Origin: a bacterium | Lineage (GTDB): Bacteria > JAHJDO01 | Reading direction: 5' to 3' | Assembly (NCBI GenBank): GCA_018812485.1 | Contig: JAHJDO010000042.1 | Span: 9,512-73,511 of the forward strand | Length of the DNA: 64,000 nt | Shown: positions 1-64,000 of the stretch, in pieces | Position numbering within the stretch: position 1 is the stretch's first letter | How the letters are laid out: every line of letters starts with the position of its first letter | Notes under the pieces: generated by a model | The model's input: only the letters and a program-made list of their open reading frames with translations | Told to the model about the DNA's origin: nothing | Database searches by the model: none | Program-made: the position numbers and the translations under genes

Positions 1-2120
1 TTCTGAGAAGTAATTTTTTCAGGAAAAGGTGATTGTCTGAAGTAATATTCACGACCCCAGCATTTAACAATGTTTTCTTCTACTTTAAGCGCTGTCCAGG
101 GCTTTGGTACTTCATTAATAATACCTATTTTTTCCGTGAGCCATTTAGGGGTTCCGATATAATCAAAAGGTTCTTTATGTGTAATAATAGATTCCCCGAG
201 TTTATTCCTAACAATTATCTCTAAATAATAATTCCCCGGTGTAATCCCGGAAATAGGTAGCTGACATCTGCCGCTCATTGTATTTAAATCAAGAGGCATA
301 ATCCCAGAATGCAAGGTTCTATTTTCTTTATCTTTAATAGCTGCAATAGCATTTCCTGTATTTTCATCAAGAAGTCCTGTGCAATCCACGTCAACCAAAA
401 GAAGCTTTTCTTTGTTGTTGAAATTGTACGTCATGATTAGTTTCTCAGGATATTTAACTGGTAAGAAGTGATCAAAAAATATTTGACCGCTTTCCCCTGC
501 CAGTTTTATACGGATAATTCCTGCGGACAGACCTGCAAGGCTCTTTTCGATATCTATTTTTTTCGATTCTCCTGGTGAAAGGCTTACCTTCTTTTCTTCA
601 GAGAAAAACGCTTTGCCGTCTACTGTCTGCGCAGTAATGGAAAGGATGGCTTTTTGGATGCTTTTTTTGTCCGGATTCAGAATTGTAGTAGAGCAGTTGA
701 ACTTTTTTGTAAGAAGACTGTCGTAATCTATGTCAAGACGCAGATACGGTTTTTTTTTAGTAAAAACCATTGTGCCAAACCTTTCAGCAAAAAGACCCTG
801 CGCACAAAAAGAAAAGGATGAAAATTCTGTTGCATCTAACTGCCAATCCCTGCAGAAATTAAAAAGCCACTGGGAGCTGTCTAAAGGCATCTTATTTGTG
901 AGTTCTGAAAATGCGATACTACACTCTGCTATCCATACTCCTTCGTAAATATCAGTTGCATATTCCCACTTACCATTCCATGATTTGTCTCCGCCGTATG
1001 CGTCATAATGGGCGCCTATAGAATTGCCAATGAACTGATAGTACTTTTCCTTTAATTCCTTCGCTGGAATTAAAAAAAGTTCAATCGCATCATCATTATA
1101 TACCGGTCCGTCACGTTGCTTGGCCAATGTTAGCAATTCTTTTTTGACAGGGGAAAGATATAAAAAATAAAGTTTTTCATTGTCATAGCATGCATATACT
1201 GTAGTATGTTTCTTCATTAAAAGCTCAGGTATCTCAACCTTGCAGAAGCCTGTAACTTTTGCAGCTGCTTTCCATTCGTCATAGGACACTTTCCCATCAA
1301 TAACCGGAGCATTTGTTACAAATGGGATTGAAAATACAGAAGCTTCAATACTTTTTTTATCTACCGATTGAGATTTAACCGAGGTGGAACCTAAATAAAG
1401 CTCTTTTATTTCATCAGCGCTGAGAGCTCTTTTAAAAATGCACAGTTCATCATAGGCCGTTATCTCCTTGGAGTCCTTCGGACCGTAGAGCGTATTATTG
1501 ATCGAAAATTGTTCTGGAATGACATTTGGAAATTTTTCAGCATCGAGTTTAATACCCTTTACAAGTTCTCCATTTATGTATAGCTCTATGATCTCTGTTT
1601 TTTTATTCCACGTTGAAGCAATATGCATCCATTCATTTTTTACCCAGTCTTCAGGCGTATTGGCATATTCATGCATTCTTTTCCCATCTTTTAAACCCGT
1701 CCTCTGTCCGCATAGGAACAAAAGACCGAGTTTTGGATTGAAGTGTTTGTAAATAATCAGGATGGTTTCATCCGGAGCTATGGCATAAAACAGAAAATGA
1801 AACATCTCCTTCTTTCCATCCCAGTTGACGGGTTTAACCCACATGCTGATAGTGCCTGCATCCAGATTAAGATTTTCTGCTGCTTTATAAATCAGTTTTG
1901 CATCGCCAAGTACAATGGCTTTGCCTTTTTTACCTTCTATGTAATCTACCTCACCTTTAACTTCTGCGGCAGGACTACCTATAGCAATTTCTGCTTCGGC
2001 CTTACCATCATATGGAGCATAGAAAAGAATATCTTCTGGATCAATACCTATAGCTAGCGCAGATCTAAAACATAAAACACTAAAAAACAGCCCCAGAACT
2101 AAATTAAAAGTTTTTTTCAT
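1..2120 (-). CDS. Partial CDS for a secreted protein with a concanavalin/LamG-like jelly-roll domain and a CBM9/DOMON-like carbohydrate-binding region. The start codon is at 2120 and the gene continues past the window start.
   Basis: I translated the minus strand by hand from the ATG at 2118-2120. It reads MKKTFNLVLGLFFSVLCFRSALAIGIDPEDILFYAPYDGKAEAEIAIGSPAAEVKGEVDYIEGKKGKAIVLGDAKLIYKAAENLNLDAGTISMWVKPVNW...DDAIELFLIPAKELKEKYYQFIGN... and I found no stops in the stretches I checked. The ORF track does not list it because there is no in-window stop. The N-terminus looks like a signal peptide. Only short scattered + ORFs occur in 1-2100, which fits a minus-strand gene occupying the region. Confidence 0.55.
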   Translation of the reverse strand, partial: MKKTFNLVLGLFFSVLCFRSALAIGIDPEDILFYAPYDGKAEAEIAIGSPAAEVKGEVDYIEGKKGKAIVLGDAKLIYKAAENLNLDAGTISMWVKPVNWDGKKEMFHFLFYAIAPDETILIIYKHFNPKLGLLFLCGQRTGLKDGKRMHEYANTPEDWVKNEWMHIASTWNKKTEIIELYINGELVKGIKLDAEKFPNVIPEQFSINNTLYGPKDSKEITAYDELCIFKRALSADEIKELYLGSTSVKSQSVDKKSIEASVFSIPFVTNAPVIDGKVSYDEWKAAAKVTGFCKVEIPELLMKKHTTVYACYDNEKLYFLYLSPVKKELLTLAKQRDGPVYNDDAIELFLIPAKELKEKYYQFIGNSIGAHYDAYGGDKSWNGKWEYATDIYEGVWIAECSIAFSELTNKMPLDSSQWLFNFCRDWQLDATEFSSFSFCAQGLFAERFGTMVFTKKKPYLRLDIDYDSLLTKKFNCSTTILNPDKKSIQKAILSITAQTVDGKAFFSEEKKVSLSPGESKKIDIEKSLAGLSAGIIRIKLAGESGQIFFDHFLPVKYPEKLIMTYNFNNKEKLLLVDVDCTGLLDENTGNAIAAIKDKENRTLHSGIMPLDLNTMSGRCQLPISGITPGNYYLEIIVRNKLGESIITHKEPFDYIGTPKWLTEKIGIINEVPKPWTALKVEENIVKCWGREYYFRQSPFPEKITSQ

Positions 2121-2212
2121 TGTATCTTCTCCTTTCCTTTTTTTGTCTTTTGTTTGTTAAGATTTGTGGTTTTAACATAACTTTTCTTTTCTGATAGCTC
2201 ATTAAACTTATT

Positions 2213-2917
2213 CTATGGAGTATATGTAACGATTTCTCCTGTAAAAACTGAATCATCAAGAGCATTTATTTTATCTATCCCTTCTTTAGAAAGAGATTCT
2301 ACGTGCCCATCGGCAAAGAGCATATTACCCATTCCATTGTGGCAGAGATTAAATAAGTGGTGTAGAGTATCCGTCGTAAAATAGGCAGTGGTGTCTATTC
2401 TATAGTATTGACAATAATCACCTGCATCATTCTTGAAAGAATCACCAATCACAGGGTACTGAGAAGGAGACTTTAGTTTTCTAAAGATTGTTCCGATACC
2501 AGTTCCTTGAATCCATCGATAGTCACTCGCATCCGTTGGTATTACCATTCCATAGCCACCCCTATAGGCATCATCAGGATAGGTGTATCCTTCATTCTTT
2601 TTCCCAGTAGGACAATAACATATCTTGTAATCCTTTAGATAACCTGTGTATTCAAGTGTCATTGCCCAAGTACGGCCTGGAGTGGTATTATAAAAAAGTG
2701 GTCCATATCCATCATTATCATCTACATACATTATTAAGACCAACCCTAACTGCTTTAGATTACTCATACATTTTGCTTTTCTTGCCATCTCTCTTGCTTT
2801 TGACAGCGCAGGCAAGAGCATTGATGCAAGTAGGGCAATGATCGCTATTACAATCAAAAGTTCGATTAAAGTAAAACAATTTTTGCTTCCCCAAATTTTC
2901 CTTATTCTATTTAACAT
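2213..2917 (-). CDS. DUF1559 protein with a prepilin-type N-terminal cleavage/methylation domain (type IV pilin-like)
   Basis: The N-terminus [24 protein letters not shown] is the classic prepilin methylation motif with a hydrophobic helix. The C-terminal FADGHVESL is the conserved motif of the DUF1559 family, which is expanded in Planctomycetota, Verrucomicrobiota and Omnitrophota. Confidence 0.8.
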
Positions 2918-2972
2918 TTTTTAACCACCTTCTCTTTCGCGTTGTAACAGCTATGCTTTAGTTCAAACTCAT

Positions 2973-3542
2973 TTAATTCAACAAATAAATTACCAGAATT
3001 TTTGCTTCACCTTGTCCAATATTTCTAGGCACATGGGGAATTCTGCCATCAAAAAATATTGAATCCCCTTTTCCTAAAAGTATTTTCTTTTTTCCATATT
3101 CAAATTCTATTTTCCCTTTTAATATAAAAAGGAACTCGTTTCCATCAGTTGAAACAAGTTTTCTTTTTGAACCCTTCTTTAAGGTTAAAATAAAGGATTC
3201 AAATAATGAAGTTTTTTTATTTTCCGTTATTATTAATGATTCATATATAAATCCTCTGGCATTTTCTCTTTCAATTATTTTCCTCTCATTTTTTCTTACA
3301 ATAATATAAGATTGCTTGTGTTTTTTATTTATTCCCTTAACAAGTTCAGCCATATCGACATTCAAAGCATTTGATATCCTTAACAAAACCGGCAGTGATG
3401 GAATGGTTCTAAAATTTTCTACTTTAGATAAAAGGCTTTTTGAAAGGCCGGTTCTATTTGCTATCTCCTGCAGACTCAAATTTTTATCTTTCCTAATGCG
3501 ACGAATCTGCAGACCTATTGTTATTAAATTAATTTCTTTCAT
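2973..3542 (-). CDS. XRE-family HTH transcriptional regulator with a C-terminal cupin domain
   Basis: The N-terminal helix-turn-helix is LSLQEIANRTGLSKSLLSKVENFRTIPSLPVLLRISNALNV. The C-terminal cupin-like motifs are GNEFLFILKGKIEFEY...GDSIFFDGRIPHVPRNIG. The gene is divergent from the downstream + operon. Confidence 0.8.
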   Translation of the reverse strand: MKEINLITIGLQIRRIRKDKNLSLQEIANRTGLSKSLLSKVENFRTIPSLPVLLRISNALNVDMAELVKGINKKHKQSYIIVRKNERKIIERENARGFIYESLIITENKKTSLFESFILTLKKGSKRKLVSTDGNEFLFILKGKIEFEYGKKKILLGKGDSIFFDGRIPHVPRNIGQGEAKILVIYLLN

Positions 3543-3655
3543 GATTTTGCATGTTACAACATAGTTTCTTATTTGTCAACAAAATTGTTATTAAACACCG
3601 TTTAGAAATACTCTATCCCGATGAATATCGTGATTTATCTGCCTTGCTTTTAAAA

Positions 3656-3684
3656 TTGCTATTTCATGCTTAATATAATATAAT
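3656..3684 (+). promoter_or_regulatory. Candidate sigma70-type promoter in the divergent intergenic region, with -35 TTGCTA, a 17-nt spacer and -10 TATAAT
   Basis: TTGCTA lies at 3656-3661 and a perfect TATAAT at 3679-3684, about 35 nt upstream of the GGGAGAAAG ribosome-binding site and ATG at 3721. It sits between the minus-strand regulator and the + operon. Confidence 0.3.
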
Positions 3685-3720
3685 TCGCAGCGCTGTTAAA
3701 AACATATTATGGGAGAAAGT

Positions 3721-4707
3721 ATGAGTAAAGAAACAGATAGGAAATTCTGGAAGAATAAAAGAGTATTTGTTACAGGTGCAAACGGGTTTTTAGGCTCGTG
3801 GCTCACAAAAGCATTGGTTACATCCGGCGCAAGAGTAGTGGTTTTGATTAGAGATTGGATCCCTGGCTCAGTCCTGACAAATATGAAGAATGTTTATAAC
3901 AGTTTGGAAGCTGTTGTAAAAGGCGATCTTATAGATTACCAGCTTATAACTCGTATCTTTAATGAGCATAATATAGACTCATGCTTCCACATTGGAGCGC
4001 AGACAATAGTAGGAATTGCAAATAGGTCTCCTATTTCTACATTTGAATCCAATATAAGGGGCACATGGAATATTCTTGAGGCAGCAAGGAACATAGGGCT
4101 AGAGCGAATAGTTATAGCATCCAGTGATAAGGCTTATGGAGAGCAGCAGGATTTACCATACAAAGAGTCCTATTCGCTAAATGCACTCCATCCATATGAC
4201 GCATCAAAGGCATGTACTGACATACTCGCAAGAACTTATGCCTGCACATATGATATGCCGATTGTTGTAACAAGATGTGCTAATATTTACGGAGGCGGAG
4301 ATCTGAATTTCTCAAGAATTATCCCGGATACGATTAGATCTATTCTCCAGAATAAAAATCCCATTATCAGGAGTGATGGAACTCCGCTGAGAGATTATAT
4401 CTATATTGACGATGCAGTTAATGCGTATCTTATTGCTGCAGAAAAGGCTGATAAAAAGGGCATAAAAGGTGAAGCATTCAACTTTGGATCAAATAATCCG
4501 ATAAAAGTATTGGATTTAGTAAAGAAAATTATTGCAGTTTCCGGAAGCAAGTCTTTGAATCCTATTATAAAAGGCAAAGGTAAAAGCAAGGGAGAAATAA
4601 ACAACCAATACCTATCAAGCACCAAAGCAGAAAGGCTTCTAGGATGGAAACCAGTTTACAGTCTGGAAAAGGGAATTAGGGAAACTATTGAGTGGTACAA
4701 AAATTGA
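3721..4707 (+). CDS. NAD-dependent NDP-sugar 4,6-dehydratase of the extended SDR family, CDP-glucose 4,6-dehydratase-like
   Basis: FWKNKRVFVTGANGFLGSWL resembles the RfbG N-terminus, and the catalytic YDASKA (YxxxK) is present. The ORF track starts at 3709, but the ATG at 3721 is preceded by a GGGAGAAAG Shine-Dalgarno sequence, so I place the start there. Confidence 0.6.
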   Translation: MSKETDRKFWKNKRVFVTGANGFLGSWLTKALVTSGARVVVLIRDWIPGSVLTNMKNVYNSLEAVVKGDLIDYQLITRIFNEHNIDSCFHIGAQTIVGIANRSPISTFESNIRGTWNILEAARNIGLERIVIASSDKAYGEQQDLPYKESYSLNALHPYDASKACTDILARTYACTYDMPIVVTRCANIYGGGDLNFSRIIPDTIRSILQNKNPIIRSDGTPLRDYIYIDDAVNAYLIAAEKADKKGIKGEAFNFGSNNPIKVLDLVKKIIAVSGSKSLNPIIKGKGKSKGEINNQYLSSTKAERLLGWKPVYSLEKGIRETIEWYKN

Positions 4708-5723
4708 AAATACTAATAACTGGCGGCGCTGGATTTATTGGCTGTAATGCAGCAAAACGGTTTATGGATAAAGGGTATGAGGTAGTGGTTCTGGACAACC
4801 TGTCAAGAAAGGGTTCTAAGGAAAATTTTGAATGGCTTAAACAGCAGGGAAAATTTGAGTTCATAGATTGCGATATCAGGGATTATGCAAAGGTCAAGAA
4901 GATTTTCGCAGATAGAAATAGTATTGATGTGGTATTGCATCTTGCTGCGCAGGTAGCAGTTGCAACTTCTGTTCTAGAGCCAAGAGAAGATTTCCAGATA
5001 AATGTGCTTGGAACATTTAATCTTCTGGAAGCAGTAAGAGAAAATAAGCTTAATCCAATATTTATTTATGCTTCCACAAACAAGGTTTATGGAGGAATGA
5101 CTGACATAAAAGTGATTGAAAGAAATGGCAGATATGAATACGAATCTCTGCCAGAAGGAATCTCTGAGAATAGAATCTTAGACTTTCATTCTCCTTACGG
5201 CTGCTCAAAGGGCGCAGCTGATCAATATGTTAGAGATTATTCCAGAATATACAGACTAAGGACTGTTGTTATGCGACAGAGTTGTATTTATGGATACAGA
5301 CAATTTGGAGTAGAAGATCAAGGTTGGGTTGCATGGTTTACTATAGCTGCATCTCTGGATAAGCCAATTACGATTTATGGAGACGGGAAACAGGTTAGAG
5401 ATGTACTGTTTATTGATGATTTAGTTGATGCATATGAAAAAGCTATAGAGAATATAGAAGCTGCTTCCGGGAAAATCTATAACATAGGCGGTGGCCCTAA
5501 TAATAAGATGTCTTTGCTTGAACTTATTTCCTTTCTTGAGAGATTCTTGAATAAGAAAATAGAATACAGTTTCAGTGATTGGCGGCCCGGTGATCAACCT
5601 GTGTTTGTATCTAACATTGAGAAAGCAGGAAAAGAGCTTGCATGGCAGCCTAAAATAGATGTAGAAACTGGAGTAAAGAAACTGTCTGATTGGGTCAACG
5701 AGAATATGTCATTGTTCAGATAA
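4692..5723 (+). CDS. NAD-dependent NDP-sugar epimerase, CDP-paratose/tyvelose 2-epimerase-like
   Basis: The Rossmann motif ILITGGAGFIGCNAAKRF and the catalytic YGCSKGAAD (YxxxK) are present. At 343 aa its length and motifs resemble the Tyv/RfbE-type epimerases that pair with CDP-glucose dehydratases. Confidence 0.55.
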   Translation: MVQKLKILITGGAGFIGCNAAKRFMDKGYEVVVLDNLSRKGSKENFEWLKQQGKFEFIDCDIRDYAKVKKIFADRNSIDVVLHLAAQVAVATSVLEPREDFQINVLGTFNLLEAVRENKLNPIFIYASTNKVYGGMTDIKVIERNGRYEYESLPEGISENRILDFHSPYGCSKGAADQYVRDYSRIYRLRTVVMRQSCIYGYRQFGVEDQGWVAWFTIAASLDKPITIYGDGKQVRDVLFIDDLVDAYEKAIENIEAASGKIYNIGGGPNNKMSLLELISFLERFLNKKIEYSFSDWRPGDQPVFVSNIEKAGKELAWQPKIDVETGVKKLSDWVNENMSLFR

Positions 5724-5769
5724 TGGGAGAATAAGTGAACAAGGTGTTTCAACCCCTTGTTGTGGTGTT

Positions 5770-7014
5770 ATGTTAGCACTCATTAAAAAGGACTCTCTGT
5801 ATAAAAACAGCGCATTACTTTTTATTGCATCAATTGCAGGCAACTTCTTTCAATATCTTTTTCAATTCTTTATGGGAAGAAATCTCTCCGTCGCTGATTT
5901 TGGCGCTATGAATGCATTGCTTTCATTTACAGTAATAACTTCAATAGGAACAGGAACTGTTGCCTTGGTTATCACAAAGTATATTGCAGGGTTCAAAGGC
6001 AAAAGCGAAATAGGGAAAATAAAAGGGATTATTTTAAAGTCTTCCAAGTATATTATTCCGGCAGGAATTATCGTCTCTATTTTAATTTTTGCAGCCAGAT
6101 TCCAGATTATGGATTATTATAAGCTAGAACATACTTCTCCTGTAATAATAGTTAGTTTCTCACTTTTTGTCTCCGGTATTTTAAGTTTATTTTTTGCTGC
6201 AGCAACAGGGCTTCAAAAATTTAATTATATCGCTTTAGGTCAAATTTTAGGTCCTTTATCAAGGATTGGAAGCGGAGCTCTGCTTGTATGGCTGGGATTT
6301 GGATTGAATGGAGCAATTCTTGCTTCTGTAGTGGCTAGCATAACAGGGATTTTGATATTTAGTAAAGTAATAAGAGATATTGTAAAGGTAAAGATTGAAT
6401 CAGTAAAGAAATACAAGAAAGAAATGCTGTTTTTTTGTATCCCAGTGGCTATGTCGATTTCTTTTTACGCAGTATTGACAATGATTGACATGACACTTGT
6501 GAAGCACTATTTCTCTGCGAATATCGCAGGCCAATATGCAGCAATATCCGTGCTTGGAAAAAGCGTCCTGTATCTGCCCGGAGCGATAGTGTTAGTCATG
6601 TTCCCAATGGTGGCTGAAGCACATACAATCAATAAGGATACTCTATCAATCCTGAAAAAAGCACTTATATCTACGGCATTTCTCTGTCTGGCGGGCATAC
6701 TAATCTTTTTTTTATTCCCTGATTTTCTATTGAGATTGATTTCACGCGGCAGATATATTGGCAATGTAAATCTCCTATGGATTTTTGGACTTGCTATGCT
6801 TCCATATGCGCTGATAGGAGTGATTAACAGCTTTCATATAGCGAGACATAAGATTAGTTTTATTATTGCGCTTGTAATTATGACAATAGTTCAGGTTGGC
6901 TTAATTTGCATGTTTCACAAGTCATTAGAACAGGTTATATACATACTTTTAATATGCGGAGTACTGCTTATATTGATAAACTTCGGATTGATTTTTTATG
7001 AAAGAAAGAGCTGA
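5770..7014 (+). CDS. Polysaccharide biosynthesis protein / Wzx-like flippase of the MOP superfamily
   Basis: The 414-aa translation is very hydrophobic with at least 12 predicted transmembrane segments. Its topology and position next to glycosyltransferases are typical of O-unit flippases. Confidence 0.55.
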   Translation: MLALIKKDSLYKNSALLFIASIAGNFFQYLFQFFMGRNLSVADFGAMNALLSFTVITSIGTGTVALVITKYIAGFKGKSEIGKIKGIILKSSKYIIPAGIIVSILIFAARFQIMDYYKLEHTSPVIIVSFSLFVSGILSLFFAAATGLQKFNYIALGQILGPLSRIGSGALLVWLGFGLNGAILASVVASITGILIFSKVIRDIVKVKIESVKKYKKEMLFFCIPVAMSISFYAVLTMIDMTLVKHYFSANIAGQYAAISVLGKSVLYLPGAIVLVMFPMVAEAHTINKDTLSILKKALISTAFLCLAGILIFFLFPDFLLRLISRGRYIGNVNLLWIFGLAMLPYALIGVINSFHIARHKISFIIALVIMTIVQVGLICMFHKSLEQVIYILLICGVLLILINFGLIFYERKS

Positions 7015-7966
7015 TTCAAAATACCCTTTTGTCTCAATAATAGTAGCTGCAAAAGAGGTCTCTGAATATCTGTCAGAGTGTATAGAAAACTGTCTCAATC
7101 TTGACTATCCGGAATTCGAGATTATATTCCTGCCGGATAAAGAAGAGCGCCTAAGTTACAAAAATGTCTCCGTTATTCCTACAGGCGAGACGGGACCTGC
7201 AATGAAGAGAAATATGGGAGTTAAAGAAGCTAAAGGAGAAATTGTTGCATTCATAGATGATGATGTTTATCCTGAAAAGAGTTGGTTAAAAAATGCAGTT
7301 CGGAATTTCATTGACCCGGAAGTAGCGGCCGTTGGTGGGCCTGCTGTAACTCCTGATAAGGACGATGCCATGCAAAAAGCCAGCGGATTGGTATATTCAT
7401 CTAAACTTGTTAGCGGAGAATATAGTTATAGATATATCAAAGGAACAAGAAAAGAAGTAGAAGACTTTCCGTCATGTAATTTGATTGTAAGAAAAAGTGT
7501 TTTCGAAAAATTGGAAGGATTCAATACTAATTTCTGGCCTGGAGAGGATACCGTTTTATGTCTGGAGATAACAAAAAAATTAGGAAAGAAAATAATCTAT
7601 GAACCTGAAGCCCTAGTATATCACCATAGAAGACGTTTGTTTAAAGAACATCTTAAACAGATTGCGAACTATGCTAAACACAGAGGCTATTTTGTTAAAA
7701 GATTCCCGGAGACGTCTAAAAGGTTTTCCTATTTTGTTCCTTCATTGCTTGTTGCTGGAATAGTAACAGGTGCATTCTTTACAGGACTTTGTGTTTTCTT
7801 TAAAGCTATGTATTTTATTATACTTGGCATATATCTGATTTCAGTAGCATTTGAAACAGTAAAGTCCGGAAATCTTTTAGTATTTCCGGGAATTATCTCT
7901 ACGCATTTTGCCTACGGGATCTTTTTTATAAAAGGACTAGTTTCCAGAAGGCTGGAAGAAGAATGA
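6998..7966 (+). CDS. Family 2 glycosyltransferase with C-terminal transmembrane helices
   Basis: VSIIVAAKE...YPEFEIIFLPD and the DDD/DxD region FIDDDVYPE are GT-A hallmarks. The tail SLLVAGIVTGAFFTGLCVFF is membrane-spanning. Confidence 0.7.
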   Translation: MKERADSKYPFVSIIVAAKEVSEYLSECIENCLNLDYPEFEIIFLPDKEERLSYKNVSVIPTGETGPAMKRNMGVKEAKGEIVAFIDDDVYPEKSWLKNAVRNFIDPEVAAVGGPAVTPDKDDAMQKASGLVYSSKLVSGEYSYRYIKGTRKEVEDFPSCNLIVRKSVFEKLEGFNTNFWPGEDTVLCLEITKKLGKKIIYEPEALVYHHRRRLFKEHLKQIANYAKHRGYFVKRFPETSKRFSYFVPSLLVAGIVTGAFFTGLCVFFKAMYFIILGIYLISVAFETVKSGNLLVFPGIISTHFAYGIFFIKGLVSRRLEEE

Positions 7967-9420
7967 AAATAGTTATTGCATATCCGCCGCTTAGCCGCAA
8001 AGGAGATAAAAAATTGGTTCCACTTCTTTCCCAGAACAGACAGTTTCAATGGTTTCACAGTCCTACCTACATCTATCCCATTGTTCCTGCCTATGCGGCA
8101 ACCATGCTCAAGAATGCTGGATATGAGGTGATCTGGTATGACGGAATAGCCGAGAAAAAGACGTATAAAGAATTTCTAAATTTTGTTGCTGAAGAAAATC
8201 CGGATTTAATAATGATGGAGACGAAAACGCCAGTAGTCAAACAGCACTGGAAAATCATCAACGAACTCAAAACTCAAAATTCAAAACCCAAAACTGTCCT
8301 TGTCGGCGACCATGTGACTGCATTGCCTGAAGAAAGCATGGAGAAATGTAAAGTTGATTTTATTCTAACTGGTGGAGATTACGATTTCCTTCTCCTCAAT
8401 CTTTGCAAGGTTCTGGAAAAACTCACCACTGAACTGGAACCAGGCATCTGGTACAGGCATAACGATAAAATAAAAAATACGGGCAAGTTCAGGCTTGATC
8501 ATGATCTAAATACTCTTCCCTTTATTGACAGAGATCTAACAAAGTGGCAGTTATATGCATATAAGAACGGAAATTATAAACGAACACCCGGCACTTATAT
8601 AATGGCAGGAAGAGACTGCTGGTGGGGGAAGTGCAAGTTTTGTTCATGGACCACACTCTATCCGAATTTTAGAACAAGAAAGCCGGAGCATGTTCTGGAT
8701 GAGATAGGAATATTGATTGAGAAATATCACATAAAAGAGATTATGGATGATACAGGAACATTCCCTGCAGGAGAATGGCTAAAAGAGTTTTGCGAGGGAA
8801 TGATAGCGAGGGGATACAATAAAAAAATAAGATTTAACTGCAATATGAGATTTGGAACACTAAAGCAAAAAGATTATGATTTAATGGCGAAAGCCGGTTT
8901 CAGATTTATACTCTACGGCTTGGAATCTGCAAGACAGGAAACACTTGATAGGATACATAAAAACCTCAAGGTTCCAGAAATAACAGAAGGCGTAAGAATG
9001 GCTAAGCAAGCAGGACTGCATCCGCATCTTACAACAATGATAGGATATCCATGGGAAACCAAGGAAAATGCATTAAGGACAATTCAACTCGCAAAGGAGC
9101 TTTTTCGCAAGGGCTATGTAAATACACTGCAAGCAACAATAGTAATACCATATCCAGGAACGCCTCTTTTTGACGAATGCAAAAAAGGCAATCAGCTGAG
9201 AACTCTGGATTGGAACAGATATGACATGCAGGAACCTGTAATGGAGACACCCCTCACAGATGCTGATGTAAAACAATTTACGCAGGGACTTTACAAGTCT
9301 TTTATAACCCCAGGTTTTATATTCAGAACTATAACTTCTATAAGGGACTTTGATGATATAATTTTTATTTTACGTGCAGCAAAATCAGTTCTTGGGCATT
9401 TAACGGATTTTAGAAAATAA
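7963..9420 (+). CDS. B12-binding-domain radical SAM protein (class B-like) with a variant Cx4Cx2C cluster motif
   Basis: The N-terminus is a Rossmann-like cobalamin-binding region (IVIAYPP...DLIMMETKTP). The radical SAM core reads GRDCWWGKCKFCSW, which is C-x4-C-x2-C rather than the canonical C-x3-C-x2-C. Confidence 0.65.
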   Translation: MKIVIAYPPLSRKGDKKLVPLLSQNRQFQWFHSPTYIYPIVPAYAATMLKNAGYEVIWYDGIAEKKTYKEFLNFVAEENPDLIMMETKTPVVKQHWKIINELKTQNSKPKTVLVGDHVTALPEESMEKCKVDFILTGGDYDFLLLNLCKVLEKLTTELEPGIWYRHNDKIKNTGKFRLDHDLNTLPFIDRDLTKWQLYAYKNGNYKRTPGTYIMAGRDCWWGKCKFCSWTTLYPNFRTRKPEHVLDEIGILIEKYHIKEIMDDTGTFPAGEWLKEFCEGMIARGYNKKIRFNCNMRFGTLKQKDYDLMAKAGFRFILYGLESARQETLDRIHKNLKVPEITEGVRMAKQAGLHPHLTTMIGYPWETKENALRTIQLAKELFRKGYVNTLQATIVIPYPGTPLFDECKKGNQLRTLDWNRYDMQEPVMETPLTDADVKQFTQGLYKSFITPGFIFRTITSIRDFDDIIFILRAAKSVLGHLTDFRK

Positions 9421-9450
9421 AAAAGAAAAAAATAAGGACAGACATATTTA

Positions 9451-10284
9451 ATGGATGTTTCAGTAGTTATCACAACTAAAAATGAGGAGAAAAATATAGA
9501 GAGTTGTTTAAGGTCAATTAGAAATGTGACTTATCCTCAGGACAAAATTGAAATAATCGTAGTGGACAATAACTCAACAGACAAAACGAAAGAAATAGTT
9601 GAAGAGTTTAAAAAATGGTTTACCCCGTTGAATGTGCAACTATTCAACGGGGGCCCAGAACGCTCCGCTCAGAGAAACTTTGGCATAGAACGGGCAAACG
9701 GTAAATATGTTTTATATCTGGATGTCGATATGATATTGTCTGAAAGTGTTGTATCTGAATGTGTAGAAAAATGCGAAAAAGAAGGGTGTATTGCTTTATA
9801 TATTCCGGAGAGGATTATTGGCAAAGGATTCTGGATAAAAGTAAGGGATTTTGAAAGAAGTTTTTACAATGCAACAGTAATAGATTGCGTTCGATTTGTC
9901 CGCAGGGATAAATTTCTGGAAATAGACGGATTTGATAAGACTCTAACTGGTCCTGAAGATTGGGATTTTGATAGAAGGATTAAAGAAATAGGTAAAGTCA
10001 GTATTGTAGATTCACCTATTTATCATAACGAAGGAGAATTTAATCTCAAAAGATATATAAATAAAAAATCTTATTATGCTAAGACATTTGATGAATATAT
10101 TAATAAATGGGGAAAGAATGATAGGACAATAAGAAAACAACTGGGATTTTGCTACAGATATTTTGGGGTATTTATGGAAAGAGGGAAATGGATGAGGTTC
10201 TTTTCTCATCCCGTTTTATTCTTAAGCGTGTATTTCCTGAGATTTATGTTAGGATTAAGATATATTTTAAAAGAAAGAGGCTGA
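9451..10284 (+). CDS. Family 2 glycosyltransferase
   Basis: VSVVITTKNEEKNIESCLRSI, VVDNNSTD and YLDVDM (DxD) are GT-A fold signatures. Confidence 0.7.
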   Translation: MDVSVVITTKNEEKNIESCLRSIRNVTYPQDKIEIIVVDNNSTDKTKEIVEEFKKWFTPLNVQLFNGGPERSAQRNFGIERANGKYVLYLDVDMILSESVVSECVEKCEKEGCIALYIPERIIGKGFWIKVRDFERSFYNATVIDCVRFVRRDKFLEIDGFDKTLTGPEDWDFDRRIKEIGKVSIVDSPIYHNEGEFNLKRYINKKSYYAKTFDEYINKWGKNDRTIRKQLGFCYRYFGVFMERGKWMRFFSHPVLFLSVYFLRFMLGLRYILKERG

Positions 10285-10291
10285 AAAACTA

Positions 10292-11437
10292 ATGAAGAGG
10301 AAAAGCATATTAATAATCTCACCTTTTTTTAGACCAAATGTCGGAGGAGTGGAAGCCTATCTAAGTGATCTGTGTGAGTATCTGAGAAAGCGTAATTACA
10401 TGGTATATGTGCTCACTTATCAGCCTCTTACGACTAGAATAAAGGGTAAAAAATATGAAAAAAAAGAAAATTTGGAAGTTCGTAGAATTCTTTGGTTTGG
10501 TCATAACTGGTTTCATAAACTGGAATCATACCCTGTGTTAGAATTTCTTTATTTAACTCCCTGTCTTTTTTCCCATGTTCTTTCCTTCCTGATTAGAAAC
10601 CACAGAAAGATTGATGTGTTGCATGCCCATGGTTTAGTTGCTGCCTTTATTACCAAATTTATGGGAAAGATTTTTAAAAAAAGATTGATAATGAGCACTT
10701 GTGCGGTTTATAACTTACGGAGAGGCACTTTGTTTGCGGATGGGGTGAGATGGTTACTCTCTGGTTTTGATAAAATTCTACCCTTGGCTGATTTCTCAAA
10801 GCAGGAATTAGTTTGTATCGGTTTACCAGAGAACAAAATGGATGTCTACTATCTTTGGACTGATCTAGAATTATATAAACCCATGGATAAAAAAGAAAGT
10901 AAAGAGATAATACATTTAGCGGGAAAGTTCATCGTTCTTTTTATAGGTCGTTTAATCAGGATAAAAGGGGTGGAGATATTAATTGAGGTTGCAAAACAGA
11001 TGGATAAAAAAATAAATTTTGTTTTTATTGGTGATCATGGCCCTTTACTTGAAGTTATAGAGGAAGCAGCATCGCAGCATGAAAATATTATTTTAGTAAA
11101 GGGTGTTTACGGATCTCAACTAATTCCTTATTATCAATCAGCCGATATTCTAATAGTACCTTCACAATATGAGGAGGCTTTTGGCAAGGTAATTATTGAG
11201 TCTTTATCGTGTGGTACTCCTGTAATCGCTGCAAATAAGGGGGCTATCCCGTATATTCTTGATTTATCCGTCGGCAGGCTCATTGAACCTACGGGAGAAA
11301 ATATAAAGAGAGAAGTTGAATATTTTTATAATCAGCCGGATATTTTGTCACAATTAACAGCTAATTGTCGTCCTTATGCTGAAAAATATTTCAGCAACAA
11401 AAATGCTGCGGTTATTGCAGCAAGTTATTATTCCTGA
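10292..11437 (+). CDS. Family 4 glycosyltransferase (GT-B fold)
   Basis: The C-terminal motif EAFGKVIIESLSCGTPVIAANKGAIPYIL is the conserved E-x7-E region of GT4 enzymes. Confidence 0.7.
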   Translation: MKRKSILIISPFFRPNVGGVEAYLSDLCEYLRKRNYMVYVLTYQPLTTRIKGKKYEKKENLEVRRILWFGHNWFHKLESYPVLEFLYLTPCLFSHVLSFLIRNHRKIDVLHAHGLVAAFITKFMGKIFKKRLIMSTCAVYNLRRGTLFADGVRWLLSGFDKILPLADFSKQELVCIGLPENKMDVYYLWTDLELYKPMDKKESKEIIHLAGKFIVLFIGRLIRIKGVEILIEVAKQMDKKINFVFIGDHGPLLEVIEEAASQHENIILVKGVYGSQLIPYYQSADILIVPSQYEEAFGKVIIESLSCGTPVIAANKGAIPYILDLSVGRLIEPTGENIKREVEYFYNQPDILSQLTANCRPYAEKYFSNKNAAVIAASYYS

Positions 11438-11456
11438 TAGAAAGAAGCTGTGAGTA

Positions 11457-12212
11457 ATGTGTACCAGTAGCGAAAAAGAGCATTTTGAAGTTCAATATAA
11501 AAAGAACGCATTTTTTTCTCCCAAAGAGGTACAATTTGTAATATACGATAAAAAAATATGGAGTTTTGCCAAGGAACTTTTGCGAGATAGTAAAACAGTA
11601 GCAGATATAGGTGCAGGGGGAGGTACACTCTTATATAATATTTCAAAGATTACCACGGCAAAACTAATAGCTGTTGACTTTTCGGATATTGCTGTAACCT
11701 ATTTAAAAAGAATGGTTCCTGAAGCAACTATTCTTAAGGAAGATGTAACAGAAACATCTTTAGGTAACGAAAGTTTGGATTTTGTTGCTAGTACTATGAC
11801 TATTGAACATGTAGATGATGATAAGCTTTTAAAAGAAGTTAGAAGAATTCTGAAAGACAAAGGATATTTTTTAATTACTACTGTCTTAAAAACTCGGAAT
11901 GCATGGTATTTTTATAAGGATAAAAATGGCAAATCTGTTTTAGAGCCGTCCCATTTGCAGGAATACGGTTCATTAAGTAGTTTTTTAAAATTATTAAATA
12001 AGTATGGGTTTATTATATTAAAGGCTGAAACGCCAAGACTGAAATTTCCTTTGATAGATCCCTTACTAAAAAGGGTCTTTGGGCTTTTTAGAAACGATTT
12101 TTGGAATGCAATACCTGCTACTAAACCAGTAGAGTTTTTGAGAAAAATAAGTATGTTTCCCATACCTGGTTATTATGCAATAGAAGTAATAGCTCAGAAG
12201 AAAACTAAATAG
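11457..12212 (+). CDS. Class I SAM-dependent methyltransferase
   Basis: It has the SAM-binding motif I VADIGAGGGTLL and the MTase_11/12-like post-I motif DFVAST. Confidence 0.65.
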   Translation: MCTSSEKEHFEVQYKKNAFFSPKEVQFVIYDKKIWSFAKELLRDSKTVADIGAGGGTLLYNISKITTAKLIAVDFSDIAVTYLKRMVPEATILKEDVTETSLGNESLDFVASTMTIEHVDDDKLLKEVRRILKDKGYFLITTVLKTRNAWYFYKDKNGKSVLEPSHLQEYGSLSSFLKLLNKYGFIILKAETPRLKFPLIDPLLKRVFGLFRNDFWNAIPATKPVEFLRKISMFPIPGYYAIEVIAQKKTK

Positions 12213-12220
12213 GACAAATT

Positions 12221-12859
12221 ATGGATTATTATGAAAGATATTGGAAAAGAAGTTTTGGACAAAATGGGGTGGCTGCTTCACCTCCTTCGTGGAACGAAAA
12301 AGATCTTATAAAAATCACGGATATAGCAAAACCATATTGTTATGGGAATGTATTGGACATAGGATGCGGAGATGGAACTTTTACTTCTTATTTGAGTAAA
12401 TTCAGTAAAGTTAAAAAAATAACAGGGGTTGATATATCTCAAAATGCTATTTCTCAGGCAAAAAGGAAATATCCTGAAATTGAGTTTAAAGTTGTTTCTC
12501 AGGCAACACTGCCTTTTTCTAAAGAGAGCTTTGATTTCATAACAATGGTGGAGGTAGTTGAGCATATAATGGATACAGAGCAGATATTTAAAGAAGCCAA
12601 TAAAATTTTAAAACCAGGTGGTTGTATTTTAATTACAACAACGGATTTTAATCTGGCGAAAAAAATAATTGTAGCAGCTTTCTTTTGGGGAAAATATTTT
12701 TATCCAACTAATCCTCATATAAGATTTTTTACAAAAGCGACACTAAAAGACATTTTGGACAAAACAGGGTTTAAGGCGATCAAGCATAAGTGGAATGGAA
12801 GCTATCTGGGTTTAATGCCAAAAGGACAAATAATGATTGCGAAAAAACCATGTTTTTGA
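12221..12859 (+). CDS. Class I SAM-dependent methyltransferase
   Basis: Motif I is VLDIGCGDGTFTSYL, the acidic-loop region is VDIS, and there is an ILKPGG motif. Confidence 0.7.
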   Translation: MDYYERYWKRSFGQNGVAASPPSWNEKDLIKITDIAKPYCYGNVLDIGCGDGTFTSYLSKFSKVKKITGVDISQNAISQAKRKYPEIEFKVVSQATLPFSKESFDFITMVEVVEHIMDTEQIFKEANKILKPGGCILITTTDFNLAKKIIVAAFFWGKYFYPTNPHIRFFTKATLKDILDKTGFKAIKHKWNGSYLGLMPKGQIMIAKKPCF

Positions 12860-13893
12860 AACTGTCTCAATACGCATCGTTTGTATATATTAAGGCGTCC
12901 ATTGAAAAACCATGGATAATAGATGGAATAATGCACCTTGTCAATTTGCCTCTGTTGGTACAAGCATACCAACGCCTATATTCTCCAGTGATTTCTAAAA
13001 AACTTTCTTTGCCGTCTAAACAAATCGCAATTGAGACCTACAATATTTGTAACTTGAAATGTATAATGTGTCCATATCCAAAAATGACCCGTCCCAAAAC
13101 CAAGATGTCAATGAGCCTTTTTCAGAGAATTGTAGACGATGTCTCTAAAAATGGTTTCACTGAACTAAATTTAAGCCTGTATAGTGAGCCGCTATTGGAT
13201 GATTTACTCTTCCAAAGAATCAGCTATGCAAAAGAAAAAGGGCTAAAAGTAGGTTTTACATCAAACGGGACTCTGCTGACACCTGATAAAATTCAGGGAA
13301 TTTTGGAAAGCGAACTTGATTGGATAGTCTTTAGTGTTGATAGTGACAAAAAGAAGTCTTATGAGCATATAAGAGTTGGCGCTGATTTTGAGGAGACCTG
13401 TGCCAATATTAAAGAACTAATAGATTGCCGTCGGGAAAAAAACAGTGCTAAACCACAGATCATCATTCACTCCACAATAGTGACAAAGGATAATTTACAC
13501 GCGTCCAAATTACTGGCGCAAATTTTAACGGGTGCAGACCACTTCACTATGGCATTAGCCGACTCTCGGCGAGAGGATGATTTCTGCTTCACAAAAAAGT
13601 CCTTCTCAAAGGTTCATAAGGGGCGTCTCTATCCATGCCCCATACTATGGGGTGCGCCTACGGTTATGAGCAATGGGAAAGTAGTCCTTTGTTGTAAGGA
13701 TTATGATGGTTCCATTGAACTCGGAGACCTGAACAAACAGACAATCAGGGAAATCTGGAATTCTGACAAGCTGAGCAGAATAAAAGAACTTCATTTAAGA
13801 GGGGAGGGATGCAAAATAGAACTTTGCAAAAATTGCGACTCTCTATACCGAGCAAGCTTAAGCTGGTGGGTTAAGCAGGAAATCAAAGTATGA
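12850..13893 (+). CDS. Radical SAM protein with a C-terminal SPASM/twitch Cys-rich domain
   Basis: The radical SAM motif is NICNLKCIMCPY (Cx3Cx2C). The C-terminal auxiliary-cluster cysteines are CPILWGAP...VVLCCKDYDGS...GCKIELCKNC. The ORF track begins at 12790, but I place the start at the ATG at 12850 (MFLKLSQY), which overlaps the upstream methyltransferase by only a few bases. Confidence 0.7.
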   Translation: MFLKLSQYASFVYIKASIEKPWIIDGIMHLVNLPLLVQAYQRLYSPVISKKLSLPSKQIAIETYNICNLKCIMCPYPKMTRPKTKMSMSLFQRIVDDVSKNGFTELNLSLYSEPLLDDLLFQRISYAKEKGLKVGFTSNGTLLTPDKIQGILESELDWIVFSVDSDKKKSYEHIRVGADFEETCANIKELIDCRREKNSAKPQIIIHSTIVTKDNLHASKLLAQILTGADHFTMALADSRREDDFCFTKKSFSKVHKGRLYPCPILWGAPTVMSNGKVVLCCKDYDGSIELGDLNKQTIREIWNSDKLSRIKELHLRGEGCKIELCKNCDSLYRASLSWWVKQEIKV

Positions 13894-15092
13894 GTAAGAC
13901 TTCAGCGATTAATATTATTGCTAATGCTGCCTTAGGACCTCTTTTAAGCGGAGGGGATAATATATTTATTGAGTGCGCAAGACGATGGGCACAAATGGGG
14001 CATAAAATAAACATTTTTGTCTGGGAAGAAGGGCTTGAAATGTGCAGGAAAAATCATTTAACAGGAGTTAATTATATCATTTGGAAAGCTGCAAGGTTTA
14101 AGCGAGCAGGATTCCCTATACTTTATTTTTCACGTGTTATTATTGGATGCATGAAATCTTTGAGATGCAATTTAAAATTACCGGCTATTATATATTCTTC
14201 TTCTGATTTCTGGCCGGATTCAATCCCTGCGTTTATAATGAAGATAAAAAATAAGCAGGCAAGGTGGATTGCAGGATTTTACCTCTTTGCCCCCAAACCA
14301 TGGCAGGAAGATTCTCCTTACAAAGGTAAAAGATGGATAATTGGGCTGTTTTATTGGTTAATGCAGCTGCCTGTTTATTGGATTGTCAAAAAATTTGCGG
14401 ATATGGTTTTTGTGACGAGTGAACCAGATGTCGAAAAATTTGTAACAGAAAAAAGAGACAGAAACAAAATCATAGTAATTCGAGGTGGAGTGGATATATA
14501 TCCTTCCGAAAAATATTTAAATTCTAATAAGATTATACCTGTTGAAGAAAGAAAGTATGATGCTGTTTTTATAGGAAGATTCCATCCACAGAAGGGAGTT
14601 TTGGAACTTATAGATATTTGGAATTTGGTTTGCGAAAGGAAGCCAGCAGCAAAACTTGCGATGATAGGAAGCGGTCCTCTGGAGAATGAGATCAGACAAA
14701 GAATTGAACGCAGCGACCTGGAGCGCAATATTGATTTATTGGGGTTTAAGGATGGAGAAGAAAAATACAAAATCTTTAAACAAGGTAAAATAGTAATTCA
14801 TCCAGCAATCTATGATAGTGGTGGCATGGCAGCTGCAGAAGCTATGGCATGGGGGATTCCAGGAGTAGGCTTTGACCTGGAGGCATTAAAGACTTATTAT
14901 CCTAGAGGGATGGTTAAAGTGGCACAGGGTGATTACAAAAAATTCGCTAAGGAGATTATTGAACTTCTGGAGAATAAAGGTTATTATTTAAAGGTTTCCG
15001 ACGAGGCAAGAGATTTGATAATTAAGGAATGGGATTGGGATAAAAGGGCAAAATTTATCTCTAATAAGATTTTATCAAAGACTATAAATTAA
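13890..15092 (+). CDS. Family 4 glycosyltransferase (GT-B)
   Basis: The GT4 C-terminal motif is GGMAAAEAMAWGIPGVGFD. The overall length is 400 aa. Confidence 0.65.
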   Translation: MSKTSAINIIANAALGPLLSGGDNIFIECARRWAQMGHKINIFVWEEGLEMCRKNHLTGVNYIIWKAARFKRAGFPILYFSRVIIGCMKSLRCNLKLPAIIYSSSDFWPDSIPAFIMKIKNKQARWIAGFYLFAPKPWQEDSPYKGKRWIIGLFYWLMQLPVYWIVKKFADMVFVTSEPDVEKFVTEKRDRNKIIVIRGGVDIYPSEKYLNSNKIIPVEERKYDAVFIGRFHPQKGVLELIDIWNLVCERKPAAKLAMIGSGPLENEIRQRIERSDLERNIDLLGFKDGEEKYKIFKQGKIVIHPAIYDSGGMAAAEAMAWGIPGVGFDLEALKTYYPRGMVKVAQGDYKKFAKEIIELLENKGYYLKVSDEARDLIIKEWDWDKRAKFISNKILSKTIN

Positions 15093-15126
15093 TATGAACA
15101 AAAATTAGTTTTTAAAATATAAAAGC

Positions 15127-16620
15127 ATGTCAAATAAAAGCCCAAGTTCAAAAAAACTCAATTCGTTGGATTTGTTAAAATTACGGAAAAAATTTATAAC
15201 TGAAAGTTATGATAATGTAGCTTCTCAAAGAGATAGTTGGATAGAAAAAAATAAGTACTACTATGATTATTTTAAAAAGATTCTAAGATTTATTGTTGAG
15301 CCACAGAGTTCAGTCTTACAAATTAAATGTGAAACAGGGTATTATCTTGATGCTGTAAATCCCAGATATGGTCTCGGTCTTGATTATAGTATCAATATGG
15401 TTCAAGTTGCAAAGGATAGATACAAACATCTTGATTTTGAGGTACAGGATTTAGAAAACATTAATATAAAACAGAAATTTGAGTATGTTCTTTTAGTGAA
15501 TGCACTTGGAGATGTTGTAGATGTCCAAAAGTTATTGAGTGGATTTAAAGACGCAGTAGACCATAAGACAAGAATAATAATTATAAATTATAATGCTTTA
15601 TGGCAGCCTTTAATAAATTTGGCCAATCTGTTGAGACTTAAGATAAAACAGCCTACTCAGAATTGGTTATCTGCTTGCGATATGGAAAACTTGTTGTATT
15701 TAACGGGATATGAAATTGTAAAAAGTTTTAATATTATTCTTTGTCCGATCTATATTCCTGTTATTGCAAATTTTTTAAATAATATAGTTGCAAGACTTCC
15801 TTTATTGCAAAGATTATGCCTGGACCATGTATTCGTCGTAAGAAAGGTTGTAAGCCGAAAAAATTATAGGGATTATTCCGTTTCTGTTGTTATTCCATGT
15901 AAAGATGAAAAGGATAATATTGAAAATATCGTGCAGAGAATACCTCAAATTGGTAAACACACAGAAATGATTTTTTGTGACGATAAGTCGCAAGACGGAA
16001 CTGTTGAAGAAATTCTGCGGGTTAAGGGAAAATATTCTAATAAAAACATAAAATTGATTTATGGGCCCGGTATCTGCAAGTCAAAAAATGTCTGGGCGGG
16101 TTTTGAAGCGGCTAAAGGTGATATATTGATGATACTTGATGCAGACTTAACTGTTATTCCCGAGGAATTGACTTATTTTTTTGAGGCAATTGTTGAGGGA
16201 AAAGGAGAATTTATAAATGGGTCTCGTCTAATCTATCCTATGGAAGAAGGTGCTATGAATTTTTCTAAGATATTAGGGAACAAGTTCTTTAGCTTGCTGT
16301 TTTCTTACATTTTGGACCAAAGGATAAAAGATACGCTTTGTGGGACTAAAGTTTTTTGGCGAGATGATTATTTTCGAATGAAAAAATACATCGGTCATTG
16401 GGGAGCTGATGATTTATGGGGAGATTACGATCTTTTATTTAGCGCAACAAAATTAAATCTAAAAATCATTGACCTTCCAGTCCATTACTTTGATAGAACA
16501 TATGGATATACTAAAATGAAAAATGTACTATTCAATGGCACTAGAATGTTGCGGATATCTTTGGCGGCATTGACTAAAGTAAAATTTCTTAAGGGTGCCA
16601 AATCTCTAATGGGGGAATAG
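15127..16620 (+). CDS. Fusion of an N-terminal methyltransferase-like domain with a C-terminal GT2 glycosyltransferase
   Basis: The C-terminal half has YSVSVVIPCKDEKDNIENIVQRI...FCDDKSQDGT...ILDADL, which is DPM/DPG-synthase-like GT2. The N-terminal 240 aa resemble a class I MTase fold (LGLDYSINMV...LLVNALGDVVDV). Confidence 0.55.
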   Translation: MSNKSPSSKKLNSLDLLKLRKKFITESYDNVASQRDSWIEKNKYYYDYFKKILRFIVEPQSSVLQIKCETGYYLDAVNPRYGLGLDYSINMVQVAKDRYKHLDFEVQDLENINIKQKFEYVLLVNALGDVVDVQKLLSGFKDAVDHKTRIIIINYNALWQPLINLANLLRLKIKQPTQNWLSACDMENLLYLTGYEIVKSFNIILCPIYIPVIANFLNNIVARLPLLQRLCLDHVFVVRKVVSRKNYRDYSVSVVIPCKDEKDNIENIVQRIPQIGKHTEMIFCDDKSQDGTVEEILRVKGKYSNKNIKLIYGPGICKSKNVWAGFEAAKGDILMILDADLTVIPEELTYFFEAIVEGKGEFINGSRLIYPMEEGAMNFSKILGNKFFSLLFSYILDQRIKDTLCGTKVFWRDDYFRMKKYIGHWGADDLWGDYDLLFSATKLNLKIIDLPVHYFDRTYGYTKMKNVLFNGTRMLRISLAALTKVKFLKGAKSLMGE

Positions 16621-16622
16621 AT

Positions 16623-17699
16623 ATGTTACCAAAATCAGTATCCAGAGCTAGAATCGGGCTTGCAATGTGGATGTATAATCTTCTTGGTATTAGAAGACCA
16701 TTGACATCTCAAATTCTGGTCACTAAGTACTGCAATTTAAATTGTAAAATGTGCTTTGTCTATCCATTAGACAAAAAAGAAAAAATCGCGAATACCAAAG
16801 AACCAACTTTTGAACAATTGGAATACTTGATTGATGAATCTTGTAAACTAGGAGCTCAGGTTATTGTTCCATTTGGAGGAGAGCCTTTATTAAGAAAAGA
16901 TATTGGCGAAATAATAAAGGCTATCAAACAAAGAAACAGGTATTGCCTATTGTACACCAATGGGACCTATGTAGAGGAAAAAATCAATGATTTACTACCT
17001 GTTGATCAGCTTGTAATAAGTATAGATGGAGATGAACATACTAATGATAGCATTAGAGGTAAGGGTGTTTACAAAAAAGCAATTGCAGCGCTGGAACTTG
17101 CTTTAGAACATGGTATTGTGTGTAGGTTGCACTCTTGTTTGATTCCAGAAACAATATGCACTTTAGAACATATGTCAGCTTTATCTAAGAAGTACGATGT
17201 AATGATCAATTATGGATATTGCGATATAACAGCTTTCACAAAACCAGCTGAGAAGGACATTTCGTTGGGTCGAGAAGATGTTATAGCATTTTTGAAGAGA
17301 TATTACGAAATGAAAAAATCGGGAGTGCGAATATCTACCCCAGCAAGAGTGATAAAGGAATGTATTAGGATTATGGAAGATTGGCCAGTAGATAACACTA
17401 TCCTTTCAAAAAGTGAGGCAAAGGAATTTTCTAAACTGAGAATACCTAGATGCGCTTTGGCATCATCCAATATTTATATTGATAGTGATGGTAGTGCCTA
17501 TCCCTGTTTGCCGCTATGGGGTAAAGAGGTTAATCCTCCCAATGTTTACGAACTAGGCCTGAGGAAGGCATGGAATTATTATAAAAAATTGGACTGTCAC
17601 CAATGCGCCTCGATTTTTACTATTGAGAAGAGTCTTTTTTACAGTTTTGATGTAATGACATTGCTTCAATATATTTCAGGATATCAGTTTCTCAGATGA
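16623..17699 (+). CDS. Radical SAM/SPASM-domain protein
   Basis: The cluster motif is VTKYCNLNCKMCFVY followed by GGEPLL. The C-terminal Cys-rich region is CALASS...YPCLPLWG...CHQC. It is paralogous to the 35933 gene. Confidence 0.7.
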   Translation: MLPKSVSRARIGLAMWMYNLLGIRRPLTSQILVTKYCNLNCKMCFVYPLDKKEKIANTKEPTFEQLEYLIDESCKLGAQVIVPFGGEPLLRKDIGEIIKAIKQRNRYCLLYTNGTYVEEKINDLLPVDQLVISIDGDEHTNDSIRGKGVYKKAIAALELALEHGIVCRLHSCLIPETICTLEHMSALSKKYDVMINYGYCDITAFTKPAEKDISLGREDVIAFLKRYYEMKKSGVRISTPARVIKECIRIMEDWPVDNTILSKSEAKEFSKLRIPRCALASSNIYIDSDGSAYPCLPLWGKEVNPPNVYELGLRKAWNYYKKLDCHQCASIFTIEKSLFYSFDVMTLLQYISGYQFLR

Positions 17700-17759
17700 G
17701 GAACAAATATAAAGTTTAATAGTGGATTAATGTTAAAAAATCAATAGAATATTGTTTAT

Positions 17760-18479
17760 ATGGATCAGCGTATTCTAAACGAAATTGAACATGGGAGAAA
17801 AATAGTTAACTTTGCTGGTAAAGTTTGGGGTTGGGAAACTCCTGCTGGTAGAGAACGATGGAAGCGTAGAGTTGAGATGCTCGTTTCTAATGTTACGCCC
17901 GAGATGAAGGTGCTGGAAGTGGGTTGTGGAATAGGCTACCTGACAAAGTCGCTTCAGAATAAAAAGGCAACGATAGTATCAATTGATATTTCTTATGATT
18001 TGATTGAAGTTGCGAAAAGCAATGTTGGTATTGGCAACATTACCTTTTTGTTACAGAATGCATCCAGTTTAGGCTTAGCAGATAATTTATTTGATATAGT
18101 TATAGGAAGTTCAGTATTACATCATCTTGAAGTAGATAAAGCTTTAGCTGAATTTTACCGAGTTTTAAAGAAAGAGGGCTTGTTGGTTTTCACTGAACCT
18201 AATATGATGAATCCCCAAATTGCTGTTCAGAAGAATATTTCACTTTTTAAAAAATTAGCCGGGGATTCTCCTGATGAGGCAGCTTTTTTTCGCTGGCTAT
18301 TGAAGAAAAAATTAATAAAACACGGATTTCGTGATATCAAACTTAAAACTTTTGATTTTTTGCATCCAGAGACTCCAAAGGGTTTGGTCCCCTTTATGAA
18401 AGACATAGGTGACTTTGCAGAATCAATTCCGCTTATTTCTGAAATAGCCGGGTCAATATATATTGAAGCAAGAAAATAA
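17760..18479 (+). CDS. Class I SAM-dependent methyltransferase
   Basis: Motif I is VLEVGCGIGYLTKSL. LVFTEPN is a post-II motif. Confidence 0.7.
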   Translation: MDQRILNEIEHGRKIVNFAGKVWGWETPAGRERWKRRVEMLVSNVTPEMKVLEVGCGIGYLTKSLQNKKATIVSIDISYDLIEVAKSNVGIGNITFLLQNASSLGLADNLFDIVIGSSVLHHLEVDKALAEFYRVLKKEGLLVFTEPNMMNPQIAVQKNISLFKKLAGDSPDEAAFFRWLLKKKLIKHGFRDIKLKTFDFLHPETPKGLVPFMKDIGDFAESIPLISEIAGSIYIEARK

Positions 18480-18491
18480 AGAAAAAGGATT

Positions 18492-20252
18492 ATGAAGCAA
18501 AAGACAAATTTAATAGAAAGACGGTATATCTGCTTTATGCTCGCTCTTGTAGTTGCTGCTGGAGTCAGCTTTGTTAGATATAGAGCTTTGAATCTAAATG
18601 CTGCCGGCGCCTCATTTACAGCTTTTTTTGTTGATTATGAAGAAAAAACTCGTCATGAACATTGGAGCGAAATGGTTGAAAAAGAACAAGATCCTTTTAT
18701 TGAAAAAATATTCAATAACCAAAAAGAGTACTCTGTTAATTGGGGATTATATAATTTTTTTAATCTTCCAACACATTTCTTCTATAAAACATTTCATCTT
18801 AGAGGCATTAATTTATGGCTTGCAAATAAGTTATTGGCCACATGTATGGGTATAGGCGTAGCTTTGCTTGTTTTTCTAATTGCTGATTTATTCTATGGTC
18901 CTTTGGTCGGATTGATTTCAAGTATATTGATGGCATTTTCTCCGCATATATGGGTTCTTTATAATTTTAGCGCTGACCCAGCTCAACCATATAACTTGTT
19001 CTTCAGTTTGCTGACCATCTATTTTTTTCTGCTGTTTATGGAACGAAATAGGTGGTATTTCATGCTTATCTCAGGCTTTGTTATGGGAATTAATTTCTTA
19101 TTTTTTCATGTTGGTTCTTTCTTAATTCCCATAATAATATTTGTTTTTTGTATATATAACGTTGTTACAAAAAGAAGGATTTGTTACATTGGGCACTTTT
19201 TTATAATCGCATTAATCGCTATCTTTTCTGGAGCTGCCTTAAATTATTTTCACTCCTCTTATTTGAATTTATCCTTTAATCCACTTATTACATATATTAA
19301 AAATTACATTTCCTGGGGACCAACGGCATCTCACACAATACATGGAATTATGTTGTTTGACTGGAGTAAGCTGGTTCTGAACACTAGGCACCATATTCAA
19401 GGTGTGTTTATTAATGGGAAAACCCAGGACTGGCATCATGGCGCTTCTCTCCCATCAATTCCGATGGTCTATAACTACCTAATCTCTCTTTTCTTTGCAA
19501 TTGCTTGCTTTATTCATATTCGCAGCAGGAAACGGAAAGATGTGTTTTTCTTCATTTGGTTTCTGACTTATTTCGCCATTTATAGTTTTATTATTTTTGT
19601 AAGGCAGAAGAACATTTTTGGAGAACTCCCCCCTGTTTTTATTCTGGCAGCAAGTTCAGTGCCTGTAGTGGGTGCGTTTTTGTATAGAAAAAGAGAAAGC
19701 AAGTGGATGCATTTTCTTCTGCGTCAGAAAATAAAAATAACATCAAAAAGTAAGTCAATTTATTTCTTAGCAATTTTATTAACCGTTTCTTCTATGGGAA
19801 TAGGATCTTTTATAATTTTTAGATATCTTCCAAGCAAGAATTTTTATAGTTCTTATAGAGCCCACTATAAGATTTATCAACATTTTTCTAAAAAAGGCTA
19901 TACTGACAAGACAAAAATAATCATTACAAGTGCTGTCGGTTTGCCCGATGCAAATATGATGATGCGTCTTTTTACAGAGAATATTCCTCAAATTATCAAT
20001 TTAACGGATTTTGGAATACATCAGAGTACAGACAATAAAGATAAGAATAAGTGGGTGCAAATGGAATCCACTCTCAAAGAAAATAGCGATAAAATGTTTT
20101 ACTGCTTCGCTTACCTCGATGACCATATGTGGGCTAAGTATTCTGACGAAGCCTGGAGAAATATCTTTATGAAGATTCATCCTGAATCTATTCCTTTTGA
20201 TATAAAAGGTCTTGATGGTAAAATAATTTGGCGAATTTATGAAATAGAATAA
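18492..20252 (+). CDS. Polytopic membrane protein, possibly a GT-C-fold glycosyltransferase of the ArnT/PMT type
   Basis: The 586-aa translation has about 11-13 transmembrane helices. An acidic DYEE motif sits in the first extracytoplasmic loop after TM1, reminiscent of the GT-C DE motif, and the soluble C-terminal domain is about 150 aa. Confidence 0.35.
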   Translation: MKQKTNLIERRYICFMLALVVAAGVSFVRYRALNLNAAGASFTAFFVDYEEKTRHEHWSEMVEKEQDPFIEKIFNNQKEYSVNWGLYNFFNLPTHFFYKTFHLRGINLWLANKLLATCMGIGVALLVFLIADLFYGPLVGLISSILMAFSPHIWVLYNFSADPAQPYNLFFSLLTIYFFLLFMERNRWYFMLISGFVMGINFLFFHVGSFLIPIIIFVFCIYNVVTKRRICYIGHFFIIALIAIFSGAALNYFHSSYLNLSFNPLITYIKNYISWGPTASHTIHGIMLFDWSKLVLNTRHHIQGVFINGKTQDWHHGASLPSIPMVYNYLISLFFAIACFIHIRSRKRKDVFFFIWFLTYFAIYSFIIFVRQKNIFGELPPVFILAASSVPVVGAFLYRKRESKWMHFLLRQKIKITSKSKSIYFLAILLTVSSMGIGSFIIFRYLPSKNFYSSYRAHYKIYQHFSKKGYTDKTKIIITSAVGLPDANMMMRLFTENIPQIINLTDFGIHQSTDNKDKNKWVQMESTLKENSDKMFYCFAYLDDHMWAKYSDEAWRNIFMKIHPESIPFDIKGLDGKIIWRIYEIE

Positions 20253-23200
20253 TGATAGGACTTATGCAAAATCGATTAACACAGTGTGTATGTGGTATTA
20301 ATATTATCCGTTCAAAGTGGCAGGCTATATACTCAAGGCTGGCAAAGAGGCCGTTGCTCAGTTCTTTCATTATAATTCTTGTTTCATCTACAATATTCGG
20401 ACTGTGGTTCAAGATTAAACAGTTATCAGTAGCTTCCAGCAAATTAATATATTGTTATCCTCTGAGCTGGTATGGTATCTCCATCATGCAATTCTTATTG
20501 ATTTTTTGTGTTTTGTGGCTGGGGCTGAGTTTAATTAGTTTAATTATTGATCAAAAAAGAGAGGGAATAGCAAATAATCTATTGGTTTGTTCATTACCTT
20601 TCACTGCGTTCTGGCTATCGGCCTGTAATGTTAAACTTCTGTATCCTGTATGTTTGTTTTGGATATTTTCAACAGTTATTATATTTTTAAAGATTCGCCG
20701 GAATAAAAAGTTCTACGATAAGATAAAAGAGCCGCTTATTGTTTTAATAATTTTAGCAAGTGTATTTCTAGTAACATTCAAAAGTCTTTCACCTCTTTAT
20801 CATACAAGTTTTTTTGATGCATGGGGCAGGATTGATTTTTTTCTAAATTTCGAGCATCAATGGGAGAATGCAAAGGCATATGATTTCATAGGTAATTTTA
20901 CACAGCAGGGCAAGCTTGGCGGCTATTCACAGGGTATCTACATGATCAGCGAATTATCCTCATTAATTGTTTTATTGTTTGATATTCCTTTAGTAGATAC
21001 GCTGGGTAAATATGCTTCAATCAAGTTTATGTTTTTTTGGTTATATGTATTTGGTTCCTATGGATGTTATCTCTTGCTTCGTTACGGACTAAGATTATCC
21101 TTTTCACCTTCATTTATAGGCGGACTGGGATTTATTCTTGGTAATGCAGCATTTTTGTCTTTTAACAGCACAGAGTATTCTATTCATCAGGTTCCATTTC
21201 TCTTTCTTCCATGGGTTTTATTTTTACTTAATCGTGCTTACTCGCTAAATAAGTCTGCTATAGGTATATTGAGTGGTATAGGGCTGGCAGGGCTGGTGGC
21301 AAGTCTTTCTGAATACACACTGAGCTCTCATCCTGAGATAAATTTTCTCTATTTCTCTTTCTGCAATTCATATAATATTTACTTAGCGTTTCTTCTATTT
21401 AAGAGAAATCCTTTCAAGCTAAAGTCAATCCCCCAATTTTTTATAAATATAGCAATTTTCCCAATCATTCATATGGTAAGTTTGTCCTATAAATTGATAC
21501 CTCTGTTTAACTCATTGATAGGAAGAGAATATGCTTTGTATGATTCTAACCCTTACGCAGGGCTGCCTTGGGACTCATCATTAGTACATTGGTCAACCTT
21601 CTTTTTCAGAATCAGGGAGAATGTAATAACAACCCGGCTTGTTAGTCCGATTGCTAATCCGCCAATATTCTTTTTTACAAGCCAGTTTGTGATGTTAATG
21701 ATTTATAGCGCAGTTATTATTTTTTGTTTACATATTTTAAGTAAATTATTCAAGAACAGAGCAGGTTGCAGTCAGAATGCATCAATAGGGAATTCTTTCT
21801 TTTTTCTGGCGACACTGCTTTTTTTAGGTATAAACATGGCTATTGGAACACATTCATGGTTATCAGAATTAATGAGATTTACAGGTCGTCTTAGAGTTCA
21901 TGATTTTATCAGAATGAATATATTTTATTTCTTTTTTGCTTTAGTGGGAGCTATGATTGGGCTTGATTATATGCTTAAATTAAAAAGGCTAAAGATTGTT
22001 AACATAGTTTTCATTGTATATATATTGAATCTGATATTTGTGTACTTCTTACCATCATCTCCGAAGCACCCTGAGAAAATATATTTGGATATATGCATTT
22101 TAACTGGGATATATTTACTGATTTATTCATCAATAAGGTTTAAAGATATTAACCTGCAATGTTTGATTAAATTAATGCTTATTTCTGTTGCGCTCTTATC
22201 ATTTTTTACCATTGATGCTCGTGTTACTAAATTAGTAATAGAAAAAAATAATAAACAACTAAAATCAAAGGATAATATATATACCTCCTTTCGCACTGCT
22301 GTTACGTATTTAAAAAACAATCAGCATGACAAAGCGAGTTTCAAATATTTAGAGCGAAAGCTAAATAAATTTAACCAAAAAGTTGAAGCAACAAAAAAAG
22401 ACAAGACGGAATTGTATCTTAAAAAAATCATTTCGAAAGAAACTTATAAAGAAACTATGGATTATTATAAAAAGATCAAAAATATTCTTGATAAAAATTA
22501 TACTAATCAGCTCCAACTTTTTGAAGCAATTGCCCCTGAGATAGATAATTTCTATATGAATTATGGTCCGATACAGATAGTAATTGGGGCATCTCCCGCA
22601 GCTTGGGCGCCTTTAATAGTTGACACCTATAATGCAGTTCAGTTTTATCTCCCTGACAAATACAATCTTATAGTCAACACTTCGGGAAGTACTCAGTCTA
22701 CATTATTGCCGGTCGGCAAAAATTCTGAATTGTCAGCAGGGCTTTTCTACGGTCTTGGTCCGGCTTTTCCCTCAATAGATGTTAGCTTCCATTTAAAGAG
22801 CCTTTACCCTGATCTTTTAGCTAACAGGCATCCAGGAGAAACAGCCTATCATTGCTGGCCAATAGAATTAAAACACCTTATTTCAAAGAATTTTTCCGAT
22901 ACTCTGGGCAGACCAAAAATGAAGGATGTGAAAAAATTAACGCCGATGGCGTTAAAAAATATGCCGGATATTAAAAAACTTTTAAACATTTATGGCGTGG
23001 ATTACGTTATGTACCTTAAATATTATCTTAGGATGAGTGAGAAGGAGCATATAGGGCCCGGAGCTCTTTTCGATGTAGATAATCTTAAGAAGATGGGCTT
23101 TATACCTTTGAGATTGCCAGAATCTTACAGATTTACACCCAGATTTAATGAGCATTATGAGATGGGAGTTTTAGAGAACACTCAATCCTATGGCAAGGCA

Positions 23201-23740
23201 TATATTGCCAGGTGGGTAAAAGTGATCAAGCCGAGTGAAAATTTAGTAAATCTAAAAAAATACAGTTATTTTAATAAGTGGCCTCTTTCAGAAGATTTGA
23301 TATATAATTTTTCACATCATATGTCCAGCATACCGGATAATATGTGGAGGTCAGTTTTAATAGAGTCATCAGAATCTGAGGATTATTCAGATGTGCCATA
23401 TATTAACGCTACAGATAATAAGGTAAAGATAGTAAAAATTATTGGTTCAAAGGCGGTATTTGAGGTAGAATGCGGAAAAGATAATAGTTGGTTTGTTTAT
23501 AATACAGCTGCTTTAAAGGGGTGGAGAGCTTTTTTAGGCGCAAAAGAGATTCAGATACATAAAGCAAATCTAGGATTTATAGGAGTAAAGTTAAATAAAG
23601 GCAAGCATTTTTTGTGGATGGAGTACAAGCCGCTTTCAAGCAATATAGGTTTTGTCGTAACTTTTCTTGGTTGGATTCTTGTGTTTTTGTGTTTGATTTT
23701 TAAGTTGCCTTATGTGTTCATACAGACTAAAACGGAATAA
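20252..23740 (+). CDS. Very large polytopic membrane protein with YfhO-like architecture
   Basis: The 1162-aa translation has an N-terminal block of at least 14 transmembrane helices, a long coiled-coil/K-rich linker, a large extracytoplasmic domain and a final C-terminal helix (IGFVVTFLGWILVFLCLIF). This layout is typical of YfhO-family glycosyl-transfer membrane proteins. Confidence 0.35.
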   Translation: MIGLMQNRLTQCVCGINIIRSKWQAIYSRLAKRPLLSSFIIILVSSTIFGLWFKIKQLSVASSKLIYCYPLSWYGISIMQFLLIFCVLWLGLSLISLIIDQKREGIANNLLVCSLPFTAFWLSACNVKLLYPVCLFWIFSTVIIFLKIRRNKKFYDKIKEPLIVLIILASVFLVTFKSLSPLYHTSFFDAWGRIDFFLNFEHQWENAKAYDFIGNFTQQGKLGGYSQGIYMISELSSLIVLLFDIPLVDTLGKYASIKFMFFWLYVFGSYGCYLLLRYGLRLSFSPSFIGGLGFILGNAAFLSFNSTEYSIHQVPFLFLPWVLFLLNRAYSLNKSAIGILSGIGLAGLVASLSEYTLSSHPEINFLYFSFCNSYNIYLAFLLFKRNPFKLKSIPQFFINIAIFPIIHMVSLSYKLIPLFNSLIGREYALYDSNPYAGLPWDSSLVHWSTFFFRIRENVITTRLVSPIANPPIFFFTSQFVMLMIYSAVIIFCLHILSKLFKNRAGCSQNASIGNSFFFLATLLFLGINMAIGTHSWLSELMRFTGRLRVHDFIRMNIFYFFFALVGAMIGLDYMLKLKRLKIVNIVFIVYILNLIFVYFLPSSPKHPEKIYLDICILTGIYLLIYSSIRFKDINLQCLIKLMLISVALLSFFTIDARVTKLVIEKNNKQLKSKDNIYTSFRTAVTYLKNNQHDKASFKYLERKLNKFNQKVEATKKDKTELYLKKIISKETYKETMDYYKKIKNILDKNYTNQLQLFEAIAPEIDNFYMNYGPIQIVIGASPAAWAPLIVDTYNAVQFYLPDKYNLIVNTSGSTQSTLLPVGKNSELSAGLFYGLGPAFPSIDVSFHLKSLYPDLLANRHPGETAYHCWPIELKHLISKNFSDTLGRPKMKDVKKLTPMALKNMPDIKKLLNIYGVDYVMYLKYYLRMSEKEHIGPGALFDVDNLKKMGFIPLRLPESYRFTPRFNEHYEMGVLENTQSYGKAYIARWVKVIKPSENLVNLKKYSYFNKWPLSEDLIYNFSHHMSSIPDNMWRSVLIESSESEDYSDVPYINATDNKVKIVKIIGSKAVFEVECGKDNSWFVYNTAALKGWRAFLGAKEIQIHKANLGFIGVKLNKGKHFLWMEYKPLSSNIGFVVTFLGWILVFLCLIFKLPYVFIQTKTE

Positions 23741-23750
23741 TACGAGGAAA

Positions 23751-24902
23751 ATGAATTTCAGACTGGCTGCACTTCTGGATAAATTCGTGGGGAGGGTATT
23801 AGTTCAGTTAATCACTCTTTTACCCCCTTTTCCAAAACAAATTCCCCAAAATGCGAATTTTGAAAATATTCTAATAATAAAATTCTGGGGGTTTGGTTCC
23901 ATTTTGGAGGCAACACCTTTTTTCCACTCTTTAAAGCAGTCATATTCTGACGTAGCGCTGGATATCCTCACATTCTCAGATAATAAGCAGATAGTTGAGA
24001 GTCTTGGATTATTTCGAAATGTACATGTAATGGATTCACGAAAGGGAATTTTAAATTTTTTCAAACAAACAATTCGATTCATCCTGTCCTACAGACAAAA
24101 ATATTCACTGGTAATAGATATGGACTTCTTCGCGTATTTTTCAGCCTTAATAACTAAAATATCGGGTAGTATATACTCTTTGGGATTTAAGAGTTTTTTC
24201 CCCAGAAGAAACCGTTGCTATTCCTGCACGGTTGTCTTTGACCATTCCAGTCATATTCGGATGATCTTTCTTAAATTTTTGGATGCTCTTCACATAAAAA
24301 ACCCCGAAGATATTAGTTTGCTAGCGCCTAATGTTCCTGAAGAGAAGAAACTTTCGGTTATGGAAAAATTTCCGGAACTAAAGGATAATCGCCCAAAAAT
24401 TGCGGTAAATATTAATGCAGGTAATCTTTTCATGGGAAGACGATGGCCTGAGGAAAACTTTCGAAAGCTGATTGGTTTAATCCAGCAGGATTGTAATAAT
24501 CTGCAGATATATCTTGTCGGCGGAAAAGAGGACTTGCCTGTAGTAATATCTTTTTATGAATCGCTCCCGGACAAAAGAGGGGTTCATGTTACAGCCGGCA
24601 AGCTCGATATCATGGAATTTTCATACGTCCTATCTAAGATGGACTGTCTAATTACAAGCGATAGCGGACCGTTGCATATCGCTGAGGCAATAGGAATTCC
24701 TATAGTTGGTTTCTTTGGTCCGGAAACACCAAATCTTTACGGTCCGATGTCAGATAGAAGTTTAGTTTTCTATAAGAATCTATTTTGCAGTCCCTGCCTT
24801 AACACATACAACCACAAGATGAGTGATTGTACAAACAATCAGTGTCTTAAACTTATTTCGGCAGAAGATGTCTATGAGAAAATAAAAGACAGATATTTTT
24901 AG
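23751..24902 (+). CDS. Family 9 glycosyltransferase (heptosyltransferase-like)
   Basis: The N-terminus ILIIKFWGFGSILEATPFFHSLKQSY and the C-terminus ITSDSGPLHIAEAIGIPIVGFFGPETP are classic GT9 (WaaC/WaaF-type) motifs. I place the start at the ATG at 23751, which has a GAGGAAA ribosome-binding site, rather than at the track's overlapping 23712. Confidence 0.75.
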   Translation: MNFRLAALLDKFVGRVLVQLITLLPPFPKQIPQNANFENILIIKFWGFGSILEATPFFHSLKQSYSDVALDILTFSDNKQIVESLGLFRNVHVMDSRKGILNFFKQTIRFILSYRQKYSLVIDMDFFAYFSALITKISGSIYSLGFKSFFPRRNRCYSCTVVFDHSSHIRMIFLKFLDALHIKNPEDISLLAPNVPEEKKLSVMEKFPELKDNRPKIAVNINAGNLFMGRRWPEENFRKLIGLIQQDCNNLQIYLVGGKEDLPVVISFYESLPDKRGVHVTAGKLDIMEFSYVLSKMDCLITSDSGPLHIAEAIGIPIVGFFGPETPNLYGPMSDRSLVFYKNLFCSPCLNTYNHKMSDCTNNQCLKLISAEDVYEKIKDRYF

Positions 24903-24945
24903 AATAAGTTTTACCTGATTTCATGAAAGCATGTAAGGAAATTCA

Positions 24946-26988
24946 ATGAAGACAAACCTAATGCTATCAGTAGTTGTACCAGTTTATAATGACCAGAAAT
25001 ACCTAGAAGGGTGTTTAAGGTCTATATTTGGCTCAGATTACCCTGATTTTGAGGTAATAGTGGTAAATGATGCTAGTACTGATGATTCTTTAGAGATAGC
25101 GAGAAAATTCCCCTGTCAAATTGTAGATCTAAAAACAAATGCTGGTGTAGCCAATGCTAGAAATAAAGGGGCTAATAATGCCAAAGGCGATATACTGGTC
25201 TTTTTTGATTCAGATGTGGAAGTTGAGCGGGATACCTTGTCAAGATTTGCCAAAGCCCACCAAAGGACAGATATTAAAGTATGCCAATGCCAAATATCTC
25301 CTTGCTCTTTGACTCCAGGATATATTCCAGAACTGATGGCAGTAATCTGGAATTATGTAGCTTGCTTAATGGCGCCATATAGTACAGCTGTTCGTTCAAT
25401 GTCCTTTTCAATTGATAAATCAGTATTTTTTGAGATTGGAGGATTTAATACCGTTTTTAAGTCAGCTGGCGGGGAAGAATATGAGATTGGAAGAGTCATC
25501 CAACAGCACGATTACAGGATATTTCTAGACTCCTCATTTCGTATACACCATAATTTTGAGAATTTTTTATCAAGATTTAAGAAGTTATTTAGAAGAAGTT
25601 ACGTCTATGGAAGGTTTGTCCTTCAAAGAAACTTCAAACTCGATAGAGGCCATGGGACTTTAAAAGAGGGCATTAATTCCCTGCTTTCGGTAATTGGAAT
25701 CTTAGAACTTCTTATTTCGTCGTTTATAGGTTGGACTTTCCTTTTGTTTTTAGCTACCATTATAATCCAACTTCTTTCTGACCTTGATCAGGGTATTTAC
25801 GTCACTAGAAAGAAAGGATTATTCTTTTTCATTCGTTCAATCCCCATAACTTATCTTTGGTATTTTGCAATGGGTCTAGGGGTTATTAAAGCAGGATTAA
25901 TGCATTATTTTACAAAGGTGTGTTCGACCTTAAGGAAGATAACTTTTTTGTTATCAAAAACTCCGGCATATGTCATATTCTTCGTAACTGCTAAATGTAA
26001 CGCTGGCTGTAAACATTGTTTTAATTGGAAGAAGGTACAAGAACAGGGTGTATCAGACGATCTTAGTTTAGAAGAGATTGAAAAGATGTCTAAATCTTGG
26101 GGTAACATAAAATACATGACCTATAGTGGTGGAGAACCCAGTTTAAGAGAAGACATTGTGGAGATAACTCAAAGCTTCTTTAAGAATAACCACTTAGAAA
26201 TGCTAAATTTTATTACCAATGGCTTTGCAGTTACCTCAGTTGTTAGCAAGATAAAAAAAATACTGAGAACTTGTCCTGGTTTAGACCTTACAGTGAGTTT
26301 TTCTATCGATGGTCTTGGGGATCAACATGATTCAATAAGAAACGCACCGGGAATCTTTGGGAGAGTGTTAGAGTCTATAGATAAAATAAGAAACCTAGAA
26401 AAGTATTACCCTAACCTGAAAATACTTGCTATAACCACTTATTCTAGCTTTAACAGAGATAATATATTTGATATTGTTGATTATATAACTAAAGGATTAA
26501 AATTAGAAATGATCCTGAATTATGTTCGCGGGGATACATTGGAAAAAAGCGCAGACCAAGTTGATTTGGATACCTATATGAAAGCGACCGAGACAATCGC
26601 AAAGCAAAACGCAATCAATTCCAGAAGATCCAGCATAGTTAGGGCACTGGATAATGTCTGCTTTAAGTTAATCGCCAAAACAAAAGAAGAAAAGAAGAGC
26701 TTAATACCTTGTTTGGTAGGAAAAAAGCTTATAGAAATAGGTAATGACGGTAGAATTTTCCCCTGTGAGATGTTGGATGTTGACTTTGGTAATGTATGCG
26801 ATTTCAATTACGATATAAATAAAGTTTTAAAAACAAAAAAAGCTTATGATTTTTTTAAGTTTCTAAATAAAAGGGATTGCTTTTGTACCTGGGAATGTGC
26901 AATGAAAAATAATATCGTTTACTCTATACCGAAATACCCTAGTCTGTTTTTAGAATGGTTTAGACAAGGTTTAAGCTTAAAGAATTAA
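24946..26988 (+). CDS. Tri-partite fusion: N-terminal GT2 glycosyltransferase, central transmembrane helices, C-terminal radical SAM/SPASM domain
   Basis: The N-terminus is LSVVVPVYNDQKYLEGCLRSI...VVNDASTDDS...FFDSDV (GT-A). Hydrophobic segments follow (LLSVIGILELLISSFIGWTFLLFLATIII). Then comes FVTAKCNAGCKHCFNW (Cx3Cx2C) with SGGEPSL and a C-terminal SPASM-like CLVGKK...FPCEM...CDF...CFCTWECAM. Confidence 0.7.
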   Translation: MKTNLMLSVVVPVYNDQKYLEGCLRSIFGSDYPDFEVIVVNDASTDDSLEIARKFPCQIVDLKTNAGVANARNKGANNAKGDILVFFDSDVEVERDTLSRFAKAHQRTDIKVCQCQISPCSLTPGYIPELMAVIWNYVACLMAPYSTAVRSMSFSIDKSVFFEIGGFNTVFKSAGGEEYEIGRVIQQHDYRIFLDSSFRIHHNFENFLSRFKKLFRRSYVYGRFVLQRNFKLDRGHGTLKEGINSLLSVIGILELLISSFIGWTFLLFLATIIIQLLSDLDQGIYVTRKKGLFFFIRSIPITYLWYFAMGLGVIKAGLMHYFTKVCSTLRKITFLLSKTPAYVIFFVTAKCNAGCKHCFNWKKVQEQGVSDDLSLEEIEKMSKSWGNIKYMTYSGGEPSLREDIVEITQSFFKNNHLEMLNFITNGFAVTSVVSKIKKILRTCPGLDLTVSFSIDGLGDQHDSIRNAPGIFGRVLESIDKIRNLEKYYPNLKILAITTYSSFNRDNIFDIVDYITKGLKLEMILNYVRGDTLEKSADQVDLDTYMKATETIAKQNAINSRRSSIVRALDNVCFKLIAKTKEEKKSLIPCLVGKKLIEIGNDGRIFPCEMLDVDFGNVCDFNYDINKVLKTKKAYDFFKFLNKRDCFCTWECAMKNNIVYSIPKYPSLFLEWFRQGLSLKN

Positions 26989-27124
26989 CTATTTGAACTA
27001 ATCGCCAGACTTTTTTATTTCTTTGATTCGCAAACGTTCTATAGTGGTTGTTCCCCAGGATTTTCCTACATGAATTTTTAAGACAATGCTTCCTTCGGTT
27101 TCTTTATTTTTACAACACTAGACG

Positions 27125-27151
27125 TTGACAGCCTCATCTGTTTGATATAAA
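27125..27151 (+). promoter_or_regulatory. Candidate internal sigma70-like promoter, TTGACA then 15-16 nt then TATAAA(AT)
   Basis: A perfect -35 TTGACA lies at 27125-27130 and TATAAAAT at 27146-27153. This is in the only intergenic gap larger than 150 bp inside the locus, about 60 nt upstream of the start I prefer at 27213. Confidence 0.25.
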
Positions 27152-27212
27152 ATCTAAATTGAGGGTAAAGTGGTGGGGTTTACCTGATTTCGTAAAAAAT
27201 AAGGGATTAATC

Positions 27213-28256
27213 ATGTTAAGGTTTGGAGTTGTGGGATTTGGTAAAATGGGGATGCTGCATACCAGTATTTTGAATTCACTTAAGAACGTTGAACTTGCTG
27301 CGATTGTAGATAACTCTAAACTTATCCTGAGTTCTATCCAGACTTTAATGCCTCATGTTAAAACATATAAAGACCACAAAAACATGTTAATGAATGAAAA
27401 TCTGGATTTTGTCGTAATATCTACGCCGGTTCACACACATACAAAGATAGCAATAGATTGTATAGAGAATGGATGCCACGTATTTCTTGAAAAACCAGCG
27501 GCGCAGAATTTAGAAGATTTTTACACCTTAAGGGAAGCAAGTTTGAGAAATAGTGATTTGATGATAATTACAGGCTACTGTTACAGGTACAGAAGCACTT
27601 TTAAGAAGGTAAAGGAAATACTTGATAGCGGTCTGCTCGGTAAAATTATTCTTTTTAACGGTGTAATGTACTCTTCAGACATTCGTAAGCCTGAGAGAGG
27701 ATGGCGTTTCAAGAAAAGCGAATCAGGCGGGGGAGTCATCATAGATTCCACTTCTCATGTTATTGATATGTTAGCCTGGTATCTGGGAAAACCTCATGAA
27801 ATTATGGCAAGAACATCTAATTGGTATTCAAAAGAGGTAGAGGACTATGTGCACGCGGTATATAGCTTCAATGATGGGCTGACGGGATGGATTGAATCTT
27901 CATGGGCAGTGCCAAACTACCGCGTTCCCAGCATGAAAATACATCTGATAGGAACAAAAGGTGAGGTGATAGTAACAACAGACGAAGTTAGATTGTTTTT
28001 AAATGAAGGCGGTGGGGCATACAAAAAAGGATGGACAGTTCAGTACGCTGTAGACCTGAGGCCCCCCGTAAATTTTGAAATATTCGAAGAGTTTTACACT
28101 CTGCAGTTAGAAGAATTCATCGCATGTATAACTCACAAGTCAGATCATTTAAACAGTCTGCCTCATACGGGTGTTACACAGCAAATAATTGAAACAATCT
28201 ATAAGTCTTCAGCCGTGAATGGTCAGGGAATAACGATGGATTTGGAGGAATTATAA
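27213..28256 (+). CDS. Gfo/Idh/MocA-family NAD(P)-dependent oxidoreductase (a likely sugar or NDP-sugar dehydrogenase)
   Basis: MLRFGVVGFGKMGMLH is the Rossmann N-terminus typical of the family, and there is an EKP motif (VFLEKPAA). The ORF track begins at a TTG at 27159, but the ATG at 27213 has an AAGGGA ribosome-binding site and gives the canonical N-terminus. Confidence 0.75.
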   Translation: MLRFGVVGFGKMGMLHTSILNSLKNVELAAIVDNSKLILSSIQTLMPHVKTYKDHKNMLMNENLDFVVISTPVHTHTKIAIDCIENGCHVFLEKPAAQNLEDFYTLREASLRNSDLMIITGYCYRYRSTFKKVKEILDSGLLGKIILFNGVMYSSDIRKPERGWRFKKSESGGGVIIDSTSHVIDMLAWYLGKPHEIMARTSNWYSKEVEDYVHAVYSFNDGLTGWIESSWAVPNYRVPSMKIHLIGTKGEVIVTTDEVRLFLNEGGGAYKKGWTVQYAVDLRPPVNFEIFEEFYTLQLEEFIACITHKSDHLNSLPHTGVTQQIIETIYKSSAVNGQGITMDLEEL

Positions 28257-28258
28257 GT

Positions 28259-29155
28259 ATGTCTGCAAGGATTGACAATATAATTTTAGGAGATAACCAA
28301 TTTTCAGGCGTTAATCATTTATCTCAAGCTCTCGGACAACTCAAGGCAATCAAGTTTCAGGATGATAACGAAATTAAAAAAATAATCGAATATGCGATCT
28401 CTCAAGGGGCGCAAGGCATGATGTTATCAACCCATGCAGAAGTGGAAAGGATTCTTAATATTATTAGAAACGACGATCTTCTTCAGAATAATCTTAATAT
28501 TTACCCCAATATTCCTGATATTGCTAAATATGTAAGACGAGCAACAACGCAGGGTGGAATAACAGGGCTAATGAAATCTATCCTGAGTCAGCTCAGCTTC
28601 GGTATGAAAGCCAGTCTTATAATTGAGGGCGGAAAAGGTCTGATGAAAAAAGATATTCTCAAGATGTTAGAAGTATTAATAGATTTAGAGATGGCTTTTT
28701 TTAGAGGTTTGAAAATAAAAGCCATATTTCTACATACCATAGTTGTTGATTTAGCGCTTGGCCTTGGCCTTGACCAAATACTTTCACACTACTATTCTTA
28801 TATAAAGGATAAATATAATGTTATTCCCGGTTTTGGGACTCTAAATCTGCCAAAACTTCTTAATAAACTCCAGATGTTAGGGATTGATTACCCGTTGATA
28901 ATGACATCGGTTAACAAAAAAGGATTTTATATGAATCCAAGCAAGGCAGCATGTGAAGAAGTTATAAACGATGGTAAGTGCGAGATTTTAGCAATAGGAA
29001 CGCTTGCATCCGGAGCCATTTCTCTGCGTGAAGCGTATGAATATCTTTTTTCATTTCATAACATAAAATCATTAGTCATCGGCGCATCAACTAAAGATCA
29101 TATTAAACAGTCTTTCGATTTGGTGAAGTCTTACCATGCTCATAGGCAACAATAG
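28259..29155 (+). CDS. Hypothetical protein
   Basis: The 298-aa ORF is co-directional and tightly packed with its neighbours. I recognise no motif in it. Confidence 0.3.
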   Translation: MSARIDNIILGDNQFSGVNHLSQALGQLKAIKFQDDNEIKKIIEYAISQGAQGMMLSTHAEVERILNIIRNDDLLQNNLNIYPNIPDIAKYVRRATTQGGITGLMKSILSQLSFGMKASLIIEGGKGLMKKDILKMLEVLIDLEMAFFRGLKIKAIFLHTIVVDLALGLGLDQILSHYYSYIKDKYNVIPGFGTLNLPKLLNKLQMLGIDYPLIMTSVNKKGFYMNPSKAACEEVINDGKCEILAIGTLASGAISLREAYEYLFSFHNIKSLVIGASTKDHIKQSFDLVKSYHAHRQQ

Positions 29156-31475
29156 GCATAGGATTAGTTCTGCTTTGAAAATAATATCTAAATTTTACAA
29201 TGAAGAGCTTGAAAGCATCTTTGCTAGAATCTTATACTTCTTTAACACGATTGATACATATTTTATTCTTGTAGGAATCAGCTCTTTTGTCATCGTTTTT
29301 CCGGGAAAAGTCAATGTTATAGTGCTGGTGCTATCTCTGTTGTTTGCGTTGATTACGGCAAAAATCGCTGATTTTTATCCCAGTTTTGTGATACTTGCTA
29401 TTCCTGTACTTATTATACTTGGAATTGTATTAGATCTTTCAGGGTCATTAATAATGGCTCTTTTTATTGTAAATACAGCCCTGTTTTTTATAATACAGTT
29501 TGTTTTTATGGGCATACCTGATTCAATAGTTGCCCGTGATATACGAGTTGCTTTTATAAAAATATACAATTCATTATTTACGGTTGCTCCAACAACAGTT
29601 TCTTTTTCTATGAGTGTCTTCTTTTCATTCTATGTATCCTTTTGTATAGCTGCAGCCGTTTCATGCCGAGCAATAAAGGATTATACCTTGCTTGGGGCAG
29701 CGGGAGTAATTCTCTTTTTTTGTGCTTTGCTTGCCCGTTCAATGCGACCCAAAAACCTTTTCAGCAAGTTCCATAAGCCGGATGTCAGGGCTAACCCGAT
29801 ATTTAAACGGGTAGTGATTCTGAATATAGATGGTGTAAGAAAAGATGTTTTTGACTCATTAAATTTACCTGCAATAGCCAGATTAACCAAGGAGGGTACA
29901 AGCCATGCATTTGGACTGGAGACTGTATATCGGGCGTTAACCAATCCTGCATTTGCAAGTATATTTACGGGTACTATTCCCAGTGTTCACGGCGTCCGCA
30001 GCAACAACTTCGGACAATCAATTGTAACAGAGGGTTTGCCTGATATTGTCCCGTCTATTGCATACGGTTCAATGCATGTTAAACATTTTTGCAAGAAGTA
30101 CTGGCAGACACGTATAGTCTCATTGCCCCGCCATTCCGTATATCTTTCCGACGATATAATGGTAGACTGGCTTAAAGATGATATGCTTAATAGACCAGAG
30201 ATACGTCTTTTTGTCGCAGATTTCAGCGAAGCGGATTTTCTTGCTCACGCCTACGGCAGTAAGTCTAGGCAATACAAGGAAGCTCTTCAGAGGATTGATA
30301 AGCGTATAGGAGATTTTATAGATTGGATGAAATCAAATAACATGTCAGATGATACAGCGGTTATTGTATGTTCTGATCATGGAATAGCGGCAATTGACCA
30401 CAGCTATCTTATAGCTGATTCAGAAAGATATGTGCCCTTTTTGATTTATGGGAAGGGTATCAAAAAAGGATTCCATATACAGCGGCCGGGAACAATTATG
30501 GATATTTGCTGTACAGTCGCATACTTTCTTGGAATCCGATATCCCTATAATTCAAGAGGACAGGTCTTTACTGAAGCGCTTGAGGATTCTGATCTTGAGT
30601 CAGAGAAAGAAACATTTGTCAGTAGATTCAACCAGTTGAAGTATGATGCTGAAGCTGAGCAGTACCATTGTGACCATGTTGAGATTTATGCCGGAGACGC
30701 ACAGTGGTGGGATCAGTGTATTTCGAAGTTTATAATGGACAAAAAATGCGATCTGAGAGTGCTTGATATCGGATGCGGCAATGGCTTTGTGGGTGAAAGA
30801 TTTGTCGCAATGGGGGTCAATTTTAGTGATTTTGTATGTATGGATATTTCTAAAAACATACTTGAGGAAGCTAAGAAAACGCTTGGGAAATATCCCGGAT
30901 TTTCCTTTACAACCAGTTTAGATGATGTTAATGGAACATTTGACATAATTACTGCCAGCTCGGTTTTTCATCATGTTGTTCATCCGGATAAGCTTGCAGA
31001 TATCATTGACAGGTTTCTCGCAGAAGATGGAATTGTGATTGGAAGCCATGAGCCAAATAAGGAAGCATTTAAAAAGAAGTTGTTTTATGCAGGAGCAGCT
31101 TTATATAAAGGAATAGGCGGAAGTATAAGTATTAGCAATGAAGTCGTGCGTGAGTTCAATGATCTGCTCCGTAACAGATATCCAAATGCTCCCGGCGTCT
31201 GCCGTGAAGAGATACTTCAGATGGTAGAGTATCACTCTCCTTTGGAGCAGTATGATAAGTCTATTGATTTACAAAGCGGGTTCATACCGGATGAGTTCTG
31301 CAAACTATGCTTTCCAGGATATAAAGTACTCCTGCTTGAGACCTACTCAACATTTTCTCATAGGCTATGGCTGTCAAAACATAAAAGAATACAATCTTTG
31401 CTTGTTGCTATGTTTAATCTTTTATTTAAACGGGGCAATCTCTTCAGATTCGTCTTGAGGAAAAAGGAGATATGA
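29136..31475 (+). CDS. Fusion of membrane-anchored alkaline-phosphatase-superfamily (type I phosphodiesterase/NPP-like) domain with a C-terminal class I SAM methyltransferase domain
   Basis: About six N-terminal transmembrane helices come first. VVILNIDGVRKDVFDS and VIVCSDHGIAAIDHS then match the metal-ligand motifs of the Phosphodiest/AP superfamily. The C-terminus VLDIGCGNGFVGERF...IITASSVFHHV is a methyltransferase motif I plus post-II. Confidence 0.55.
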   Translation: MLIGNNRHRISSALKIISKFYNEELESIFARILYFFNTIDTYFILVGISSFVIVFPGKVNVIVLVLSLLFALITAKIADFYPSFVILAIPVLIILGIVLDLSGSLIMALFIVNTALFFIIQFVFMGIPDSIVARDIRVAFIKIYNSLFTVAPTTVSFSMSVFFSFYVSFCIAAAVSCRAIKDYTLLGAAGVILFFCALLARSMRPKNLFSKFHKPDVRANPIFKRVVILNIDGVRKDVFDSLNLPAIARLTKEGTSHAFGLETVYRALTNPAFASIFTGTIPSVHGVRSNNFGQSIVTEGLPDIVPSIAYGSMHVKHFCKKYWQTRIVSLPRHSVYLSDDIMVDWLKDDMLNRPEIRLFVADFSEADFLAHAYGSKSRQYKEALQRIDKRIGDFIDWMKSNNMSDDTAVIVCSDHGIAAIDHSYLIADSERYVPFLIYGKGIKKGFHIQRPGTIMDICCTVAYFLGIRYPYNSRGQVFTEALEDSDLESEKETFVSRFNQLKYDAEAEQYHCDHVEIYAGDAQWWDQCISKFIMDKKCDLRVLDIGCGNGFVGERFVAMGVNFSDFVCMDISKNILEEAKKTLGKYPGFSFTTSLDDVNGTFDIITASSVFHHVVHPDKLADIIDRFLAEDGIVIGSHEPNKEAFKKKLFYAGAALYKGIGGSISISNEVVREFNDLLRNRYPNAPGVCREEILQMVEYHSPLEQYDKSIDLQSGFIPDEFCKLCFPGYKVLLLETYSTFSHRLWLSKHKRIQSLLVAMFNLLFKRGNLFRFVLRKKEI

Positions 31476-32989
31476 AGATAATTTTTCCTGTTATGGGTGC
31501 TGAGAATATATCAGTCAGCTATCTTTCGACAGTTCTTAAAGAGGCTGGGCATATAGTTAAGGTGGCTTTTGATCGTTCACTATTTGATGATAAGCAATAT
31601 TTTTCCGTTCCTTTTCTCAGCCGTATGTTCACTGAAAAAAAGAGAATGATAAAAGAAATAATCAGGGAGAAGCCTGATATTCTTGCTATGTCTGTATTCG
31701 CCGATAATTACCAATGGGGTCTTGAAGTGGTACGTGAAGTACGTAAATGCCACATGTGCATTACTGTATGGGGTGGAATGCATCCTACTTCCTGCTCGGA
31801 GGAAGTTATCAGTAGAGACGAGGTGGATTACATGATTGTAGGGGAGGGGGAAACCCCTTTCATGGAATTGCTTGAAGCGCTTGAAAAGAAGGAATCGCCA
31901 GAAAGTATTTCCAATTTGTGGATGAAGAAAAACGGCAAGGTAATTCGTAACAAGCCTAGATTATTAATGGACCCCAAAGCTTTTCCAGCTGTAGACAAAA
32001 CCATATATGAAAAGTTTATCCCAATGAAGGACTATTACCTTACTGTTACATCTAAGGGGTGTATTGCCCACTGCAGTTATTGTACGCAGAATTTTCTCTG
32101 GAAATGGGAAAAAGAAGAAGGATTAGGACATTTTCTCAGAGAAAAATCTGTTGATGCTGTATTAGACGAATTAAAGGCAATGAAAAAACGTTATAGTATC
32201 CGTTATGTTGATATAAAAAATAATGTACTTTCAGGTAACAGCAAATGGTTTGATGAGTTTCTTGCGCGTTATCCTGAAGAGATTCAGTTGCCTTTCAGAA
32301 TAATGGGACATCCTCTGTTGTTTCAAAAAGACCTGGCAGTCAAATTAAAAAAGGCAGGCTGTCATCATATTCAAATAGGAATTGAATCATTAAATCCCGA
32401 AGTAAGAAAAAAAGTGCTGTTTCGCAACGAGACTAACGAGCAGATTATCAGAGCGCTTGATAATATTGAAAAAGCAGGTATTAATTTTTCCGCAGATCTG
32501 ATGTTGGGTCTTCCGGGAGAGTCGGAGGACGACCTGATTTTAGCTCTTAAAACTCTTGCAAAATATCGCAGACTCATACGTTCGTCCGTATTCTGGCTTC
32601 AGTATTTGCCAAGCGTTGATATTACCAGAATGGCCATATTGAAAGGCTATATAAACAAAGGAAACGAAATAAAAATTGTTCAGGGGCTTCAGAATAACTA
32701 CTTATCAACAGGCTCATCAATGGAGCCGCAGAGAATGAGAATACTCAAGACATACCATATCATGTTCCGTTTACTTCCTATTGTTTCTCAGAGAATCATG
32801 AATTTTCTGATAAACTCTGGGATATATCGCATATTCAGGTATATCCCATTCCAGATATTTGCTATCATCGTCATTGATGTGTTTGTTTCTTTTGTGCGCA
32901 AGGACTACTATGCAAAATGGATTATGGGATGGTATTTCAAACAGCTGTTTAAGCATCTTACCGGAAAGGTAGAGACAATTTCAGATTAA
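31472..32989 (+). CDS. B12-binding-domain radical SAM protein (class B-like)
   Basis: The N-terminal cobalamin-binding-like domain (MKIIFPVMGAENISVSYLSTVLKEAGH...DILAMSV) precedes TSKGCIAHCSYCTQ (Cx3Cx2C). This is the first of three tandem paralogs. Confidence 0.75.
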   Translation: MKIIFPVMGAENISVSYLSTVLKEAGHIVKVAFDRSLFDDKQYFSVPFLSRMFTEKKRMIKEIIREKPDILAMSVFADNYQWGLEVVREVRKCHMCITVWGGMHPTSCSEEVISRDEVDYMIVGEGETPFMELLEALEKKESPESISNLWMKKNGKVIRNKPRLLMDPKAFPAVDKTIYEKFIPMKDYYLTVTSKGCIAHCSYCTQNFLWKWEKEEGLGHFLREKSVDAVLDELKAMKKRYSIRYVDIKNNVLSGNSKWFDEFLARYPEEIQLPFRIMGHPLLFQKDLAVKLKKAGCHHIQIGIESLNPEVRKKVLFRNETNEQIIRALDNIEKAGINFSADLMLGLPGESEDDLILALKTLAKYRRLIRSSVFWLQYLPSVDITRMAILKGYINKGNEIKIVQGLQNNYLSTGSSMEPQRMRILKTYHIMFRLLPIVSQRIMNFLINSGIYRIFRYIPFQIFAIIVIDVFVSFVRKDYYAKWIMGWYFKQLFKHLTGKVETISD

Positions 32990-32993
32990 AACT

Positions 32994-34466
32994 ATGAAAA
33001 TATTATTTATTGATAATTTTTCGTTTAATTTTGGCATCGCATCTATTTCATCTGTATTGAAACAGAGTGGTCATGATGTGGAGTTGTTATATTACACATT
33101 TTCTAAAATGAAAGGCATCGATATTTATCGTAATCCCAGTAAATATTATTCGTTTAATAAGATAGCTGATGAGATAATTGGAAGGAAACCTGATATTATA
33201 GGGTTTTCTGTTTTAAGCTCAAATTACATGTTCTATAAAAACACAGCTGAAGCCATTCGCAGAAGAACAGATATTCCTATTTTAACAGGAGGTGTGTTCC
33301 CGACTATGAGTCCAGATTTTTTTATAGAGAATACCTGCTGCGACTTTGTATTCAGGGGAGAAGCAGAACCTGTAATTGTGGAACTTATTGAAAAAATAGC
33401 TTTAGGAAAGTATTATGATGTGCCAAATATCGTTTACAGAGAAAAAGGAGGGACTGTTGTTCACAACGAAATGTCCAGCTTTGTCGATGACCTAGATGCT
33501 CTTCCGTTTTATGATAAGGAAGTATATCCAGGTGTTCCATTTCAGTTGAATATGTCAACCAGCCGTGGATGTGTCAATTCCTGCAGCTATTGTTCTTCCG
33601 GGAAATATACCAGACTAACGGTCAGAGGAGGAGCTGGAAAAGTCAGGAAAAGAAGCGTGGACTCTATTATTAAAGAGATAAAACAAGCTTTGCGAAAATG
33701 GCCATATAAAGAGATCTCTTTCTGGGACGATTTTTTTATTACAACACCTAAATGGTTATCGGAATTTGTGGAGAAATATAGCAAAGAAATAAATCTTCCT
33801 TATAATTGCATAGCTTTTCCTGCGGTGATAAATAATGAGGTAGCGTCATTATTAGCCGGGTCTGGATGCAATGTTGTATGTATGGGATTTCAGACTGCAA
33901 ATGAAGAATATAAAAAGAATGTACTAAGAAGAAGAGAAACTAAAAAACAAGTTGCTAAAGCCATAAACCATCTGGAAGAGCATGGAGTTAAATACAGCTT
34001 AGACCATATTTTTAATTTACCAGGTGAGACAAAAGAGCATATTGAAGAATCTTTGGATTTTTTTATCAATAACAAAGTAAAATGGGTATCAATATATTTC
34101 CTTAATTATTATCCTGATTCCGATATTACAAAGTATTCCTATGATAATGGTTTTATTGGCTCTGAGCAGTTCTCTAAAATCATGAAAAATGAACTGATTG
34201 GCGATCAGGCATTTAAAGGAACCATCGTTGATAAAAAGAAATCTAAAGAGCAGGTTCAGTACGCTTTACTTTTTAGATTGATTAATTTACTGCCTGCCAA
34301 ATGGTTGAAACGGATGCTAAAGAATGATATTCAAAAAAGGTTTCCGACTAATAAATATTTATACTATAGTCTTTCTTTGTTAACCTTGTTTAAAGCGCAG
34401 GGTTTTAGAAGAGTTTTGACATTTGTCAATCCTTATTTCAAATTCAGGAAAAACGTATGCGAATAG
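32994..34466 (+). CDS. B12-binding-domain radical SAM protein (class B-like)
   Basis: The N-terminal B12-like domain precedes TSRGCVNSCSYCSS. Confidence 0.75.
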   Translation: MKILFIDNFSFNFGIASISSVLKQSGHDVELLYYTFSKMKGIDIYRNPSKYYSFNKIADEIIGRKPDIIGFSVLSSNYMFYKNTAEAIRRRTDIPILTGGVFPTMSPDFFIENTCCDFVFRGEAEPVIVELIEKIALGKYYDVPNIVYREKGGTVVHNEMSSFVDDLDALPFYDKEVYPGVPFQLNMSTSRGCVNSCSYCSSGKYTRLTVRGGAGKVRKRSVDSIIKEIKQALRKWPYKEISFWDDFFITTPKWLSEFVEKYSKEINLPYNCIAFPAVINNEVASLLAGSGCNVVCMGFQTANEEYKKNVLRRRETKKQVAKAINHLEEHGVKYSLDHIFNLPGETKEHIEESLDFFINNKVKWVSIYFLNYYPDSDITKYSYDNGFIGSEQFSKIMKNELIGDQAFKGTIVDKKKSKEQVQYALLFRLINLLPAKWLKRMLKNDIQKRFPTNKYLYYSLSLLTLFKAQGFRRVLTFVNPYFKFRKNVCE

Positions 34467-34479
34467 GAAAAGAGTAAAA

Positions 34480-35898
34480 ATGAAAATAACTTTAATAAAT
34501 CCGCCGCTTACTCTGGATGAAGCATATGGAAACTACAGCGACTTAGCTTCTTTTCTGCCTCAACTGGGTTTATGCGCTTTGGCCAGCTATTTAATAAAAT
34601 ATGGATACAAAGAAGTAAGGATAATTGATGCTAATGTATTAGGGAGCAGTCTCAGCAATATCGTCAAAGACGTTATGAGCGATTCTCCAGATTTAATAGG
34701 AATATATAACAGTACATCTAACTACTTTTCTGTATCTAGTTTGGTTTCTGAAATAAAAAAAACGAAAAGATCACAAAAAATAGTCTTAGGCGGACCACAT
34801 CCCAGTTTTCTTCCTGAAGAGATATTAACCGAAACCGCAGTTGACTATTGCGTAATAGGGGAAGGAGAAGAGACTTTATTAGAATTAGTTCAACATATTG
34901 AAGGTAATTCTGATGAGCTAAACAAAATAGATGGATTGGCTTATAAGACCAGTGATGACAAAATAATAATAAACAAACCGAGAAAACGGATTGATGATTT
35001 AGACAGCCTGCCATTTCCAGCCGTTCATCTGTTACCTCCGCTTTCAAAATATAAATTTTATCCTTTGCAATCCAAGAGATCGCCGTATATGACATTGATA
35101 ACATCAAGAGGGTGCCCATATAATTGCGTTTTTTGTGAGACTCCTTTTGGCAAGACAGTGCGATATCATAGTCCGGAGTACGTGGTTAATTATATAGATT
35201 ATTTGGTTAAGCAATTCGGTGTTAAAGAATTATGTTTCGTTGATGATACCTTTACTCTTAAAGAAAAGAGAGTTTTTGAAATATGCGGTCTGATACAAAA
35301 GATAAATCTTGATGTTAGCTGGTACTCTGCTACGCGTGCAAACATAAAAGACAAAACCATTTTTAATGAAATGAGAAAAGCAGGTTGCTGGATCTGCGCC
35401 ATAGGCGCAGAGTCCGGAGATCCTGAGGTACTTCGTTTGATAGGGAAGGGGGTCTCTCTGGATGAGATTAAATCATCCTGCGAGGCGGTTCTAAAAGCAG
35501 GGATAGTGTTAAAAACATTTTTTATTCTCGGGAATCCAGGTGAAACGCTTGAAACAATAGAGAAAACAATAAAATTTGCAAAGTCCCTGAAAGCACATTA
35601 TCCAGTTTTCAGCCTGATGACTCCGTTTCCAGGAACTGAATTATGGAATACAGCTGAAAAATATGGCACTTTTGATCGCTCAAATTTTCAGAAACTTATA
35701 ATTTCTACTGCGGATCCTGTATTTGTCCCCTATGGTTTGACAAAAGAAATTTTGTTGAAGAAGCAAAAGGAAGCCTTCAGAAGAACCTATTTTAGCTTAG
35801 GTATGGTCAAAAAGCAGTTATGCGCTATTAAATCTATAGATGATGTCAAGAAACTGGGCAAAGCAGCTATTGCTTTCTTAAAGTTACAGTTTAACTGA
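34480..35898 (+). CDS. B12-binding-domain radical SAM protein (class B-like)
   Basis: MKITLINPP...DLIGIYNS precedes TSRGCPYNCVFCETPF. I place the start at the ATG at 34480, which has a GGAAAAGAG ribosome-binding site, rather than at the overlapping 34423. Confidence 0.75.
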   Translation: MKITLINPPLTLDEAYGNYSDLASFLPQLGLCALASYLIKYGYKEVRIIDANVLGSSLSNIVKDVMSDSPDLIGIYNSTSNYFSVSSLVSEIKKTKRSQKIVLGGPHPSFLPEEILTETAVDYCVIGEGEETLLELVQHIEGNSDELNKIDGLAYKTSDDKIIINKPRKRIDDLDSLPFPAVHLLPPLSKYKFYPLQSKRSPYMTLITSRGCPYNCVFCETPFGKTVRYHSPEYVVNYIDYLVKQFGVKELCFVDDTFTLKEKRVFEICGLIQKINLDVSWYSATRANIKDKTIFNEMRKAGCWICAIGAESGDPEVLRLIGKGVSLDEIKSSCEAVLKAGIVLKTFFILGNPGETLETIEKTIKFAKSLKAHYPVFSLMTPFPGTELWNTAEKYGTFDRSNFQKLIISTADPVFVPYGLTKEILLKKQKEAFRRTYFSLGMVKKQLCAIKSIDDVKKLGKAAIAFLKLQFN

Positions 35899-35932
35899 TT
35901 GTGATGATACCTGTAAAAAAGGAGTAAAGGAT

Positions 35933-36988
35933 ATGAGTTCGAAGCTTACGACACTTATTAGAGGGCGTAAGGCAATGTTTAGCCTGTTGAAGTGTAAATT
36001 TAGCAAGAAGCGTATTCCGGTCAGAGCAAGCTTTTTGGTAACGAAATATTGCAATCTGAGATGCTTTTATTGTTACACTAAGGATATTCTAAATGATAAA
36101 AACGTACACGAGCCAACCATTGATGAGTTAAAAAACACTATTGATCAAATTTATGAGGCTGGATGCCGCTGGATAAACATTTTAGGTGGCGAGCCTCTTA
36201 TGAGAGATGATATCGAAGAATTCATTAATTATGTCAGTAATAAAGGAATGTTTATGGAGATAACCACAAATGGTTTTTTCGTAAAGAAGAGGATAAAAGC
36301 ATTAAAGAAAGTAGATCATCTTTGTATAAGTTTGGATGGAAATAAAGAGTCTAATGATAAAAGTCGCGGTAAAGGATCTTTTGAGAAAATCGTTGAAGGG
36401 ATTGAATACGCTGTAACAAACGGTCTAAGCGTAAGAGTACATGCGACACTATGCAAAAGGACAATGCAGGGTAAATCATTGGAGTTTTTGTCAGATTTTT
36501 GCAACAGACTGAAAATAAAACTGAACTATTCAGAGAACGGTCTGCCAGGAATAGAGAAGATGGATCCTGATTTTCTTCTTTCCAGAGAGGAAACCATGAA
36601 TTTCTACAGAAGTTATAAAAGTTTAAGGAATAAAGGATTTCCTATAATTAGTTCAGACGTGGCGGTAGAATATGCATCAAAATGGCCTCTTCAAGGACAG
36701 ACAATCATTTATAAGAAAGACCTTCACAAAATTCCAAAAGGCAGTTTTTATCCCTGTGAGCTTGGGAGAAGCCAATGTTTTATTACCAGTGACGGTTATG
36801 TATACCCTTGTTCAAAAAAATGGGGTTATGGGAAAAATCTATATGAGGTAGGATTTAAAGAAGCTTGGAATTATTTGGAAAATCTAGACTGCGTAGCTTG
36901 TAAAGAGCTTGGGACTATAGAGCAAAGTCTTATTACAGGTCTTAATCCCAGCGCTTTGTTCAACGCCATAACAAATTTTGCGCTATAA
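35933..36988 (+). CDS. Radical SAM/SPASM-domain protein
   Basis: The cluster motif is VTKYCNLRCFYCY with GGEPLM. The C-terminal region is CFITSDGYVYPCSKKWGYG...CVACKELG. It is a paralog of the 16623 gene. Confidence 0.7.
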   Translation: MSSKLTTLIRGRKAMFSLLKCKFSKKRIPVRASFLVTKYCNLRCFYCYTKDILNDKNVHEPTIDELKNTIDQIYEAGCRWINILGGEPLMRDDIEEFINYVSNKGMFMEITTNGFFVKKRIKALKKVDHLCISLDGNKESNDKSRGKGSFEKIVEGIEYAVTNGLSVRVHATLCKRTMQGKSLEFLSDFCNRLKIKLNYSENGLPGIEKMDPDFLLSREETMNFYRSYKSLRNKGFPIISSDVAVEYASKWPLQGQTIIYKKDLHKIPKGSFYPCELGRSQCFITSDGYVYPCSKKWGYGKNLYEVGFKEAWNYLENLDCVACKELGTIEQSLITGLNPSALFNAITNFAL

Positions 36989-37007
36989 ATTTAAAGGAAT
37001 TAAAGTC

Positions 37008-37625
37008 ATGAACTGTAAATATTGTATAGATGATATAAAGTACACAGTGGAAGTTGTTGATATAGAGACAAAGTGCAAATATCATAAGAAAATAGGAGAG
37101 GTATATTCGTCATCAGCGGTTGCTCCTGCTGGTTTATGCCGCGAACTTTTTTACACAGCTTATCCAAGATGCCTGGCTGTGCTTTACAGCGGAAAGCCTA
37201 CGCGCGGATGGTTAAGGGGAAAAGGAGTGCGGAGTATGACTGTTCGGTGTCCTGCAGCAAACGGCATAAAAGTATTGATTAGAGTAGAAGATATTTTTAT
37301 CCCGCCGATACGCATGGTTAAGGAGCTTGTTGAAGAATTATGTAAAGTTATATATAGGCCATTGGATGGTCCTTTTAGAAAAGTTGCTATTGAGATTATT
37401 GAAACAGGTTCCGATTGTCCAAAAGGATATCACATGGGAGATACCTTTTACTTTAATGTAGATAAGCAAGATGAATTGTGTCCTGCTGGGTTTGCAACTA
37501 TATATCCATATTTAAGGCGTATGAGAAATACCAAGAAAAATAATGGTTTGCTACACTCAATTAAAGTGCACTGTCCTGATTGTGTCGGCGTAACATATAA
37601 TGTAACTATTAAAGAAGATAAATGA
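37008..37625 (+). CDS. Cys-rich protein with two internal repeats, resembling the uncharacterised TIGR04076 family
   Basis: Two copies of the module C-P-x3-5-G-x2-F ... P-x-G-(F/L)-C-x3-(I/F)-Y-(P/T)-Y are present: CRELFYTAYPRC...VRCPAANGIKV and DCPKGYHMGDTFYF...ELCPAGFATIYPYL...HCPDCVG. I place the start at the ATG at 37008, which has an AAAGGA ribosome-binding site. Confidence 0.4.
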   Translation: MNCKYCIDDIKYTVEVVDIETKCKYHKKIGEVYSSSAVAPAGLCRELFYTAYPRCLAVLYSGKPTRGWLRGKGVRSMTVRCPAANGIKVLIRVEDIFIPPIRMVKELVEELCKVIYRPLDGPFRKVAIEIIETGSDCPKGYHMGDTFYFNVDKQDELCPAGFATIYPYLRRMRNTKKNNGLLHSIKVHCPDCVGVTYNVTIKEDK

Positions 37626-37647
37626 TGTTGTTGTAATCGGAGGTTTT

Positions 37648-38142
37648 ATGCAAGATTTTAAAAATATTTGTAAATTCTGTAATGAGATAAAGTTGAATTT
37701 GGTTTGCGGTGGTAAAGAATTCGTATTGGGCGATATATTACCCGATAATATTTGTCCTCTTGCTTTTCATAGTATCTATCCTTATATAATTACCCTTTCG
37801 AAAGGCGGCTGGCTTAATTGGGTGGGGCATGATGAACATGTTATTGTAAATTGTCCATTTGGGCGTGGTGTCGCTATGTACGTTAAGGCTCCTTCTTTAA
37901 AATCACAACAGTATCTAGAAGTTGAGGTGATGAAAATCAGAGAGAATAACGAATGTTATAAAGGATATGTGTTAAAAAAAGTTTTTCAATTTAATATAAG
38001 CGATGAGAATATGTTTAAGTTGGGGTTATTATATAGATCTATTCCTTTTATTCTAAGCAGAGATGATGATAACAATAGTGATCCGATGGAAATTTGTTAC
38101 AATTTTGAAGGGGAAAAAGTTCAATGTCAGGTGGAGTTTTGA
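37648..38142 (+). CDS. Cys-rich TIGR04076-like protein, paralog of the upstream gene
   Basis: ICPLAFHSIYPYIITLSKGGWLNW...VNCPFGRGVAMYVKA parallels CRELFYTAYPRCLAVLYSGKPTRGWL...VRCPAANGIKVLIRV in the upstream protein. A GGAGG ribosome-binding site precedes the start. Confidence 0.4.
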   Translation: MQDFKNICKFCNEIKLNLVCGGKEFVLGDILPDNICPLAFHSIYPYIITLSKGGWLNWVGHDEHVIVNCPFGRGVAMYVKAPSLKSQQYLEVEVMKIRENNECYKGYVLKKVFQFNISDENMFKLGLLYRSIPFILSRDDDNNSDPMEICYNFEGEKVQCQVEF

Positions 38143-38948
38143 TAGATAAACTACGAAATAAGACTGTGCTGATTACTGGCGCATCGAAGGGAATTGGTAG
38201 GGCTATAGCCCTACTATTCAGCGGTTACAATATGAAAATTGGTTTGATAGCTCGTTCTGAAGATAAACTTAAAGAGGTATCCAATTGTGTGAATTCAGCT
38301 GGTGGCGAAGCTTTGATATTAAATACAGATTTGAGGGATCGAAAAGCCATAGAAGATGCAGTGCTTGAATTTAAAAATAAATTTGGTGAACCTGATTTTT
38401 TAATTAATAATGCAGGAATAGCTGCTCGTGGTTTTTGGCAGGATATTTCGCTTGATTCAGAGCTTGATGTAATGAACGTTAATTACACAGCAGCTGTTAT
38501 TCTTATGCGCCTTCTGTTGCCTGGTATGATGCAAGCCGACAGTGGGCATATAATAAATATTAGTGCGATTGCAGGAATATATACTGCTCCATATCAGGGA
38601 GCATATTGTGCAAGCAAGGCAGCTCTCCTGGCTTATTCAGTAAGTCTTGGTTATGAGTTAGAGAAGACAAATGTAAAGATTTCCTCAATATTATTTCCAG
38701 GTCCAGTCGATACTGATTTTTTGAAAAGCCCAAATTTTGAAAGTTTTAGAAAATTTAAAGATATAATATCTCCAGACCTTATAGCTCAGAGCGTTCTGTC
38801 AGTAATTGAGAATCCAAAAGAAATGGTTTTCGTAGGGCCACTATGGAAATTAATTGCAGCAAAGATTGCAAGTTTAAAGCCCGAATTCTTCAGGAAAATA
38901 ATTGAAAAAAAGAATACGCCTCCAGAATCTCTTGATGTTTTTAAGTAA
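38124..38948 (+). CDS. Short-chain dehydrogenase/reductase (classical SDR)
   Basis: VLITGASKGIGRAIA is the TGxxxGxG motif. NNAG is present, and the catalytic tetrad has Y at YCASKAA (YxxxK). Confidence 0.75.
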   Translation: MSGGVLIDKLRNKTVLITGASKGIGRAIALLFSGYNMKIGLIARSEDKLKEVSNCVNSAGGEALILNTDLRDRKAIEDAVLEFKNKFGEPDFLINNAGIAARGFWQDISLDSELDVMNVNYTAAVILMRLLLPGMMQADSGHIINISAIAGIYTAPYQGAYCASKAALLAYSVSLGYELEKTNVKISSILFPGPVDTDFLKSPNFESFRKFKDIISPDLIAQSVLSVIENPKEMVFVGPLWKLIAAKIASLKPEFFRKIIEKKNTPPESLDVFK

Positions 38949-38953
38949 ATATT

Positions 38954-40015
38954 ATGTTTGAAATTATTCTAGGATATATAGATTTTTTGTCTCTAAGAAA
39001 ACTTGGAGTGCTACCCAGAGCTGTGCGGGGCGTGTTCGATAGAGCTGTTCTTAAAAAGCCCCATTTAAGAGTAGCAGAGATTGCTACAACATTCATGTGT
39101 AATTCCAATTGTATAATGTGCTCTTGCGCAAAATTCTACAATTGCGAAAAAGAGAAAAACCGAATGAGTGTTTCTGAATATAAATCTCTTGGCAGGGAGC
39201 TTGACAAACTCGGATGTATTTCTGTAAATGTCACTGGAGGAGAACCGCTCATTCGTAAAGATATTGACGATGTAATTATCGCATTAAAGCCAAAAAATAA
39301 AATTGTTAATTTAATAACCAATGGAATTAATTTAACTCGTGAGAAAATAAAATATTATTCATCCATTGGTATTGACAGTATTGTTGTTAGTCTGGAAAGC
39401 ATTTCTGCAGAGGAGAATGATAAAATTCGTGGGCATGAGGGTCATTTTCAGGTAGTTATGAATGCAATTCAGTGGGCTAAGGAAGAAAAAGTCAAGTTTG
39501 GTATTAGTCTTACACTTGGAGATTTTAATTTTAAAAAAGTCTATGAACTGATTCAGTTTGCGCAAAGCAAATCGATTTTTCTTTGTATTGCCCATTGCGG
39601 TAGTATCGGAAAATGGGCAGGCAATGATTCAATGTTTCTATCTGGAAAAAACGCAATAAAAGTAATCAGCTTAATCAAAAAACATGGTAAGATTAAAATA
39701 GACTTCAGCGCAAATCTCAGCTTAAAGCCGGGCTGTCCGGCTTTTATTGAGAAGATATATATTACGCCGTATGGTGATGTACTGCCATGTACCTTTAATC
39801 CTATCTCGTTTGGTAATCTTCGCGAAGAATCTCTATCAATCATCTGGAACCGCATGTTAAAATTTTATAACGAAAATGTGCATAGTAAAACATTATGCTT
39901 GCGAAGTTATGATAAGGAATTTATTGGGAAATTCCTTAATCCTATAAAAAACATGAAACAGCCTGTACGGATAGATGAACATCCATATTTCAAAACACAT
40001 GGAAGTTTAAAATAG
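38954..40015 (+). CDS. Radical SAM/SPASM-domain protein
   Basis: The cluster motif is ATTFMCNSNCIMCSC followed by TGGEPLI. The C-terminal Cys pairs are CPAFIEKIYITPYGDVLPC and CLRSY. Confidence 0.7.
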   Translation: MFEIILGYIDFLSLRKLGVLPRAVRGVFDRAVLKKPHLRVAEIATTFMCNSNCIMCSCAKFYNCEKEKNRMSVSEYKSLGRELDKLGCISVNVTGGEPLIRKDIDDVIIALKPKNKIVNLITNGINLTREKIKYYSSIGIDSIVVSLESISAEENDKIRGHEGHFQVVMNAIQWAKEEKVKFGISLTLGDFNFKKVYELIQFAQSKSIFLCIAHCGSIGKWAGNDSMFLSGKNAIKVISLIKKHGKIKIDFSANLSLKPGCPAFIEKIYITPYGDVLPCTFNPISFGNLREESLSIIWNRMLKFYNENVHSKTLCLRSYDKEFIGKFLNPIKNMKQPVRIDEHPYFKTHGSLK

Positions 40016-40016
40016 G

Positions 40017-40832
40017 ATGAGTATGACGAAAACCCTGAATTTTCTTAGAGATAGAATAAAGACTGTGCCGGAAATCCTTATAATATTGGGATCCGGTTTT
40101 GCGAAAGTAGCAGATAAGATGAAAATAAGAGTCGAAATACCTTATCAGGATATACCTCATTTCAAGAAGACAAGTGCACCTACTCATAGCGGTAATCTTA
40201 TAGCCGGGAAAATAAACGGCAGGGATGTATTAGTGATGCAGGGCAGGTATCATGTTTACGAAGGTTATGAAATTAGTTTTACTACTTATCCCGTGCGCGT
40301 GGCAGCCGAATTAGGAGTAAAAAAATTAATAACCACTAACTTATCCGGCGGTATTAACGAGAATTTTAACATAGGTGATTTTATGCTTGTCAAAGATCAC
40401 CTAAATGTATCCGGTGTCAACCCTTTGATTTGGGATTCAGGGAGAACATCCGGTCAATTTACAGATATGTATGAAGCATATTCTTCGCATTTAATCAGGC
40501 TGTTAGAAAGGTCCGCTTCTGAATTGGGTATTACCTTGCATAAGGGAGTATTGGCCTATCTAACTGGTCCTAATTTTGAAACCCGATCTGAATTAAAAAT
40601 GTTAAAACTTCTGGGTGCAGATGCTGTTGGTTGGTCTCTGGTGCCGGAAGTTCTGGAAGCTCGCAGATATGGCATGGACGTTTTAGGTATCGTTTGCATC
40701 AGTGACCTTTCCAATCCGGATAGCTTCAACCCTGTTAATTTAGAAGAGATATATCAAATCGGAAAAGAAAAAGCTGACACACTATTTCTCTTACTGGCGA
40801 GTTTTATGTCTAAATTGCAGAATGGAGCTTAA
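40017..40832 (+). CDS. Phosphorylase of the purine nucleoside phosphorylase / 5'-methylthioadenosine phosphorylase family (PNP/MTAP family 2)
   Basis: ILGSGFAKVADKM, HSGNLIAGKINGRDVLVMQGRYHVYEGY and GPNFETRSELKMLKLLGADAVGWSLVPEV match conserved blocks of trimeric PNP/MTAP. Confidence 0.7.
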   Translation: MSMTKTLNFLRDRIKTVPEILIILGSGFAKVADKMKIRVEIPYQDIPHFKKTSAPTHSGNLIAGKINGRDVLVMQGRYHVYEGYEISFTTYPVRVAAELGVKKLITTNLSGGINENFNIGDFMLVKDHLNVSGVNPLIWDSGRTSGQFTDMYEAYSSHLIRLLERSASELGITLHKGVLAYLTGPNFETRSELKMLKLLGADAVGWSLVPEVLEARRYGMDVLGIVCISDLSNPDSFNPVNLEEIYQIGKEKADTLFLLLASFMSKLQNGA

Positions 40833-40840
40833 TTGGCTGG

Positions 40841-41521
40841 ATGAAAAAACTAATTAAAATAAGACGATATAAAAATGAAAAGCATTACGAAGTAAATATA
40901 GATGGATTAAAGCGATTATGTCCATTATATAAAGTTGCTCCTGAGACCTGGATTGTTGGAAATGAGCATATCTCTTTCGGCACAGATATAGAGTTTACTC
41001 AAAAAATTGGGAGAAAGCTGGCAGAAAAAATATCTAAGTTTAAAGCAGATTGTATTTTAACAGCAGAAGCTAAATCTCTGGGCGCAGCTTATGAAGTTGC
41101 TAGAAATTTGGGTCACAAAAATTTTGCCATCGCCAGGAAAAGCATCAAGCCGTATGACAAGAATTACATTTCCACGGAAATAAAATCAATAACATCCGCA
41201 AAAAAAGAGCTTCTGTACTTAGATGATTTCAACATTGCCCGCATTAGAGGTAAAAAGATAGTGCTATTTGATGACGTTATCTCCACATGCAGTACCATGC
41301 TCGGACTTATAGAACTGGCAAAAAAGGCAGGGGCAGAAGTTTGCGCTATGGCAGCAATCTGGCTGGAAGGCTCTTTGGTCTTTGAACAGTTCATAGAGGA
41401 ATTTAAAGCGGGGCGGTTAATACATATAGATATTCTTCCTATTTTTACCATTGGTAAAACCTATGACAAATTACGCAATAAAAATATTTCTATTGAAAGG
41501 CTTTTAGAGCGTCGGAGATAA
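40841..41521 (+). CDS. Type I phosphoribosyltransferase-domain protein, possibly an adenine/purine PRTase
   Basis: The PRPP-binding motif is KIVLFDDVISTCSTMLGLIELAKKAGAEV (hydrophobic-DD-hydrophobic...T). The gene sits immediately after the PNP/MTAP-like gene. Confidence 0.45.
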   Translation: MKKLIKIRRYKNEKHYEVNIDGLKRLCPLYKVAPETWIVGNEHISFGTDIEFTQKIGRKLAEKISKFKADCILTAEAKSLGAAYEVARNLGHKNFAIARKSIKPYDKNYISTEIKSITSAKKELLYLDDFNIARIRGKKIVLFDDVISTCSTMLGLIELAKKAGAEVCAMAAIWLEGSLVFEQFIEEFKAGRLIHIDILPIFTIGKTYDKLRNKNISIERLLERRR

Positions 41522-41523
41522 CA

Positions 41524-42468
41524 ATGAAAGGAAAATACCCTGGAGCTTATAATTTTCTGAAAACTATTGGAGTAAGAAAAGAAGAAAGCGTTCTTATACT
41601 GACGGACGAGCTTGCGGAGAGTGATGCAATCCAGGTAATAAGAAGGGTATTTTATGATAAATGTTCAAAAGTCAATGTAGAAACTCTACCCCTGGAACTT
41701 CAACATGATTTTCCCGAGAACGTTTGTCAGCTAATCGAAGATTTTGATGTAATAATTCTGGCAGCCAGCCAGTCCTGGTACCAGGTTCCAGCGAGAAGAA
41801 AGGCCAAGTACCGGAGCAAAAAACGGGTAGTGGAATGTTATAATTTGACATTGGAAATGATGAAGGAAGGTGCGTTATGTGCTAATTATGAAGACATCAG
41901 GCTTTTTACAGCGGATTATAAGAAAAGCTTTAAGCTCGGAGCTTCTTTGACCATAAAAACAGACCAAGGTACGAATCTTTCAGCAGTAATTAGAGATGTA
42001 TTTGATGAGACTGGGTGTTATGATAAGCCCGGGTCTGGCGGGAATTTACCGGCAGGCGAAATTTCTTTAGGAGTAACAGAAGGCGAGACCTATGGAGAAA
42101 TAGTTTTCGATATTAGCTTTGATGTACTTGGCAGATTAGAGAAAAAACCGCTAAAAGTTTTCGTAGATAAAGGCCGGGTAGTGAAAGTTGAGGGCAAGTC
42201 TAGAGAAAATTTCGAGAAATTATTTGAAAATGATGAGTACTTGCGTAATGTTGCAGAAGTAGGAATTGGTACTAATAGTTATGCTATTATAGGGCGGTCA
42301 GTGCTGGAAGATGAGAAAAAAACAGGGACAGCTCATATCGGTTTTGGAAATGACACATATTTTGGCGGTAATGTAGAAGGCTGTCATTTAGATGGAGTTT
42401 TCTTATCGCCAAAAATTACTGTAGATGGCAAAGATGTAATCGGAGATTTAGTGAGCAATAAAAGATGA
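41524..42468 (+). CDS. M29 (AmpS/PepS)-like aminopeptidase-fold protein, or hypothetical protein
   Basis: GNLPAGEISLGV and TAHIGFGND resemble the conserved GN(I/L)PSGE and HiAxG blocks of family M29. At 314 aa it is shorter than typical members. Confidence 0.35.
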   Translation: MKGKYPGAYNFLKTIGVRKEESVLILTDELAESDAIQVIRRVFYDKCSKVNVETLPLELQHDFPENVCQLIEDFDVIILAASQSWYQVPARRKAKYRSKKRVVECYNLTLEMMKEGALCANYEDIRLFTADYKKSFKLGASLTIKTDQGTNLSAVIRDVFDETGCYDKPGSGGNLPAGEISLGVTEGETYGEIVFDISFDVLGRLEKKPLKVFVDKGRVVKVEGKSRENFEKLFENDEYLRNVAEVGIGTNSYAIIGRSVLEDEKKTGTAHIGFGNDTYFGGNVEGCHLDGVFLSPKITVDGKDVIGDLVSNKR

Positions 42469-43517
42469 TAGGGAAAATACGCAGGTTTTTATCTCCTGCT
42501 GCAAAAGAGAAGATTTTAAATTCTCTGCCATATAAATTTTTAACTCGTATTCGATTGCATAGGCACGAGATACGATTTAGCTGCGAGTTGACAACCAGAT
42601 GTAATGCTAAGTGTGATATCTGTACTCGGGACTCTCTTATTAAAAAGGGGCAGCTATATGTTGGCGATATGGGAAAAGATCTTATCAAACGTGTTATGGA
42701 GGAGATTAAGAAATTTCATAATGATGGAAGACGTATTTATTTTGTGCCTATGGGTTTAGGTGAACCGCTTTTATATAAGGGCTTATTTGACTTGTTTCAG
42801 GACATTAAATATATTTCAAAAAAAATTGGCATCGTACTTGTGACTAATGGACTTTCACTTGATGACCGTTGTTGTAAAGAACTTATTTCCTTGGGAATTG
42901 ATGAAGTTACTGTCAGTTTAAATGCTATCAACGCTTCAAGTTATCAACAACATATGGGTGTGGATGGGTATGATAAAGTTTGTCATAATATTGAAAATTT
43001 AATAAATTTGCGTAACAAAAGTGGCAAAAAACTGCCGAATGTCTTCGTTCAATATATTGACTATGACAATAATCAAAAATTATTTCAAAAAGCTGTCAAG
43101 AGATGGTCGAACATAATGCGATACAACGACAAGTGTTATGTTCACCCTATTATGAATCAGGCTAATTTCTTTTTAGGCGAATGTACGTCCAAATATTCAG
43201 ATGTGAGATATCCCTGCACTCAACCTCTATGGAGAATCGCAATAAAAGTTAATGGAGATATTTATCCATGTGATCCTAGTTTTTATTCCGGGAACCAAAA
43301 AATAACTTTTCTTTATCTGGGCAATATCATAAATAAAAGCCCCTTTGATATATTGATGAACAAAAAGAGCAAGCCATTTAAGATATTGGAAAGTATGCGA
43401 AAAGATGATTACTCACAAATTCCCGAATGTGCGAAGTGCAACACTTATAAATTAGAATGCAATTCTTATTTTGAACTTCCCAGGCCATTGAGGACTAAGG
43501 AATGTAAATGGCTATGA
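42465..43517 (+). CDS. Radical SAM/SPASM-domain protein
   Basis: The cluster motif is LTTRCNAKCDICTRD followed by GLGEPLL. The C-terminal region is CTQPLWRIAIKVNGDIYPCDP...CAKCNTYKLEC. Confidence 0.7.
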   Translation: MIGKIRRFLSPAAKEKILNSLPYKFLTRIRLHRHEIRFSCELTTRCNAKCDICTRDSLIKKGQLYVGDMGKDLIKRVMEEIKKFHNDGRRIYFVPMGLGEPLLYKGLFDLFQDIKYISKKIGIVLVTNGLSLDDRCCKELISLGIDEVTVSLNAINASSYQQHMGVDGYDKVCHNIENLINLRNKSGKKLPNVFVQYIDYDNNQKLFQKAVKRWSNIMRYNDKCYVHPIMNQANFFLGECTSKYSDVRYPCTQPLWRIAIKVNGDIYPCDPSFYSGNQKITFLYLGNIINKSPFDILMNKKSKPFKILESMRKDDYSQIPECAKCNTYKLECNSYFELPRPLRTKECKWL

Positions 43518-44473
43518 ATAAAAAAACTGTTTTTGTTACTGGTGGAACAGGAAAGATCGGGCACTCTTTAGTTGCTCGCTTAGCATCACTTGGTTTTTGT
43601 GTAAAAGTATTATCAAGAAGGCAAGATTATCCTTGGGATGGGATTGATAACATCCAAATTATTAAGGGAGATATTCTTGATGAAGAGACTGTTCGAAAAG
43701 GGCTTGAAGGATGTGATTATTTGTTCCATCTGGCTGTTTACCAGAATATTAACGATAAAAGAAAAGACATGTTTCGACGAATTAATGTTGAAGGAACAAA
43801 AACAATTTTAAATTCTTCAATAAATTCAGGTATTGAGAGGGTTGTATATGTTTCCACGGCGATGGCCTTTCAGGCAACAGGAAAGCTTGAAAGAGATGAG
43901 AAATGGATTCAAAAAATCTCCTGTACATGTGACAATTATCTTCAGACAAAGATAGAAGCATTAGCGCTCGTCCGTCAGATGAAGAAAGTTTTACCCGTTG
44001 TTATTGTTTATCCAACGGCAGTTATAGATTTAAAGGATTTTTCTTCCTCAGCGCCGGTTCAATCTACAGGATGGCAAAATTTTTTGTGGAGAAGGGTAGG
44101 CGGAGGAATTCCAGGAGGTTTGATTAGTCTCATTGGTTCTAAAGACAGAATTTTTAATTATGTCGTTGTTGATGATTTGGTTGAGGGCATAATTCAGGCG
44201 GCGATAGTTGGTCAAGCCGGGGAAGAATATATTTTAGGAGGAGAGAATATCACGGCAGAGAATTATTTGCGCGCTGCTTCTCAACGAGTGAGTAAAAAAG
44301 TGTTTGCTTTTCGAATTCCGATTTATCCTTTTAAAGTCATTTCTCGATTTCGGCGATTCGTATCAGTAACGCCGATTATTAACTTAATATCGCAGAATTC
44401 CCAAGGCGATATGTGCTTTTCTTCTGAGAAAGCCATGAAAATTTTGGGATATAATCCAAAGCTAAAACTTTAA
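43508..44473 (+). CDS. NAD-dependent epimerase/dehydratase of the extended SDR family
   Basis: The N-terminal Rossmann motif is VFVTGGTGKIGHSLVARL, and the YxxxK-like region is YLQTKIEA. Confidence 0.65.
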   Translation: MAMNKKTVFVTGGTGKIGHSLVARLASLGFCVKVLSRRQDYPWDGIDNIQIIKGDILDEETVRKGLEGCDYLFHLAVYQNINDKRKDMFRRINVEGTKTILNSSINSGIERVVYVSTAMAFQATGKLERDEKWIQKISCTCDNYLQTKIEALALVRQMKKVLPVVIVYPTAVIDLKDFSSSAPVQSTGWQNFLWRRVGGGIPGGLISLIGSKDRIFNYVVVDDLVEGIIQAAIVGQAGEEYILGGENITAENYLRAASQRVSKKVFAFRIPIYPFKVISRFRRFVSVTPIINLISQNSQGDMCFSSEKAMKILGYNPKLKL

Positions 44474-44477
44474 AACA

Positions 44478-46031
44478 ATGGCGGAAGTATTACTTTTTAA
44501 TCAGTATTTTACTTCAGATGCAAAATCTCCAGATAGGATATTGGCGACGCTGCCAATAAATCTATTATGTCTTGGCTCATATTTAAAAGACAAAGACATA
44601 AGTTGTAAAATATACGAATTAGGAATCTTTGATTTCGATAAAATTATTGTAAAAAATGACAGGATAAGATGCGGAATTAGCGATGAAGAAATAATATCTA
44701 TAATAAAAAATGAGGCTCCAAAGATAATAGGTCTGGGATGTGTGTATTCAAGGCATTATATTGATATCATATCAATAACCAGATTAATAAAAAAAATAGA
44801 TCCTTTTATAAAAGTTGTACTGGGCGGTAATCATGCTACTGCTTTTTACGATATGGTGTTAAAAGAACCAACCGTTGATTTTGTAGTAAGGGGCGAGGGA
44901 GAAATAACATTCCATGAATTATGCGATGAAATTCTTTCCAATAACAATGGGTTTAAAAATATAAGCGGACTTGCCTATAATTCCGATGGAAGTATTCTAA
45001 AGACCAAAGATAGAGAATTAATTAAAGATCTGGATGAGCTGCCTAATGATTATTCGCTTTTAGATGTCGAACAATACGCTAATGTTGCTTATACAACGCC
45101 ATTTTTGATGAGATATCCTGCTATTGGAATCATCTCCAGCCGTGGATGTCCTGGCAATTGTATATATTGTACAGTTAAAGCAGTTTGGGGGAGAACATGG
45201 AGAGCTAAAAGCGCAAAAAAGACAGTTGATGAGATGGAATTACTTTATAAGAATTACGGGGTCAAGGAAATTTTATTTTTAGACGATAGCGCCTCTATTG
45301 ATAAAAAAAGATGGAGCAGTATATGTGACGAAATTATAAATAGAAAATTGAATATAAGATGGACAACGCCTAACGGGATTGCGCATTGGACACTAGACAA
45401 ACCAATTTTAAAAAAAATGTATAAATCAGGTTGTTATCGAATTACCTTTGGTATTGAATCAGGTAATCCTGAAACAAGGAAATTTTTAGGTAAATCCTTT
45501 CCGCTTTCTCAAGCAAAGGAGATAATTGAGTACGCAAATAAAATAGGTATGTGGACGATCTGTACAAACATATTGGGGTTTCCATATGAAACGGGGAAAG
45601 CAATGGAGGATACTATAAAATTTGCGCAAAAGTCAGGAACAGATTTTGCAACATTTTATCTACTTGCTCCTTTAGTTACTTCTGATGTTTACAACTGTTT
45701 CAAAAAAGAAGGCTTACTTAATTTCGATCATATCTTTAAGGATAACGTCTTTGATGAAAAAAAATACGAGGAAATGAACAAGATAGTCAACGACGGAGGT
45801 ACGCCTACGAAGAATTTCAGCCCCGAAGAACTAAAACGGATCCAAGAAAAAGCTTATAGAAGATTTCTTATTTATCGCTTAATAACCTATATCGTTAAAC
45901 CAGCGCATTTATTGAGAAAAATACGGTCTGTAGAAAGTCTGATGTATACGATAAGACTTATATCATCGGGGTTAAAAATTTTCATAAAGACTTTTTATAA
46001 AAAAACAACCAAGGCGTTGTTATATGAATAA
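44478..46031 (+). CDS. B12-binding-domain radical SAM protein (class B-like)
   Basis: The N-terminal B12-like domain precedes SSRGCPGNCIYCTVK. At 517 aa it is the longest of the six. Confidence 0.75.
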   Translation: MAEVLLFNQYFTSDAKSPDRILATLPINLLCLGSYLKDKDISCKIYELGIFDFDKIIVKNDRIRCGISDEEIISIIKNEAPKIIGLGCVYSRHYIDIISITRLIKKIDPFIKVVLGGNHATAFYDMVLKEPTVDFVVRGEGEITFHELCDEILSNNNGFKNISGLAYNSDGSILKTKDRELIKDLDELPNDYSLLDVEQYANVAYTTPFLMRYPAIGIISSRGCPGNCIYCTVKAVWGRTWRAKSAKKTVDEMELLYKNYGVKEILFLDDSASIDKKRWSSICDEIINRKLNIRWTTPNGIAHWTLDKPILKKMYKSGCYRITFGIESGNPETRKFLGKSFPLSQAKEIIEYANKIGMWTICTNILGFPYETGKAMEDTIKFAQKSGTDFATFYLLAPLVTSDVYNCFKKEGLLNFDHIFKDNVFDEKKYEEMNKIVNDGGTPTKNFSPEELKRIQEKAYRRFLIYRLITYIVKPAHLLRKIRSVESLMYTIRLISSGLKIFIKTFYKKTTKALLYE

Positions 46032-46059
46032 GAATGTTAGCTTATAAGAAAGGGCTGAG

Positions 46060-46869
46060 ATGAATACAGGAGAAAGACCTATTTCAGATTCATTTGAATC
46101 ATTACCCTCGCTTATGAAAGAAACGTATAAACTTTGTATAGAATATGTCAAAAATAAAGACGTATTAGATATTGGCTGCGGTGAAGGTTATGTAGATCTG
46201 TATCTCAGTGATGTGGCTAAACATGTGGCTGGCATAGATGTTGATCAAGGAGTTGTAGACAAAGCAAATAAACTATTTTCCGAAAAAAATATGACTTTTT
46301 ATAGAATGTCAGGTGATGATTTAAAATTCCAATCTAATTCATTTGATGTTATTATATCGTCGCAGTCTATTGAGCATATGAAAAATGATGAAAAATTCTT
46401 AAGCGAGGTACATAGGCTATTGAAAAACAATGGGATTTTTATTTGTACAACACCTAATAAACTTGCAATGGTTCCTCCGGGTGAAAAGATATATAATGAT
46501 CCGTTTTATCCATTTCACGTTAGAGAATACATGCCCCATCAATTCTATGGTTTATTGAGCAAGTATTTCAGAGAAGTCAAAAAGGTCTGTTTTTATAATC
46601 CTGATCGAAGCCTAAAATTGATTAAAAATCCAAGAGCAAAATTTATTTATCGAATAAGCCGTTTTAGAATCGTTAGGTGGCTTGGCAGAAATTCACCGTT
46701 AAGCCTAAAAGAATTTATTTTGTTTTTTAGGCAGAAGGAGTTAAAACCAAAAGATATGGGAACAGCTGTTTGTGATTATAACGATAAGTTAGACCTAGTT
46801 CCAGAAGTTTTATGCGGTATATGTATAAAAATAGCCGAGAGGAATAAAAAGGGGAAAGATTCTGAATGA
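46060..46869 (+). CDS. Class I SAM-dependent methyltransferase
   Basis: Motif I is VLDIGCGEGYVDLYL, and DVIISSQSIEHM is a post-II motif. Confidence 0.65.
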   Translation: MNTGERPISDSFESLPSLMKETYKLCIEYVKNKDVLDIGCGEGYVDLYLSDVAKHVAGIDVDQGVVDKANKLFSEKNMTFYRMSGDDLKFQSNSFDVIISSQSIEHMKNDEKFLSEVHRLLKNNGIFICTTPNKLAMVPPGEKIYNDPFYPFHVREYMPHQFYGLLSKYFREVKKVCFYNPDRSLKLIKNPRAKFIYRISRFRIVRWLGRNSPLSLKEFILFFRQKELKPKDMGTAVCDYNDKLDLVPEVLCGICIKIAERNKKGKDSE

Positions 46870-48611
46870 ATATAAAACCTAATCAATATATTTTCTTTTT
46901 AATATTATACATAGTTTTACTAGCACTCGCGTTAGCCCCTTATTATATAAACAATACAATTATATTAGGTATGGAAGGCGACTATGTTTTGGATTTTTCC
47001 GCTCATTTAAGCAAATTTACTTTTATGTGGTTTCCCGTCTATGGCGTTGGTTTACAAAATATGTCTCCGAGCGGGACAGGTCTTAATATTCTTTTGCTTT
47101 GCTTAATTGAAAAGTTGACAGGAAGTATACCTATCACGAATTTTGTTTTAATATTTTCAATTTATTTCTTTCCCTTTTTAGCCATGTATTTAGTATGTAA
47201 GGCAATAAAAGCAACTCCTTTTACCTCGTTTGCTATAGCGCTCTTTTATGTTTTTAATCCTTTTGTACTTTATTATCTGACTTGCATAAATCAATGGAAT
47301 GTTTTTGGTGTGACTGTAATGCCCATGTTTTTATGGGTTATCTTGAAGTACTATCATAGCAATTTTAAATTATTCTTTTTCTTTGGACTTATATCAGCGT
47401 GTTTTTCCTTTACTTATAGCAATCCCCCAATACTGGTAATAATACACATTTCAGTTGTGTTTTCCATGGTTATGGTGTCTTATTATCGTAATAAAAAATT
47501 TATCCTTTTAGAAATACTCAAAAAATATAGCATTGTAATTGTATCATTTATTGCATTCAATCTTTGGTGGATTTTGAACCTTTTTGTTGGGGCAGTAGCA
47601 ACCGCGAAAGAAATATATTCAGCCTCGTGGGCGCACTCTTGGTTAAACACAACAGTAAGCGGGCATAGGCCTATCCTTGCCAGGATGTTTTCTATTACAA
47701 CAATGATTGGAATTAACCCTTCATGGGACTTCTTTACGTGGTGGTATAGTACCATGCTTGCGAGATTAATTACTCTTGTCCCTATTTTTATGATAATTTA
47801 TTTCGTGCTGATGGTTAAAAGTAAAAAAACGAGAAATTCATTAAATCTAGCAATTTTTAGCACATTATTACTTGTATTATTTTTTGTAAAAGGGAATGCA
47901 AGTCCGTTTGGTTTTATTTACGATTTAATGTTCAAACATCTCCCATTTTTTTATATCTTTAAATCTCCTGTGGAAAAATTTGGACTCCTCTATATATTTA
48001 TTTTATCTGTGTTGCTGTTATTGATTATGAACGGTATTAAGGCTCATAAGTACTATAAACCAATCCTGTGTATATTTACAGTTTACTTAATCGTTTGCAG
48101 TGTACCTGTTCTTACAGGGAATATTATCCCCGATTATAATCTTGGCTCTTTGGGATATGGTTCGAGAAAGTATAAAGATAAAAATGGATACAGGCAGTTT
48201 AGAGAATCAGTTAATAAGGATAATTTCCAGTATAGAATTTTTAGTTTACCTGGTGTTGGAAACTATCAGGTATGTCTGCCTAACTATAACGGCAAGAAAT
48301 ACACCGGATTAGATCCTGTTCTCATGAATACTAATAAGCCTTTTATTGCGCCTTATAACGGAATAGGTGTACTATACAATAATATCTCTTCAGCTAAGTA
48401 TGCAAAACTTTTGGGAATATATAATATCGGGAAAATAATGATTAATGAAGATCTTATACCATGGTTTGGAATCATGGAAAAGGAAAGCATTCCGGAATTA
48501 AAAACAATATTTGATAAATCCATGGCATCAAAAAAATGGGAAAACATAACTCTTTACAATAATGAAGATTATTTTTTGCCGCGTATTTACACTTCAGGTA
48601 ATTCTAATTGA
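46866..48611 (+). CDS. Polytopic integral membrane protein (GT-C/YfhO-like or polymerase-like; function unknown)
   Basis: The 581-aa translation has at least 12 transmembrane segments in the first ~430 aa and a ~150-aa C-terminal soluble domain. Its N-terminus resembles that of the final ORF in the window. Confidence 0.4.
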   Translation: MNIKPNQYIFFLILYIVLLALALAPYYINNTIILGMEGDYVLDFSAHLSKFTFMWFPVYGVGLQNMSPSGTGLNILLLCLIEKLTGSIPITNFVLIFSIYFFPFLAMYLVCKAIKATPFTSFAIALFYVFNPFVLYYLTCINQWNVFGVTVMPMFLWVILKYYHSNFKLFFFFGLISACFSFTYSNPPILVIIHISVVFSMVMVSYYRNKKFILLEILKKYSIVIVSFIAFNLWWILNLFVGAVATAKEIYSASWAHSWLNTTVSGHRPILARMFSITTMIGINPSWDFFTWWYSTMLARLITLVPIFMIIYFVLMVKSKKTRNSLNLAIFSTLLLVLFFVKGNASPFGFIYDLMFKHLPFFYIFKSPVEKFGLLYIFILSVLLLLIMNGIKAHKYYKPILCIFTVYLIVCSVPVLTGNIIPDYNLGSLGYGSRKYKDKNGYRQFRESVNKDNFQYRIFSLPGVGNYQVCLPNYNGKKYTGLDPVLMNTNKPFIAPYNGIGVLYNNISSAKYAKLLGIYNIGKIMINEDLIPWFGIMEKESIPELKTIFDKSMASKKWENITLYNNEDYFLPRIYTSGNSN

Positions 48612-48630
48612 ATTATAAAAGATTTTACAT

Positions 48631-49770
48631 ATGAGCAGGATAGACATTTTAGCATATAAAACGCAATCCTATGATACCGATTCCTTTATTGAAGATATTC
48701 TTCGTTATAGTAAAAACTCTGTTTTGTTAATATTCGACTTTGATGAAATAACGGTTCATCACAAACCTTCAAACATTAGTCTTAAAAATAAAACCATAAG
48801 ATTTTTTAAAACTAAGAACCATAAGTTAAACTATTACCTTTCGCCATTATTGTTAGTAGTGCACATATTCATAATCTTCAAACTTTTTTTTGTGTTGTGC
48901 TATAAATATAGACCAAAAGTATGCTGGATAGAGAATTCTTATGTTGCATTAATCGTAGGATTTCTGCGTAGATTAGGTTTATGCAGCAAATCTATATATG
49001 GTGCAGGAGATTGGGTTGCGGTTGGAAGTAACAGGCAAAAAGTTTTGAGTTATGTGGGCAATAATTTTATTTTCCCGATTGTTGATTATTTAGCATGTAA
49101 ATTCAATGATGTAGTTTTAAATCATACAGAAGAAATAGCCAAAGCGAGACATGAATTTTGGGGTAGGGAAATAGCAAAAAAAGAAAAATTATATGTCTAT
49201 AAAATGCAGATTAAAACAAGAGATTCTTATAATAATAAACAGAGAAAAACCTTTTGTTTTATTGGAGACGTGAGAGAAGATTCTGGTCTGGATATAGCGA
49301 TTAAATCTTTGGCTGATATAAGAAGGAAACAGAAATTTATTTTAAAAATTATTGGACCTCAACGGCAGTATTATAATTATATCAAAAAAACATCCATTAA
49401 GTATAATGTTAATAAATATCTCCAATTTCTCGGTTTTGTTGATACGGATAAATTAGTAGAAACATTATCTGATTGCTTTTGTGGGATCAGTTTGATAACG
49501 AGCAATAATAGTTATTCTGCTTATACCATTTCCGGGAAATTGATTCACTATCTTCAGTATTTATTACCCGTGATAGTTACAGAAGGGGCAGGAGCTTTTG
49601 TCCCAGTTATTAGGAATAACGAATTAGGGATTGTTATAGAACCAACAAAAGAGGCATTTATTAATGCGGTATTCACAATTTATGATGAGCAAGAGCAGTA
49701 CAGACGGAATATTGTTAAGTATATTAATTCTTTGCCTGAAATTGATATTAAAGGATTGATTGAGAATTGA
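48631..49770 (+). CDS. Putative GT-B-fold glycosyltransferase (GT4-like)
   Basis: The C-terminal half (FCFIGDVREDSGLDIAIKSL...KIIGP...LQFLGFVDTDKL) follows the GT-B C-domain pattern. The canonical E-x7-E motif is degenerate. Confidence 0.4.
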   Translation: MSRIDILAYKTQSYDTDSFIEDILRYSKNSVLLIFDFDEITVHHKPSNISLKNKTIRFFKTKNHKLNYYLSPLLLVVHIFIIFKLFFVLCYKYRPKVCWIENSYVALIVGFLRRLGLCSKSIYGAGDWVAVGSNRQKVLSYVGNNFIFPIVDYLACKFNDVVLNHTEEIAKARHEFWGREIAKKEKLYVYKMQIKTRDSYNNKQRKTFCFIGDVREDSGLDIAIKSLADIRRKQKFILKIIGPQRQYYNYIKKTSIKYNVNKYLQFLGFVDTDKLVETLSDCFCGISLITSNNSYSAYTISGKLIHYLQYLLPVIVTEGAGAFVPVIRNNELGIVIEPTKEAFINAVFTIYDEQEQYRRNIVKYINSLPEIDIKGLIEN

Positions 49771-49784
49771 AAGTTTAAAGCTGT

Positions 49785-50711
49785 ATGGATAAAGATACAA
49801 AAATTTATATTGCAGGTCATACCGGCTTGGTAGGATCAGCAGTTGTAACGGCATTTAAGAAAGAAAGATATAGAAATATAGTAACAAAGACTCATCAAGA
49901 ACTTGATTTGTTACAGCAATCAGATGTTGAGAATTTTTTCAAAGCAGAAAGACCAGAATGCGTTATTTTAGCTGCAGCGAAGGTTGGGGGGATTAAGGCT
50001 AACATAGACTATCCAGCTCAATTCATCTATGACAATCTTACAATTCAGACCAATGTAATTCATTTATCATATAAGTATGGAGTTAAAAAACTTTTGTTTT
50101 TTGGAAGTGCGTGTGCCTATCCACGTGAGTGTTCCCAACCGATGAAGGAGGAATACTTGCTTTCAGGATATTTAGAGCCAACGAATGAGCCATATGCTGT
50201 TGCAAAAATTGCAGGAATAAAGCTATGCGAGGCTTATAATAAACAGTATAGCACAAATTTTATATGTGGAATTCCTGCCACTATTTACGGTCCCAATGAT
50301 AATTTTGACCCTGATAATTCTCATGTAATTCCTGCTTTAATAGCTAAGTTTCATGAAGCCAAAGTAAAAAATTTACCTTCAGTTACAATCTGGGGCTCGG
50401 GAAAACCGCGTAGAGAATTCGTATACGTGGAAGAGGTTGCTGAGGCTTGTCTTTTTTTGATGCATAACTGCGATGAAGATGTTATCAATGTTGGATGTGG
50501 AGAGGATATATCTGTTAAAGATTTAACTCTGCTTATAAAAGATATTGTCAGATTTGAAGGAGAGATAACTTTTGACAGATCAAAACCTGATGGTATGTTG
50601 AAAAAACTTTTAGATAATAGTAAAATCAAAAGCTTAGGTTGGAAGGCGAATGTTAACCTTGAGGAAGGACTCAAGAGAACCTATGAGTGGTATAAAAAGG
50701 GCATAAAATGA
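49785..50711 (+). CDS. fcl: GDP-L-fucose synthase family enzyme: 4-keto-6-deoxy sugar 3,5-epimerase/4-reductase (Fcl, or the homologous GDP-L-colitose synthase ColC)
   Basis: KIYIAGHTGLVGSAV, AAAKVGGI, LEPTNEPYAVAKIAGIKLCEAYNKQY, SHVIPALI and GSGKPRREF align block-for-block with E. coli Fcl. Confidence 0.8.
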   Translation: MDKDTKIYIAGHTGLVGSAVVTAFKKERYRNIVTKTHQELDLLQQSDVENFFKAERPECVILAAAKVGGIKANIDYPAQFIYDNLTIQTNVIHLSYKYGVKKLLFFGSACAYPRECSQPMKEEYLLSGYLEPTNEPYAVAKIAGIKLCEAYNKQYSTNFICGIPATIYGPNDNFDPDNSHVIPALIAKFHEAKVKNLPSVTIWGSGKPRREFVYVEEVAEACLFLMHNCDEDVINVGCGEDISVKDLTLLIKDIVRFEGEITFDRSKPDGMLKKLLDNSKIKSLGWKANVNLEEGLKRTYEWYKKGIK

Positions 50712-51640
50712 AAATATTAGTTACTGGAGCTGCAGGATATATAGGCTCTGTATTAGTTCCTGAGTTGTTAAAGAACGAGCACAGCGTAATTGCCGTAGAT
50801 AACTTTATGTACAATCAAGCATCTTTACTGAATTGTTGTTGTGATGAAAAGTTTACTTTGATTCGTGGAGATGCACGTGACAAAAGTTTAATTGCTAAAT
50901 GTTTGAAAAAAGCGGATGTAATTATTCCATTAGCCTGTTTTACAGGGGCGCCTCTTTGTAAAAAGTATCCGTCTGAGGCTAGACTGGTAATTGTAGATGC
51001 TGTAAAGATGATATTGAAATTGCGCAGTAAAGAGCAAATAATTGTTTATCCTACTACTAACAGTGGTTATGGAATAGGACAAAAAGATGTTTATTGTACT
51101 GAAAAAACTCCTTTAAGCCCTGTCTCTTTATATGGAAAACTAAAAGTGGAAACAGAGAAAAACTTATTAGACTCAGGCAATACTATTACCTTAAGACTTG
51201 CAACAGCTTTCGGAATTAGCCCTCGTATGCGACTTGACCTTTTAGTTAATGATTTTACTTACCGTGCAGTAACAGATCATTTTATTGTTCTTTTTGAGGC
51301 GCATTTTAAGCGAAACTATATTCATGTTCGCGACGTGTCCAAGGCGTTTATTTACTCTTTGAGTAATTTTGAGCGAATGAAAAATGAACCCTATAATGTT
51401 GGCTTAAGTAATGCTAACTTAGATAAGTGGGAGTTATGTGAAGAGATTAAAAAACAAATTCCGGAATTTGTTTTTATTGAAGCAGAAATTGGAGAGGATC
51501 CGGATAAGAGGGATTATATCGTAAGCAATGAAAAAATTGAGAAGACAGGATTCAGGCCTGATGTATCTCTGCAAGATGGGATAACAGAATTAATAAAAGG
51601 ATACCAGATTATCCAAAAAAATCAGTTTTCCAATATTTAG
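50708..51640 (+). CDS. NAD-dependent epimerase/dehydratase of the extended SDR family
   Basis: The Rossmann motif is ILVTGAAGYIGSVLV, and YGKLK is the YxxxK motif. Confidence 0.65.
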   Translation: MKILVTGAAGYIGSVLVPELLKNEHSVIAVDNFMYNQASLLNCCCDEKFTLIRGDARDKSLIAKCLKKADVIIPLACFTGAPLCKKYPSEARLVIVDAVKMILKLRSKEQIIVYPTTNSGYGIGQKDVYCTEKTPLSPVSLYGKLKVETEKNLLDSGNTITLRLATAFGISPRMRLDLLVNDFTYRAVTDHFIVLFEAHFKRNYIHVRDVSKAFIYSLSNFERMKNEPYNVGLSNANLDKWELCEEIKKQIPEFVFIEAEIGEDPDKRDYIVSNEKIEKTGFRPDVSLQDGITELIKGYQIIQKNQFSNI

Positions 51641-51690
51641 GTAGATTTACTGGCACTTATGTTCAGTAGAATTAAAGATGTGAGAGTGAT

Positions 51691-53199
51691 ATGAAAAGTT
51701 CAACAGATGTTTTATTTATAAATCCCGGTAATCATAAAAAAACATATCAAGGTTTATCAAAAGAATTCACAGCAATTGCTCCACCTGTCTGGACATCTTT
51801 ATTAGCTAATTATATCCGCAAGGAGGGGTACAGCGCTGCAATTTATGATGTAAATGTTGAAGGCTGGGATAATGGCAAAGTGAAAGAGATAATAGCCGGA
51901 TATAATCCTAATTTAGTTGTTATGATGGTTTATGGTCATCATCCGTCTGCTTCTACGCAAACAATACCGTCTGCAGGCCAAATAGCAAGAGACATAAAAA
52001 TATATAACAGGGATATTCCGGTTGCAATGGGAGGAACGCACCCTTCTGCTTTACCTGAAAGGACGCTTGGAGAAGAAGATATTGATTTTGTGATACAGGG
52101 AGAAGGAGTATATACAATAAAAGGATTAGCAGACTGGACAAAAGGGAAGAGAGATATTAAGAAGATAAAGGGATTATGGTGCAAAAATGGGAACCTAACA
52201 TCTTTCACAACACCGCCACCTGTTGTTGAAAACTTGGATGATGAGCTGGATAATTATGCATGGGATTTGTTACCTGAAATAAATAATTACAGAGCCCATA
52301 ATTGGCACTGTTTTCAAGAATTTGAAAAAAGCAGGCAGGATGATTTTTTAGATGTCAGAACGCCTTATATCGCAATGAACACATCTTTGGGATGTCCCTA
52401 CTCATGTAACTATTGCTGCATAAATGCGATATTTGGGAAACCTCGCATAAGATACTGGTCGTTAGATAGGGTTTTTTTATGGATTGATACACTTGTCAAC
52501 AGATATAAAGTAAAGAGCATAAGATTTGATGATGAACTTCTTATATTATCTTCTAAAAGAATGGAGAGATTTTGTGATATGCTCATTGAAAGAAGTTACG
52601 ACTTGAATCTTTTTGCGTATGGGAGAGTTGATACTATTCAGGAGAAACTTCTCGGGAAATTGAAAAAGGCAGGAGTGAATTGGATATGCCTTGGAATAGA
52701 ATCTGCAAATGAAAAGGTGAGAGCAGGGGTAAACAAAAAGATAAAAAAAGATATAAAAGAAGTGGTTAGAATGATACAGAGTAATAATATAAATGTTCTC
52801 GGCAATTATATGTTTGGTTTGCCTGATGACAATCTGGAAACAATGGAAGAAACACTTCAACTGGCGATGGAATTAAATTGCGAATTTGCCAATTTCTATA
52901 GCGTAATGGCTTATCCAGGTTCAGCATTGTATGAATGGGCATCTAATAAGAACGGTTATTTACCAAAATCATGGGGAGCATTTTCTCAGCACAGTTATGA
53001 AACTCAACCTTTGCCTACCAAATATCTCCCAGCGAAAGACGTATTAAAGTTCAGAGATGAAGCATATTTAAGATACTTTGAAAATCCAAGGTATTTGAAA
53101 CATGCAAAAGATAAGTTTGGACAAAAAGTAGAATCTCATATACAAAAGATGACGCAAATAAAATTAAAAAGAAAATTATTGGAGGAGAATTTATGTTAA
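51691..53199 (+). CDS. B12-binding-domain radical SAM protein (class B-like)
   Basis: The N-terminal B12-like domain (VLFINPGNH...LVVMMVYGHH) precedes TSLGCPYSCNYCCINA. Confidence 0.75.
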   Translation: MKSSTDVLFINPGNHKKTYQGLSKEFTAIAPPVWTSLLANYIRKEGYSAAIYDVNVEGWDNGKVKEIIAGYNPNLVVMMVYGHHPSASTQTIPSAGQIARDIKIYNRDIPVAMGGTHPSALPERTLGEEDIDFVIQGEGVYTIKGLADWTKGKRDIKKIKGLWCKNGNLTSFTTPPPVVENLDDELDNYAWDLLPEINNYRAHNWHCFQEFEKSRQDDFLDVRTPYIAMNTSLGCPYSCNYCCINAIFGKPRIRYWSLDRVFLWIDTLVNRYKVKSIRFDDELLILSSKRMERFCDMLIERSYDLNLFAYGRVDTIQEKLLGKLKKAGVNWICLGIESANEKVRAGVNKKIKKDIKEVVRMIQSNNINVLGNYMFGLPDDNLETMEETLQLAMELNCEFANFYSVMAYPGSALYEWASNKNGYLPKSWGAFSQHSYETQPLPTKYLPAKDVLKFRDEAYLRYFENPRYLKHAKDKFGQKVESHIQKMTQIKLKRKLLEENLC

Positions 53200-54023
53200 A
53201 AGATTTTAGAAAATTGGAAGATAAAGCCCATTACATCTGCAATCAAGTTTTGGATATGTGTATTAAGGCGGGTACTGGACATGTTACATCTTCACTTTCG
53301 TGCGCAGAAATTCTTGTAGCGCTTTATTATGGAGGAATACTTAATTATGATGCTTCTAATCCTGAGTGGTGTGATCGGGATAGATTTGTCCTGAGCAAGG
53401 GACAAGCAAGTCCTATTTTGTATACAATATTGGCTGATGTCGGGTTTTTCCCAAAAACTAAACTGGCTAAGTTTGGCCAGGCAAATGGTGCTGTTGGAGT
53501 TCATATGCAGTGCGATGTTGCCGGAGTAGAAATTACTGCTGGTTCCCTGGGTCATGGTTTAGGGATTGGGGCAGGTATGGCACTTGCGGCAAGAATGGAT
53601 AGAAAGCATTATCTGACTTTTGTTCTTTTGGGAGATGGAGAATGCCATGAAGGCTCAATATGGGAGTCTGCCATGTTTGCAGGTCATCACCAACTAAATA
53701 ATTTAATTACCATAGTTGACAGAAATTGGCTTTGCGCTACGGACTTTACAGAAAATTGCGTTCGTCTCGATCCTATGGATGAAAAATGGAAAGCATTTGG
53801 TTTTGAGGTAGTTAGTATTAATGGGCATAGTTTTCAGGAAATCTTTAGTGCTCTTGATGGATTTCGTTCAAGGAGACTCCATAAGCCATTAATGATTATT
53901 GCAAACACGGTGAAAGGTAAGGGAATAAGTTTTATGGAAGATCAACCGTTATGGCATTCTGTAGCTCCCAAAGGCAAAGACGCTAAAAGAGCAAAAATTG
54001 AGTTAAGTAAAAGAGGAGAGTAA
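53193..54023 (+). CDS. Transketolase N-terminal (TPP-binding) subunit of a split transketolase
   Basis: GHVTSSLSCAEILVALYY is the histidine TPP-binding block, and LLGDGECHEGSIWES is the GDG-x-x-EG diphosphate-binding motif. Confidence 0.8.
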   Translation: MLKDFRKLEDKAHYICNQVLDMCIKAGTGHVTSSLSCAEILVALYYGGILNYDASNPEWCDRDRFVLSKGQASPILYTILADVGFFPKTKLAKFGQANGAVGVHMQCDVAGVEITAGSLGHGLGIGAGMALAARMDRKHYLTFVLLGDGECHEGSIWESAMFAGHHQLNNLITIVDRNWLCATDFTENCVRLDPMDEKWKAFGFEVVSINGHSFQEIFSALDGFRSRRLHKPLMIIANTVKGKGISFMEDQPLWHSVAPKGKDAKRAKIELSKRGE

Positions 54024-54027
54024 AAAA

Positions 54028-54963
54028 ATGGCAAGTATTACGATGAGGGATGCATTTTTTAATAAATTATATGAAATTGCTAAGAATGATAGAAATGTTA
54101 TTGTTGTTAGTGCTGATATGGGAGCTCCAAGTCTTGATAAGTTTAGAAGGGACTTACCTTCTCAATTTATCAATGTTGGTATAGCTGAACAAAATATGGT
54201 GACTGTTGCGACAGGTTTAGCTCTAACTGGCAAAAATGTTTATACTTACGCCATCATGCCGTTTGCTTCATTGCGATGTTATGAATTTATAAAAGTTGAT
54301 TTTTCTCTTATGAATATTGGTGTGACCACTATAGGTGTTGGTTCAGGCTTTGGTTATCCTGATTCAGGACCTACCCATCATTCTACAGAGGATATCTCTG
54401 CTTTGCGTGCGCTTCCAAATATGACGATACTAAATTCGTCTAGTAACCGGATGGTAGAAAAGTTTACGGAGATATCATATAACATGTCAACTCCATGCTA
54501 CATCAGGTTAGATAGAGGATTAGTGCCTGAAGTTTATGATAAAAGCGAAAATTTCTCCAATGGATTAGCAATGCTTAAAACAGGCAAAGACCTGTATATA
54601 ATTGCAACCGGGAATATGGTTGATCAAGCATTTAAAGTTGTTAAAAAGCTATCAGAACATTCTATAGATGCAGGGATTATCGATTTATATAGAATAAAGC
54701 CTATTAATACAAAATTACTCATAAAATACATAAAAAACGCGCATCGAATAGTAACATTGGAAGAACATTTTCTTGCTGGGGGAATGGGGTCTGCTGTTGT
54801 GGAAAATTTAACTGACAATGGGATAAGTATTCCAATTAAACGTATTGGGGTTCCGGATAAATATTATTATGCTTATGGCAATAGAGATGACATAAATCTT
54901 GAGTGTGGATTGGATACAGAGACTGTTGCTAAAATAATTTTAAAATGGGTAAAAAAGATCTAA
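54028..54963 (+). CDS. Transketolase C-terminal (pyrimidine-binding) subunit of a split transketolase
   Basis: INVGIAEQNMVTVATGLAL and GSGFGYPDSGPTHH are present. At 311 aa it is typical of the split TK-C subunit. Confidence 0.8.
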   Translation: MASITMRDAFFNKLYEIAKNDRNVIVVSADMGAPSLDKFRRDLPSQFINVGIAEQNMVTVATGLALTGKNVYTYAIMPFASLRCYEFIKVDFSLMNIGVTTIGVGSGFGYPDSGPTHHSTEDISALRALPNMTILNSSSNRMVEKFTEISYNMSTPCYIRLDRGLVPEVYDKSENFSNGLAMLKTGKDLYIIATGNMVDQAFKVVKKLSEHSIDAGIIDLYRIKPINTKLLIKYIKNAHRIVTLEEHFLAGGMGSAVVENLTDNGISIPIKRIGVPDKYYYAYGNRDDINLECGLDTETVAKIILKWVKKI

Positions 54964-54987
54964 CTAGGTAAACAAACTGACAAAATA

Positions 54988-55980
54988 ATGATTATTAGCA
55001 GAACTCCATTTCGAATCTCTTTTTTTGGAGGTGGAACTGATTATCCTGTCTGGTATAGAGAGAATAGCGGAGCAGTTCTTTCAACAACTATAGATAAATA
55101 TTGTTATATAACTTGTCGGCGACTCCCTCCTTTCTTTGAATACAAGCACAGAATTGTCTATTCAAAGTACGAACATGTTAACGAAATAGATGAAATTGTG
55201 CACCCTGCCGTTAGAGAGGCATTTAGATTTATGGATATTAAGGATGGATTAGAGATACATCATGACGGGGACCTCCCCGCGCGATCCGGTCTAGGATCGA
55301 GTTCGTCTTTTACTGTAGGGTTATTGCATGCTCTATATGCTTTAAAAGGGGAAATGGTTACAAAAAAACGCTTGTCTCTTGAAGCTATTCATATTGAGCA
55401 GGAGATGATAAAAGAAAATGTAGGTTCACAAGACCAGGTGAGTGTAGCGTTTGGAGGCCTAAATAAGATTGAATTTTCCGGTAATCATGATATTGAAGTC
55501 AGACCCATAACTATAAGAGAGCCGAGGTTGCAGGAATTGCAGGATTGTTTAATGCTATTTTTTACTGGTTTTACAAGGATAGCTTCAGATGTAGCAGGAG
55601 ATAAAATATCTCAAATCCCAAATAAAAAGAAGGAACTTAATATATTGCATGATATGGTTAATAACGCTATAGATATCTTAAATGGAAACTATGACCTTGT
55701 TGAATTTGGCAAATTGCTTGATGAAAGCTGGAAAATTAAGAAAAGTTTGTCTAGTAAAGTATCAAACAGGAACATAGACAATATTTATGAGAGCGCAATT
55801 AAGGCTGGTGCAACTGGTGGGAAGATTTTAGGCGCTGGTAGTGGGGGCTTTATTTTGTTTTTTGTGAGGCCTGAGAAAAGAGATAGAGTAAAGAAAGCAT
55901 TAAGTCCTTTATTGCACGTGCCTTTTCGTTTTGATAAAACAGGAAGCCAGATTATTTATTATAGTGAAAGCGGAGTGTAA
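54988..55980 (+). CDS. GHMP-family sugar kinase, HddA-like (D-glycero-D-manno-heptose 7-phosphate kinase / fucokinase type)
   Basis: SRTPFRISFFGGGTDYP is the N-terminal signature of HddA-type kinases, and GLGSSSSFTVGLLHAL is the GHMP ATP-binding motif. Confidence 0.7.
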   Translation: MIISRTPFRISFFGGGTDYPVWYRENSGAVLSTTIDKYCYITCRRLPPFFEYKHRIVYSKYEHVNEIDEIVHPAVREAFRFMDIKDGLEIHHDGDLPARSGLGSSSSFTVGLLHALYALKGEMVTKKRLSLEAIHIEQEMIKENVGSQDQVSVAFGGLNKIEFSGNHDIEVRPITIREPRLQELQDCLMLFFTGFTRIASDVAGDKISQIPNKKKELNILHDMVNNAIDILNGNYDLVEFGKLLDESWKIKKSLSSKVSNRNIDNIYESAIKAGATGGKILGAGSGGFILFFVRPEKRDRVKKALSPLLHVPFRFDKTGSQIIYYSESGV

Positions 55981-55983
55981 TAA

Positions 55984-57183
55984 GTGAAAATTCCTTTTGG
56001 AACAATTTCTATAACGAAAAAATCCAGAGAATTAATAAAAGAAATTCTCAAATCAAATAGATTATCCAGTGGGAAGCACGTAAGAGAATTCGAAAAAAAA
56101 TTCGCAAAACTTATAGGCACAAAAGAAGCGATTGCGGTTAGCAGTGGAACTGATGCTCTTGTGTTAGCATTGGCAGTGTTATATGAATTTGGCGCAAGAC
56201 GGGGAGACGAGATCATAGTTCCAGCCCTATCGTTTGTAGCAACAGGCAATGCTGTGTTGCATGCTGGGTTTACTCCTGTTTTTGTGGATATTAATAAAAA
56301 AACTTTAAATATTGACTGTTCTAAGATTGAAGGCGTTATTACAAAAAAGACCAAAGCGATTTTGCCTGTTCATTTAATGGGGAAGCCTGCAGATATGGAT
56401 ACCATAAATAGTATTGCAAAAAAACACAATCTCTATGTAATTGAAGATGCAGCAGAGGCGCACGGAGCAGTCTATAAGAACAAAAATATAGGCACTATAG
56501 GGGATATGGCTGCATATAGTCTTTATGTTGCGCACATAATCAGTACTGTAGAAGGAGGCATTATTACTACAGATAATCAGAACTTTGCTGAAACAATAAG
56601 GTCATTAAGAAGTCATGGGAGAGCATGTAAGTGTGAAAGCTGTGTGCTTAATACTGCATCTGCTTATTGTCCAAAGAGGTTTAAGTATAAAGATAATGCA
56701 GATATTAGATTTATATTTGAACGAGTCGGTTTTTCATCTAAGATGAATGAGATGGAGGCAGCAATAGGGATCGGGAACCTGGATATATATAATGATATTC
56801 TTAGCAGAAGAAGAGAAAATCTTTATTATCTTATAAAAAAATTCAAAAATTTTGAACCCTATATGGCAACAATAGAAAAGGAATCTTATGAGGAGATAGG
56901 GCCACACGCTTTTCCCATGATTATTCAAGAGGGTGTAAAATTTACCCGTAATCAGCTTGTAACTTTTCTAGAAAAAAATGAGATTGATACAAGAAGCTTG
57001 TTCTCTTCTATGCCCACGCAATGTCTTGGCTTTAAATTCTTGGGTTATAAAGAAGGAGATTTTCCAAATGCTGAGTACATAGGAGAACATGGGATTCATA
57101 TAGGAGTCCATCAGGATTTAGATAAAGAGAAATGCGATTACATTATTAATACAATAGGAAAATTTTTATCAAAAAATGGCTAG
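55984..57183 (+). CDS. DegT/DnrJ/EryC1 fold PMP/PLP-dependent sugar 3-dehydratase (ColD/E1-like), with His in place of the usual internal-aldimine Lys
   Basis: GDEIIVPALSFVATGNAV and especially SLYVAHIISTVEGGIITTD align with ColD SFYSHHIATMEGGCIVTDD. Aminotransferases of this fold carry Lys where this protein has His. The start is a GTG at 55984. Confidence 0.55.
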   Translation: MKIPFGTISITKKSRELIKEILKSNRLSSGKHVREFEKKFAKLIGTKEAIAVSSGTDALVLALAVLYEFGARRGDEIIVPALSFVATGNAVLHAGFTPVFVDINKKTLNIDCSKIEGVITKKTKAILPVHLMGKPADMDTINSIAKKHNLYVIEDAAEAHGAVYKNKNIGTIGDMAAYSLYVAHIISTVEGGIITTDNQNFAETIRSLRSHGRACKCESCVLNTASAYCPKRFKYKDNADIRFIFERVGFSSKMNEMEAAIGIGNLDIYNDILSRRRENLYYLIKKFKNFEPYMATIEKESYEEIGPHAFPMIIQEGVKFTRNQLVTFLEKNEIDTRSLFSSMPTQCLGFKFLGYKEGDFPNAEYIGEHGIHIGVHQDLDKEKCDYIINTIGKFLSKNG

Positions 57184-57748
57184 GACGTCTAAAAAAGTAC
57201 AACCATGGCAACTATTGTCTACTAAAGAGTTGTTTGCAGTTTCTCCCTGGATTAAAGTTTATGAAGATACGATAAAACTTCCCAGTGGGAGAATCGTTGA
57301 GGATTATTATCGGATTGCACTTCCTGAATATGCAATGATTTATGCTCAGAGAAAGGATGGAAAGGTTCTCTTTGAACGACAATATAAACATGGTCTTGGG
57401 AAAATAACACTTGTTTTGCCAGCAGGAGCTCTGGAAAAAGGGGAAAGGGCTATTGAAACTGCAAAAAGAGAACTGCTTGAAGAAACAGGTTACCAGGCAG
57501 GTAGATGGAAATATGTTGGGTCATTTTTAGTGAATGGAAATAAAGGATGCGGAAGAGCTCACTTTTTTATTGCAAAAGAACTAGAAAAGATTTCTGAGCC
57601 GGTAATTGATGATATGGAGGAACCTGAAATTGTGTTTATTTCTGAGCATTCTATCATGAAGGCAATATTTAACGGTGAAATTTCTACTCTTGCTACTGCG
57701 TCTTTAGTAGCAATTGCAACAAACCCCGCTATATCCCAAATCTATTAG
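57176..57748 (+). CDS. NUDIX hydrolase (likely an NDP-sugar pyrophosphatase)
   Basis: The Nudix box is GALEKGERAIETAKRELLEETGY (GX5EX7REUXEEXGU). Confidence 0.7.
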   Translation: MARTSKKVQPWQLLSTKELFAVSPWIKVYEDTIKLPSGRIVEDYYRIALPEYAMIYAQRKDGKVLFERQYKHGLGKITLVLPAGALEKGERAIETAKRELLEETGYQAGRWKYVGSFLVNGNKGCGRAHFFIAKELEKISEPVIDDMEEPEIVFISEHSIMKAIFNGEISTLATASLVAIATNPAISQIY

Positions 57749-57766
57749 ATAAATAAAGATAGAATA

Positions 57767-58468
57767 ATGAAAGCTATTATTTTGGCAGGCGGATTTGGTT
57801 TGCGTTTACGTGGAACCGTTAAGAATTTACCAAAACCAATGGCTCCGATAACCGGAAGACCTTTCCTTGAATACTTAGTATTACAGCTTAAAAAATGGGG
57901 AATTAACGAAATAATACTTGGGGTAGGATATCTAAAAGGAAAAATTAAATCTTATTTCGGTAATGGCAAACAGTGGGATGTGCATATTATATATTCTGAG
58001 GAAAATAAGCCCTTAGGAACAGGGGGAGCTATCAAGAAGGCGGTTGAATTAATAGATGATGATGAGTTTTTGGTAATGAATGGAGATTCTTTTCTTGATT
58101 TGGATTTCAATCGGATTATTAGTTTTCATCGGAAACAAAAAGCAGTAGCTACTATAGGTATAACCTGTGTTGATGATTTAAGCCGTTATGGTAAGGTAGA
58201 AATTAATAGTAAAAACGAGGTAATTAAGTTTGTTGAAAAAGATTCTGATGTGGGCAGATTTATTAATGGAGGAGTGTACGTCTTCACTCGTAAGATTATT
58301 AATTGCATTCCTATGGGTAAAGTTTCTTTGGAACATGATGTTTTACCTGCCCTTATCAATCAAGGATTATATGGTATGATAACAAAAGGGTTCTTCGTAG
58401 ATATAGGCGTGCCTCAGGATTTCTTTGACCTATGCAAAAATCCCGAAAAGTTATTGAATGCTGTATGA
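57767..58468 (+). CDS. Sugar-1-phosphate nucleotidyltransferase, HddC-like (heptose/mannose-1-phosphate guanylyltransferase type)
   Basis: MKAIILAGGFGLRLRGTVKNLPKPMAPITGRPFLEYLVLQLKKWGINEIILGVGY closely parallels the HddC/GmhD N-terminus. It is a short (233 aa) single-domain nucleotidyltransferase. Confidence 0.7.
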   Translation: MKAIILAGGFGLRLRGTVKNLPKPMAPITGRPFLEYLVLQLKKWGINEIILGVGYLKGKIKSYFGNGKQWDVHIIYSEENKPLGTGGAIKKAVELIDDDEFLVMNGDSFLDLDFNRIISFHRKQKAVATIGITCVDDLSRYGKVEINSKNEVIKFVEKDSDVGRFINGGVYVFTRKIINCIPMGKVSLEHDVLPALINQGLYGMITKGFFVDIGVPQDFFDLCKNPEKLLNAV

Positions 58469-58492
58469 AAAATTAAGGTAACGTAATTAAAA

Positions 58493-60616
58493 ATGTGCGA
58501 TTTCTTTATGAGAGATAAACAAGGATTATTGGCTTTAATAATAGGTGTTTGTCTTTTATTTTGCCTTACTACAAGTTCTTTTTCTGAGTCGACATTAGTT
58601 GAAGGCAATAGTGACTTGATTGTTTTTACTTATACTAAGTATTTAGATGGTAAGCCAGTTTTAATTTTTAGTGAACAAGTATCAGAAAAGTTATCCAATC
58701 TACTCAATAAAGTCGATAATATAGTATTTTGTGATAGTACCCGGCAGGATTTGGCGCTGAAGTTAATTAAGGGAAAGTCAGAGGCAGAAGTTTGGCAGAG
58801 AATGAAGAGCTCTGAACCTGAGATAGCGTACATATTTACAAAAGATGGGGAATTCTATGTGCCAGAAACCATTAAAAATTATGAGTTAAAGGTAAAACTA
58901 AAGCCAAAGGCAGTAGAATCCCGCGTTTACATAAGACCAAAGATACTATCTGACACTTCCCTTCTTGATTCTGGAGCACAACATATGCCTCACGAAGATT
59001 TTCCAGATATTATACTTCAAGGAACTCCCGTATTATTCACCAAAGATATAGAGGCGGATTTAGAAGAATTTCCTGCTTTTAAGCTGGAAGCAGAATTTGA
59101 GAACAAGGGATCAAGTAAGTTACTTATATACCTCGGAATTGATTATACAGGAGATAATATTATTGATAGTTGTCTGAAATTCGAAGATGTGAGTGTGTGT
59201 GAATATAATATTTTTGAATTGGCAAAAACTAAATGGAAAAAGTTCAATAAATTTGTATTAAAAGAAATCTGCTTTCAGATTTTGCCTGAGGATAAAAAAA
59301 AGAATGAGAAAGAAAAAGCAGAAGCAGGGATTTTTAGGATAAAAGATATAAGTTTATTTAACGAGAATTCATTGGCCGTAGTGGAAAAAAAGTATCAGAG
59401 AGCTCAATTGAAATTTCAAGAAGTGAATGCTAAATCCAGCATTATAGAAAAGGATGATACAATTAATATCTCTGTTTGCGTTGAGGATGAACCTGTAGAG
59501 AAGGATCACAAAAAAAAGAGAACCGGGAAGATAAAGATTCAAGTTCCGCTAGAGATAAGAAATTTCCATTATTTTTCATTTAATTATGAATTAGAGGATC
59601 CGGAATTTCAGGATATTAAACTTGCAATTTCAATAAATAAGGAGAATAAAAGAAGGACAATTGGTATTCCTGCAAGCCGGTATACAAAACTTAGAGAAAC
59701 CCAAAAGATAGAAGTCAATCTTAAAAGGATAATCCCTAAAGGATATGAAGTTGAAGATTTAATTATTATACTTGAGCAGAAAGAACTTGATGAAAATGTT
59801 TCTCGAAAAAATAAGTGGCGTCGATTTCAGTTGGCTAATCTCCAGTTATACGAGAAATTTCCTTATTCTTTAAAAACAGAGCAGGGAAAAGAAAATTTTT
59901 TATCTTTGTTATCAATAGTAAATCCACCTCTTGTAAAAATAGATAATCAAATTTTCCACTTAAATGATTTTGTAAGTTGGAAAAATTTCAAAGATTTAGA
60001 AAACAATATTTTGCTAAAGAAATTCGCATTTTCAGTGGGAGAGCATAAGTATGAAAAATTTGAAAATGAAACTTTAGATGTTGAATGGGTGATAATAGAA
60101 CCAGAGGGCGGAGGACAGAGGACAGAGGGCAGAAATGGACCAGAGATTACGTTTAAAAAGATAAATCCTGTAAAATATTTGGTAAAGGTTAAAGGAGCAA
60201 AATCTGCTTTTTGGATGGTGTTTAGTGAGAGTTTTCATAAGCAGTGGAAACTTTATAAAATCAAAAATCAAAAATCAAAAATCAAAAATTTATTTGATGA
60301 AATTGTGGCGGATTATCCGGAATTAGGAGTAAAAGAAGCAAAGAAACTTGTAAAGTTTATTCCTCAGGATATAAACTTTTTATTTGAAAAACCATTAGAA
60401 GCGTCACATCAACTGGTTAATACTTATGCCAATGGTTGGTATATAGAGCCAAGAAAACTGGGATTAGGAGAGGATTTTGTTTTGACAATATATTTCTGGC
60501 CTCAAAGTTTATTTTATCTTGGACTTGGAATATCTGGGCTAACGTTACTTTGTTGTTTAATTTATTTGACATATAGATGTTTTCCCTTCTCTGTCAAGAG
60601 AAGGGGTAGGAGGTGA
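58493..60616 (+). CDS. Secreted/cell-surface protein with an N-terminal signal-anchor and a C-terminal transmembrane helix; it contains an in-frame heptanucleotide simple repeat
   Basis: The N-terminus LLALIIGVCLLFCLTTSSFS is hydrophobic. The body is K/E-rich and soluble. The C-terminus FYLGLGISGLTLLCCLIYLTY is a transmembrane helix followed by a basic tail RRGRR. I recognise no catalytic motif. Confidence 0.4.
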   Translation: MCDFFMRDKQGLLALIIGVCLLFCLTTSSFSESTLVEGNSDLIVFTYTKYLDGKPVLIFSEQVSEKLSNLLNKVDNIVFCDSTRQDLALKLIKGKSEAEVWQRMKSSEPEIAYIFTKDGEFYVPETIKNYELKVKLKPKAVESRVYIRPKILSDTSLLDSGAQHMPHEDFPDIILQGTPVLFTKDIEADLEEFPAFKLEAEFENKGSSKLLIYLGIDYTGDNIIDSCLKFEDVSVCEYNIFELAKTKWKKFNKFVLKEICFQILPEDKKKNEKEKAEAGIFRIKDISLFNENSLAVVEKKYQRAQLKFQEVNAKSSIIEKDDTINISVCVEDEPVEKDHKKKRTGKIKIQVPLEIRNFHYFSFNYELEDPEFQDIKLAISINKENKRRTIGIPASRYTKLRETQKIEVNLKRIIPKGYEVEDLIIILEQKELDENVSRKNKWRRFQLANLQLYEKFPYSLKTEQGKENFLSLLSIVNPPLVKIDNQIFHLNDFVSWKNFKDLENNILLKKFAFSVGEHKYEKFENETLDVEWVIIEPEGGGQRTEGRNGPEITFKKINPVKYLVKVKGAKSAFWMVFSESFHKQWKLYKIKNQKSKIKNLFDEIVADYPELGVKEAKKLVKFIPQDINFLFEKPLEASHQLVNTYANGWYIEPRKLGLGEDFVLTIYFWPQSLFYLGLGISGLTLLCCLIYLTYRCFPFSVKRRGRR
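60261..60288 (+). repeat. Perfect tandem heptanucleotide simple repeat, (TCAAAAA) x 4, inside the coding sequence
   Basis: It is read directly at 60261-60288, with flanking A-runs extending it to about 60257-60290. It encodes ...KIKNQKSKIKN... Confidence 0.85.
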
Positions 60617-60626
60617 GTTAAAAACA

Positions 60627-61577
60627 GTGAAACAAAAAATTAGATATATAATTTTCATTGTTTTATTAGGTTTTGTTATAGGTTTTTTATATAACCACAT
60701 CGTAATTCAAGACTCTTATAGGAAAGATCTGTTCTGCTATAAGAATAGTATTAAATTACATAATTCAGAATACATTAACCTAACCTACATAATTCGTTAT
60801 AAAGAAACCCTGCTTCTGAAAATAGTTTCTTCATCTGCAAAAAAAACAATTGTTTTTAATAATAAAGTTTTAACCCCGTATAAAACACAAAAACACTTTA
60901 GAAAATTAAATAATCTTTTCGTGAAAGAATATTATACGAAACCTATTGATTATGTTCTTATCCCAGCAGATATAGTAAATGTCGGAAAGAATTTACTCAA
61001 AATATCATTCCTGCAAGATGTTCGTGATTGCGTAACAATAAAAATGGGGAATTACCATCGCAATACTAATGATCAGATATTTATCTTATTTAAAGATTCT
61101 CATGTTTTGCCCTTAAAGAAAAGCTCTATTACATATCTATATTCAGCCTTGATTGTCTTATCTCTATCTTTGTTATTAGCGTGGATATCGAAAATTTTAT
61201 TTATTAGAAGACTAGGAACGAAAAAGGATGATATTTATTTAAAGATTCTCATTTTCTTTCTACCTGCGAATATTTTATTTTTTCCAGCATATATAATCCC
61301 AAGAATAGTTGAGCTGAGATTATTTACTACAGCAAGGTTTTTTTATATGCTACAAGCAGTTTCGTTAGGTATTATGTATTCTATATTTTTATATAATTGT
61401 AATAAGGGAATAATAATTGAAAATATTGAGAAATCGTATGCAGACTTAAGAAAGGGGTTTTTGCCAGTACATGCTTTTATGATTGCTATAACCATTATAA
61501 TTATACGCTGTCTAAGATATTTGCGCTCACGAATGATATCACTTTGGCAGTCTATTTCGCGTGTCTTGGATACTTAG
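60627..61577 (+). CDS. Membrane protein, copy 1 of a tandem paralog pair (function unknown)
   Basis: An N-terminal transmembrane helix, a ~150-aa extracytoplasmic region, then 4-5 transmembrane helices. The GTG start at 60627 has an upstream GGAGGTGA. It is at least 70% identical to the next gene. Confidence 0.5.
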   Translation: MKQKIRYIIFIVLLGFVIGFLYNHIVIQDSYRKDLFCYKNSIKLHNSEYINLTYIIRYKETLLLKIVSSSAKKTIVFNNKVLTPYKTQKHFRKLNNLFVKEYYTKPIDYVLIPADIVNVGKNLLKISFLQDVRDCVTIKMGNYHRNTNDQIFILFKDSHVLPLKKSSITYLYSALIVLSLSLLLAWISKILFIRRLGTKKDDIYLKILIFFLPANILFFPAYIIPRIVELRLFTTARFFYMLQAVSLGIMYSIFLYNCNKGIIIENIEKSYADLRKGFLPVHAFMIAITIIIIRCLRYLRSRMISLWQSISRVLDT

Positions 61578-62660
61578 AATTTAGGTTTGTGAAGAGCAAG
61601 AAAAAAGCGGGAAAAAGAATAAGGGATATATAAACAATGAAACGGAAAGTTAGATATATAATTTTTTCTGGTTTATTAAGTCTAATTATAAGTTTTTTCT
61701 ATAACTGCAGCGTAATTCCAGATTCTTATGAGAAAGAGCTGTTCTTCTATGAGGATAGTATTAAGTTACGTGATTCAAAATACATTAATATGACCAACCT
61801 AATTCCTTATAAAGAAACCTTGCTTCTGAAAATAGCCTCTTTATATAAAAGGAAGACAATTATTTTTAATAATAAAATTTTAATTCCGTATAAAACAAAA
61901 AAATATTCCAGGAAATTAAAGAATCTTTTCGTGAAAGAATATTATATAAAACCTGTTGATTATGTTCTCATTACAGCAGATATAGTAAATGTCGGAAAAA
62001 ATTCACTCAAAGTATCTTTCCCTCGAGATGTTCGTGATTGCGTAACAATAAAAATAGGGAATTACCATCGCAATACTAATGATCAGATATTTATCTTATT
62101 TAAAGATTCTCATGTTTTGTCCTTAAAGAAAAGCTCTATTACATATCTATATTCAGCCTTGATTGTCTTATCTCTATCTTTGTTATTAGCGTGGATATCG
62201 AAAATTTTATTTATTAGAAGACTAGGAACGAAAAAGGATGATATTTATTCAAAGATTCTCATTTCCTTTCTACCTGCGAATATTTTATTCTTCTCGACAT
62301 ATATGATCTCAATGACAGCTGATTTAAAACTATTTGTAACATCGGGTTATTTTTATATGCTGCAGATGATTTCATTGGGTATTACGTATTCTATATTTTT
62401 ATATAATTGTAATAAGGAAATAATAATTGAAAATATTGAGAAATCGTATGCAGATTTAAGAAAGGGTTTTTTGCCAGTACATGCTTTTATGATTGCTGTA
62501 ATCGTTATAATTACACGCTGCTTAAGATATCTGCATTCACGGACGATACTATTCTGGCGGTGGTTAAAGTCAAGGTCATTCAGTGATAAATGTGTAATTC
62601 TATTTATGTTCCTTCTCATTGTCTGTACTTTACTATTAATTGCACATTTAGAAATAGCGG
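60640..62660 (+). repeat. Tandem direct duplication, roughly 1010 bp per unit, each unit carrying one paralog gene and containing near-identical DNA blocks
   Basis: 61021-61260 and 62031-62270 are nearly base-for-base identical (ttcgtgattgcgtaacaataaaaat[g/a]gggaattaccatcgcaatactaatgatcagatatttatc...). 61375-61490 and 62385-62500 are likewise. The offset is about 1010 bp. Confidence 0.7.
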
Positions 62661-62746
62661 CAGAGCAGCTGGCAAGTATTGCGTATCTTGCATTGTGTTT
62701 TGGTGTCATTATTAAGTTGGTAAAATCAGTAAGAGAAAAAGATTGA
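61637..62746 (+). CDS. Membrane protein, copy 2 of a tandem paralog pair with an extended C-terminus
   Basis: MKRKVRYIIFSGLL... is collinear with copy 1 and has extra C-terminal transmembrane helices. Confidence 0.5.
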   Translation: MKRKVRYIIFSGLLSLIISFFYNCSVIPDSYEKELFFYEDSIKLRDSKYINMTNLIPYKETLLLKIASLYKRKTIIFNNKILIPYKTKKYSRKLKNLFVKEYYIKPVDYVLITADIVNVGKNSLKVSFPRDVRDCVTIKIGNYHRNTNDQIFILFKDSHVLSLKKSSITYLYSALIVLSLSLLLAWISKILFIRRLGTKKDDIYSKILISFLPANILFFSTYMISMTADLKLFVTSGYFYMLQMISLGITYSIFLYNCNKEIIIENIEKSYADLRKGFLPVHAFMIAVIVIITRCLRYLHSRTILFWRWLKSRSFSDKCVILFMFLLIVCTLLLIAHLEIAAEQLASIAYLALCFGVIIKLVKSVREKD

Positions 62747-64000
62747 ATGAATAATAAATTATATAATTTGATAGCGATAATTCTCTTCACAATTCTTGCT
62801 CTTATAGTTACCTTTCCTGTTATATTTAATATGAGTAAACTAATCTATGGTTATCCTGATGATACAATTGGAACTTTATCTTGTATTTGGTATTATAAGT
62901 TTGCAGTTCTTCATCATTTTAATCCATGTATAAATTTTCACGTTGGTTTTCCTTTTGAAGAATCCTCTCTTGGCTCTGGTGCGATTATTGAGAAGATAAT
63001 AACAGGTCCTATAGCGATTTTAACTAGTGAAATATTTACATGGAACTTGTTTAGTATTTTGAATTTTGCTTTATCTGCAATTCTAATGTATAGCCTGGTA
63101 AGGTATTTGACAGACAACAAAATATCAGCCTTTATCTCAGGAATTATATACGGTTTTTGCCCTCATATTTGTATGCAGTCATTTAATCATATACAGATTG
63201 CTGCAATTCAGTGGATGCCTCTCTACATTTTATTTCTTATGAAATTATTATTTGAGAAAAATTATAAAAATGCACTCTTTTGCGGAATTTTCTATGCATT
63301 AGTCCTGTTGTCAAACGCATACTATGGCTATTACATGCTTTTGTTTACAGTGATATTTATTGTCTTCTTAGTATTAAAACATATCAAAAATCCAGGAGCA
63401 GTGATAAAGAAAAATAGATTCAAAATATTGAAATTAGCTGGTGTAGGCTTTTTAACTTCATTAATTATTATTATTCCATATGAATACAAAATAATTAAGC
63501 CAATTTTTTCAAAAGACAAGAATAATCCAGCTGTGTTCAATCGGCCACTACAGGGATTGATATTTTCCGCAGCCCGACCCAAGGATTTTCTGCTTCCTCC
63601 GCGTACAAATCCTGTGCTCAAGAATATATCCAAGCCATTTATGTCTCCTGATTTCGGCAGTATGATAGACCATACCTTGTATCTTGGATATACACCGCTA
63701 ATTCTATCCATTATAGCAGCAGGCTTTTGGTGGAAAAGAAGGGAAAAGGAAAAAGGGAAAATGGGGAAGTTTAATTTTGTTGTACCATTTTTCGTGGCAG
63801 TCTTCTTCGTCTTTGGAATTATGTCTTCTCCGCCGTGGATTCCTATTGGCGCAGCGAAGCTGAACAGCGCGCCATTCAAGCTTCCAATGCCGTCATATTT
63901 TCTTCATAAAATATTCCCAATGTTCAGGTATTACTCAAGAATGGTTGTTGTAATGATGATATCATTGAGCGTCCTTTCGGGAATTGGGATAAAATTCTTA
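62747..64000 (+). CDS. Partial CDS for a polytopic membrane protein (GT-C/YfhO-like N-terminal architecture); the start is at 62747 and it continues past the window end
   Basis: I translated it by hand from the ATG at 62747: MNNKLYNLIAIILFTILALIVTFPVIFNMSKLIYGYPDDTIGTLSCIWYYKFA... with no stop through position 64000. The ORF track omits it because there is no in-window stop. It has multiple transmembrane helices. Confidence 0.5.
   Translation, partial: MNNKLYNLIAIILFTILALIVTFPVIFNMSKLIYGYPDDTIGTLSCIWYYKFAVLHHFNPCINFHVGFPFEESSLGSGAIIEKIITGPIAILTSEIFTWNLFSILNFALSAILMYSLVRYLTDNKISAFISGIIYGFCPHICMQSFNHIQIAAIQWMPLYILFLMKLLFEKNYKNALFCGIFYALVLLSNAYYGYYMLLFTVIFIVFLVLKHIKNPGAVIKKNRFKILKLAGVGFLTSLIIIIPYEYKIIKPIFSKDKNNPAVFNRPLQGLIFSAARPKDFLLPPRTNPVLKNISKPFMSPDFGSMIDHTLYLGYTPLILSIIAAGFWWKRREKEKGKMGKFNFVVPFFVAVFFVFGIMSSPPWIPIGAAKLNSAPFKLPMPSYFLHKIFPMFRYYSRMVVVMMISLSVLSGIGIKFL

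Follow-up and report, generated by a model that had tools for sequence, protein, structure and literature searches.

Why does a giant sugar-polymer locus rich in radical SAM genes carry a purine nucleoside phosphorylase (PNP) directly followed by a phosphoribosyltransferase? The original prediction for the window (the whole stretch of 64,000 nucleotides analyzed here) took the two genes, at positions 40017 to 41521, for a PNP/MTAP-family phosphorylase and a salvage partner that dispose of the 5′-deoxyadenosine released by twelve radical SAM enzymes. Pfam and NCBIfam confirmed both genes on the plus strand (40017 to 40832 and 40841 to 41521), and the count of radical SAM genes in the window by Pfam was exactly 12. 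Six of them are B12 binding (starts at 7963, 31472, 32994, 34423, 44478, and 51691), five belong to the SPASM/twitch type (starts at 12790, 16623, 35933, 38954, and 42465), and the remaining one is a GT2::radical SAM fusion (start at 24946).

The pair lies within a run of closely packed genes, all on the plus strand. The run includes a radical SAM gene of 351 amino acids (aa) (35933 to 36988; Pfam Radical_SAM, Fer4_12, and SPASM/twitch), a TIGR04076-repeat protein with two domains and eight conserved Cys residues (protein a, 36978 to 37625; 60.6 bits versus an NCBIfam cutoff of 33), and a second, TIGR04076-like protein (protein b, 37648 to 38142; 32.4 bits versus the same cutoff). Then come a short-chain dehydrogenase/reductase (SDR) of 274 aa (38124 to 38948; Pfam adh_short, E = 1e-46) and a SPASM radical SAM of 353 aa (38954 to 40015; Pfam Radical_SAM and SPASM), whose TAG stop codon (40013 to 40015) is located 1 nucleotide (nt) ahead of the ATG of the phosphorylase. 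The latter, hereafter the cassette PNP, has 271 aa if it starts at 40017; the alternative ATG at 40023 corresponds to the database protein P0001 (269 aa), and the 271-aa form had no exact match in the database. A gap of 8 nt separates it from the phosphoribosyltransferase (226 aa), and 2 nt further on begins the third member of what we call the trio, a metalloenzyme of 314 aa with an M29/NicX fold (41524 to 42468). The stop of this gene is overlapped by 4 nt by another SPASM radical SAM (42465 to 43517, 350 aa; Pfam), a possible cassette member.

The cassette PNP matched Pfam PNP_UDP_1 (E = 1e-41) and passed the NCBIfam models PRK08202, “purine-nucleoside phosphorylase” (287 bits versus a cutoff of 218), and TIGR01697 (254 versus 197), while it fell below the cutoff of the inosine/guanosine-specific equivalog TIGR01700 (242.5 versus 293 bits). 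It also stayed below the cutoffs of the MTAP models (73 bits versus 275 for TIGR01694 and 78 versus 382 for NF006334), and the HpnG model was absent among its NCBIfam matches at an E value of ≤0.01. The identity was 38% to human PNP and 25% to human MTAP, and the closest PNP chain in the PDB was 8swu (E = 2e-60). Judged by sequence, it is a PunA-type trimeric PNP and not an MTAP by descent, so that of the predicted PNP/MTAP label the phosphorylase family stood and MTAP ancestry did not. NCBI annotates P0001 as a plain purine-nucleoside phosphorylase. The clade around it has 27 members and is rare (27 clusters in a set of 5.8 billion proteins); a scan of genome contigs with the single cassette PNP protein recovered generic PNPs only, at 39% identity.

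We compared the active sites using human PNP numbering and a published list of ligands (PMC5074518 and PMC9916683). Trimeric PNPs (PunA/mammalian type, NP-I) and the cassette PNP have fold, descent, and the phosphate and 2′/3′-OH ligands in common; among the phosphate and ribose ligands, S33, H64, R84, H86, Y88, and S220 were kept in 26 or all 27 clade members, with H64, R84, H86, Y88, and S220 showing no variation. However, where trimeric PNPs have Asn243, His257, Ala116, Met219, and Thr221, the cassette PNP has Asp, an aliphatic residue, Leu, Trp, and an aliphatic residue, respectively, and its gene belongs to a radical SAM cassette and not to a nucleoside catabolism operon. Asp243 was present in 27 of 27 members and His257 was replaced in all of them (Leu in 21, Ile in 4, and Met and Phe in 1 each). 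The changes A116L, M219W, and T221 to an aliphatic residue were invariant as well, with V260I/L as a further change in the ribose site. The window protein itself has L116, W219, L221, S242, D243, L257, and I260.

In a three-way alignment, D243 and L257 of the cassette PNP coincided with Asp220 and Val233 of MTAP, i.e., both enzymes have Asp at the base position and a hydrophobic residue at the 5′ position. We take His257 to be the ligand of the ribose 5′-OH in PNP and Val233 to line the 5′-alkylthio pocket in MTAP. With regard to the base, the change N243D in the trimeric PNPs of K. lactis and human reversed specificity to adenosine by experiment (PMC5074518). The similarity to MTAP is partial, since Ser takes the place of the second Asp of MTAP (D222) in the alignment and Glu201, which binds N1-H of 6-oxopurines, persists where MTAP has Ser178. 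Given that Glu201 is retained, 6-oxo substrates, e.g., 5′-deoxyinosine, are still conceivable. Overall, the comparison with MTAP and PNP indicated an active site that is not 6-oxopurine specific, and the signature fits substrates of the 5′-deoxyadenosine type, an identity that we infer from the known roles of the substituted residues. S-adenosylhomocysteine (SAH) is conceivable as a substrate too, but nothing spoke in its favor.

Other PunA-type PNPs showed the same coupling between the two positions. D243 was paired with loss of His257 in 22 of 23 cases and N243 with its retention in 57 of 70, a covariation expected if adenine specificity evolves jointly with 5′-deoxy-type substrates. For instance, the Bacteroidota-type PunA PNPs (PDB 4lna; P0037, P0095, and P0118) are an independent lineage with Asp243 and Ile/Leu257, and the same two changes point to the same substrate class. 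Unlike the cassette PNP, with which they form no clade, they keep Ala116, Met219, and Thr221 and have no linkage to phosphoribosyltransferase, M29-like, or TIGR04076 genes (0 of 83 control loci).

The predicted chemistry of the cassette PNP would be that of MTAP, giving adenine plus 5-deoxy(thio)ribose-1-phosphate. MTAP/MtnP also phosphorolyses 5′-deoxyadenosine, as a step of the DHAP shunt and of 7-deoxysedoheptulose synthesis (PMC8102628 and PMC6079011). Nevertheless, the DHAP shunt includes, besides MtnP or MtnN plus MtnK, an MtnA-type isomerase and a class II aldolase (PMC6079011), while the partners here are APRT-like and M29-like; Pfam detected neither an MtnA-type isomerase nor a class II aldolase in the ORFs of the window or in 10 related contexts.

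The second enzyme of the pair matched Pfam Pribosyltran (E = 2.5e-10). Its closest NCBIfam model was PRK07322, “adenine phosphoribosyltransferase,” with 132.8 bits, marginally below the cutoff of 143 and 66 bits ahead of the other NCBIfam matches, while OPRT models reached at most 28 bits, and UPRT and PyrR were absent among the NCBIfam matches listed. The closest PDB entries were the APRT-annotated 5zgo and 6fsp (E = 4e-26), presumably the Thermus thermophilus enzyme, as the PDB table gives the molecule name only. The APRT of this organism (TthAPRT) has been expressed, and its activity has been investigated (PMC6317416). In an alignment with 5zgo, the PRPP/PPi motifs IARK and DDVISTCST of the window protein fall on VARK and DDVVSTGST. 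The enzyme is closest to APRT and not to OPRT, UPRT, or PyrR, and, going by its nearest APRT-annotated relatives, the base would be adenine. Compared with 5zgo/6fsp, it is extended at the N terminus, carries a short insertion, and has a conserved extra stretch of ca. 45 aa at the C terminus, and Cys stands where the PRPP loop canonically has Gly (STCST). This Gly was kept in 7 of 10 compared relatives, and Cys was found, as in the window, in the other three (L004, L006, and L093).

The third enzyme was harder to place. The Pfam-A search with the ORF gave no match at an E value of ≤0.01, and the single sequence matched nothing in the PDB, although a precomputed match assigned it to PF26233 (NicX). 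The profile of its family against the PDB retrieved the 2,5-dihydroxypyridine dioxygenase NicX (1.4e-17) and M29 aminopeptidases (ca. 1e-4). Along similar lines, the AF2 model (pLDDT of 94) gave Foldseek TM scores of 0.75 to NicX and ca. 0.6 to M29 (E values of 1e-20 and 4e-13 for NicX and AmpT/PepS, respectively), at 12 to 18% identity. It has the fold of NicX and of the M29 aminopeptidases (AmpS, AmpT, and PepS), is ca. 100 residues shorter than the latter, and keeps the Glu/Glu/His/His/Asp set aligned with the M29 metal ligands (E179, E245, and H271 invariant in the family and H288 and D290 nearly so). In two proteins (P0150 and P0158), it is naturally fused to the phosphoribosyltransferase, and relatives of the latter therefore sometimes occur as the PRTase::M29-like form.

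The trio had the same gene order in 10 of 11 contexts. The phosphoribosyltransferase, M29-like, and TIGR04076 genes were each present in 8 of 9 loci with a cassette PNP versus 0 of 83 generic PNP loci (Fisher P = 1e-10). For these controls, we reused the 80 generic PNP loci obtained in a metagenome scan with the clade alignment, a scan that used patterns common to all PNPs. The trio is co-inherited with one SPASM radical SAM and TIGR04076 pair, usually accompanied by a reductase, and the phosphorylase/phosphoribosyltransferase pair is part of a rare, conserved, and uncharacterized cassette rather than an ad hoc addition to the locus. To our knowledge, there is no precedent for the obligatory linkage of an M29-fold enzyme to a nucleoside phosphorylase and a phosphoribosyltransferase. 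If this were ordinary housekeeping purine salvage (PunA plus Apt) that had landed in the locus by chance, the generic NCBI name of P0001 and the passing of the generic PRK08202 cutoff would be easily accounted for. However, the active-site signature is invariant and noncanonical in the clade, the synteny found in 10 of 11 contexts has no counterpart among the 83 generic PNP loci, the family is rare, and the protein fails the TIGR01700 equivalog. The signature and the result of the controls led us to reject such hitchhiking, to which we assign hardly any probability.

Radical SAM genes were found within 10 kb of the cassette PNP in 11 of 11 contexts, and their number ranged from 1 to 12. At the lower end, L004 is a compact six-gene operon that holds the cassette with only one radical SAM gene and is devoid of glycan genes. 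Given the linkage of the trio to its partners and the single radical SAM of this operon, the module is specific to the cassette rather than a general means of clearance for the twelve enzymes. Three genes for the by-product of one radical SAM seem excessive for clearance alone, and neither the M29-like partner nor the phosphoribosyltransferase fusion has a role in such a scheme. A simple pair for recycling adenine and clearing the by-product accounts neither for the obligatory third enzyme nor for the tie to the radical SAM and TIGR04076 genes. The original interpretation is, on the whole, partly supported: a salvage route agrees with the substrate site, the type of phosphoribosyltransferase, and the constant presence of radical SAM genes, but not as a plain pair.

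The explanation that we favor, with a probability of roughly 45%, is that the cassette PNP is a phosphorylase of adenine nucleosides that lack the 5′-OH, acting in an adenosyl processing route dedicated to the cassette. Its substrate would most likely be 5′-deoxyadenosine from radical SAM enzymes, possibly also 5′-methylthioadenosine, and its products would be adenine and 5-deoxyribose-1-phosphate; the APRT-like enzyme would then convert adenine and PRPP to AMP. Both would work inside a fixed three-enzyme module with the M29/NicX-fold metallohydrolase, in genetic linkage with one SPASM radical SAM and TIGR04076 pair and usually with an NAD(P) reductase. Such a route, with a presumed direction of flux and a presumed fate of the sugar phosphate, would be neither housekeeping purine salvage nor a generic addition to a radical-SAM-rich locus. 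The M29-like partner and its fusions, the missing isomerase and aldolase genes, the three genes that L004 spends on a single radical SAM, the retained Glu201, and the Cys in the PRPP loop count against it.

Orthologues of the radical SAM at 35933 adjoin a TIGR04076 ORF in L004, L006, L093, and L096 (33 to 82% identity), those of the one at 38954 were found in L093 and L096 (70 to 72%), and L093 also has an orthologue of the one at 42465 (61%). A SPASM radical SAM follows the trio in L006, L094, L096, and L097 as well. An SDR, ADH, or AKR gene is part of the cassette or adjoins it in L004, L093, L011, L094, L096, and L097, and in L096 (9797 to 11104) the counterpart of TIGR04076-like protein b is fused to an SDR. 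The AF2 model of TIGR04076 protein a (pLDDT of 81.5) had no neighbor in the PDB, and searching the literature for this family turned up just two genome annotations, both incidental.

A radical SAM coupled to an adenine-removing enzyme of the PNP_UDP_1 superfamily is also found in the HpnH/HpnG and MqnE/MqnB systems; HpnH adenosylates diploptene, the PNP homologue HpnG removes adenine, and the addition catalyzed by MqnE is analogous (PMC13459092). By analogy, the radical SAM and TIGR04076 proteins might add the 5′-deoxyadenosyl radical to the C=C bond of a sugar or lipid intermediate, and the cassette PNP would strip adenine from the resulting 5′-C-substituted adenosine, leaving a skeleton extended by ribose-1-phosphate for the reductase and the M29-like enzyme to finish while APRT recycles adenine. 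Besides having this precedent, adduct processing would make sense of the tie to one radical SAM and TIGR04076 pair plus reductase, down to the single radical SAM of L004, and would give the SDR a role comparable to that in the conversion of ribosylhopane to bacteriohopanetetrol. It needs the loss of the 5′-OH ligand and adenine specificity just as much as phosphorolysis of 5′-deoxyadenosine does. Furthermore, HpnA-like and HpnJ/BchE-like genes adjoin the cassette, with HpnA (151 bits) and HpnJ (167 bits) as best or near-best named matches, although both are far below their cutoffs.

Against it, the radical SAMs of the cassette are not orthologues of HpnH or MqnE. The NCBIfam matches of the one at 35933 were generic and subthreshold (AhbC, MoaA, and HpnH); versus a cutoff of 225 bits, the HpnH model gave 77, 54, and 66 bits for the ORFs at 35933, 38954, and 16623, respectively, and MqnE was not among the 25 best named matches of these three. 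An HpnH-like nature of the cassette radical SAMs was discarded, as the similarity was only generic and subthreshold. The cassette PNP belongs to the PunA branch and not to the HpnG/MTAN branch, so that its relationship with HpnG is at the superfamily level only, and hopanoid or menaquinone genes are absent. Bulky Leu116, Trp219, and Leu/Phe257 open no obvious channel that would take a large 5′ substituent; the replacements are at least as large as the original residues, and, going by residue size, the pocket would probably suit a small 5′-CH3 better than a bulky adduct. For all its precedent, we consider adduct processing unlikely.

The glycan setting suggests another use for the sugar. The mtx cluster of M. 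tuberculosis reportedly includes the MTA phosphorylase Rv0535 (as attributed to Angala et al., 2017). The lipid-linked donor of mycobacterial methylthioxylose (MTX) is made by Rv0539/MtxS (PMC12088412). On this model, 5-deoxyribose-1-phosphate (or methylthioribose-1-phosphate) might be activated, epimerized, attached to polyprenyl phosphate through a small GT2, and passed on by a GT-C, ending up as a 5-deoxypentofuranose in the glycan. The product of the cassette PNP would indeed be a sugar-1-phosphate, and 10 of the 11 contexts are glycan loci. A GT2 of 237 to 247 aa is located directly upstream of the cassette PNP in L094, L095, and L097 and aligns, end to end but weakly, with the polyprenyl-phosphate sugar synthases AglJ, PpgS, and ArnC; the window as well as L012, L093, L094, and L097 contain PMT_2-type GT-C genes, and the trio has epimerase genes on its flanks. 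However, the GT2 similarities (30 to 50 bits) do not come near the cutoffs, no nucleotidyltransferase gene is a constant neighbor, glycosyltransferases are lacking altogether in L004 despite its cassette, and neither the M29-like enzyme nor the linkage of radical SAM and TIGR04076 genes is accounted for. We regard a role as a glycan building block as improbable.

Only one scheme has a role for every conserved gene of the cassette, namely, a cycle in which adenine serves as a handle for turning PRPP into an unusual pentose-1-phosphate. The phosphoribosyltransferase would make AMP, the M29-like enzyme would dephosphorylate it, the radical SAM, TIGR04076, and reductase proteins would modify C5′, and the cassette PNP would release the modified ribose-1-phosphate and regenerate adenine. 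The PRTase::M29 fusions would then join consecutive steps, and the six-gene operon of L004 would be self-sufficient. Moreover, a relative of the phosphoribosyltransferase, PDB 7f06 (E = 1e-11), is an adenine phosphopsicosyltransferase by annotation, suggesting that enzymes related to it can build unusual nucleotides. On the other hand, we know of no phosphatase with an M29/NicX fold, the M29 metal-ligand positions are kept, and the cycle is inferential throughout, including a radical SAM that acts on a nucleoside. In our opinion, it is a long shot.

Coming back to the dedicated adenosyl processing route that we favor, the SAM-derived ribose may, on this evidence, just as well be an intermediate of the pathway or a building block. 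That it is built into a product, either as an adenosyl adduct to an unsaturated sugar or with 5-deoxyribose-1-phosphate as a glycan residue, is possible but rather doubtful. If it were so, the cassette PNP would act in biosynthesis, and what counts as “waste” of radical SAM enzymes would supply carbon for the polymer; the adduct branch would amount to making a higher-carbon sugar for a bacterial glycan in the way of hopanoids (HpnH/HpnG).

5′-Deoxyadenosine is an inhibitory by-product of the radical SAM superfamily, one of the largest enzyme superfamilies, and its disposal has been worked out only recently and only for routes based on MTAN or MTAP (the DHAP shunt and 7-deoxysedoheptulose synthesis). 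In uncultivated bacteria, the cassette would be another kind of solution, self-contained in genetic terms and built around a PunA-type PNP that evolution has altered exactly at the residues for base and 5′ specificity. The signature L116/W219/D243/L257 may be used to predict substrates within the PNP family, and the cassette is the first lead to the function of the TIGR04076 family and of this M29 subfamily. Should the sugar phosphate be put to use instead of discarded, it would represent a new way to make unusual glycan sugars.

By Pfam annotation of all large ORFs, the window is a single very large same-strand glycan-assembly locus (ca. 3.7 to 62.7 kb). Besides glycosyltransferases of the GT2, GT4, and GT9 families and numerous methyltransferases, it encodes a flippase, membrane proteins of the PMT_2 and YfhO-like types, nucleotide-sugar enzymes, a nucleotidyltransferase, a split transketolase, a DegT aminotransferase, and a GHMP kinase. 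Pfam also counted exactly twelve radical SAM proteins (six B12 binding, five SPASM/twitch, and one fused to a GT2), the number on which the original prediction had built its proposal that a PNP/MTAP-family phosphorylase and a phosphoribosyltransferase (PRTase) clear the 5'-deoxyadenosine that these enzymes release. Both genes of this pair are present on the + strand, spanning precisely 40017-41521, and since almost no spacing separates them from their neighbors, they are almost certainly cotranscribed with them. Elsewhere in the locus, a 680-aa protein (24946-26988) has the unusual architecture of an N-terminal GT2 and a C-terminal radical SAM domain, which suggests radical chemistry directly coupled to glycosyl transfer, and a 779-aa protein (29136-31475) joins an alkaline-phosphatase-superfamily domain (Phosphodiest, Sulfatase, Metalloenzyme) to a class I SAM methyltransferase. 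Within one group of large ORFs (20252-23740, 46866-48611, 58493-60616, 60627-61577, 61637-62746, and 28259-29155), a 1162-aa membrane protein matched only YfhO, at its C terminus, and the five others had no family match in Pfam and/or NCBIfam; presumably, they are novel glycan-assembly or polymerase components. The top NCBIfam match of the GT2 at 9451-10284 was TIGR04283, "arsenosugar biosynthesis glycosyltransferase" (86 bits; cutoff of 182), arsenosugars being another class of products for which a radical SAM enzyme transfers the 5'-deoxyadenosyl group. Divergently upstream, on the - strand, are a DUF1559 (SBP_bac_10) protein and an HTH-cupin regulator (2213-2917 and 2973-3542). The DUF1559 family is typical of PVC-group bacteria, and together with a GC content of ca. 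35%, this gives a hint that the host may resemble Omnitrophota or Planctomycetota.

The phosphorylase (40017-40832, + strand, 271 aa) belongs to the PNP_UDP_1 family (Pfam E value of 1e-41). In NCBIfam it scored above the cutoff of the purine-nucleoside phosphorylase PRK08202 (287 versus 218 bits) but fell far short of that of the MTAP equivalog (73 versus 275 bits), and its top solved relatives in the PDB were PNP chains (2e-60), with MTAPs at ca. 1e-13. When 5.8 billion proteins were searched, the window protein (P0001, annotated as "purine-nucleoside phosphorylase [bacterium]" and nothing more) and a few close relatives ranked above thousands of generic PNPs; in a neighbor-joining tree, the 27 closest proteins among the best 120 matches formed an exclusive clade, here referred to as PNP*. 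We aligned these 120 matches with human PNP, whose numbering is used throughout; the human PNP and MTAP references were confirmed to be identical to PDB chains 1pf7_E and 1cb0_A. Unchanged in PNP* are the phosphate and 2'/3'-hydroxyl ligands (Ser33, His64, Arg84, His86, Tyr88, and Ser220) and also Glu201. All 27 members carry Leu in place of Ala116, Trp for Met219, Leu, Ile, Met, or Val for Thr221, Ser for Thr242, and Asp for Asn243; His257 is replaced by Leu (21), Ile (4), Met (1), or Phe (1), and Val260 by Ile or Leu in 26 of the 27. In a three-way alignment, Asp243 and Leu257 of PNP* correspond to Asp220 and Val233 of MTAP. Val233 of MTAP lines the 5'-alkylthio pocket, and His257 of PNP binds the 5'-hydroxyl. 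The equivalents of Ala116, Met219, His257, and Val260 line the ribose site, and that of Asn243 is the O6 ligand setting 6-oxopurine specificity (PMC5074518, PMC9916683); its replacement by Asp reverses the specificity to adenosine in the trimeric enzymes of K. lactis and human (PMC5074518). Among the other 93 PunA-type PNPs, His257 was lost in 22 of the 23 with Asp243 and kept in 57 of the 70 with Asn243, a covariation that would be expected if adenine specificity evolves along with substrates lacking a 5'-hydroxyl. At two decisive positions, the PunA scaffold of PNP* has converged on MTAP, and three further bulky hydrophobic changes are its own. None of the replacement residues is smaller than the one it replaces; from this comparison of residue size, and not from structure, we infer that the 5' pocket takes a small hydrophobic group, for example the 5'-deoxyadenosine methyl. 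The active site is thus not that of a 6-oxopurine-specific enzyme, with Asp243 and an aliphatic residue or Phe at position 257.

The second gene (40841-41521, + strand) encodes a 226-aa type I PRTase (Pfam E value of 2.5e-10). Its top family was the PRK07322 "adenine phosphoribosyltransferase" subfamily (132.8 bits, slightly below the cutoff of 143), and OPRT-type models gave at most 28 bits. The nearest structures were the APRT-annotated 5zgo and 6fsp (4e-26), presumably both Thermus thermophilus APRT, and no sign of an orotate, uracil, or PyrR-type enzyme was seen. As the active site of the phosphorylase is not 6-oxopurine specific either, neither of the two outcomes named as refuting the original prediction occurred. 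PMC6317416 describes the expression of T. thermophilus APRT and a study of its activity. When the window protein was aligned with the 5zgo APRT, two fusion proteins, and eight related-locus orthologues, the PRPP and pyrophosphate motifs "ARK" and "DDV(V/I)STGST" were conserved; the Gly of the PRPP motif is Cys in the copies of the window and of loci L004, L006, and L093, and the subfamily has a specific C-terminal extension of ca. 45 residues. The third gene (41524-42468) encodes a protein of ca. 310 aa with a precomputed Pfam NicX domain, whose family profile matched NicX (1.4e-17) and the M29 aminopeptidases (ca. 1e-4) in the PDB. Its AlphaFold model (pLDDT of 94) superposed on NicX at a TM score of 0.75, and Glu, Glu, His, His, and Asp are kept in the family at positions aligned with the M29 metal ligands. 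In two metagenomic proteins, P0150 (544 aa, 10001-11635 of locus L097) and P0158 (550 aa), the PRTase and the M29-like domain form one chain of ca. 545 residues; directly upstream of the P0150 fusion is a 271-aa gene assigned to the PNP_UDP_1 family. As Rosetta-stone evidence, these natural fusions argue that the two enzymes would act together.

Exact-sequence look-ups provided ten further independent contexts of the clade, and co-occurrence was therefore based on eleven, including the window. The order PNP*, PRTase, M29-like protein was found in 10 of them (the window and nine of the ten others). Blastp searches with the window proteins covered every ORF in nine PNP* loci and in 83 control loci, the generic-PNP by-catch of two collection scans. 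The PRTase, the M29-like protein, and proteins with TIGR04076 repeats were each found in 8/9 PNP* loci versus 0/83 controls (Fisher P = 1e-10). An explanation by hitch-hiking housekeeping genes is rejected on this control result and on the active-site signature. The TIGR04076 ORF adjoins a SPASM radical SAM gene in every case. Reductases recur as well: L096 (9797-11104) has a fusion of a TIGR04076 domain and an SDR, an aldo-keto reductase with an Fe-S domain precedes the TIGR04076 ORF in L094 and L097, and an SDR or alcohol dehydrogenase lies directly 5' of PNP* in L004, L093, and L011. In the window, the contiguous block at 35933-42468 comprises a radical SAM, two TIGR04076 proteins, an SDR, a second radical SAM, PNP*, the PRTase, and the M29-like protein, an order repeated in L093. 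In L004/L005, the cassette forms a compact operon of six genes (radical SAM, TIGR04076 repeat protein, SDR, PNP*, PRTase, M29-like) with one radical SAM, unrelated flanking genes, and no glycan genes within 10 kb; the remaining contexts are radical-SAM-rich glycan loci (3 to 7 radical SAM genes per 20 kb). The only context without PRTase and M29-like genes, L012 (10001-11280), has a 288-aa PNP* with Phe at 257, a 413-nt gap 3' of it, and the TIGR04076 ORF and SPASM radical SAM directly upstream. The TIGR04076-repeat proteins (36978-37625 and 37648-38142 in the window; 8085-9206 in L004) are Cys rich, with 8 conserved Cys. No structural neighbor of their AF2 model (pLDDT of 81.5) was found in the PDB, and they may represent a new fold or an Fe-S/Zn partner of the radical SAM. 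The cassette is rare, with 27 protein clusters for PNP*, about 43 for the M29 subfamily, and 23 for TIGR04076 in 5.8 billion proteins. Homologue names in two family searches ("bacterium," Deltaproteobacteria, "Candidatus Scalindua," Spirochaetales, Uhrbacteria, and Pseudomonadota MAGs) point to uncultivated bacteria, although not every homologue is confirmed within a cassette. The literature searched contained no characterization of PNP*, the M29 subfamily, or TIGR04076.

The single most likely explanation, to which we assign a probability of about 0.45, a little below even odds, is a cassette-tied salvage route dedicated to nucleosides of the 5'-deoxyadenosine type. PNP* would perform an adenine-specific phosphorolysis of a nucleoside without a 5'-hydroxyl, and the PRTase would recycle the adenine in a coupled step; this part of the original prediction is what the sequences best support. 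Its system-level part has to be revised, because the module is a fixed component of a cassette that also occurs with a single radical SAM, and was not added on account of twelve; because plain clearance would not require its obligatory third enzyme, which in some cases forms one chain with the PRTase; and because no enzymes for disposal of 5-deoxyribose-1-phosphate (MtnA-type isomerase, class II aldolase), as used in the DHAP shunt (PMC6079011), were found in any of the eleven contexts. An adenine-handle cycle, running from the PRTase through the M29-like protein as a nucleotidase and the radical SAM with its reductase to PNP*, would give every gene a role and explain the fusion, but the M29 fold would need an unprecedented activity. 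Split transketolase or E1-like ThDP enzyme pairs also recur in PNP* loci (53193-54963 in the window, 3477-5244 in L010, 6564-8308 in L011, 6354-8302 in L012, and 7097-8244 in L095). They could add C2 branches to sugars or, by analogy with the transketolase that makes 7-deoxysedoheptulose from 5-deoxyribose (PMC8102628), could act on the PNP* product.

A rival explanation is adduct processing. HpnH adds the 5'-deoxyadenosyl radical to diploptene, the PNP homologue HpnG takes off the adenine, and MqnE catalyzes an analogous addition (PMC13459092). Likewise, the cassette radical SAM would adenosylate a substrate and PNP* would remove the adenine, giving coherent roles to radical SAM, phosphorylase, reductase, and APRT. 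The top NCBIfam match of the epimerase directly 3' of the cassette (43508-44473) was the hopanoid-associated HpnA (151 bits; cutoff of 368), and the next B12-radical SAM (44478-46031) matched BchE (193 bits) and HpnJ (167 bits), both below cutoffs. However, every Hpn similarity is far under its cutoff, PNP* does not resemble HpnG, and the bulk of its pocket residues speaks against a large 5' substituent; the window has no squalene-hopene cyclase. The glycan setting would fit another scheme, in which the phosphorylase turns a SAM by-product into a sugar-1-phosphate building block. Angala et al. reportedly described this in 2017 for the Mycobacterium tuberculosis methylthioxylose cluster, where a glycan-locus phosphorylase is said to make such a sugar-1-phosphate, which, after activation and epimerization, a small GT2 loads onto polyprenyl phosphate for transfer by a GT-C enzyme; the role of MtxS in that pathway is stated in PMC12088412. 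Three loci have a small GT2 directly 5' of PNP*, and PNP* loci often carry PMT_2 and epimerase genes, but L004 has no glycosyltransferase.

Known 5'-deoxyadenosine routes start with MTAN or MTAP and continue either through the DHAP shunt or through promiscuous phosphatase and transketolase reactions (PMC6079011, PMC8102628), whereas the salvage proposed here would recruit a different scaffold, of the PunA type, and different partners. The conversion of a PunA PNP to an adenine/5'-deoxy enzyme is probably not unique to PNP*, because a second, independent PunA lineage, mostly of Bacteroidota (P0029, P0034, P0036, P0037, P0095, P0118, and others, including PDB 4lna), likewise has Asp243 and Ile or Leu (or Phe) at 257. 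This group also has Thr33 and Leu200 but lacks the other PNP* changes (Ala116, Met219, and Thr221 are canonical) and the partner genes, and at least one member has a solved, apparently uncharacterized structure. These "PNPs" are probably misannotated housekeeping adenosine, MTA, or 5'-deoxyadenosine phosphorylases. As for the PNP* cassette, if SAM-derived ribose does enter the glycan, the interest of the finding would rise.

Follow-up and report, generated by a model that had tools for sequence, protein, structure and literature searches.

A conserved gene cassette that may make a GDP-activated modified heptose with a transketolase-like pair and a B12 radical SAM enzyme

Results and Discussion

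Analysis of a 64,000-nucleotide stretch of bacterial DNA (the window) identified a block of nine genes that look like known activated deoxy-heptose logic joined to two uncharacterised enzymes, a ThDP-dependent pair and a B12 radical SAM enzyme. We favour, with moderate confidence, a model in which the block is a GDP-activated modified-heptose cassette feeding the surrounding glycosyltransferases.

Gene content and distribution of the cassette

Nine plus-strand open reading frames called in the window span positions 49785–58468 exactly and are tightly packed, with intergenic gaps, in order, of −4, 50, −7, 4, 24, 3, −8, and 18 nt. The block is operon-like and lies within a co-directional glycan cluster of about 59 kb. 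Its enzyme families were confirmed by Pfam and NCBIfam profile searches:

49785..50711, + strand: GDP-fucose-synthase-family (Fcl) SDR (NF047922, 449.5 bits, cutoff 500)
50708..51640, + strand: Cj1427-like extended SDR (408 bits to PDB 6VO6/6VO8, full length)
51691..53199, + strand: cobalamin-binding (class B) radical SAM protein, 502 aa (PF02310, 2.8e-16; PF04055, 1.2e-15)
53193..54023, + strand: split transketolase-like N subunit, diphosphate-binding (PF00456, 6.4e-38)
54028..54963, + strand: split transketolase-like C subunit, pyrimidine-binding and C domains (PF02779, PF02780)
54988..55980, + strand: HddA-like GHMP anomeric kinase (GHMP N and C domains; best NCBIfam model HddA)
55984..57183, + strand: DegT-family PMP-type C3-dehydratase (PF01041, 2.4e-102; RfbH, 277 bits)
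57176..57748, + strand: Nudix hydrolase (PF00293; intact Nudix box GALEKGERAIETAKRELLEETGY)
57767..58468, + strand: HddC-like NTP_transferase (PF00483, 3e-38; best NCBIfam model HddC)

Seven of the enzyme families named in the initial annotation were correct, but the B12 radical SAM enzyme at 51691–53199 had been overlooked: beside the Fcl homologue there is one further extended SDR and not two, the third protein carrying B12-binding and radical SAM domains (PF02310, PF04055). As first noted, neither GmhA nor GmhB was found by profile searches across the whole 64-kb window, and the same searches returned no gmd, manB, or manC there.

The arrangement is far from chance: kinase relatives in dozens of unrelated genomes, including those of many uncultured bacterial phyla, are surrounded by the same set of genes. 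Kinase relatives, spread over many phyla, are 70–93% identical in the protein database and 57–73% identical in 80 genome loci. The hosts are Omnitrophota, Planctomycetota, Nitrospirota, Chloroflexota, CPR bacteria, and one archaeon, and their cassettes lie in cell-surface glycan clusters. Context counts out of 40 given below refer to independent loci with full flanks and to genes within 10 kb of the kinase.

Heptose activation

The kinase scored 165.5 bits against the HddA NCBIfam model (cutoff 600). Its nearest PDB matches (C. jejuni HddA 4N3O, B. pseudomallei WcbL 4USK, and B. thetaiotaomicron 3K85) are all heptose-7-P kinases of the HddA/WcbL type. The transferase scored 180.7 bits against HddC (NF049965, cutoff 300), tied with a mannose-1-P guanylyltransferase model, and its top PDB match was Y. 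pseudotuberculosis HddC (5XHW/6JQ8, 145 bits), followed by GDP-mannose pyrophosphorylases. An NTP-transferase accompanies the kinase in 34 of the 40 loci. With HddA and HddC as best profile matches, the two proteins did not prove to be a GalK or a GlmU, the outcome that the initial annotation had named as fatal to its proposal. We predict that the kinase is a D-glycero-D-manno-heptose-7-P 1-kinase, and the transferase appears to be an HddC-like sugar-1-phosphate guanylyltransferase.

Because both proteins fall far below the NCBI equivalog cutoffs, a substrate other than a heptose phosphate is possible. The activated sugar might be a hexose, a 6-deoxyhexose, or a higher ketose or aldose built by the ThDP enzyme, with the Cj1427-like SDR oxidising the matching GDP-sugar. 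In addition to the low kinase score and the tie with the mannose-1-P model, this reading draws on the absence of gmhA and gmhB from the window and on a kinase clade that is unusually conserved and, in contrast to C. jejuni HddA, tied specifically to ThDP enzymes. We nevertheless consider it quite improbable, given the heptokinase structures nearest to the kinase, the close likeness of the SDR to Cj1427 (see below), and the genes found in related cassettes. There, the kinase is flanked by a GmhA-like protein (TIGR00441, 181 bits, cutoff 209) and by GmhB (TIGR00213, 150.1 bits, cutoff 149.6), and seven related loci encode an HddC-GmhB fusion. With lineage labels assigned by hand from record titles, gmhA or gmhB lay within the cassette in 9 of 11 loci of LPS-less lineages vs. 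9 of 45 diderm loci (Fisher p = 2.4e-4), an enrichment in lineages without LPS heptose genes.

C4 oxidation, C3 deoxygenation, and reduction

The strongest new support for a GDP-heptose is the likeness of the second SDR (50708–51640) to Cj1427 of C. jejuni: 181 of 308 residues are identical (59%), and the motifs TNSGYG, RLATxFGxSPRMRLDLLVNDF, and RNYIHVRD are common to both. PDB 6VO6 contains a C. jejuni sequence (96% to the cluster representative, 313 aa). Cj1427 is a GDP-D-glycero-α-D-manno-heptose C4-dehydrogenase whose chemistry has been described (PMC10680097). The second SDR is predicted to have the same activity and to recycle NADH with α-ketoglutarate; L-2-hydroxyglutarate oxidase genes (336.8 bits, cutoff 299) are present in six related cassettes. 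A C4-oxidising SDR was found in 37 of the 40 loci, Cj1427-like in 29 and GMD-like in 8, with no locus holding both. Taken with a kinase nearest to HddA/WcbL and a transferase nearest to HddC, this SDR upholds the GDP-heptose activation logic of the initial annotation.

The DegT-family protein aligns over its full length with E1 (3BCX) and ColD (2GMS) and has His194 at the position of the catalytic Lys of perosamine synthase, as in 3-dehydratases, which agrees with the PMP-type 3-dehydratase named at the outset. The label "ColD-like" fits less well, since a conserved four-Cys insert (CxCx2Cx8C) aligns on C251-x-C253...C261 of E1, matching part of the E1 Fe-S loop, and is missing from ColD. The His and Cys motif was kept in 28 of 31 cassette orthologues. 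The enzyme is predicted to be a PMP-dependent sugar-nucleotide C3-dehydratase of the E1/ColD type; the insert could bind a metal or carry an Fe-S centre. Its four cysteines are suggestive of a reductive mechanism of the E1 type, but no E3-like reductase family was conserved among the related cassettes.

In the PDB, the Fcl-like SDR matched both GDP-fucose synthases (8DU0, 343 bits; 1BWS, 330 bits) and the C. jejuni heptose C4-reductases (DdahC 7ANH, 333 bits; MlghC 7ANC, 280 bits). It keeps the equivalents of the Cys109/His179 epimerase dyad of GDP-fucose synthase (GSACAYP, NSHVIPA), in line with its original description as an Fcl/ColC-like epimerase-reductase. Among 32 cassette orthologues, all frequent motif variants have the Cys, and most have the His. 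Its predicted role is that of an NADPH-dependent C3/C5-epimerase and C4-reductase acting on GDP-4-keto(-3-deoxy)-heptose. The Nudix protein was nearest to Bdellovibrio NudF (5C7Q, 75.6 bits) and ADP-ribose pyrophosphatases, with a precomputed NDPSase_N domain on record. We read it as a nucleoside-diphosphate-sugar hydrolase. Its gene occurs in only 3 of the 40 loci, which marks it as an optional accessory, and it probably serves in quality control or in regulating the pool.

The ThDP-dependent pair and the B12 radical SAM enzyme

The B12 radical SAM enzyme and the transketolase-like pair form a conserved three-gene unit. The order B12 radical SAM, N subunit, C subunit is conserved, with 63–68% and 60–62% identity across phyla; in the window the first gene overlaps the second by 7 nt, and the B12 radical SAM gene directly adjoins the ThDP pair in 18 of 39 loci. 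The radical SAM motif CPYSCNYC (CxxxCxxC) lies at residue 235 of the B12 enzyme, which gave weak matches only, to the HpnJ, BchE, and PhpK families and to PDB 9CCB and AprD4. It is 63–68% identical to cassette orthologues of other phyla vs. 23–27% to five paralogues in the same window. We infer C-methylation or other radical C–C chemistry on the sugar.

A two-subunit ThDP enzyme was present in 37 of the 40 loci, of the transketolase type in 26, of the E1 type in 13, and of both types in 2; a PDH-E1-type α/β pair thus substitutes for the transketolase-like pair in about a third of related cassettes. The N subunit of the window is nearest to the split transketolase N chain 6YAK (238 bits), and the C subunit matches 6YAJ (158 bits) and DXS (109 bits). 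The ThDP/Mg motif GDG...N is kept in the N subunit, and the equivalent of E. coli His66 is Gln (SKGQASP) in the subgroup of the window; other cassette subgroups have lost the His26 and His100 equivalents. The C subunit retains the cofactor Glu (AEQN) and the equivalents of His473 (PTHH) and Arg358, but has Gly in place of His461 and Ser in place of Asp469. His is missing from the His461 position in every cassette copy and in all of the 150 best family representatives. With the Arg358 and Arg520 equivalents both retained in the window's subgroup, a phosphorylated substrate is possible.

Most likely, the pair is a carboligase acting on a GDP-4-keto-heptose. Branching of keto sugars by E1-type enzymes and, as proposed, by split transketolases has precedent in the literature; the 13 predicted split transketolases are all from Streptomycetes, and none of the split-gene enzymes proposed to branch keto sugars has been characterised in vitro (PMC12247030). 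Addition at C4 would leave the Fcl-like 4-reductase without a 4-keto group, so the model needs either two products or another role for one of the enzymes. Aldehydes are the usual acceptors of transketolases and the natural ones of DXS-type enzymes, and the ThDP enzyme could instead extend the GDP-heptose side chain by two carbons at a terminal aldehyde, such as a C7 that had first been oxidised or altered by radical chemistry of the B12 enzyme, yielding a linear higher sugar of the nonose type. That would leave the 4-keto group free for the reductase, which removes the conflict; the Cj1427-like enzyme leaves the 6-OH and the C7 side chain, and the tight coupling of the B12 radical SAM and transketolase-like genes could reflect a two-step side-chain reaction. 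However, no aldehyde-making enzyme was identified. With a C4-oxidising SDR co-occurring in 37 of the 40 loci, the 4-ketone is indicated as the electrophile, and every known E1-type sugar enzyme branches at a ketone. We regard chain lengthening as unlikely.

In the initial annotation, the pair was put forward as the cassette's own source of sedoheptulose-7-P or another ketose phosphate for a GDP-3-deoxy- or 3,6-dideoxy-heptose or colitose without C–C tailoring. In favour of this role, the pair is clearly of the transketolase family, stands beside gmhA in some loci, and retains the ThDP motif, the cofactor Glu, and Arg equivalents at two phosphate-binding positions. The role is nevertheless hardly probable: the canonical substrate residues His66, His461, and Asp469 are replaced, PDH-E1-type pairs, which are incapable of making sedoheptulose-7-P, stand in for it in 13 of the 40 loci (with both types in 2), the pair tracks the C4-oxidising SDR and not gmhA, the coupled B12 radical SAM gene is left unaccounted for, and the colitose variant would have to do without gmd or manC in the window.

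Proposed pathway

In the favoured carboligase model, steps 1–3 rest on homology to characterised enzymes and steps 4–6 are inferred. The HddA-like kinase would phosphorylate C1 of D-glycero-D-manno-heptose-7-P, supplied by a gmhA elsewhere in the genome; the C7 phosphate would be removed by a GmhB likewise encoded elsewhere, and the HddC-like transferase would yield GDP-D-glycero-α-D-manno-heptose (step 1). The Cj1427-like SDR would then oxidise C4, with α-ketoglutarate converted to L-2-hydroxyglutarate, to give GDP-D-glycero-4-keto-D-lyxo-heptose with its 6-OH in place (step 2), from which the His-type DegT enzyme would strip the 3-OH via a PMP adduct to form GDP-3-deoxy-4-keto-heptose (step 3). 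In step 4, the ThDP heterodimer would put a two-carbon (glycolyl-type) unit on the keto sugar, most probably at C4, as do PDH-E1-like pairs in actinomycete branched sugars and YerE in yersiniose. The co-transcribed B12 radical SAM enzyme would perform a further radical step, either C-methylation or other C–C chemistry (step 5). Finally, the Fcl-like enzyme may epimerise and reduce either the unbranched 4-keto intermediate, giving a GDP-3-deoxy-L-heptose as a second product, or a carbonyl of the branch (step 6). The Nudix enzyme would trim or regulate the GDP-sugar pool. Of the two products considered in the initial annotation, the deoxy-heptose is supported by this set of GDP-heptose and 3-deoxygenation enzymes; the GDP-3,6-dideoxyhexose (colitose) is disfavoured by a window without gmd, manB, and manC and by a C4-oxidising enzyme of the heptose type, with the 6-OH kept.

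Comparison with known pathways

The enzyme families are in common with the capsular GDP-heptose pathways of C. jejuni (GmhA/HddA/GmhB/HddC, Cj1427, the HS:5 C3-dehydratase, and MlghC/DdahC), as is the order of chemistry, from GDP-D-glycero-α-D-manno-heptose through the 4-keto and 3-deoxy-4-keto sugars to reduction. Cj1427 and the PLP-dependent HS:5 C3-dehydratase together gave GDP-D-glycero-3-deoxy-4-keto-heptose in vitro in work of the Raushel group (PMC10680097); in C. jejuni the dehydratase acts on the 6-deoxy series and that pairing was artificial, whereas the operon in the window pairs both genes. MlghC and DdahC are without the GFS Cys/His dyad (PMC7949155), which the Fcl-like reductase of the window retains. 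Compared with C. jejuni, the window is without gmhA, gmhB, and a separate RmlC-type epimerase (present in related cassettes), its dehydratase has the four-Cys insert, and it has a ThDP enzyme and a B12 radical SAM enzyme, both absent from the C. jejuni pathways.

The GDP-colitose pathway (ManB/ManC, Gmd, ColD, ColC) likewise uses a GDP-linked manno-configured sugar and a PMP-dependent C3-dehydratase (His for Lys) followed by an Fcl-homologous epimerase-reductase. It differs in having Gmd, ManB, and ManC, in a ColD without the E1-like Cys-rich insert, and in its substrate, which in the window is probably a heptose with a 6-OH. The CDP-3,6-dideoxyhexose/yersiniose pathway (E1/RfbH with E3, YerE, YerF) resembles the cassette in proceeding through a 3-deoxy-4-keto sugar nucleotide, ThDP-dependent ketone branching, and reduction, and E1 itself aligns full length with the dehydratase, including the C-x-C part of its Fe-S loop. 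In the window, however, the predicted sugar is GDP- and not CDP-linked and a heptose and not a hexose, the ThDP enzyme is split transketolase-like (E1-α/β-like in relatives) and not of the decarboxylase family of YerE, the B12 radical SAM enzyme is extra, and both the E3 reductase and the equivalent of E1 Cys193 are missing.

Two-subunit ThDP genes beside keto-forming sugar-nucleotide enzymes are also found in actinomycetes, where both types occur: αKADH2 (PDH-E1 α/β-like) enzymes for aldgamycin, kibdelomycin (KbDH), paulomycin, and avilamycin, and split transketolases proposed for miharamycin and amipurimycin. Those examples belong to secondary-metabolite clusters and act on dTDP-deoxysugars or nucleoside cores, whereas the cassette lies in cell-surface glycan clusters and would act on a GDP-heptose. 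In the lincosamide GDP-octose pathway (LmbR transaldolase, LmbN, LmbP GHMP kinase, LmbK phosphatase, LmbO guanylyltransferase), the chain is built by the transaldolase before activation. It joins a C–C bond-forming enzyme of central sugar-phosphate metabolism to a guanylyltransferase and a GHMP anomeric kinase, with a GDP-activated higher-carbon sugar as the product, and in this it resembles the initial ketose-phosphate proposal, but the evidence from the cassette has the ThDP enzyme acting only once the sugar has been activated and oxidised at C4. The cassette likely makes an undescribed cell-surface sugar.

Composition of the module and its genomic setting

The module at 49785–58468 comprised nine ORFs, all on the + strand, exactly where the initial annotation had placed them, with intergenic gaps of −8 to +50 nt and three overlapping gene pairs. 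The enzyme families named in that annotation were also right, except that two SDRs had been counted besides the Fcl-like one where only one exists, and that a radical SAM gene had been overlooked. The corrected order is as follows.

49785–50711, +, Fcl-like SDR
50708–51640, +, Cj1427-like SDR
51691–53199, +, B12-binding radical SAM enzyme (B12-rSAM)
53193–54023, +, N half of a split transketolase-like ThDP enzyme (TK-N)
54028–54963, +, C half of the same enzyme (TK-C)
54988–55980, +, GHMP kinase
55984–57183, +, DegT-family protein
57176–57748, +, Nudix hydrolase
57767–58468, +, NTP-transferase

Family calls were made with Pfam and NCBIfam, and none of the nine proteins reached an NCBIfam equivalog cutoff. 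At 449.5 bits, the Fcl-like SDR stayed below the GDP-fucose synthase cutoff (500), indicating family membership rather than equivalence. The best NCBIfam model for the kinase was HddA (165.5 bits, cutoff 600), that for the DegT protein was RfbH/E1 (277, cutoff 423), and that for the NTP-transferase was HddC (180.7 bits, cutoff 300), tied with the mannose-1-P guanylyltransferase model.

The module is embedded in a single co-directional cluster of approximately 59 kb (3709–62746; GC content approximately 35%), the other genes of which specify a flippase, ten or more glycosyltransferases, numerous methyltransferases and unusually many radical SAM enzymes. With at least 12 radical SAM genes, the density of this family is extraordinary for a polysaccharide locus. 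The upstream flank encodes a DUF1559 protein that, taken with best matches in Omnitrophota, suggests a source organism from the Planctomycetota–Verrucomicrobiota–Chlamydiota (PVC) superphylum or one akin to Omnitrophota. These genes and the upstream flank are listed below.

Starts 7963, 31472, 32994, 34423, 44478 and 51691, six B12-binding radical SAM genes
Starts 12790, 16623, 35933, 38954 and 42465, five SPASM-type or other radical SAM genes
24946–26988, GT2–radical SAM fusion
2213–3542, −, prepilin-type N-methylation/DUF1559 protein and HTH-cupin regulator (upstream flank)

Mid-cluster (40017–41521) lie genes for a purine-nucleoside phosphorylase (287 bits, cutoff 218) and for a protein with a phosphoribosyltransferase domain, a pair that may salvage 5'-deoxyadenosine/adenine from the many radical SAM enzymes. 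The consecutive genes at 18492–24902 encode two membrane proteins, one PMT_2-like (586 aa) and the other a giant of the YfhO-like kind (1162 aa), together with a GT9 heptosyltransferase-like protein, a row that suggests glycan transfer onto protein or polymer, as well as heptose use by the cluster. At 29136–31475, a 779-aa protein fuses an alkaline-phosphatase-superfamily phosphodiesterase/sulfatase-like domain to a class I methyltransferase domain. Sizeable cluster ORFs at 58493–62746, 46866–48611, 41524–42468, 28259–29155 and 36978–38142 gave no Pfam match even at E = 0.05. The 707-aa protein immediately downstream of the module, also without a Pfam match, has hydrophobic segments at both termini.

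Predicted formation and C4 oxidation of a GDP-heptose

The second SDR matched PDB entries 6VO6 and 6VO8 over its full length (408 bits), with 181 of 308 residues identical (59%) and all signature motifs in common. A database search with the 6VO6 sequence returned as its top cluster a 313-aa protein of Campylobacter jejuni at 96% identity; from the PDB title and the 313-aa length, we take 6VO6 to be Cj1427. Cj1427 is a C4-dehydrogenase that converts GDP-D-glycero-α-D-manno-heptose to GDP-D-glycero-4-keto-D-lyxo-heptose, and it regenerates its tightly bound NADH by turning α-ketoglutarate into L-2-hydroxyglutarate (PMC10680097). Genes for L-2-hydroxyglutarate oxidase (336.8 bits, cutoff 299) were present in six related cassettes (L060, at 8128–9342, and L009, L049, L056, L064 and L070). 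Recycling the by-product of a Cj1427-type dehydrogenase requires this oxidase, the presence of which matches the α-ketoglutarate cofactor cycle. The same ping-pong, α-ketoglutarate-dependent recycling of NADH is predicted for the SDR in the window.

The four PDB chains nearest to the kinase were all heptose-7-phosphate kinases, namely C. jejuni HddA (4N3O), B. pseudomallei WcbL (4USK, 4USM) and a B. thetaiotaomicron protein (3K85). The top PDB match of the transferase was Y. pseudotuberculosis HddC (5XHW), followed by GDP-mannose pyrophosphorylases. The predicted functions of both enzymes agree with a GDP-heptose reading, to which the Cj1427-like SDR nevertheless ties the module far more firmly.

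The whole 64-kb window yielded neither a SIS nor a HAD protein, and GmhA and GmhB of the source genome would have to be encoded outside it. In related cassettes, SIS proteins occurred in 18, and HAD proteins or HddC–GmhB fusions in 14, of approximately 83 clustered loci, mainly in lineages without LPS. GmhA-like isomerases (181 bits vs. 209) and GmhB phosphatases (150.1 vs. 149.6) adjoined the kinase there, and RmlC-type epimerases (157.9 vs. 155.75) were present as well as the fusions. With lineages labeled by hand from record titles, gmhA or gmhB was in the cassette in 9 of 11 loci of lineages without LPS vs. 9 of 45 diderm loci (p = 2.4e-4). This is the pattern expected if diderm hosts borrow both enzymes from LPS-core heptose synthesis, which would also explain their absence from the window; the GT9 heptosyltransferase-like protein is encoded in it.

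The Nudix gene sits at the position of the HAD gene in the gene order. Its product (PF00293; nearest PDB match Bdellovibrio NudF, 5C7Q) has an intact Nudix box, GALEKGERAIETAKRELLEETGY, the consensus being GX5EX7REUXEEXGU. Nudix enzymes cleave diphosphate linkages rather than a 7-phosphate monoester, and for this reason, together with its rarity (3 of 40 loci), we rejected it as a substitute for GmhB and treat it as accessory.

Distribution of related cassettes

The kinase family proved very conserved and very widespread, with more than 8000 database matches; identity was 70–93% among the listed database matches and 57–73% in the genome loci. Relatives were found in genomes of at least 586 species, with hosts including Omnitrophota, Nitrospirota, Planctomycetota (with Brocadia and Kuenenia), Chloroflexota, Elusimicrobiota and Patescibacteria, one Methanoperedens archaeon and the isolate Desulfospira joergensenii. 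The module proteins were compared with 80 of the neighborhoods of kinase relatives, and all ORFs of 83 loci were clustered de novo, yielding RmlC-like epimerases, LhgO, the HddC–GmhB fusion and methyltransferases. Gene content in the 40 independent loci with full 10-kb flanks is summarized in the table.

Table. Occurrence of module components in 40 independent loci with full 10-kb flanks
Two-subunit ThDP enzyme: 37 (transketolase type 26, PDH-E1 α/β type 13, both 2)
C4-oxidizing SDR: 37 (Cj1427-like 29 or GMD-like 4,6-dehydratase 8, never together)
NTP-transferase: 34
B12-rSAM orthologue: 26
DegT protein of the His type: 19
Fcl-like SDR: 18
Nudix hydrolase: 3

Among the anammox genomes, the cassette was present in those of L031 (Brocadia) and L054 (Kuenenia hertensis), and in a further Brocadia MAG (L003, 1–13606) it is located immediately downstream of fliW and csrA, a hint that this organism may glycosylate its flagellin. 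The S-layer O-glycan of Kuenenia stuttgartiensis contains an unidentified residue of 174.09 Da, reported as a putative dimethyl-deoxyhexose (PMC5088730). Its formula, C8H14O4, is also compatible with a mono-methyl-dideoxyheptose or a yersiniose-type branched sugar.

Predicted deoxygenation at C3 and the Fcl-like SDR

In the DegT protein the catalytic Lys is replaced by His (SLYVAHIISTVEGG aligned to FSFFGNKIITTGEGG of perosamine synthase), and this His was kept in 31 of 31 aligned cassette orthologues. Such a replacement of the Schiff-base Lys characterizes the PMP-dependent C3-dehydratases ColD and E1. The protein aligned over its full length with both, and it has an insert, C-K-C-x2-C-x8-C (residues 215–229), that ColD lacks and that falls within the E1 Fe-S loop, at C251-x-C253...C261. 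The His and the four Cys occurred together in 28 of 31 orthologues from other genomes. Given the Cys insert, the predicted dehydratase is more E1-like than ColD-like. E1 (AscC/RfbH/DdhC) binds its [2Fe-2S] cluster through a C-X57-C-X1-C-X7-C motif and works with an E3 reductase as partner. Two results count against a strict E1 assignment: no Cys was found in the DegT region equivalent to E1 Cys193 (IEDAAEAHGA), and de novo clustering of the ORFs of 83 loci revealed no E3-like reductase family conserved near the cassettes.

By PDB matches, the Fcl-like SDR was equally close to true GDP-fucose synthases and to the heptose C4-reductases of C. jejuni. It retains the Ser-Tyr-Lys triad and the Cys109/His179 epimerization dyad (GSACAYP, YAVAK, NSHVIPA). 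This dyad is lost in MlghC (Tyr/Arg) and DdahC (Thr/His), which lack epimerase activity (PMC7949155). Since no RmlC-type epimerase was found in the window, the Fcl-like SDR is likely a bifunctional epimerase-reductase. Because gmd, manB and manC are all missing from the window, a GDP-colitose or GDP-fucose product was rejected; the SDRs encoded at 3709 and 4692 resemble CDP/dTDP-glucose dehydratases.

The ThDP pair as a candidate carboligase

The closest relative of the ThDP pair was the split transketolase of Carboxydothermus (N half 238 bits, C half 158 bits). The ThDP/Mg motif of the N half (LGDGECHEGS...VDRN) and the cofactor Glu of the C half (VGIAEQN) are retained. Residues were aligned against the C. 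hydrogenoformans split transketolase and human transketolase, and are named here by the E. coli transketolase positions (His66, His461, Asp469, His26, His100, His473). In that enzyme, His461 contacts the substrate phosphate and Asp469 a substrate hydroxyl. The equivalent of His473 is retained, whereas His66 is replaced by Gln, His461 by Gly and Asp469 by Ser. Gln in place of His66 was constant in the subgroup of the window (11 loci), while other cassette subgroups instead lack His26 and His100. In an exhaustive search, the His461 position was occupied by Gly in 150 of the 150 best representatives of the C-subunit family and by His in none, indicating a large non-canonical family rather than a housekeeping transketolase. 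Because invariant substrate residues of transketolase are missing, we did not file the pair as a true transketolase (EC 2.2.1.1).

The transketolase-type pair alternates with PDH-E1-type pairs (unrelated to the E1 dehydrase), which occupy the same place in the cassette and cannot make sedoheptulose-7-P. The initial proposal that the split transketolase supplies this heptose phosphate is contradicted both by this alternation and by the residue analysis. The presence of a ThDP pair also tracked that of a C4-oxidizing SDR. Together, the alternation and the tracking make a putative carboligase acting on GDP-4-keto-heptose the best reading of the pair. YerE-type enzymes (yersiniose, erwiniose; PMC9306805) are established catalysts of ThDP-dependent branching of NDP-keto sugars, and so are PDH-E1-like αKADH2 pairs (aldgamycin, kibdelomycin and others). 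For split-gene transketolases such branching has been proposed but never shown, and these enzymes are known only from 13 Streptomyces clusters, such as that of miharamycin (PMC12247030). We rejected a route that would build erwiniose or caryophyllose on a heptose through methylation at C7 and a hydroxyethyl branch at C4, since in the published pathway YerE-like enzymes act on CDP-3,6-dideoxy-4-keto-glucose with long 2-oxoacid donors (PMC9306805).

The B12-binding radical SAM enzyme

The B12-rSAM (502 aa) combines a PF02310 B12 domain with PF04055 and carries the CxxxCxxC motif as CPYSCNYC at residue 235. It reached no NCBIfam subfamily cutoff (best model HpnJ, 132 bits vs. 578), and a PDB search gave only weak matches to the core domain (9CCB, AprD4), which are uninformative on the reaction. 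Identity was 63–68% to cassette orthologues in other phyla vs. 23–27% to the five paralogues in the window. Its gene shares a 7-nt overlap with that of TK-N, the subgroup of the window conserves the order rSAM, TK-N, TK-C, and in 18 of 39 loci the gene immediately adjoined the ThDP pair, all of which argues for a function coupled to the ThDP step. We infer that this function is C-methylation or another radical C–C reaction; some related loci have a KedN5-type B12 C-methyltransferase instead.

Proposed pathway and implications

In the proposed pathway, a heptose-7-phosphate would be converted via the 1,7-bisphosphate and the 1-phosphate to GDP-heptose, which would be oxidized at C4 with the 6-OH kept and then deoxygenated at C3. 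The ThDP enzyme would add two carbons, the B12-rSAM would perform radical tailoring, and the Fcl-like enzyme would finally epimerize and reduce. We hold this overall model with moderate confidence, marginally favoring it, and its branching detail with less. The weak point is that branching at C4 consumes the ketone required by an Fcl-type reductase. One intermediate may give rise to two cassette products, the reductase may use the carbonyl of the branch, or the ThDP enzyme may instead elongate the side chain at an aldehyde.

It seems very improbable to us that the ThDP pair and the B12-rSAM convert GDP-3-deoxy-4-keto-heptose to an undescribed C9–C10 branched, even carbocyclic (caryose-like), higher-carbon sugar. 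Caryose is a 4,8-cyclo-3,9-dideoxy-nonose, and its formula fits a heptose with a two-carbon branch at C4, the carbonyl carbon of which is then radically joined to C7. Were this so, the cassette would provide such sugars with their first biosynthetic route and would be the first functional setting outside Streptomyces for split-gene transketolase ketone carboligases. It would also account for a surface-glycan component widespread in Omnitrophota, anammox Planctomycetota, Nitrospirota, Chloroflexota, CPR bacteria and Methanoperedens.

Returning to the model of GDP-heptose activation, deoxygenation and ThDP-dependent carbon addition, the front half of the cassette is related at member level to the GDP-heptose pathways of C. 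jejuni; for that organism, pairing of Cj1427 with the dehydratase existed previously only as an artificial in vitro combination. The activation and deoxygenation half is textbook chemistry, characterized in Campylobacter and ordinary by itself. The novel element is the fixed pairing of this half with a two-subunit ThDP enzyme of non-canonical type and with a cobalamin radical SAM enzyme; the pairing recurs across glycan clusters from numerous uncultured phyla and from at least one archaeon. In our literature searches, no description emerged of a cassette, recurrent in multiple phyla, that joins a GDP-heptose half to a non-canonical ThDP pair and a class B radical SAM enzyme, and searches for transketolase with GHMP kinase and nucleotidyltransferase, and for GDP-heptose with radical SAM and transketolase, returned nothing relevant.

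For annotation, the findings are a warning against reading 'transketolase' genes in clusters of this kind as pentose-phosphate enzymes. Should the inference hold, the split-gene transketolase-like carboligases would gain a large natural set of examples amenable to experiment, together with a candidate substrate that is defined and can already be prepared in vitro (PMC10680097), and they would offer new biocatalysts toward tertiary alcohols. The surfaces of environmentally dominant anaerobes would then carry heptose-derived sugars, branched or extended, of a family not yet described.

Follow-up and report, generated by a model that had tools for sequence, protein, structure and literature searches.

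The stretch of DNA analyzed here (the window) comprises 64,000 nucleotides and carries, at positions 55984 to 57183 of the forward strand, the gene of a 399-aa DegT-fold protein that is a candidate PMP-dependent sugar 3-dehydratase of the His type, as judged from PF01041, matches to E1 and ColD, the RfbH model, and the homologues. The gene starts with GTG, is preceded by a GGAG located 8 nt 5' of the start codon, and overlaps with its stop the ATG of the following gene by 8 nt; an antisense ORF (positions 55959 to 56354; 131 aa) was dismissed as a shadow ORF within this highly conserved coding region. It adjoins the gene of a GHMP sugar kinase (54988 to 55980, forward strand; Pfam GHMP_kinases_N/C) that is distantly HddA-like, i.e., of the heptose-7-phosphate anomeric kinase type, with 165.5 bits against the NCBIfam model HddA (cutoff, 600) and PDB matches to the heptokinases 4n3o, 4usk, and 3k85 at about 1e-37. 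Downstream follow, on the same strand, an accessory NUDIX hydrolase of the NDP-sugar pyrophosphatase type (57176 to 57748; Pfam NUDIX, NDPSase_N plus NUDIX) with an intact Nudix box (GALEKGE-x7-RELLEETGY) and an HddC/ManC-like sugar-1-phosphate nucleotidyltransferase (57767 to 58468; Pfam NTP_transferase). The latter scores 180.7 bits against NCBIfam HddC (cutoff, 300) versus 116 bits against glucose-1-phosphate cytidylyltransferase, has its best PDB match in Yersinia HddC (5xhw; 1.8e-41), and is, by these comparisons, most likely GDP-type.

Upstream of the kinase, and likewise on the forward strand, lie the genes of a split transketolase-type ThDP enzyme (53193 to 54963), with an N subunit (53193 to 54023; Pfam Transketolase_N) and a C subunit (54028 to 54963; Transket_pyr plus Transketolase_C), and of a B12-binding radical SAM enzyme that is a probable C-methyltransferase (51691 to 53199; Pfam B12-binding plus Radical_SAM). 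They are preceded by an extended SDR (50708 to 51640; Pfam Epimerase) whose motifs, TTNSGYG and YGKLK, are reductase- or epimerase-like and not dehydratase-like, and by an Fcl/ColC-like NDP-4-keto-6-deoxy-sugar 3,5-epimerase/4-reductase (49785 to 50711) with 449.5 bits against NCBIfam GDPFucSynFcl (cutoff, 500) and the motifs GSACAYP, YAVAK, and NSHVIPAL.

This arrangement recurs in metagenome-assembled genomes of Planctomycetota (including "Candidatus Brocadia"), Nitrospirota, Omnitrophota, Desulfobacterota, and others. The conserved order is HddA-like kinase, DegT-His enzyme, an optional NUDIX hydrolase, and HddC-like nucleotidyltransferase, usually accompanied by a two-subunit ThDP enzyme, a B12-radical SAM enzyme, and Fcl-like or SDR enzymes. 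Linkage and conservation are strongest for the DegT-His enzyme and the kinase (73 to 77% and 60 to 73% identity between phyla, respectively), which stand side by side almost everywhere, the kinase being present in 29 of 42 related loci; no comparably close pairing is known to us from E1 or ColD pathways. Conservation is lower for the nucleotidyltransferase (23 of the 42 loci; 37 to 60% identity), and the NUDIX gene, also found in Brocadia locus L003 (64% identity) and in L016, is missing from most of them. A ThDP enzyme is encoded in 26 loci, as a transketolase-type pair in 11 and as a PDH-E1-type pair in 15, never both. A transketolase that merely raises the supply of sedoheptulose-7-phosphate for heptose is disfavored, since the PDH-E1-type pair of those 15 loci is unable to make this compound. 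The radical SAM enzyme is co-conserved (48 to 49% identity in L006 and L010 and up to 67% in L014), and orthologues of the SDR occur in about 15 related loci with 52 to 78% identity. The Fcl/ColC-like reductase proposed by the initial annotation is a real gene, co-conserved with the DegT-His enzyme in other phyla, and its orthologues in L006 and L010 (51 to 62% identity) lie beside the DegT-His gene. The rest of this context, i.e., the HddA-like kinase, the NUDIX hydrolase, the HddC-like nucleotidyltransferase, the split transketolase, and the B12-radical SAM enzyme, had been missed, and we know of no earlier description of this gene neighborhood. The conserved cassette points beyond colitose or a classical CDP-3,6-dideoxyhexose to a more elaborate product.

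Additional pathway partners were looked for in the window and in related loci. The sole dehydratase-type SDR of the window (3709 to 4707, forward strand) resembles NDP-hexose 4,6-dehydratases in its SSDK...YDASK motifs (S-D-K/YxxxK signature) and reaches 202 bits against NCBIfam CDP_4_6_dhtase (cutoff, 278); it belongs to the same one-strand locus, is located 52 kb upstream, and is not conserved along with the cassette. Of the 4,6-dehydratases originally claimed in the plural, this one thus stands as dehydratase-type, but the second gene (4692 to 5723) looks epimerase-like (S-T-N-K), and both are about 50 kb away. According to Pfam and motif screens, no 4,6-dehydratase is present inside the window's own cassette, and a Gmd-type (T-S-E) dehydratase is absent from the window; related loci carry an S-S-E dehydratase-like SDR. 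Fcl/ColC-like, RmlC-like, and 4,6-dehydratase-type SDR proteins, all of which act on NDP-4-keto-6-deoxy sugars, recur near the DegT-His gene in other phyla. The window contains no complete Gmd/ManB/ManC colitose set, although a Fcl/ColC-like gene (below its cutoff) and a ManC/HddC-like nucleotidyltransferase are present, and it has no RfbF/RfbG/E3 set. The 3,6-dideoxy sugar pathway proposed by the initial annotation is partly supported: its Fcl/ColC-like partner is real, but neither classical set accompanies it and the claimed 4,6-dehydratases are remote. Pfam models of E3 (Fer2, FAD_binding_6, and NAD_binding_1) or ferredoxin matched none of the approximately 52 window ORFs of at least 120 aa, and a crude regex screen of about 42 related loci found no plausible ORF with a ferredoxin or FNR motif; neither the window nor these loci yielded an E3, ferredoxin, or flavodoxin gene.

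The 399-aa protein is covered at full length by the Pfam model of the fold-type I sugar PLP/PMP family (DegT_DnrJ_EryC1, PF01041; residues 10 to 391; E = 2.4e-102), and at its cofactor site Asp155, Ser179, and Tyr181 do not vary among homologues, which are spread over many phyla with 73 to 91% identity. In databases, the names are "DegT/DnrJ/EryC1/StrS family aminotransferase" or "dTDP-4-amino-4,6-dideoxygalactose transaminase." A phmmer search of the PDB returned E1 (3bcx; 2e-54) and ColD (2gms; 6e-53) as the only solved structures aligning over the full length, and the best curated family model is that of RfbH/E1 (NF011936), with 277.2 bits below a cutoff of 423. Aminotransferase equivalog models all scored far under their cutoffs (PseC, 257.6 versus 423.5; ArnB, 192 versus 631; WecE, 170 versus 435; DesI, 162 versus 650), and the N-terminal half is closest to GDP-perosamine synthase, a GDP-sugar enzyme. 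The highest query-normalized TM-scores in a Foldseek comparison with the PDB belong to E1 (0.85 to 0.86), but perosamine synthase, ColD, E1, and many aminotransferases all lie between 0.80 and 0.86, so that the fold cannot tell the subfamilies apart. Judged by its sequence, the protein is neither ColD nor a canonical E1/RfbH and represents a separate, very conserved subfamily without characterized members.

The initial annotation had placed a His at the Schiff-base Lys position in the block SLYVAHIISTVEGGIITTD. This block is found in the protein and contains His184 (codon CAC, positions 56533 to 56535, forward strand), and its register could be anchored by crystallized point mutants of three proteins. 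In phmmer alignments, His184 corresponds to Lys186 of GDP-perosamine synthase (ffgnKiittgegg), which is Ala in the K186A entry 3dr4, to His220 of E1 (fypaHhitmgegg), which is Lys in the H220K entry 3bb8, and to His188 of ColD (fysHhiatmegg), which is Asn in 3b8x (H188N) and Lys in 2r0t (H188K); the ColD string quoted earlier is identical to the PDB sequence. These anchors exclude mis-registration, i.e., a conserved Lys at the aldimine position. Nor is the His a chance replacement: it is kept in all 120 homologues (73 to 100% identity), none of which has Lys there. Of the nearest 50%-identity representatives, 144 have a residue in this column, which is His in 120 and Lys in 24. The residue before His184 is Ala183, as in E1, with Ser187 in ColD. 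At position 308, the protein agrees with perosamine synthase in having His, and E1 (Phe345) and ColD have Phe. His308 is a retained aminotransferase-like feature and could support a ColD-style regeneration of PMP with glutamate. The DegT-fold enzymes characterized with His for Lys are E1, ColD, and SpnQ only; all are C-3 dehydratases and use NDP-4-keto-6-deoxy sugars (PMC8987622). Since the His-for-Lys enzymes characterized so far share this activity, the earlier prediction of C-3 deoxygenation instead of transamination is supported at the enzyme level by His184 and these precedents.

The second hallmark is a Cys-rich loop, GRAC215-K-C217-ES-C220-x8-C229 (C215-x-C217-xx-C220-x8-C229; positions 56626 to 56670, forward strand), a candidate Fe-S or metal site according to its invariance and alignment with the E1 loop. 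All four residues, Cys215, Cys217, Cys220, and Cys229, are invariant in the 120 homologues. The loop lies at the position of the E1 Fe-S loop (C251-x-C253-xxx-C257-xxx-C261) and shares its GR-x-C-x-C start; that of ColD at the same place is 7 aa shorter and Cys free. Agnihotri et al. (2004) reportedly defined the [2Fe-2S] motif of E1 as C-X57-C-X1-C-X7-C (Cys193, Cys251, Cys253, and Cys261), a spacing that agrees with the residue numbering and sequence of 3bcx. The 399-aa protein departs from this pattern: the C-x-C pair is present (Cys215/217, equivalent to Cys251/253 of E1), but the downstream spacing differs and Cys192/193 of E1 are replaced by an invariant Ala156/157. With respect to the E1-like Cys motif that the initial annotation had left to be checked, an invariant CxCxxC...C loop missing from ColD is thus in place, but the Cys193 equivalent is Ala. 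Among the nearest relatives, the CxCxxC loop occurs in 28 of 120 His-type and in none of 24 Lys-type proteins, and 18 of these 28 lack a Cys at the E1-Cys193 position, which indicates that the four Cys form a motif complete in itself and linked to active sites of the dehydratase type. A further Cys347 (codon at positions 57022 to 57024, forward strand) is invariant in the narrow family only (120 of 120 homologues), with Gln, His, or Pro in remoter Cys-loop relatives and in E1/ColD. One Cys-loop His-type relative (P0155) is fused to an RmlD-like 4-ketoreductase, and others are fused to SDR, GT2, or GT1 domains, which places the Cys-loop clade in nucleotide-sugar pathways. E1 and SpnQ have a four-Cys [2Fe-2S] site that does not occur in ColD (PMC8987622). 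The invariant loop makes Cys215/217/220/229 candidate ligands of an iron-sulfur cluster; alternatively, the loop could bind zinc or be purely structural. An AlphaFold2 model from an alignment of 47 sequences has a fine overall fold (pTM, 0.80), but pLDDT falls below 50 for exactly residues 181 to 189 (His segment) and 212 to 251 (Cys loop), and the model therefore gives no Cys-Cys or Cys-cofactor distances.

From the directly observed His-for-Lys swap, the Cys loop with its conservation, and the cassette, cofactor, substrate, and product can be predicted. With somewhat better than even confidence, we propose a PMP-dependent C-3 dehydratase of nucleotide sugars that works by the mechanism of E1/SpnQ (Fe-S) and makes a 3,6-dideoxy sugar, possibly a branched or C-methylated one. 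By homology, C-4 of an NDP-4-keto-6-deoxy sugar would be bound by PMP as a ketimine, His184, standing where aminotransferases have Lys, would take the C-4' proton off PMP, and departure of the 3-OH would leave a delta-3,4-ene-PMP adduct. A putative Fe-S cluster on the invariant four-Cys loop would give two electrons to this adduct, whose reduced form would yield the NDP-4-keto-3,6-dideoxy sugar and regenerated PMP. Because no linked E3 or ferredoxin gene is present, the electrons may come from a ferredoxin or flavodoxin of the cell's general metabolism, as with SpnQ, which functions with general ferredoxin/flavodoxin reductases (PMC8987622). The cassette suggests, as the probable substrate, a GDP-sugar (heptose or hexose) supplied by the neighboring HddA-like kinase and HddC-like nucleotidyltransferase, and the 4-keto product would then pass to the co-conserved Fcl/ColC-like epimerase-reductase and the SDRs. 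The most speculative steps are the addition of a C2 branch by the two-subunit ThDP enzyme and of a C-methyl group by the B12-radical SAM enzyme. All known acyl-branched cell-wall sugars arise from ThDP enzymes acting on the E1 product CDP-4-keto-3,6-dideoxyglucose (PMC9306805), a route that matches the ThDP enzyme in 26 of 42 related loci.

A ColD-type 3-dehydratase is an unlikely competing reading. It would use the same His step, after which the ene-amine would be hydrolyzed with loss of ammonia and PLP converted to PMP with L-glutamate; no electron transfer would be involved, the Cys loop would be structural or zinc binding, and the Fcl/ColC-like enzyme would lead to a colitose-like GDP-3,6-dideoxy-L-sugar or a 3,6-dideoxyheptose. 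The match to ColD almost equals that to E1 (6e-53 versus 2e-54), the N-terminal half is nearest to GDP-perosamine synthase, and His308 is aminotransferase-like; the co-conserved Fcl/ColC-like partner, the HddC/ManC-like (GDP-type) nucleotidyltransferase, and the lack of a reductase partner among the window ORFs and about 42 related loci point in the same direction. Moreover, ColD-type enzymes of Campylobacter jejuni act on GDP-6-deoxy-4-keto-heptose that originates from HddA/HddC (PMC10440746). The four invariant loop Cys residues are nevertheless hard to account for in this way: ColD and the C. jejuni enzymes do not have them, the ColD loop is 7 residues shorter, and the Cys loop occurs with His-type active sites only. 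The Ala preceding His184 is also E1-like and differs from the Ser of ColD.

The tight DegT-His/GHMP kinase pair next to a less conserved nucleotidyltransferase (37 to 60%), the usual presence of a transketolase-like or DXS/PDH-E1-like ThDP enzyme, and the absence of a 4,6-dehydratase from the window's cassette would also suit another PMP/PLP chemistry or substrate class, e.g., removal of an oxygen adjacent to the carbonyl group of a ketose, free or phosphorylated, from the ThDP enzyme, preceding kinase and nucleotide activation. Such chemistry is to our knowledge without precedent, and we consider it improbable: the characterized His-type DegT enzymes all take NDP-4-keto-6-deoxy sugars, the Fcl-like, RmlC-like, and 4,6-dehydratase-type SDR partners in related loci need NDP-4-keto sugars, and one fusion joins a Cys-loop relative to an NDP-sugar reductase of the RmlD type. 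It is very improbable that the protein is an ordinary sugar aminotransferase, as public database names have it, or an inactive pseudoenzyme. SpnQ does transaminate when its reductase is not supplied (PMC8987622), but none of the 120 homologues has a Lys at the aldimine position and the equivalog scores are far too low, while 73 to 91% identity between phyla and intact cofactor-binding residues argue against a pseudoenzyme.

That His-type DegT enzymes deoxygenate C-3 is textbook knowledge, with three characterized lineages, E1, ColD, and SpnQ. The DegT-His subfamily is a fourth lineage, with 73 to 91% identity between phyla, a four-Cys signature of its own, and no dedicated reductase. Public databases uniformly misannotate its members as aminotransferases, so that an amino sugar would be wrongly predicted in place of a deoxy sugar in the glycans of many uncultured anaerobes, anammox bacteria among them. 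Should the Fe-S assignment prove correct, the subfamily would represent a second natural way of wiring a cluster to PMP and give access to unusual dideoxy sugars, possibly branched or C-methylated, of environmentally important bacteria. A broader reading, which we put forward only tentatively and think rather doubtful, is that of a widespread new Fe-S 3-dehydratase class, with the cluster wholly on one CxCxxC-x(5-9)-C loop and independent of E1-Cys193 and E3. In this reading, the enzyme would catalyze the committed step of a new pathway, shared with the HddA-like kinase, the nucleotidyltransferase, the two-subunit ThDP enzyme, the B12-radical SAM enzyme, and the Fcl-like reductase of the cassette. 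Its product would be a 3,6-dideoxy hexose or heptose with a C branch, a C-methyl group, or both, displayed on the surface of anaerobic Planctomycetota (including "Ca. Brocadia"), Nitrospirota, Omnitrophota, and Desulfobacterota. A C8H16O5 sugar of the proposed kind has a calculated residue mass of 174.089 Da, and the S-layer O-glycan of the anammox bacterium Kuenenia has a 174-Da component, so far guessed to be a dimethyl-deoxyhexose (PMC5088730); the equal masses are only a lead. In "Ca. Brocadia," the cassette is located directly upstream of a legionaminic-acid-type gene set resembling that reported for Kuenenia, but a search with the Brocadia protein and a cluster-name look-up for a close orthologue in Kuenenia stuttgartiensis gave no match labeled Kuenenia.

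Among known systems, E1 (RfbH/DdhC/AscC; CDP-6-deoxy-L-threo-D-glycero-4-hexulose 3-dehydrase of Yersinia and Salmonella; 3bcx) shares the DegT fold, the Ala-His pair, and the G-R-x-C-x-C loop start with the 399-aa protein, at about 29% identity over the full length. It differs in its loop spacing (CxCxxxCxxxC versus CxCxxC-x8-C), in Cys192/193 (Ala156/157 here) and Phe345 (His308), in having no Cys347 equivalent, and in its length of 437 aa with an N-terminal extension of about 35 residues that is absent here. E1 systems include E3 (AscD/RfbI; plant-type [2Fe-2S], FAD, and NADH) and RfbF/RfbG, whereas the window has neither, and the nucleotide is CDP for E1 and probably GDP here. ColD/WbdK (GDP-4-keto-6-deoxy-D-mannose 3-dehydratase; 2gms; about 31% identity) has in common the DegT fold, the His for Lys, and the Fcl-like partner ColC, but its loop behind the conserved G-[RW] is short and Cys free, a Ser stands before the His, there is no Fe-S cluster, and PMP is regenerated with glutamate. 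The GDP-heptose C3-dehydratases of C. jejuni HS:5/HS:11 act downstream of HddA/HddC and are 62 to 67% identical to ColD (PMC10440746), versus about 31% for the 399-aa protein. SpnQ (dTDP-4-keto-2,6-dideoxyglucose 3-dehydratase of the spinosyn forosamine pathway), likened here by description and not by sequence, is a His-type Fe-S enzyme without a dedicated E3 (PMC8987622) and would be the best mechanistic analogue of an orphan Fe-S 3-dehydratase; it belongs to a dTDP pathway of actinomycete secondary metabolism and not to a cell-surface glycan cassette with kinase and nucleotidyltransferase. Yersiniose- and erwiniose-type pathways (E1/E3, then the ThDP enzyme YerE/ErwE) likewise combine a 3-dehydratase with a ThDP enzyme for C-C bond formation and reductases (PMC9306805), and in actinomycetes the two-subunit PDH-E1-like ThDP enzyme AviB1/AviB2 installs C-4 acetyl branches (PMC4753412). 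YerE, however, is an ALS-like flavoprotein of one subunit that uses a CDP-sugar, in contrast to the split transketolase found here and the PDH-E1 pair of other loci, and the B12-radical SAM enzyme and the anomeric kinase are extra relative to the yersiniose/erwiniose pathways; gene co-occurrence is what suggests branching in the present case.

The DegT-His enzyme is encoded on the forward strand at 55984-57183 (GTG start, 399 aa), with a GGAG located 8 nt 5' of the start codon and an N-terminus (MKIPFGT) identical to the family consensus. The 8-nt overlap between its stop and the ATG of the next gene suggests translational coupling of the two genes. PF01041, the DegT/DnrJ/EryC1/StrS fold, matches residues 10-391 (E = 2.4e-102). 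The initial annotation had read a His at the Schiff-base Lys position in the block SLYVAHIISTVEGGIITTD, and this register is correct. In phmmer alignments against PDB chains, His184 (codon CAC, 56533-56535, + strand) pairs with Lys186 of GDP-perosamine synthase, His220 of the Fe-S 3-dehydrase E1 (RfbH) and His188 of the Fe-S-free 3-dehydratase ColD, and the column is anchored by mutant entries with Ala (3dr4, K186A), Lys (3bb8, H220K; 2r0t, H188K) and Asn (3b8x, H188N) in this place. Instead of a conserved Lys at the aldimine position, His184 is kept in 120/120 homologues. Full-length PDB alignments were obtained only with E1 (2e-54) and ColD (6e-53), and aminotransferases aligned strongly over the N-terminal half only. 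To judge from the register and these full-length matches, the prediction of 3-deoxygenation rather than transamination is probably right at the enzyme level. The best NCBIfam model was RfbH (277 bits, far under the cutoff of 423), and the protein missed every cutoff of the NCBIfam aminotransferase equivalog models.

Directly after the conserved Gly212-Arg213, the protein carries the loop C215-K-C217-E-S-C220-(x8)-C229, all four Cys of which are invariant in 120/120 homologues; so is Cys347, and 114/120 also have Cys384. E1 has the loop GRD-C251-Y-C253-APG-C257-DNT-C261 at this site, whereas that of ColD is free of Cys and 7 residues shorter. The E1 motif itself, C-X57-C-X1-C-X7-C with Cys193 as its first Cys, was reportedly described by Agnihotri et al. 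in 2004, and this spacing is consistent with the sequence numbering of 3bcx. It is not carried by the DegT-His enzyme, whose equivalents of Cys192/Cys193 are the invariant Ala156/Ala157; in having a Cys-rich loop, the enzyme thus resembles E1 and not ColD, yet without the motif of E1.

When 1.84 billion 50%-identity representatives were searched exhaustively with HMMER, 6873 relatives were obtained at E <= 1e-30, the best 150 of which were aligned with a family HMM. Among these 150, position 184 is His in 120 and Lys in 24, and a CxCxxC loop containing four or more Cys was seen in 28/120 His-type versus 0/24 Lys-type proteins; in 18 of these 28, the position of E1 Cys193 lacks a Cys. Loops of other His-type clades are unrelated ('HGRDSIYLSIDDDD', short 'HGRK/P' or ColD-like 'HGWIRD'). 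This correlation with the His active site is the main argument for a functional partnership between the Cys loop and the dehydratase chemistry, and the loop may most simply be regarded as a candidate four-Cys Fe-S site contained in one loop. The AF2 model has good overall quality (pTM 0.80) but pLDDT < 50 at residues 181-189 and 212-251, and the subfamilies were not separated by Foldseek comparison. Fusions among His-type relatives, of an RmlD-like 4-ketoreductase with a Cys-loop member and of SDR, GT2 and GT1 domains, place the His-type clade in nucleotide-sugar metabolism. Metagenomes contain far more His-for-Lys DegT proteins, of far greater diversity, than would be expected from the three characterized lineages (50%-identity representatives P0122-P0270), including one large clade with an acidic 'HGRDSIYLSIDDDD' loop and frequent fusion to GT2, GT1 or SDR domains, and they appear to be uncharacterized throughout.

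The glycan locus of the window (3709-62746) is very large, lies on a single strand at ~35% GC and contains many glycosyltransferases, methyltransferases, six B12-radical SAM genes and six other radical SAM genes. Its cassette comprises, in order, an Fcl/ColC-like epimerase-reductase (49785; 449.5 bits versus a cutoff of 500), an SDR (50708), a B12-radical SAM enzyme (51691), a split transketolase (53193 and 54028), an HddA-like GHMP kinase (54988; 165 bits versus 600, PDB heptokinases at ~1e-37), the DegT-His gene, a NUDIX hydrolase with an intact Nudix box (57176) and an HddC-like nucleotidyltransferase (57767; 181 bits versus 300) with Yersinia HddC as best PDB match. No E3-type reductase, the dedicated partner of E1, and no ferredoxin or flavodoxin is encoded by any ORF of at least 120 aa in the whole window. 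The 3,6-dideoxy-sugar pathway proposed initially was incomplete: its Fcl/ColC-like reductase is present, but the kinase, ThDP and B12-radical SAM genes were not covered. The 4,6-dehydratases invoked there are most likely two overlapping SDR genes 50 kb upstream, one of which (3709-4707) has a dehydratase-type SSDK/YDASK signature with CDP-glucose 4,6-dehydratase as best match (TIGR02622, 202 bits, below the cutoff of 278), but the other (4692-5723) has an epimerase-like STNK motif. This pair at the start of the locus may belong to another deoxy-sugar branch that is not linked to the cassette.

The DegT-His family is exceptionally well conserved, comprising over 120 clusters at 73-91% identity, and ~36 GTDB species carry the protein at >=55% identity. 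All hosts are uncultured, i.e., Planctomycetota/Phycisphaerae (including Ca. Brocadia), Nitrospirota/Thermodesulfovibrionia, many Omnitrophota, Firestonebacteria, Desulfobacterota, Pelotomaculum, Chloroflexota, Spirochaetia and Victivallales, with more distant copies in Coatesbacteria, Elusimicrobiota and one Thermoplasmata archaeon; every member is labelled only 'aminotransferase' in the databases. Across 42 related loci, with identities relative to the protein of the window, the kinase was found in 29 (53-70%), almost always adjoining the DegT-His gene, and the nucleotidyltransferase in 23 (29-57%). Orthologues of the B12-radical SAM, Fcl-like and SDR genes recur in many of the loci. NUDIX is an accessory member, present in 1/42 loci as well as in the window and the Brocadia locus L003, both outside the 42 (62-64%). 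A minimal version in Phycisphaerales consists only of an RmlC-like gene, the DegT-His gene, kinase and nucleotidyltransferase. The two-subunit ThDP enzyme takes two unrelated forms at the same place (L003, L006, L008-L010 and L011-L045), a split transketolase (53193-54963 in the window, and 11/42 loci; 34-62% for the N-terminal subunit) or a PDH-E1 alpha/beta pair (15/42 loci; a different family, so that identities are not comparable). Both pairs never occurred together among the 42 loci, and the exchange looks like non-orthologous displacement; the two forms could use different C2 donors, a glycolaldehyde or an acetyl unit. In loci with the PDH-E1 pair, an SDR is present whose S-S-E/YxxxK signature is 4,6-dehydratase-like.

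By homology with E1, ColD and SpnQ, an Fe-S type enzyme without dedicated E3 (reviewed in PMC8987622), PMP would form a ketimine with C-4 of an NDP-4-keto-6-deoxy sugar, His184 would take the C-4' proton with departure of the 3-OH, and the resulting delta-3,4-ene adduct would be reduced via an Fe-S cluster, as in E1/SpnQ and as suggested by the invariant four-Cys loop. With no E3 linked, general ferredoxin/flavodoxin systems would supply the electrons as for SpnQ, which is plausible in these anaerobes. An Fe-S-independent, ColD-type 3-dehydratase would fit the GDP/Fcl context, the missing reductase and position 308, an invariant His as in perosamine synthase (Phe in ColD and, as Phe345, in E1), which might keep ColD-like glutamate-dependent PMP regeneration possible; we nevertheless consider it unlikely, as it leaves unexplained four invariant Cys that are absent from all 24 Lys-type relatives. 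Chemistry on a non-nucleotide ketose prior to kinase activation would account for the unusually tight pairing of kinase and DegT-His genes, but it is without precedent, at odds with partners that need NDP-4-keto sugars and, in our view, quite improbable. That the protein is an ordinary aminotransferase or a pseudoenzyme is hardly credible, since both the invariance of the His and the strong conservation speak against it.

For the favored Fe-S-dependent dehydratase, the HddC/ManC-like transferase, the Fcl-like partner and the perosamine-synthase-like N-terminal half favor a GDP-sugar substrate, and a heptose is possible in view of the HddA-like kinase and the GT9 heptosyltransferase-like gene at 23712. 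Every downstream step we infer from gene co-occurrence. In yersiniose, erwiniose and caryophyllose biosynthesis, a ThDP enzyme places an acyl branch on the 4-keto-3,6-dideoxy product of E1 (PMC9306805), and the two-subunit, PDH-E1-like AviB1/AviB2 perform such branching in actinomycetes (PMC4753412). The ThDP enzyme of the cassette is best explained by an analogous acyl-branching reaction; a C2-transfer role is indicated because the PDH-E1-type pair replaces the transketolase-type pair at the same place, which also disfavors a supply of sedoheptulose-7-phosphate.

Immediately downstream of the cassette, anammox-type Planctomycetia carry a legionaminic-acid-type gene set (Ca. Brocadia GCA_030409075.1, L003, 13371-21200; also L008 and L009) that encodes a LegB-like SDR, DegT aminotransferase, formyltransferase, NeuB, methyltransferase, 2-epimerase, PIG-L deacetylase, SPASM radical SAM enzyme and CMP-transferase. 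It resembles a Kuenenia cluster recently described for formylated, free-amine nonulosonic acids, and a similar set has been connected with the surface-layer glycans of Kuenenia (bioRxiv 10.64898/2026.04.20.719630). The Kuenenia S-layer O-glycan contains a 174.09-Da residue of unassigned identity, guessed to be a dimethyl-deoxyhexose (PMC5088730); a yersiniose-type C2-branched 3,6-dideoxyhexose and a C-methyl-3,6-dideoxyheptose both have exactly the matching residue formula, C8H14O4 (computed, 174.0892 Da). Since a search with the Brocadia protein and a cluster-name look-up found no orthologue labelled Kuenenia, the identity of the cassette product with this residue is only a speculative lead.

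The number of radical SAM genes is exceptional for one glycan locus, with B12-binding types at 7963, 31472, 32994, 34423 (these three in tandem, 31472-35898), 44478 and 51691 and SPASM or other types at 12790, 16623, 24946, 35933, 38954 and 42465. Together with the many SAM methyltransferases, this abundance suggests heavily C- and O-methylated sugars. Between radical SAM genes in mid-locus, a purine-nucleoside phosphorylase (NF006054, 287 bits, above the cutoff of 218) and an adenine-phosphoribosyltransferase-like gene (40017-41518) may salvage 5'-deoxyadenosine and adenine from the roughly twelve radical SAM enzymes. The GT9 gene (23712-24902) suggests that the glycan contains heptose. Two fusions were observed, a 680-aa protein with an N-terminal GT2 glycosyltransferase and a radical SAM domain (24946-26988; residues ~347-484) and a 779-aa protein with a type I phosphodiesterase/sulfatase-like metalloenzyme domain and a SAM methyltransferase domain (29136-31475); the latter may attach a phospho-substituent to the glycan or alter one. 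At the locus end, tandem membrane proteins (60627-61577 and 61637-62746; 76% identical over 308 aa, no Pfam match) are a recent duplication, preceded by a 707-aa protein without a family match (58493-60616). A DUF1559 (planctomycete-type pseudopilin) protein is encoded upstream of the locus (2213-2917, - strand) and hints at an origin of the contig in Planctomycetota or the PVC group.

By its predicted mode of action, the enzyme belongs with the known His-type PMP sugar 3-dehydratases. It differs from E1/RfbH in its score below the model cutoff, the missing Cys193 equivalent and the missing E3, and from ColD in the loop and the Ser-His dyad. The GDP-heptose C3-dehydratases of C. jejuni were rejected as members of the same family because they are close ColD homologues (62-67% identity; PMC10440746). 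The DegT-His proteins are therefore rated as a distinct, widespread and uncharacterized subfamily, set apart by a Cys signature and a cassette of its own. Novelty lies not in the chemistry class, which is already known, but in the subfamily, its self-contained four-Cys loop, the missing E3 and the conserved kinase/ThDP/B12-radical SAM cassette of uncultured anaerobes, all of which are amenable to experiment.
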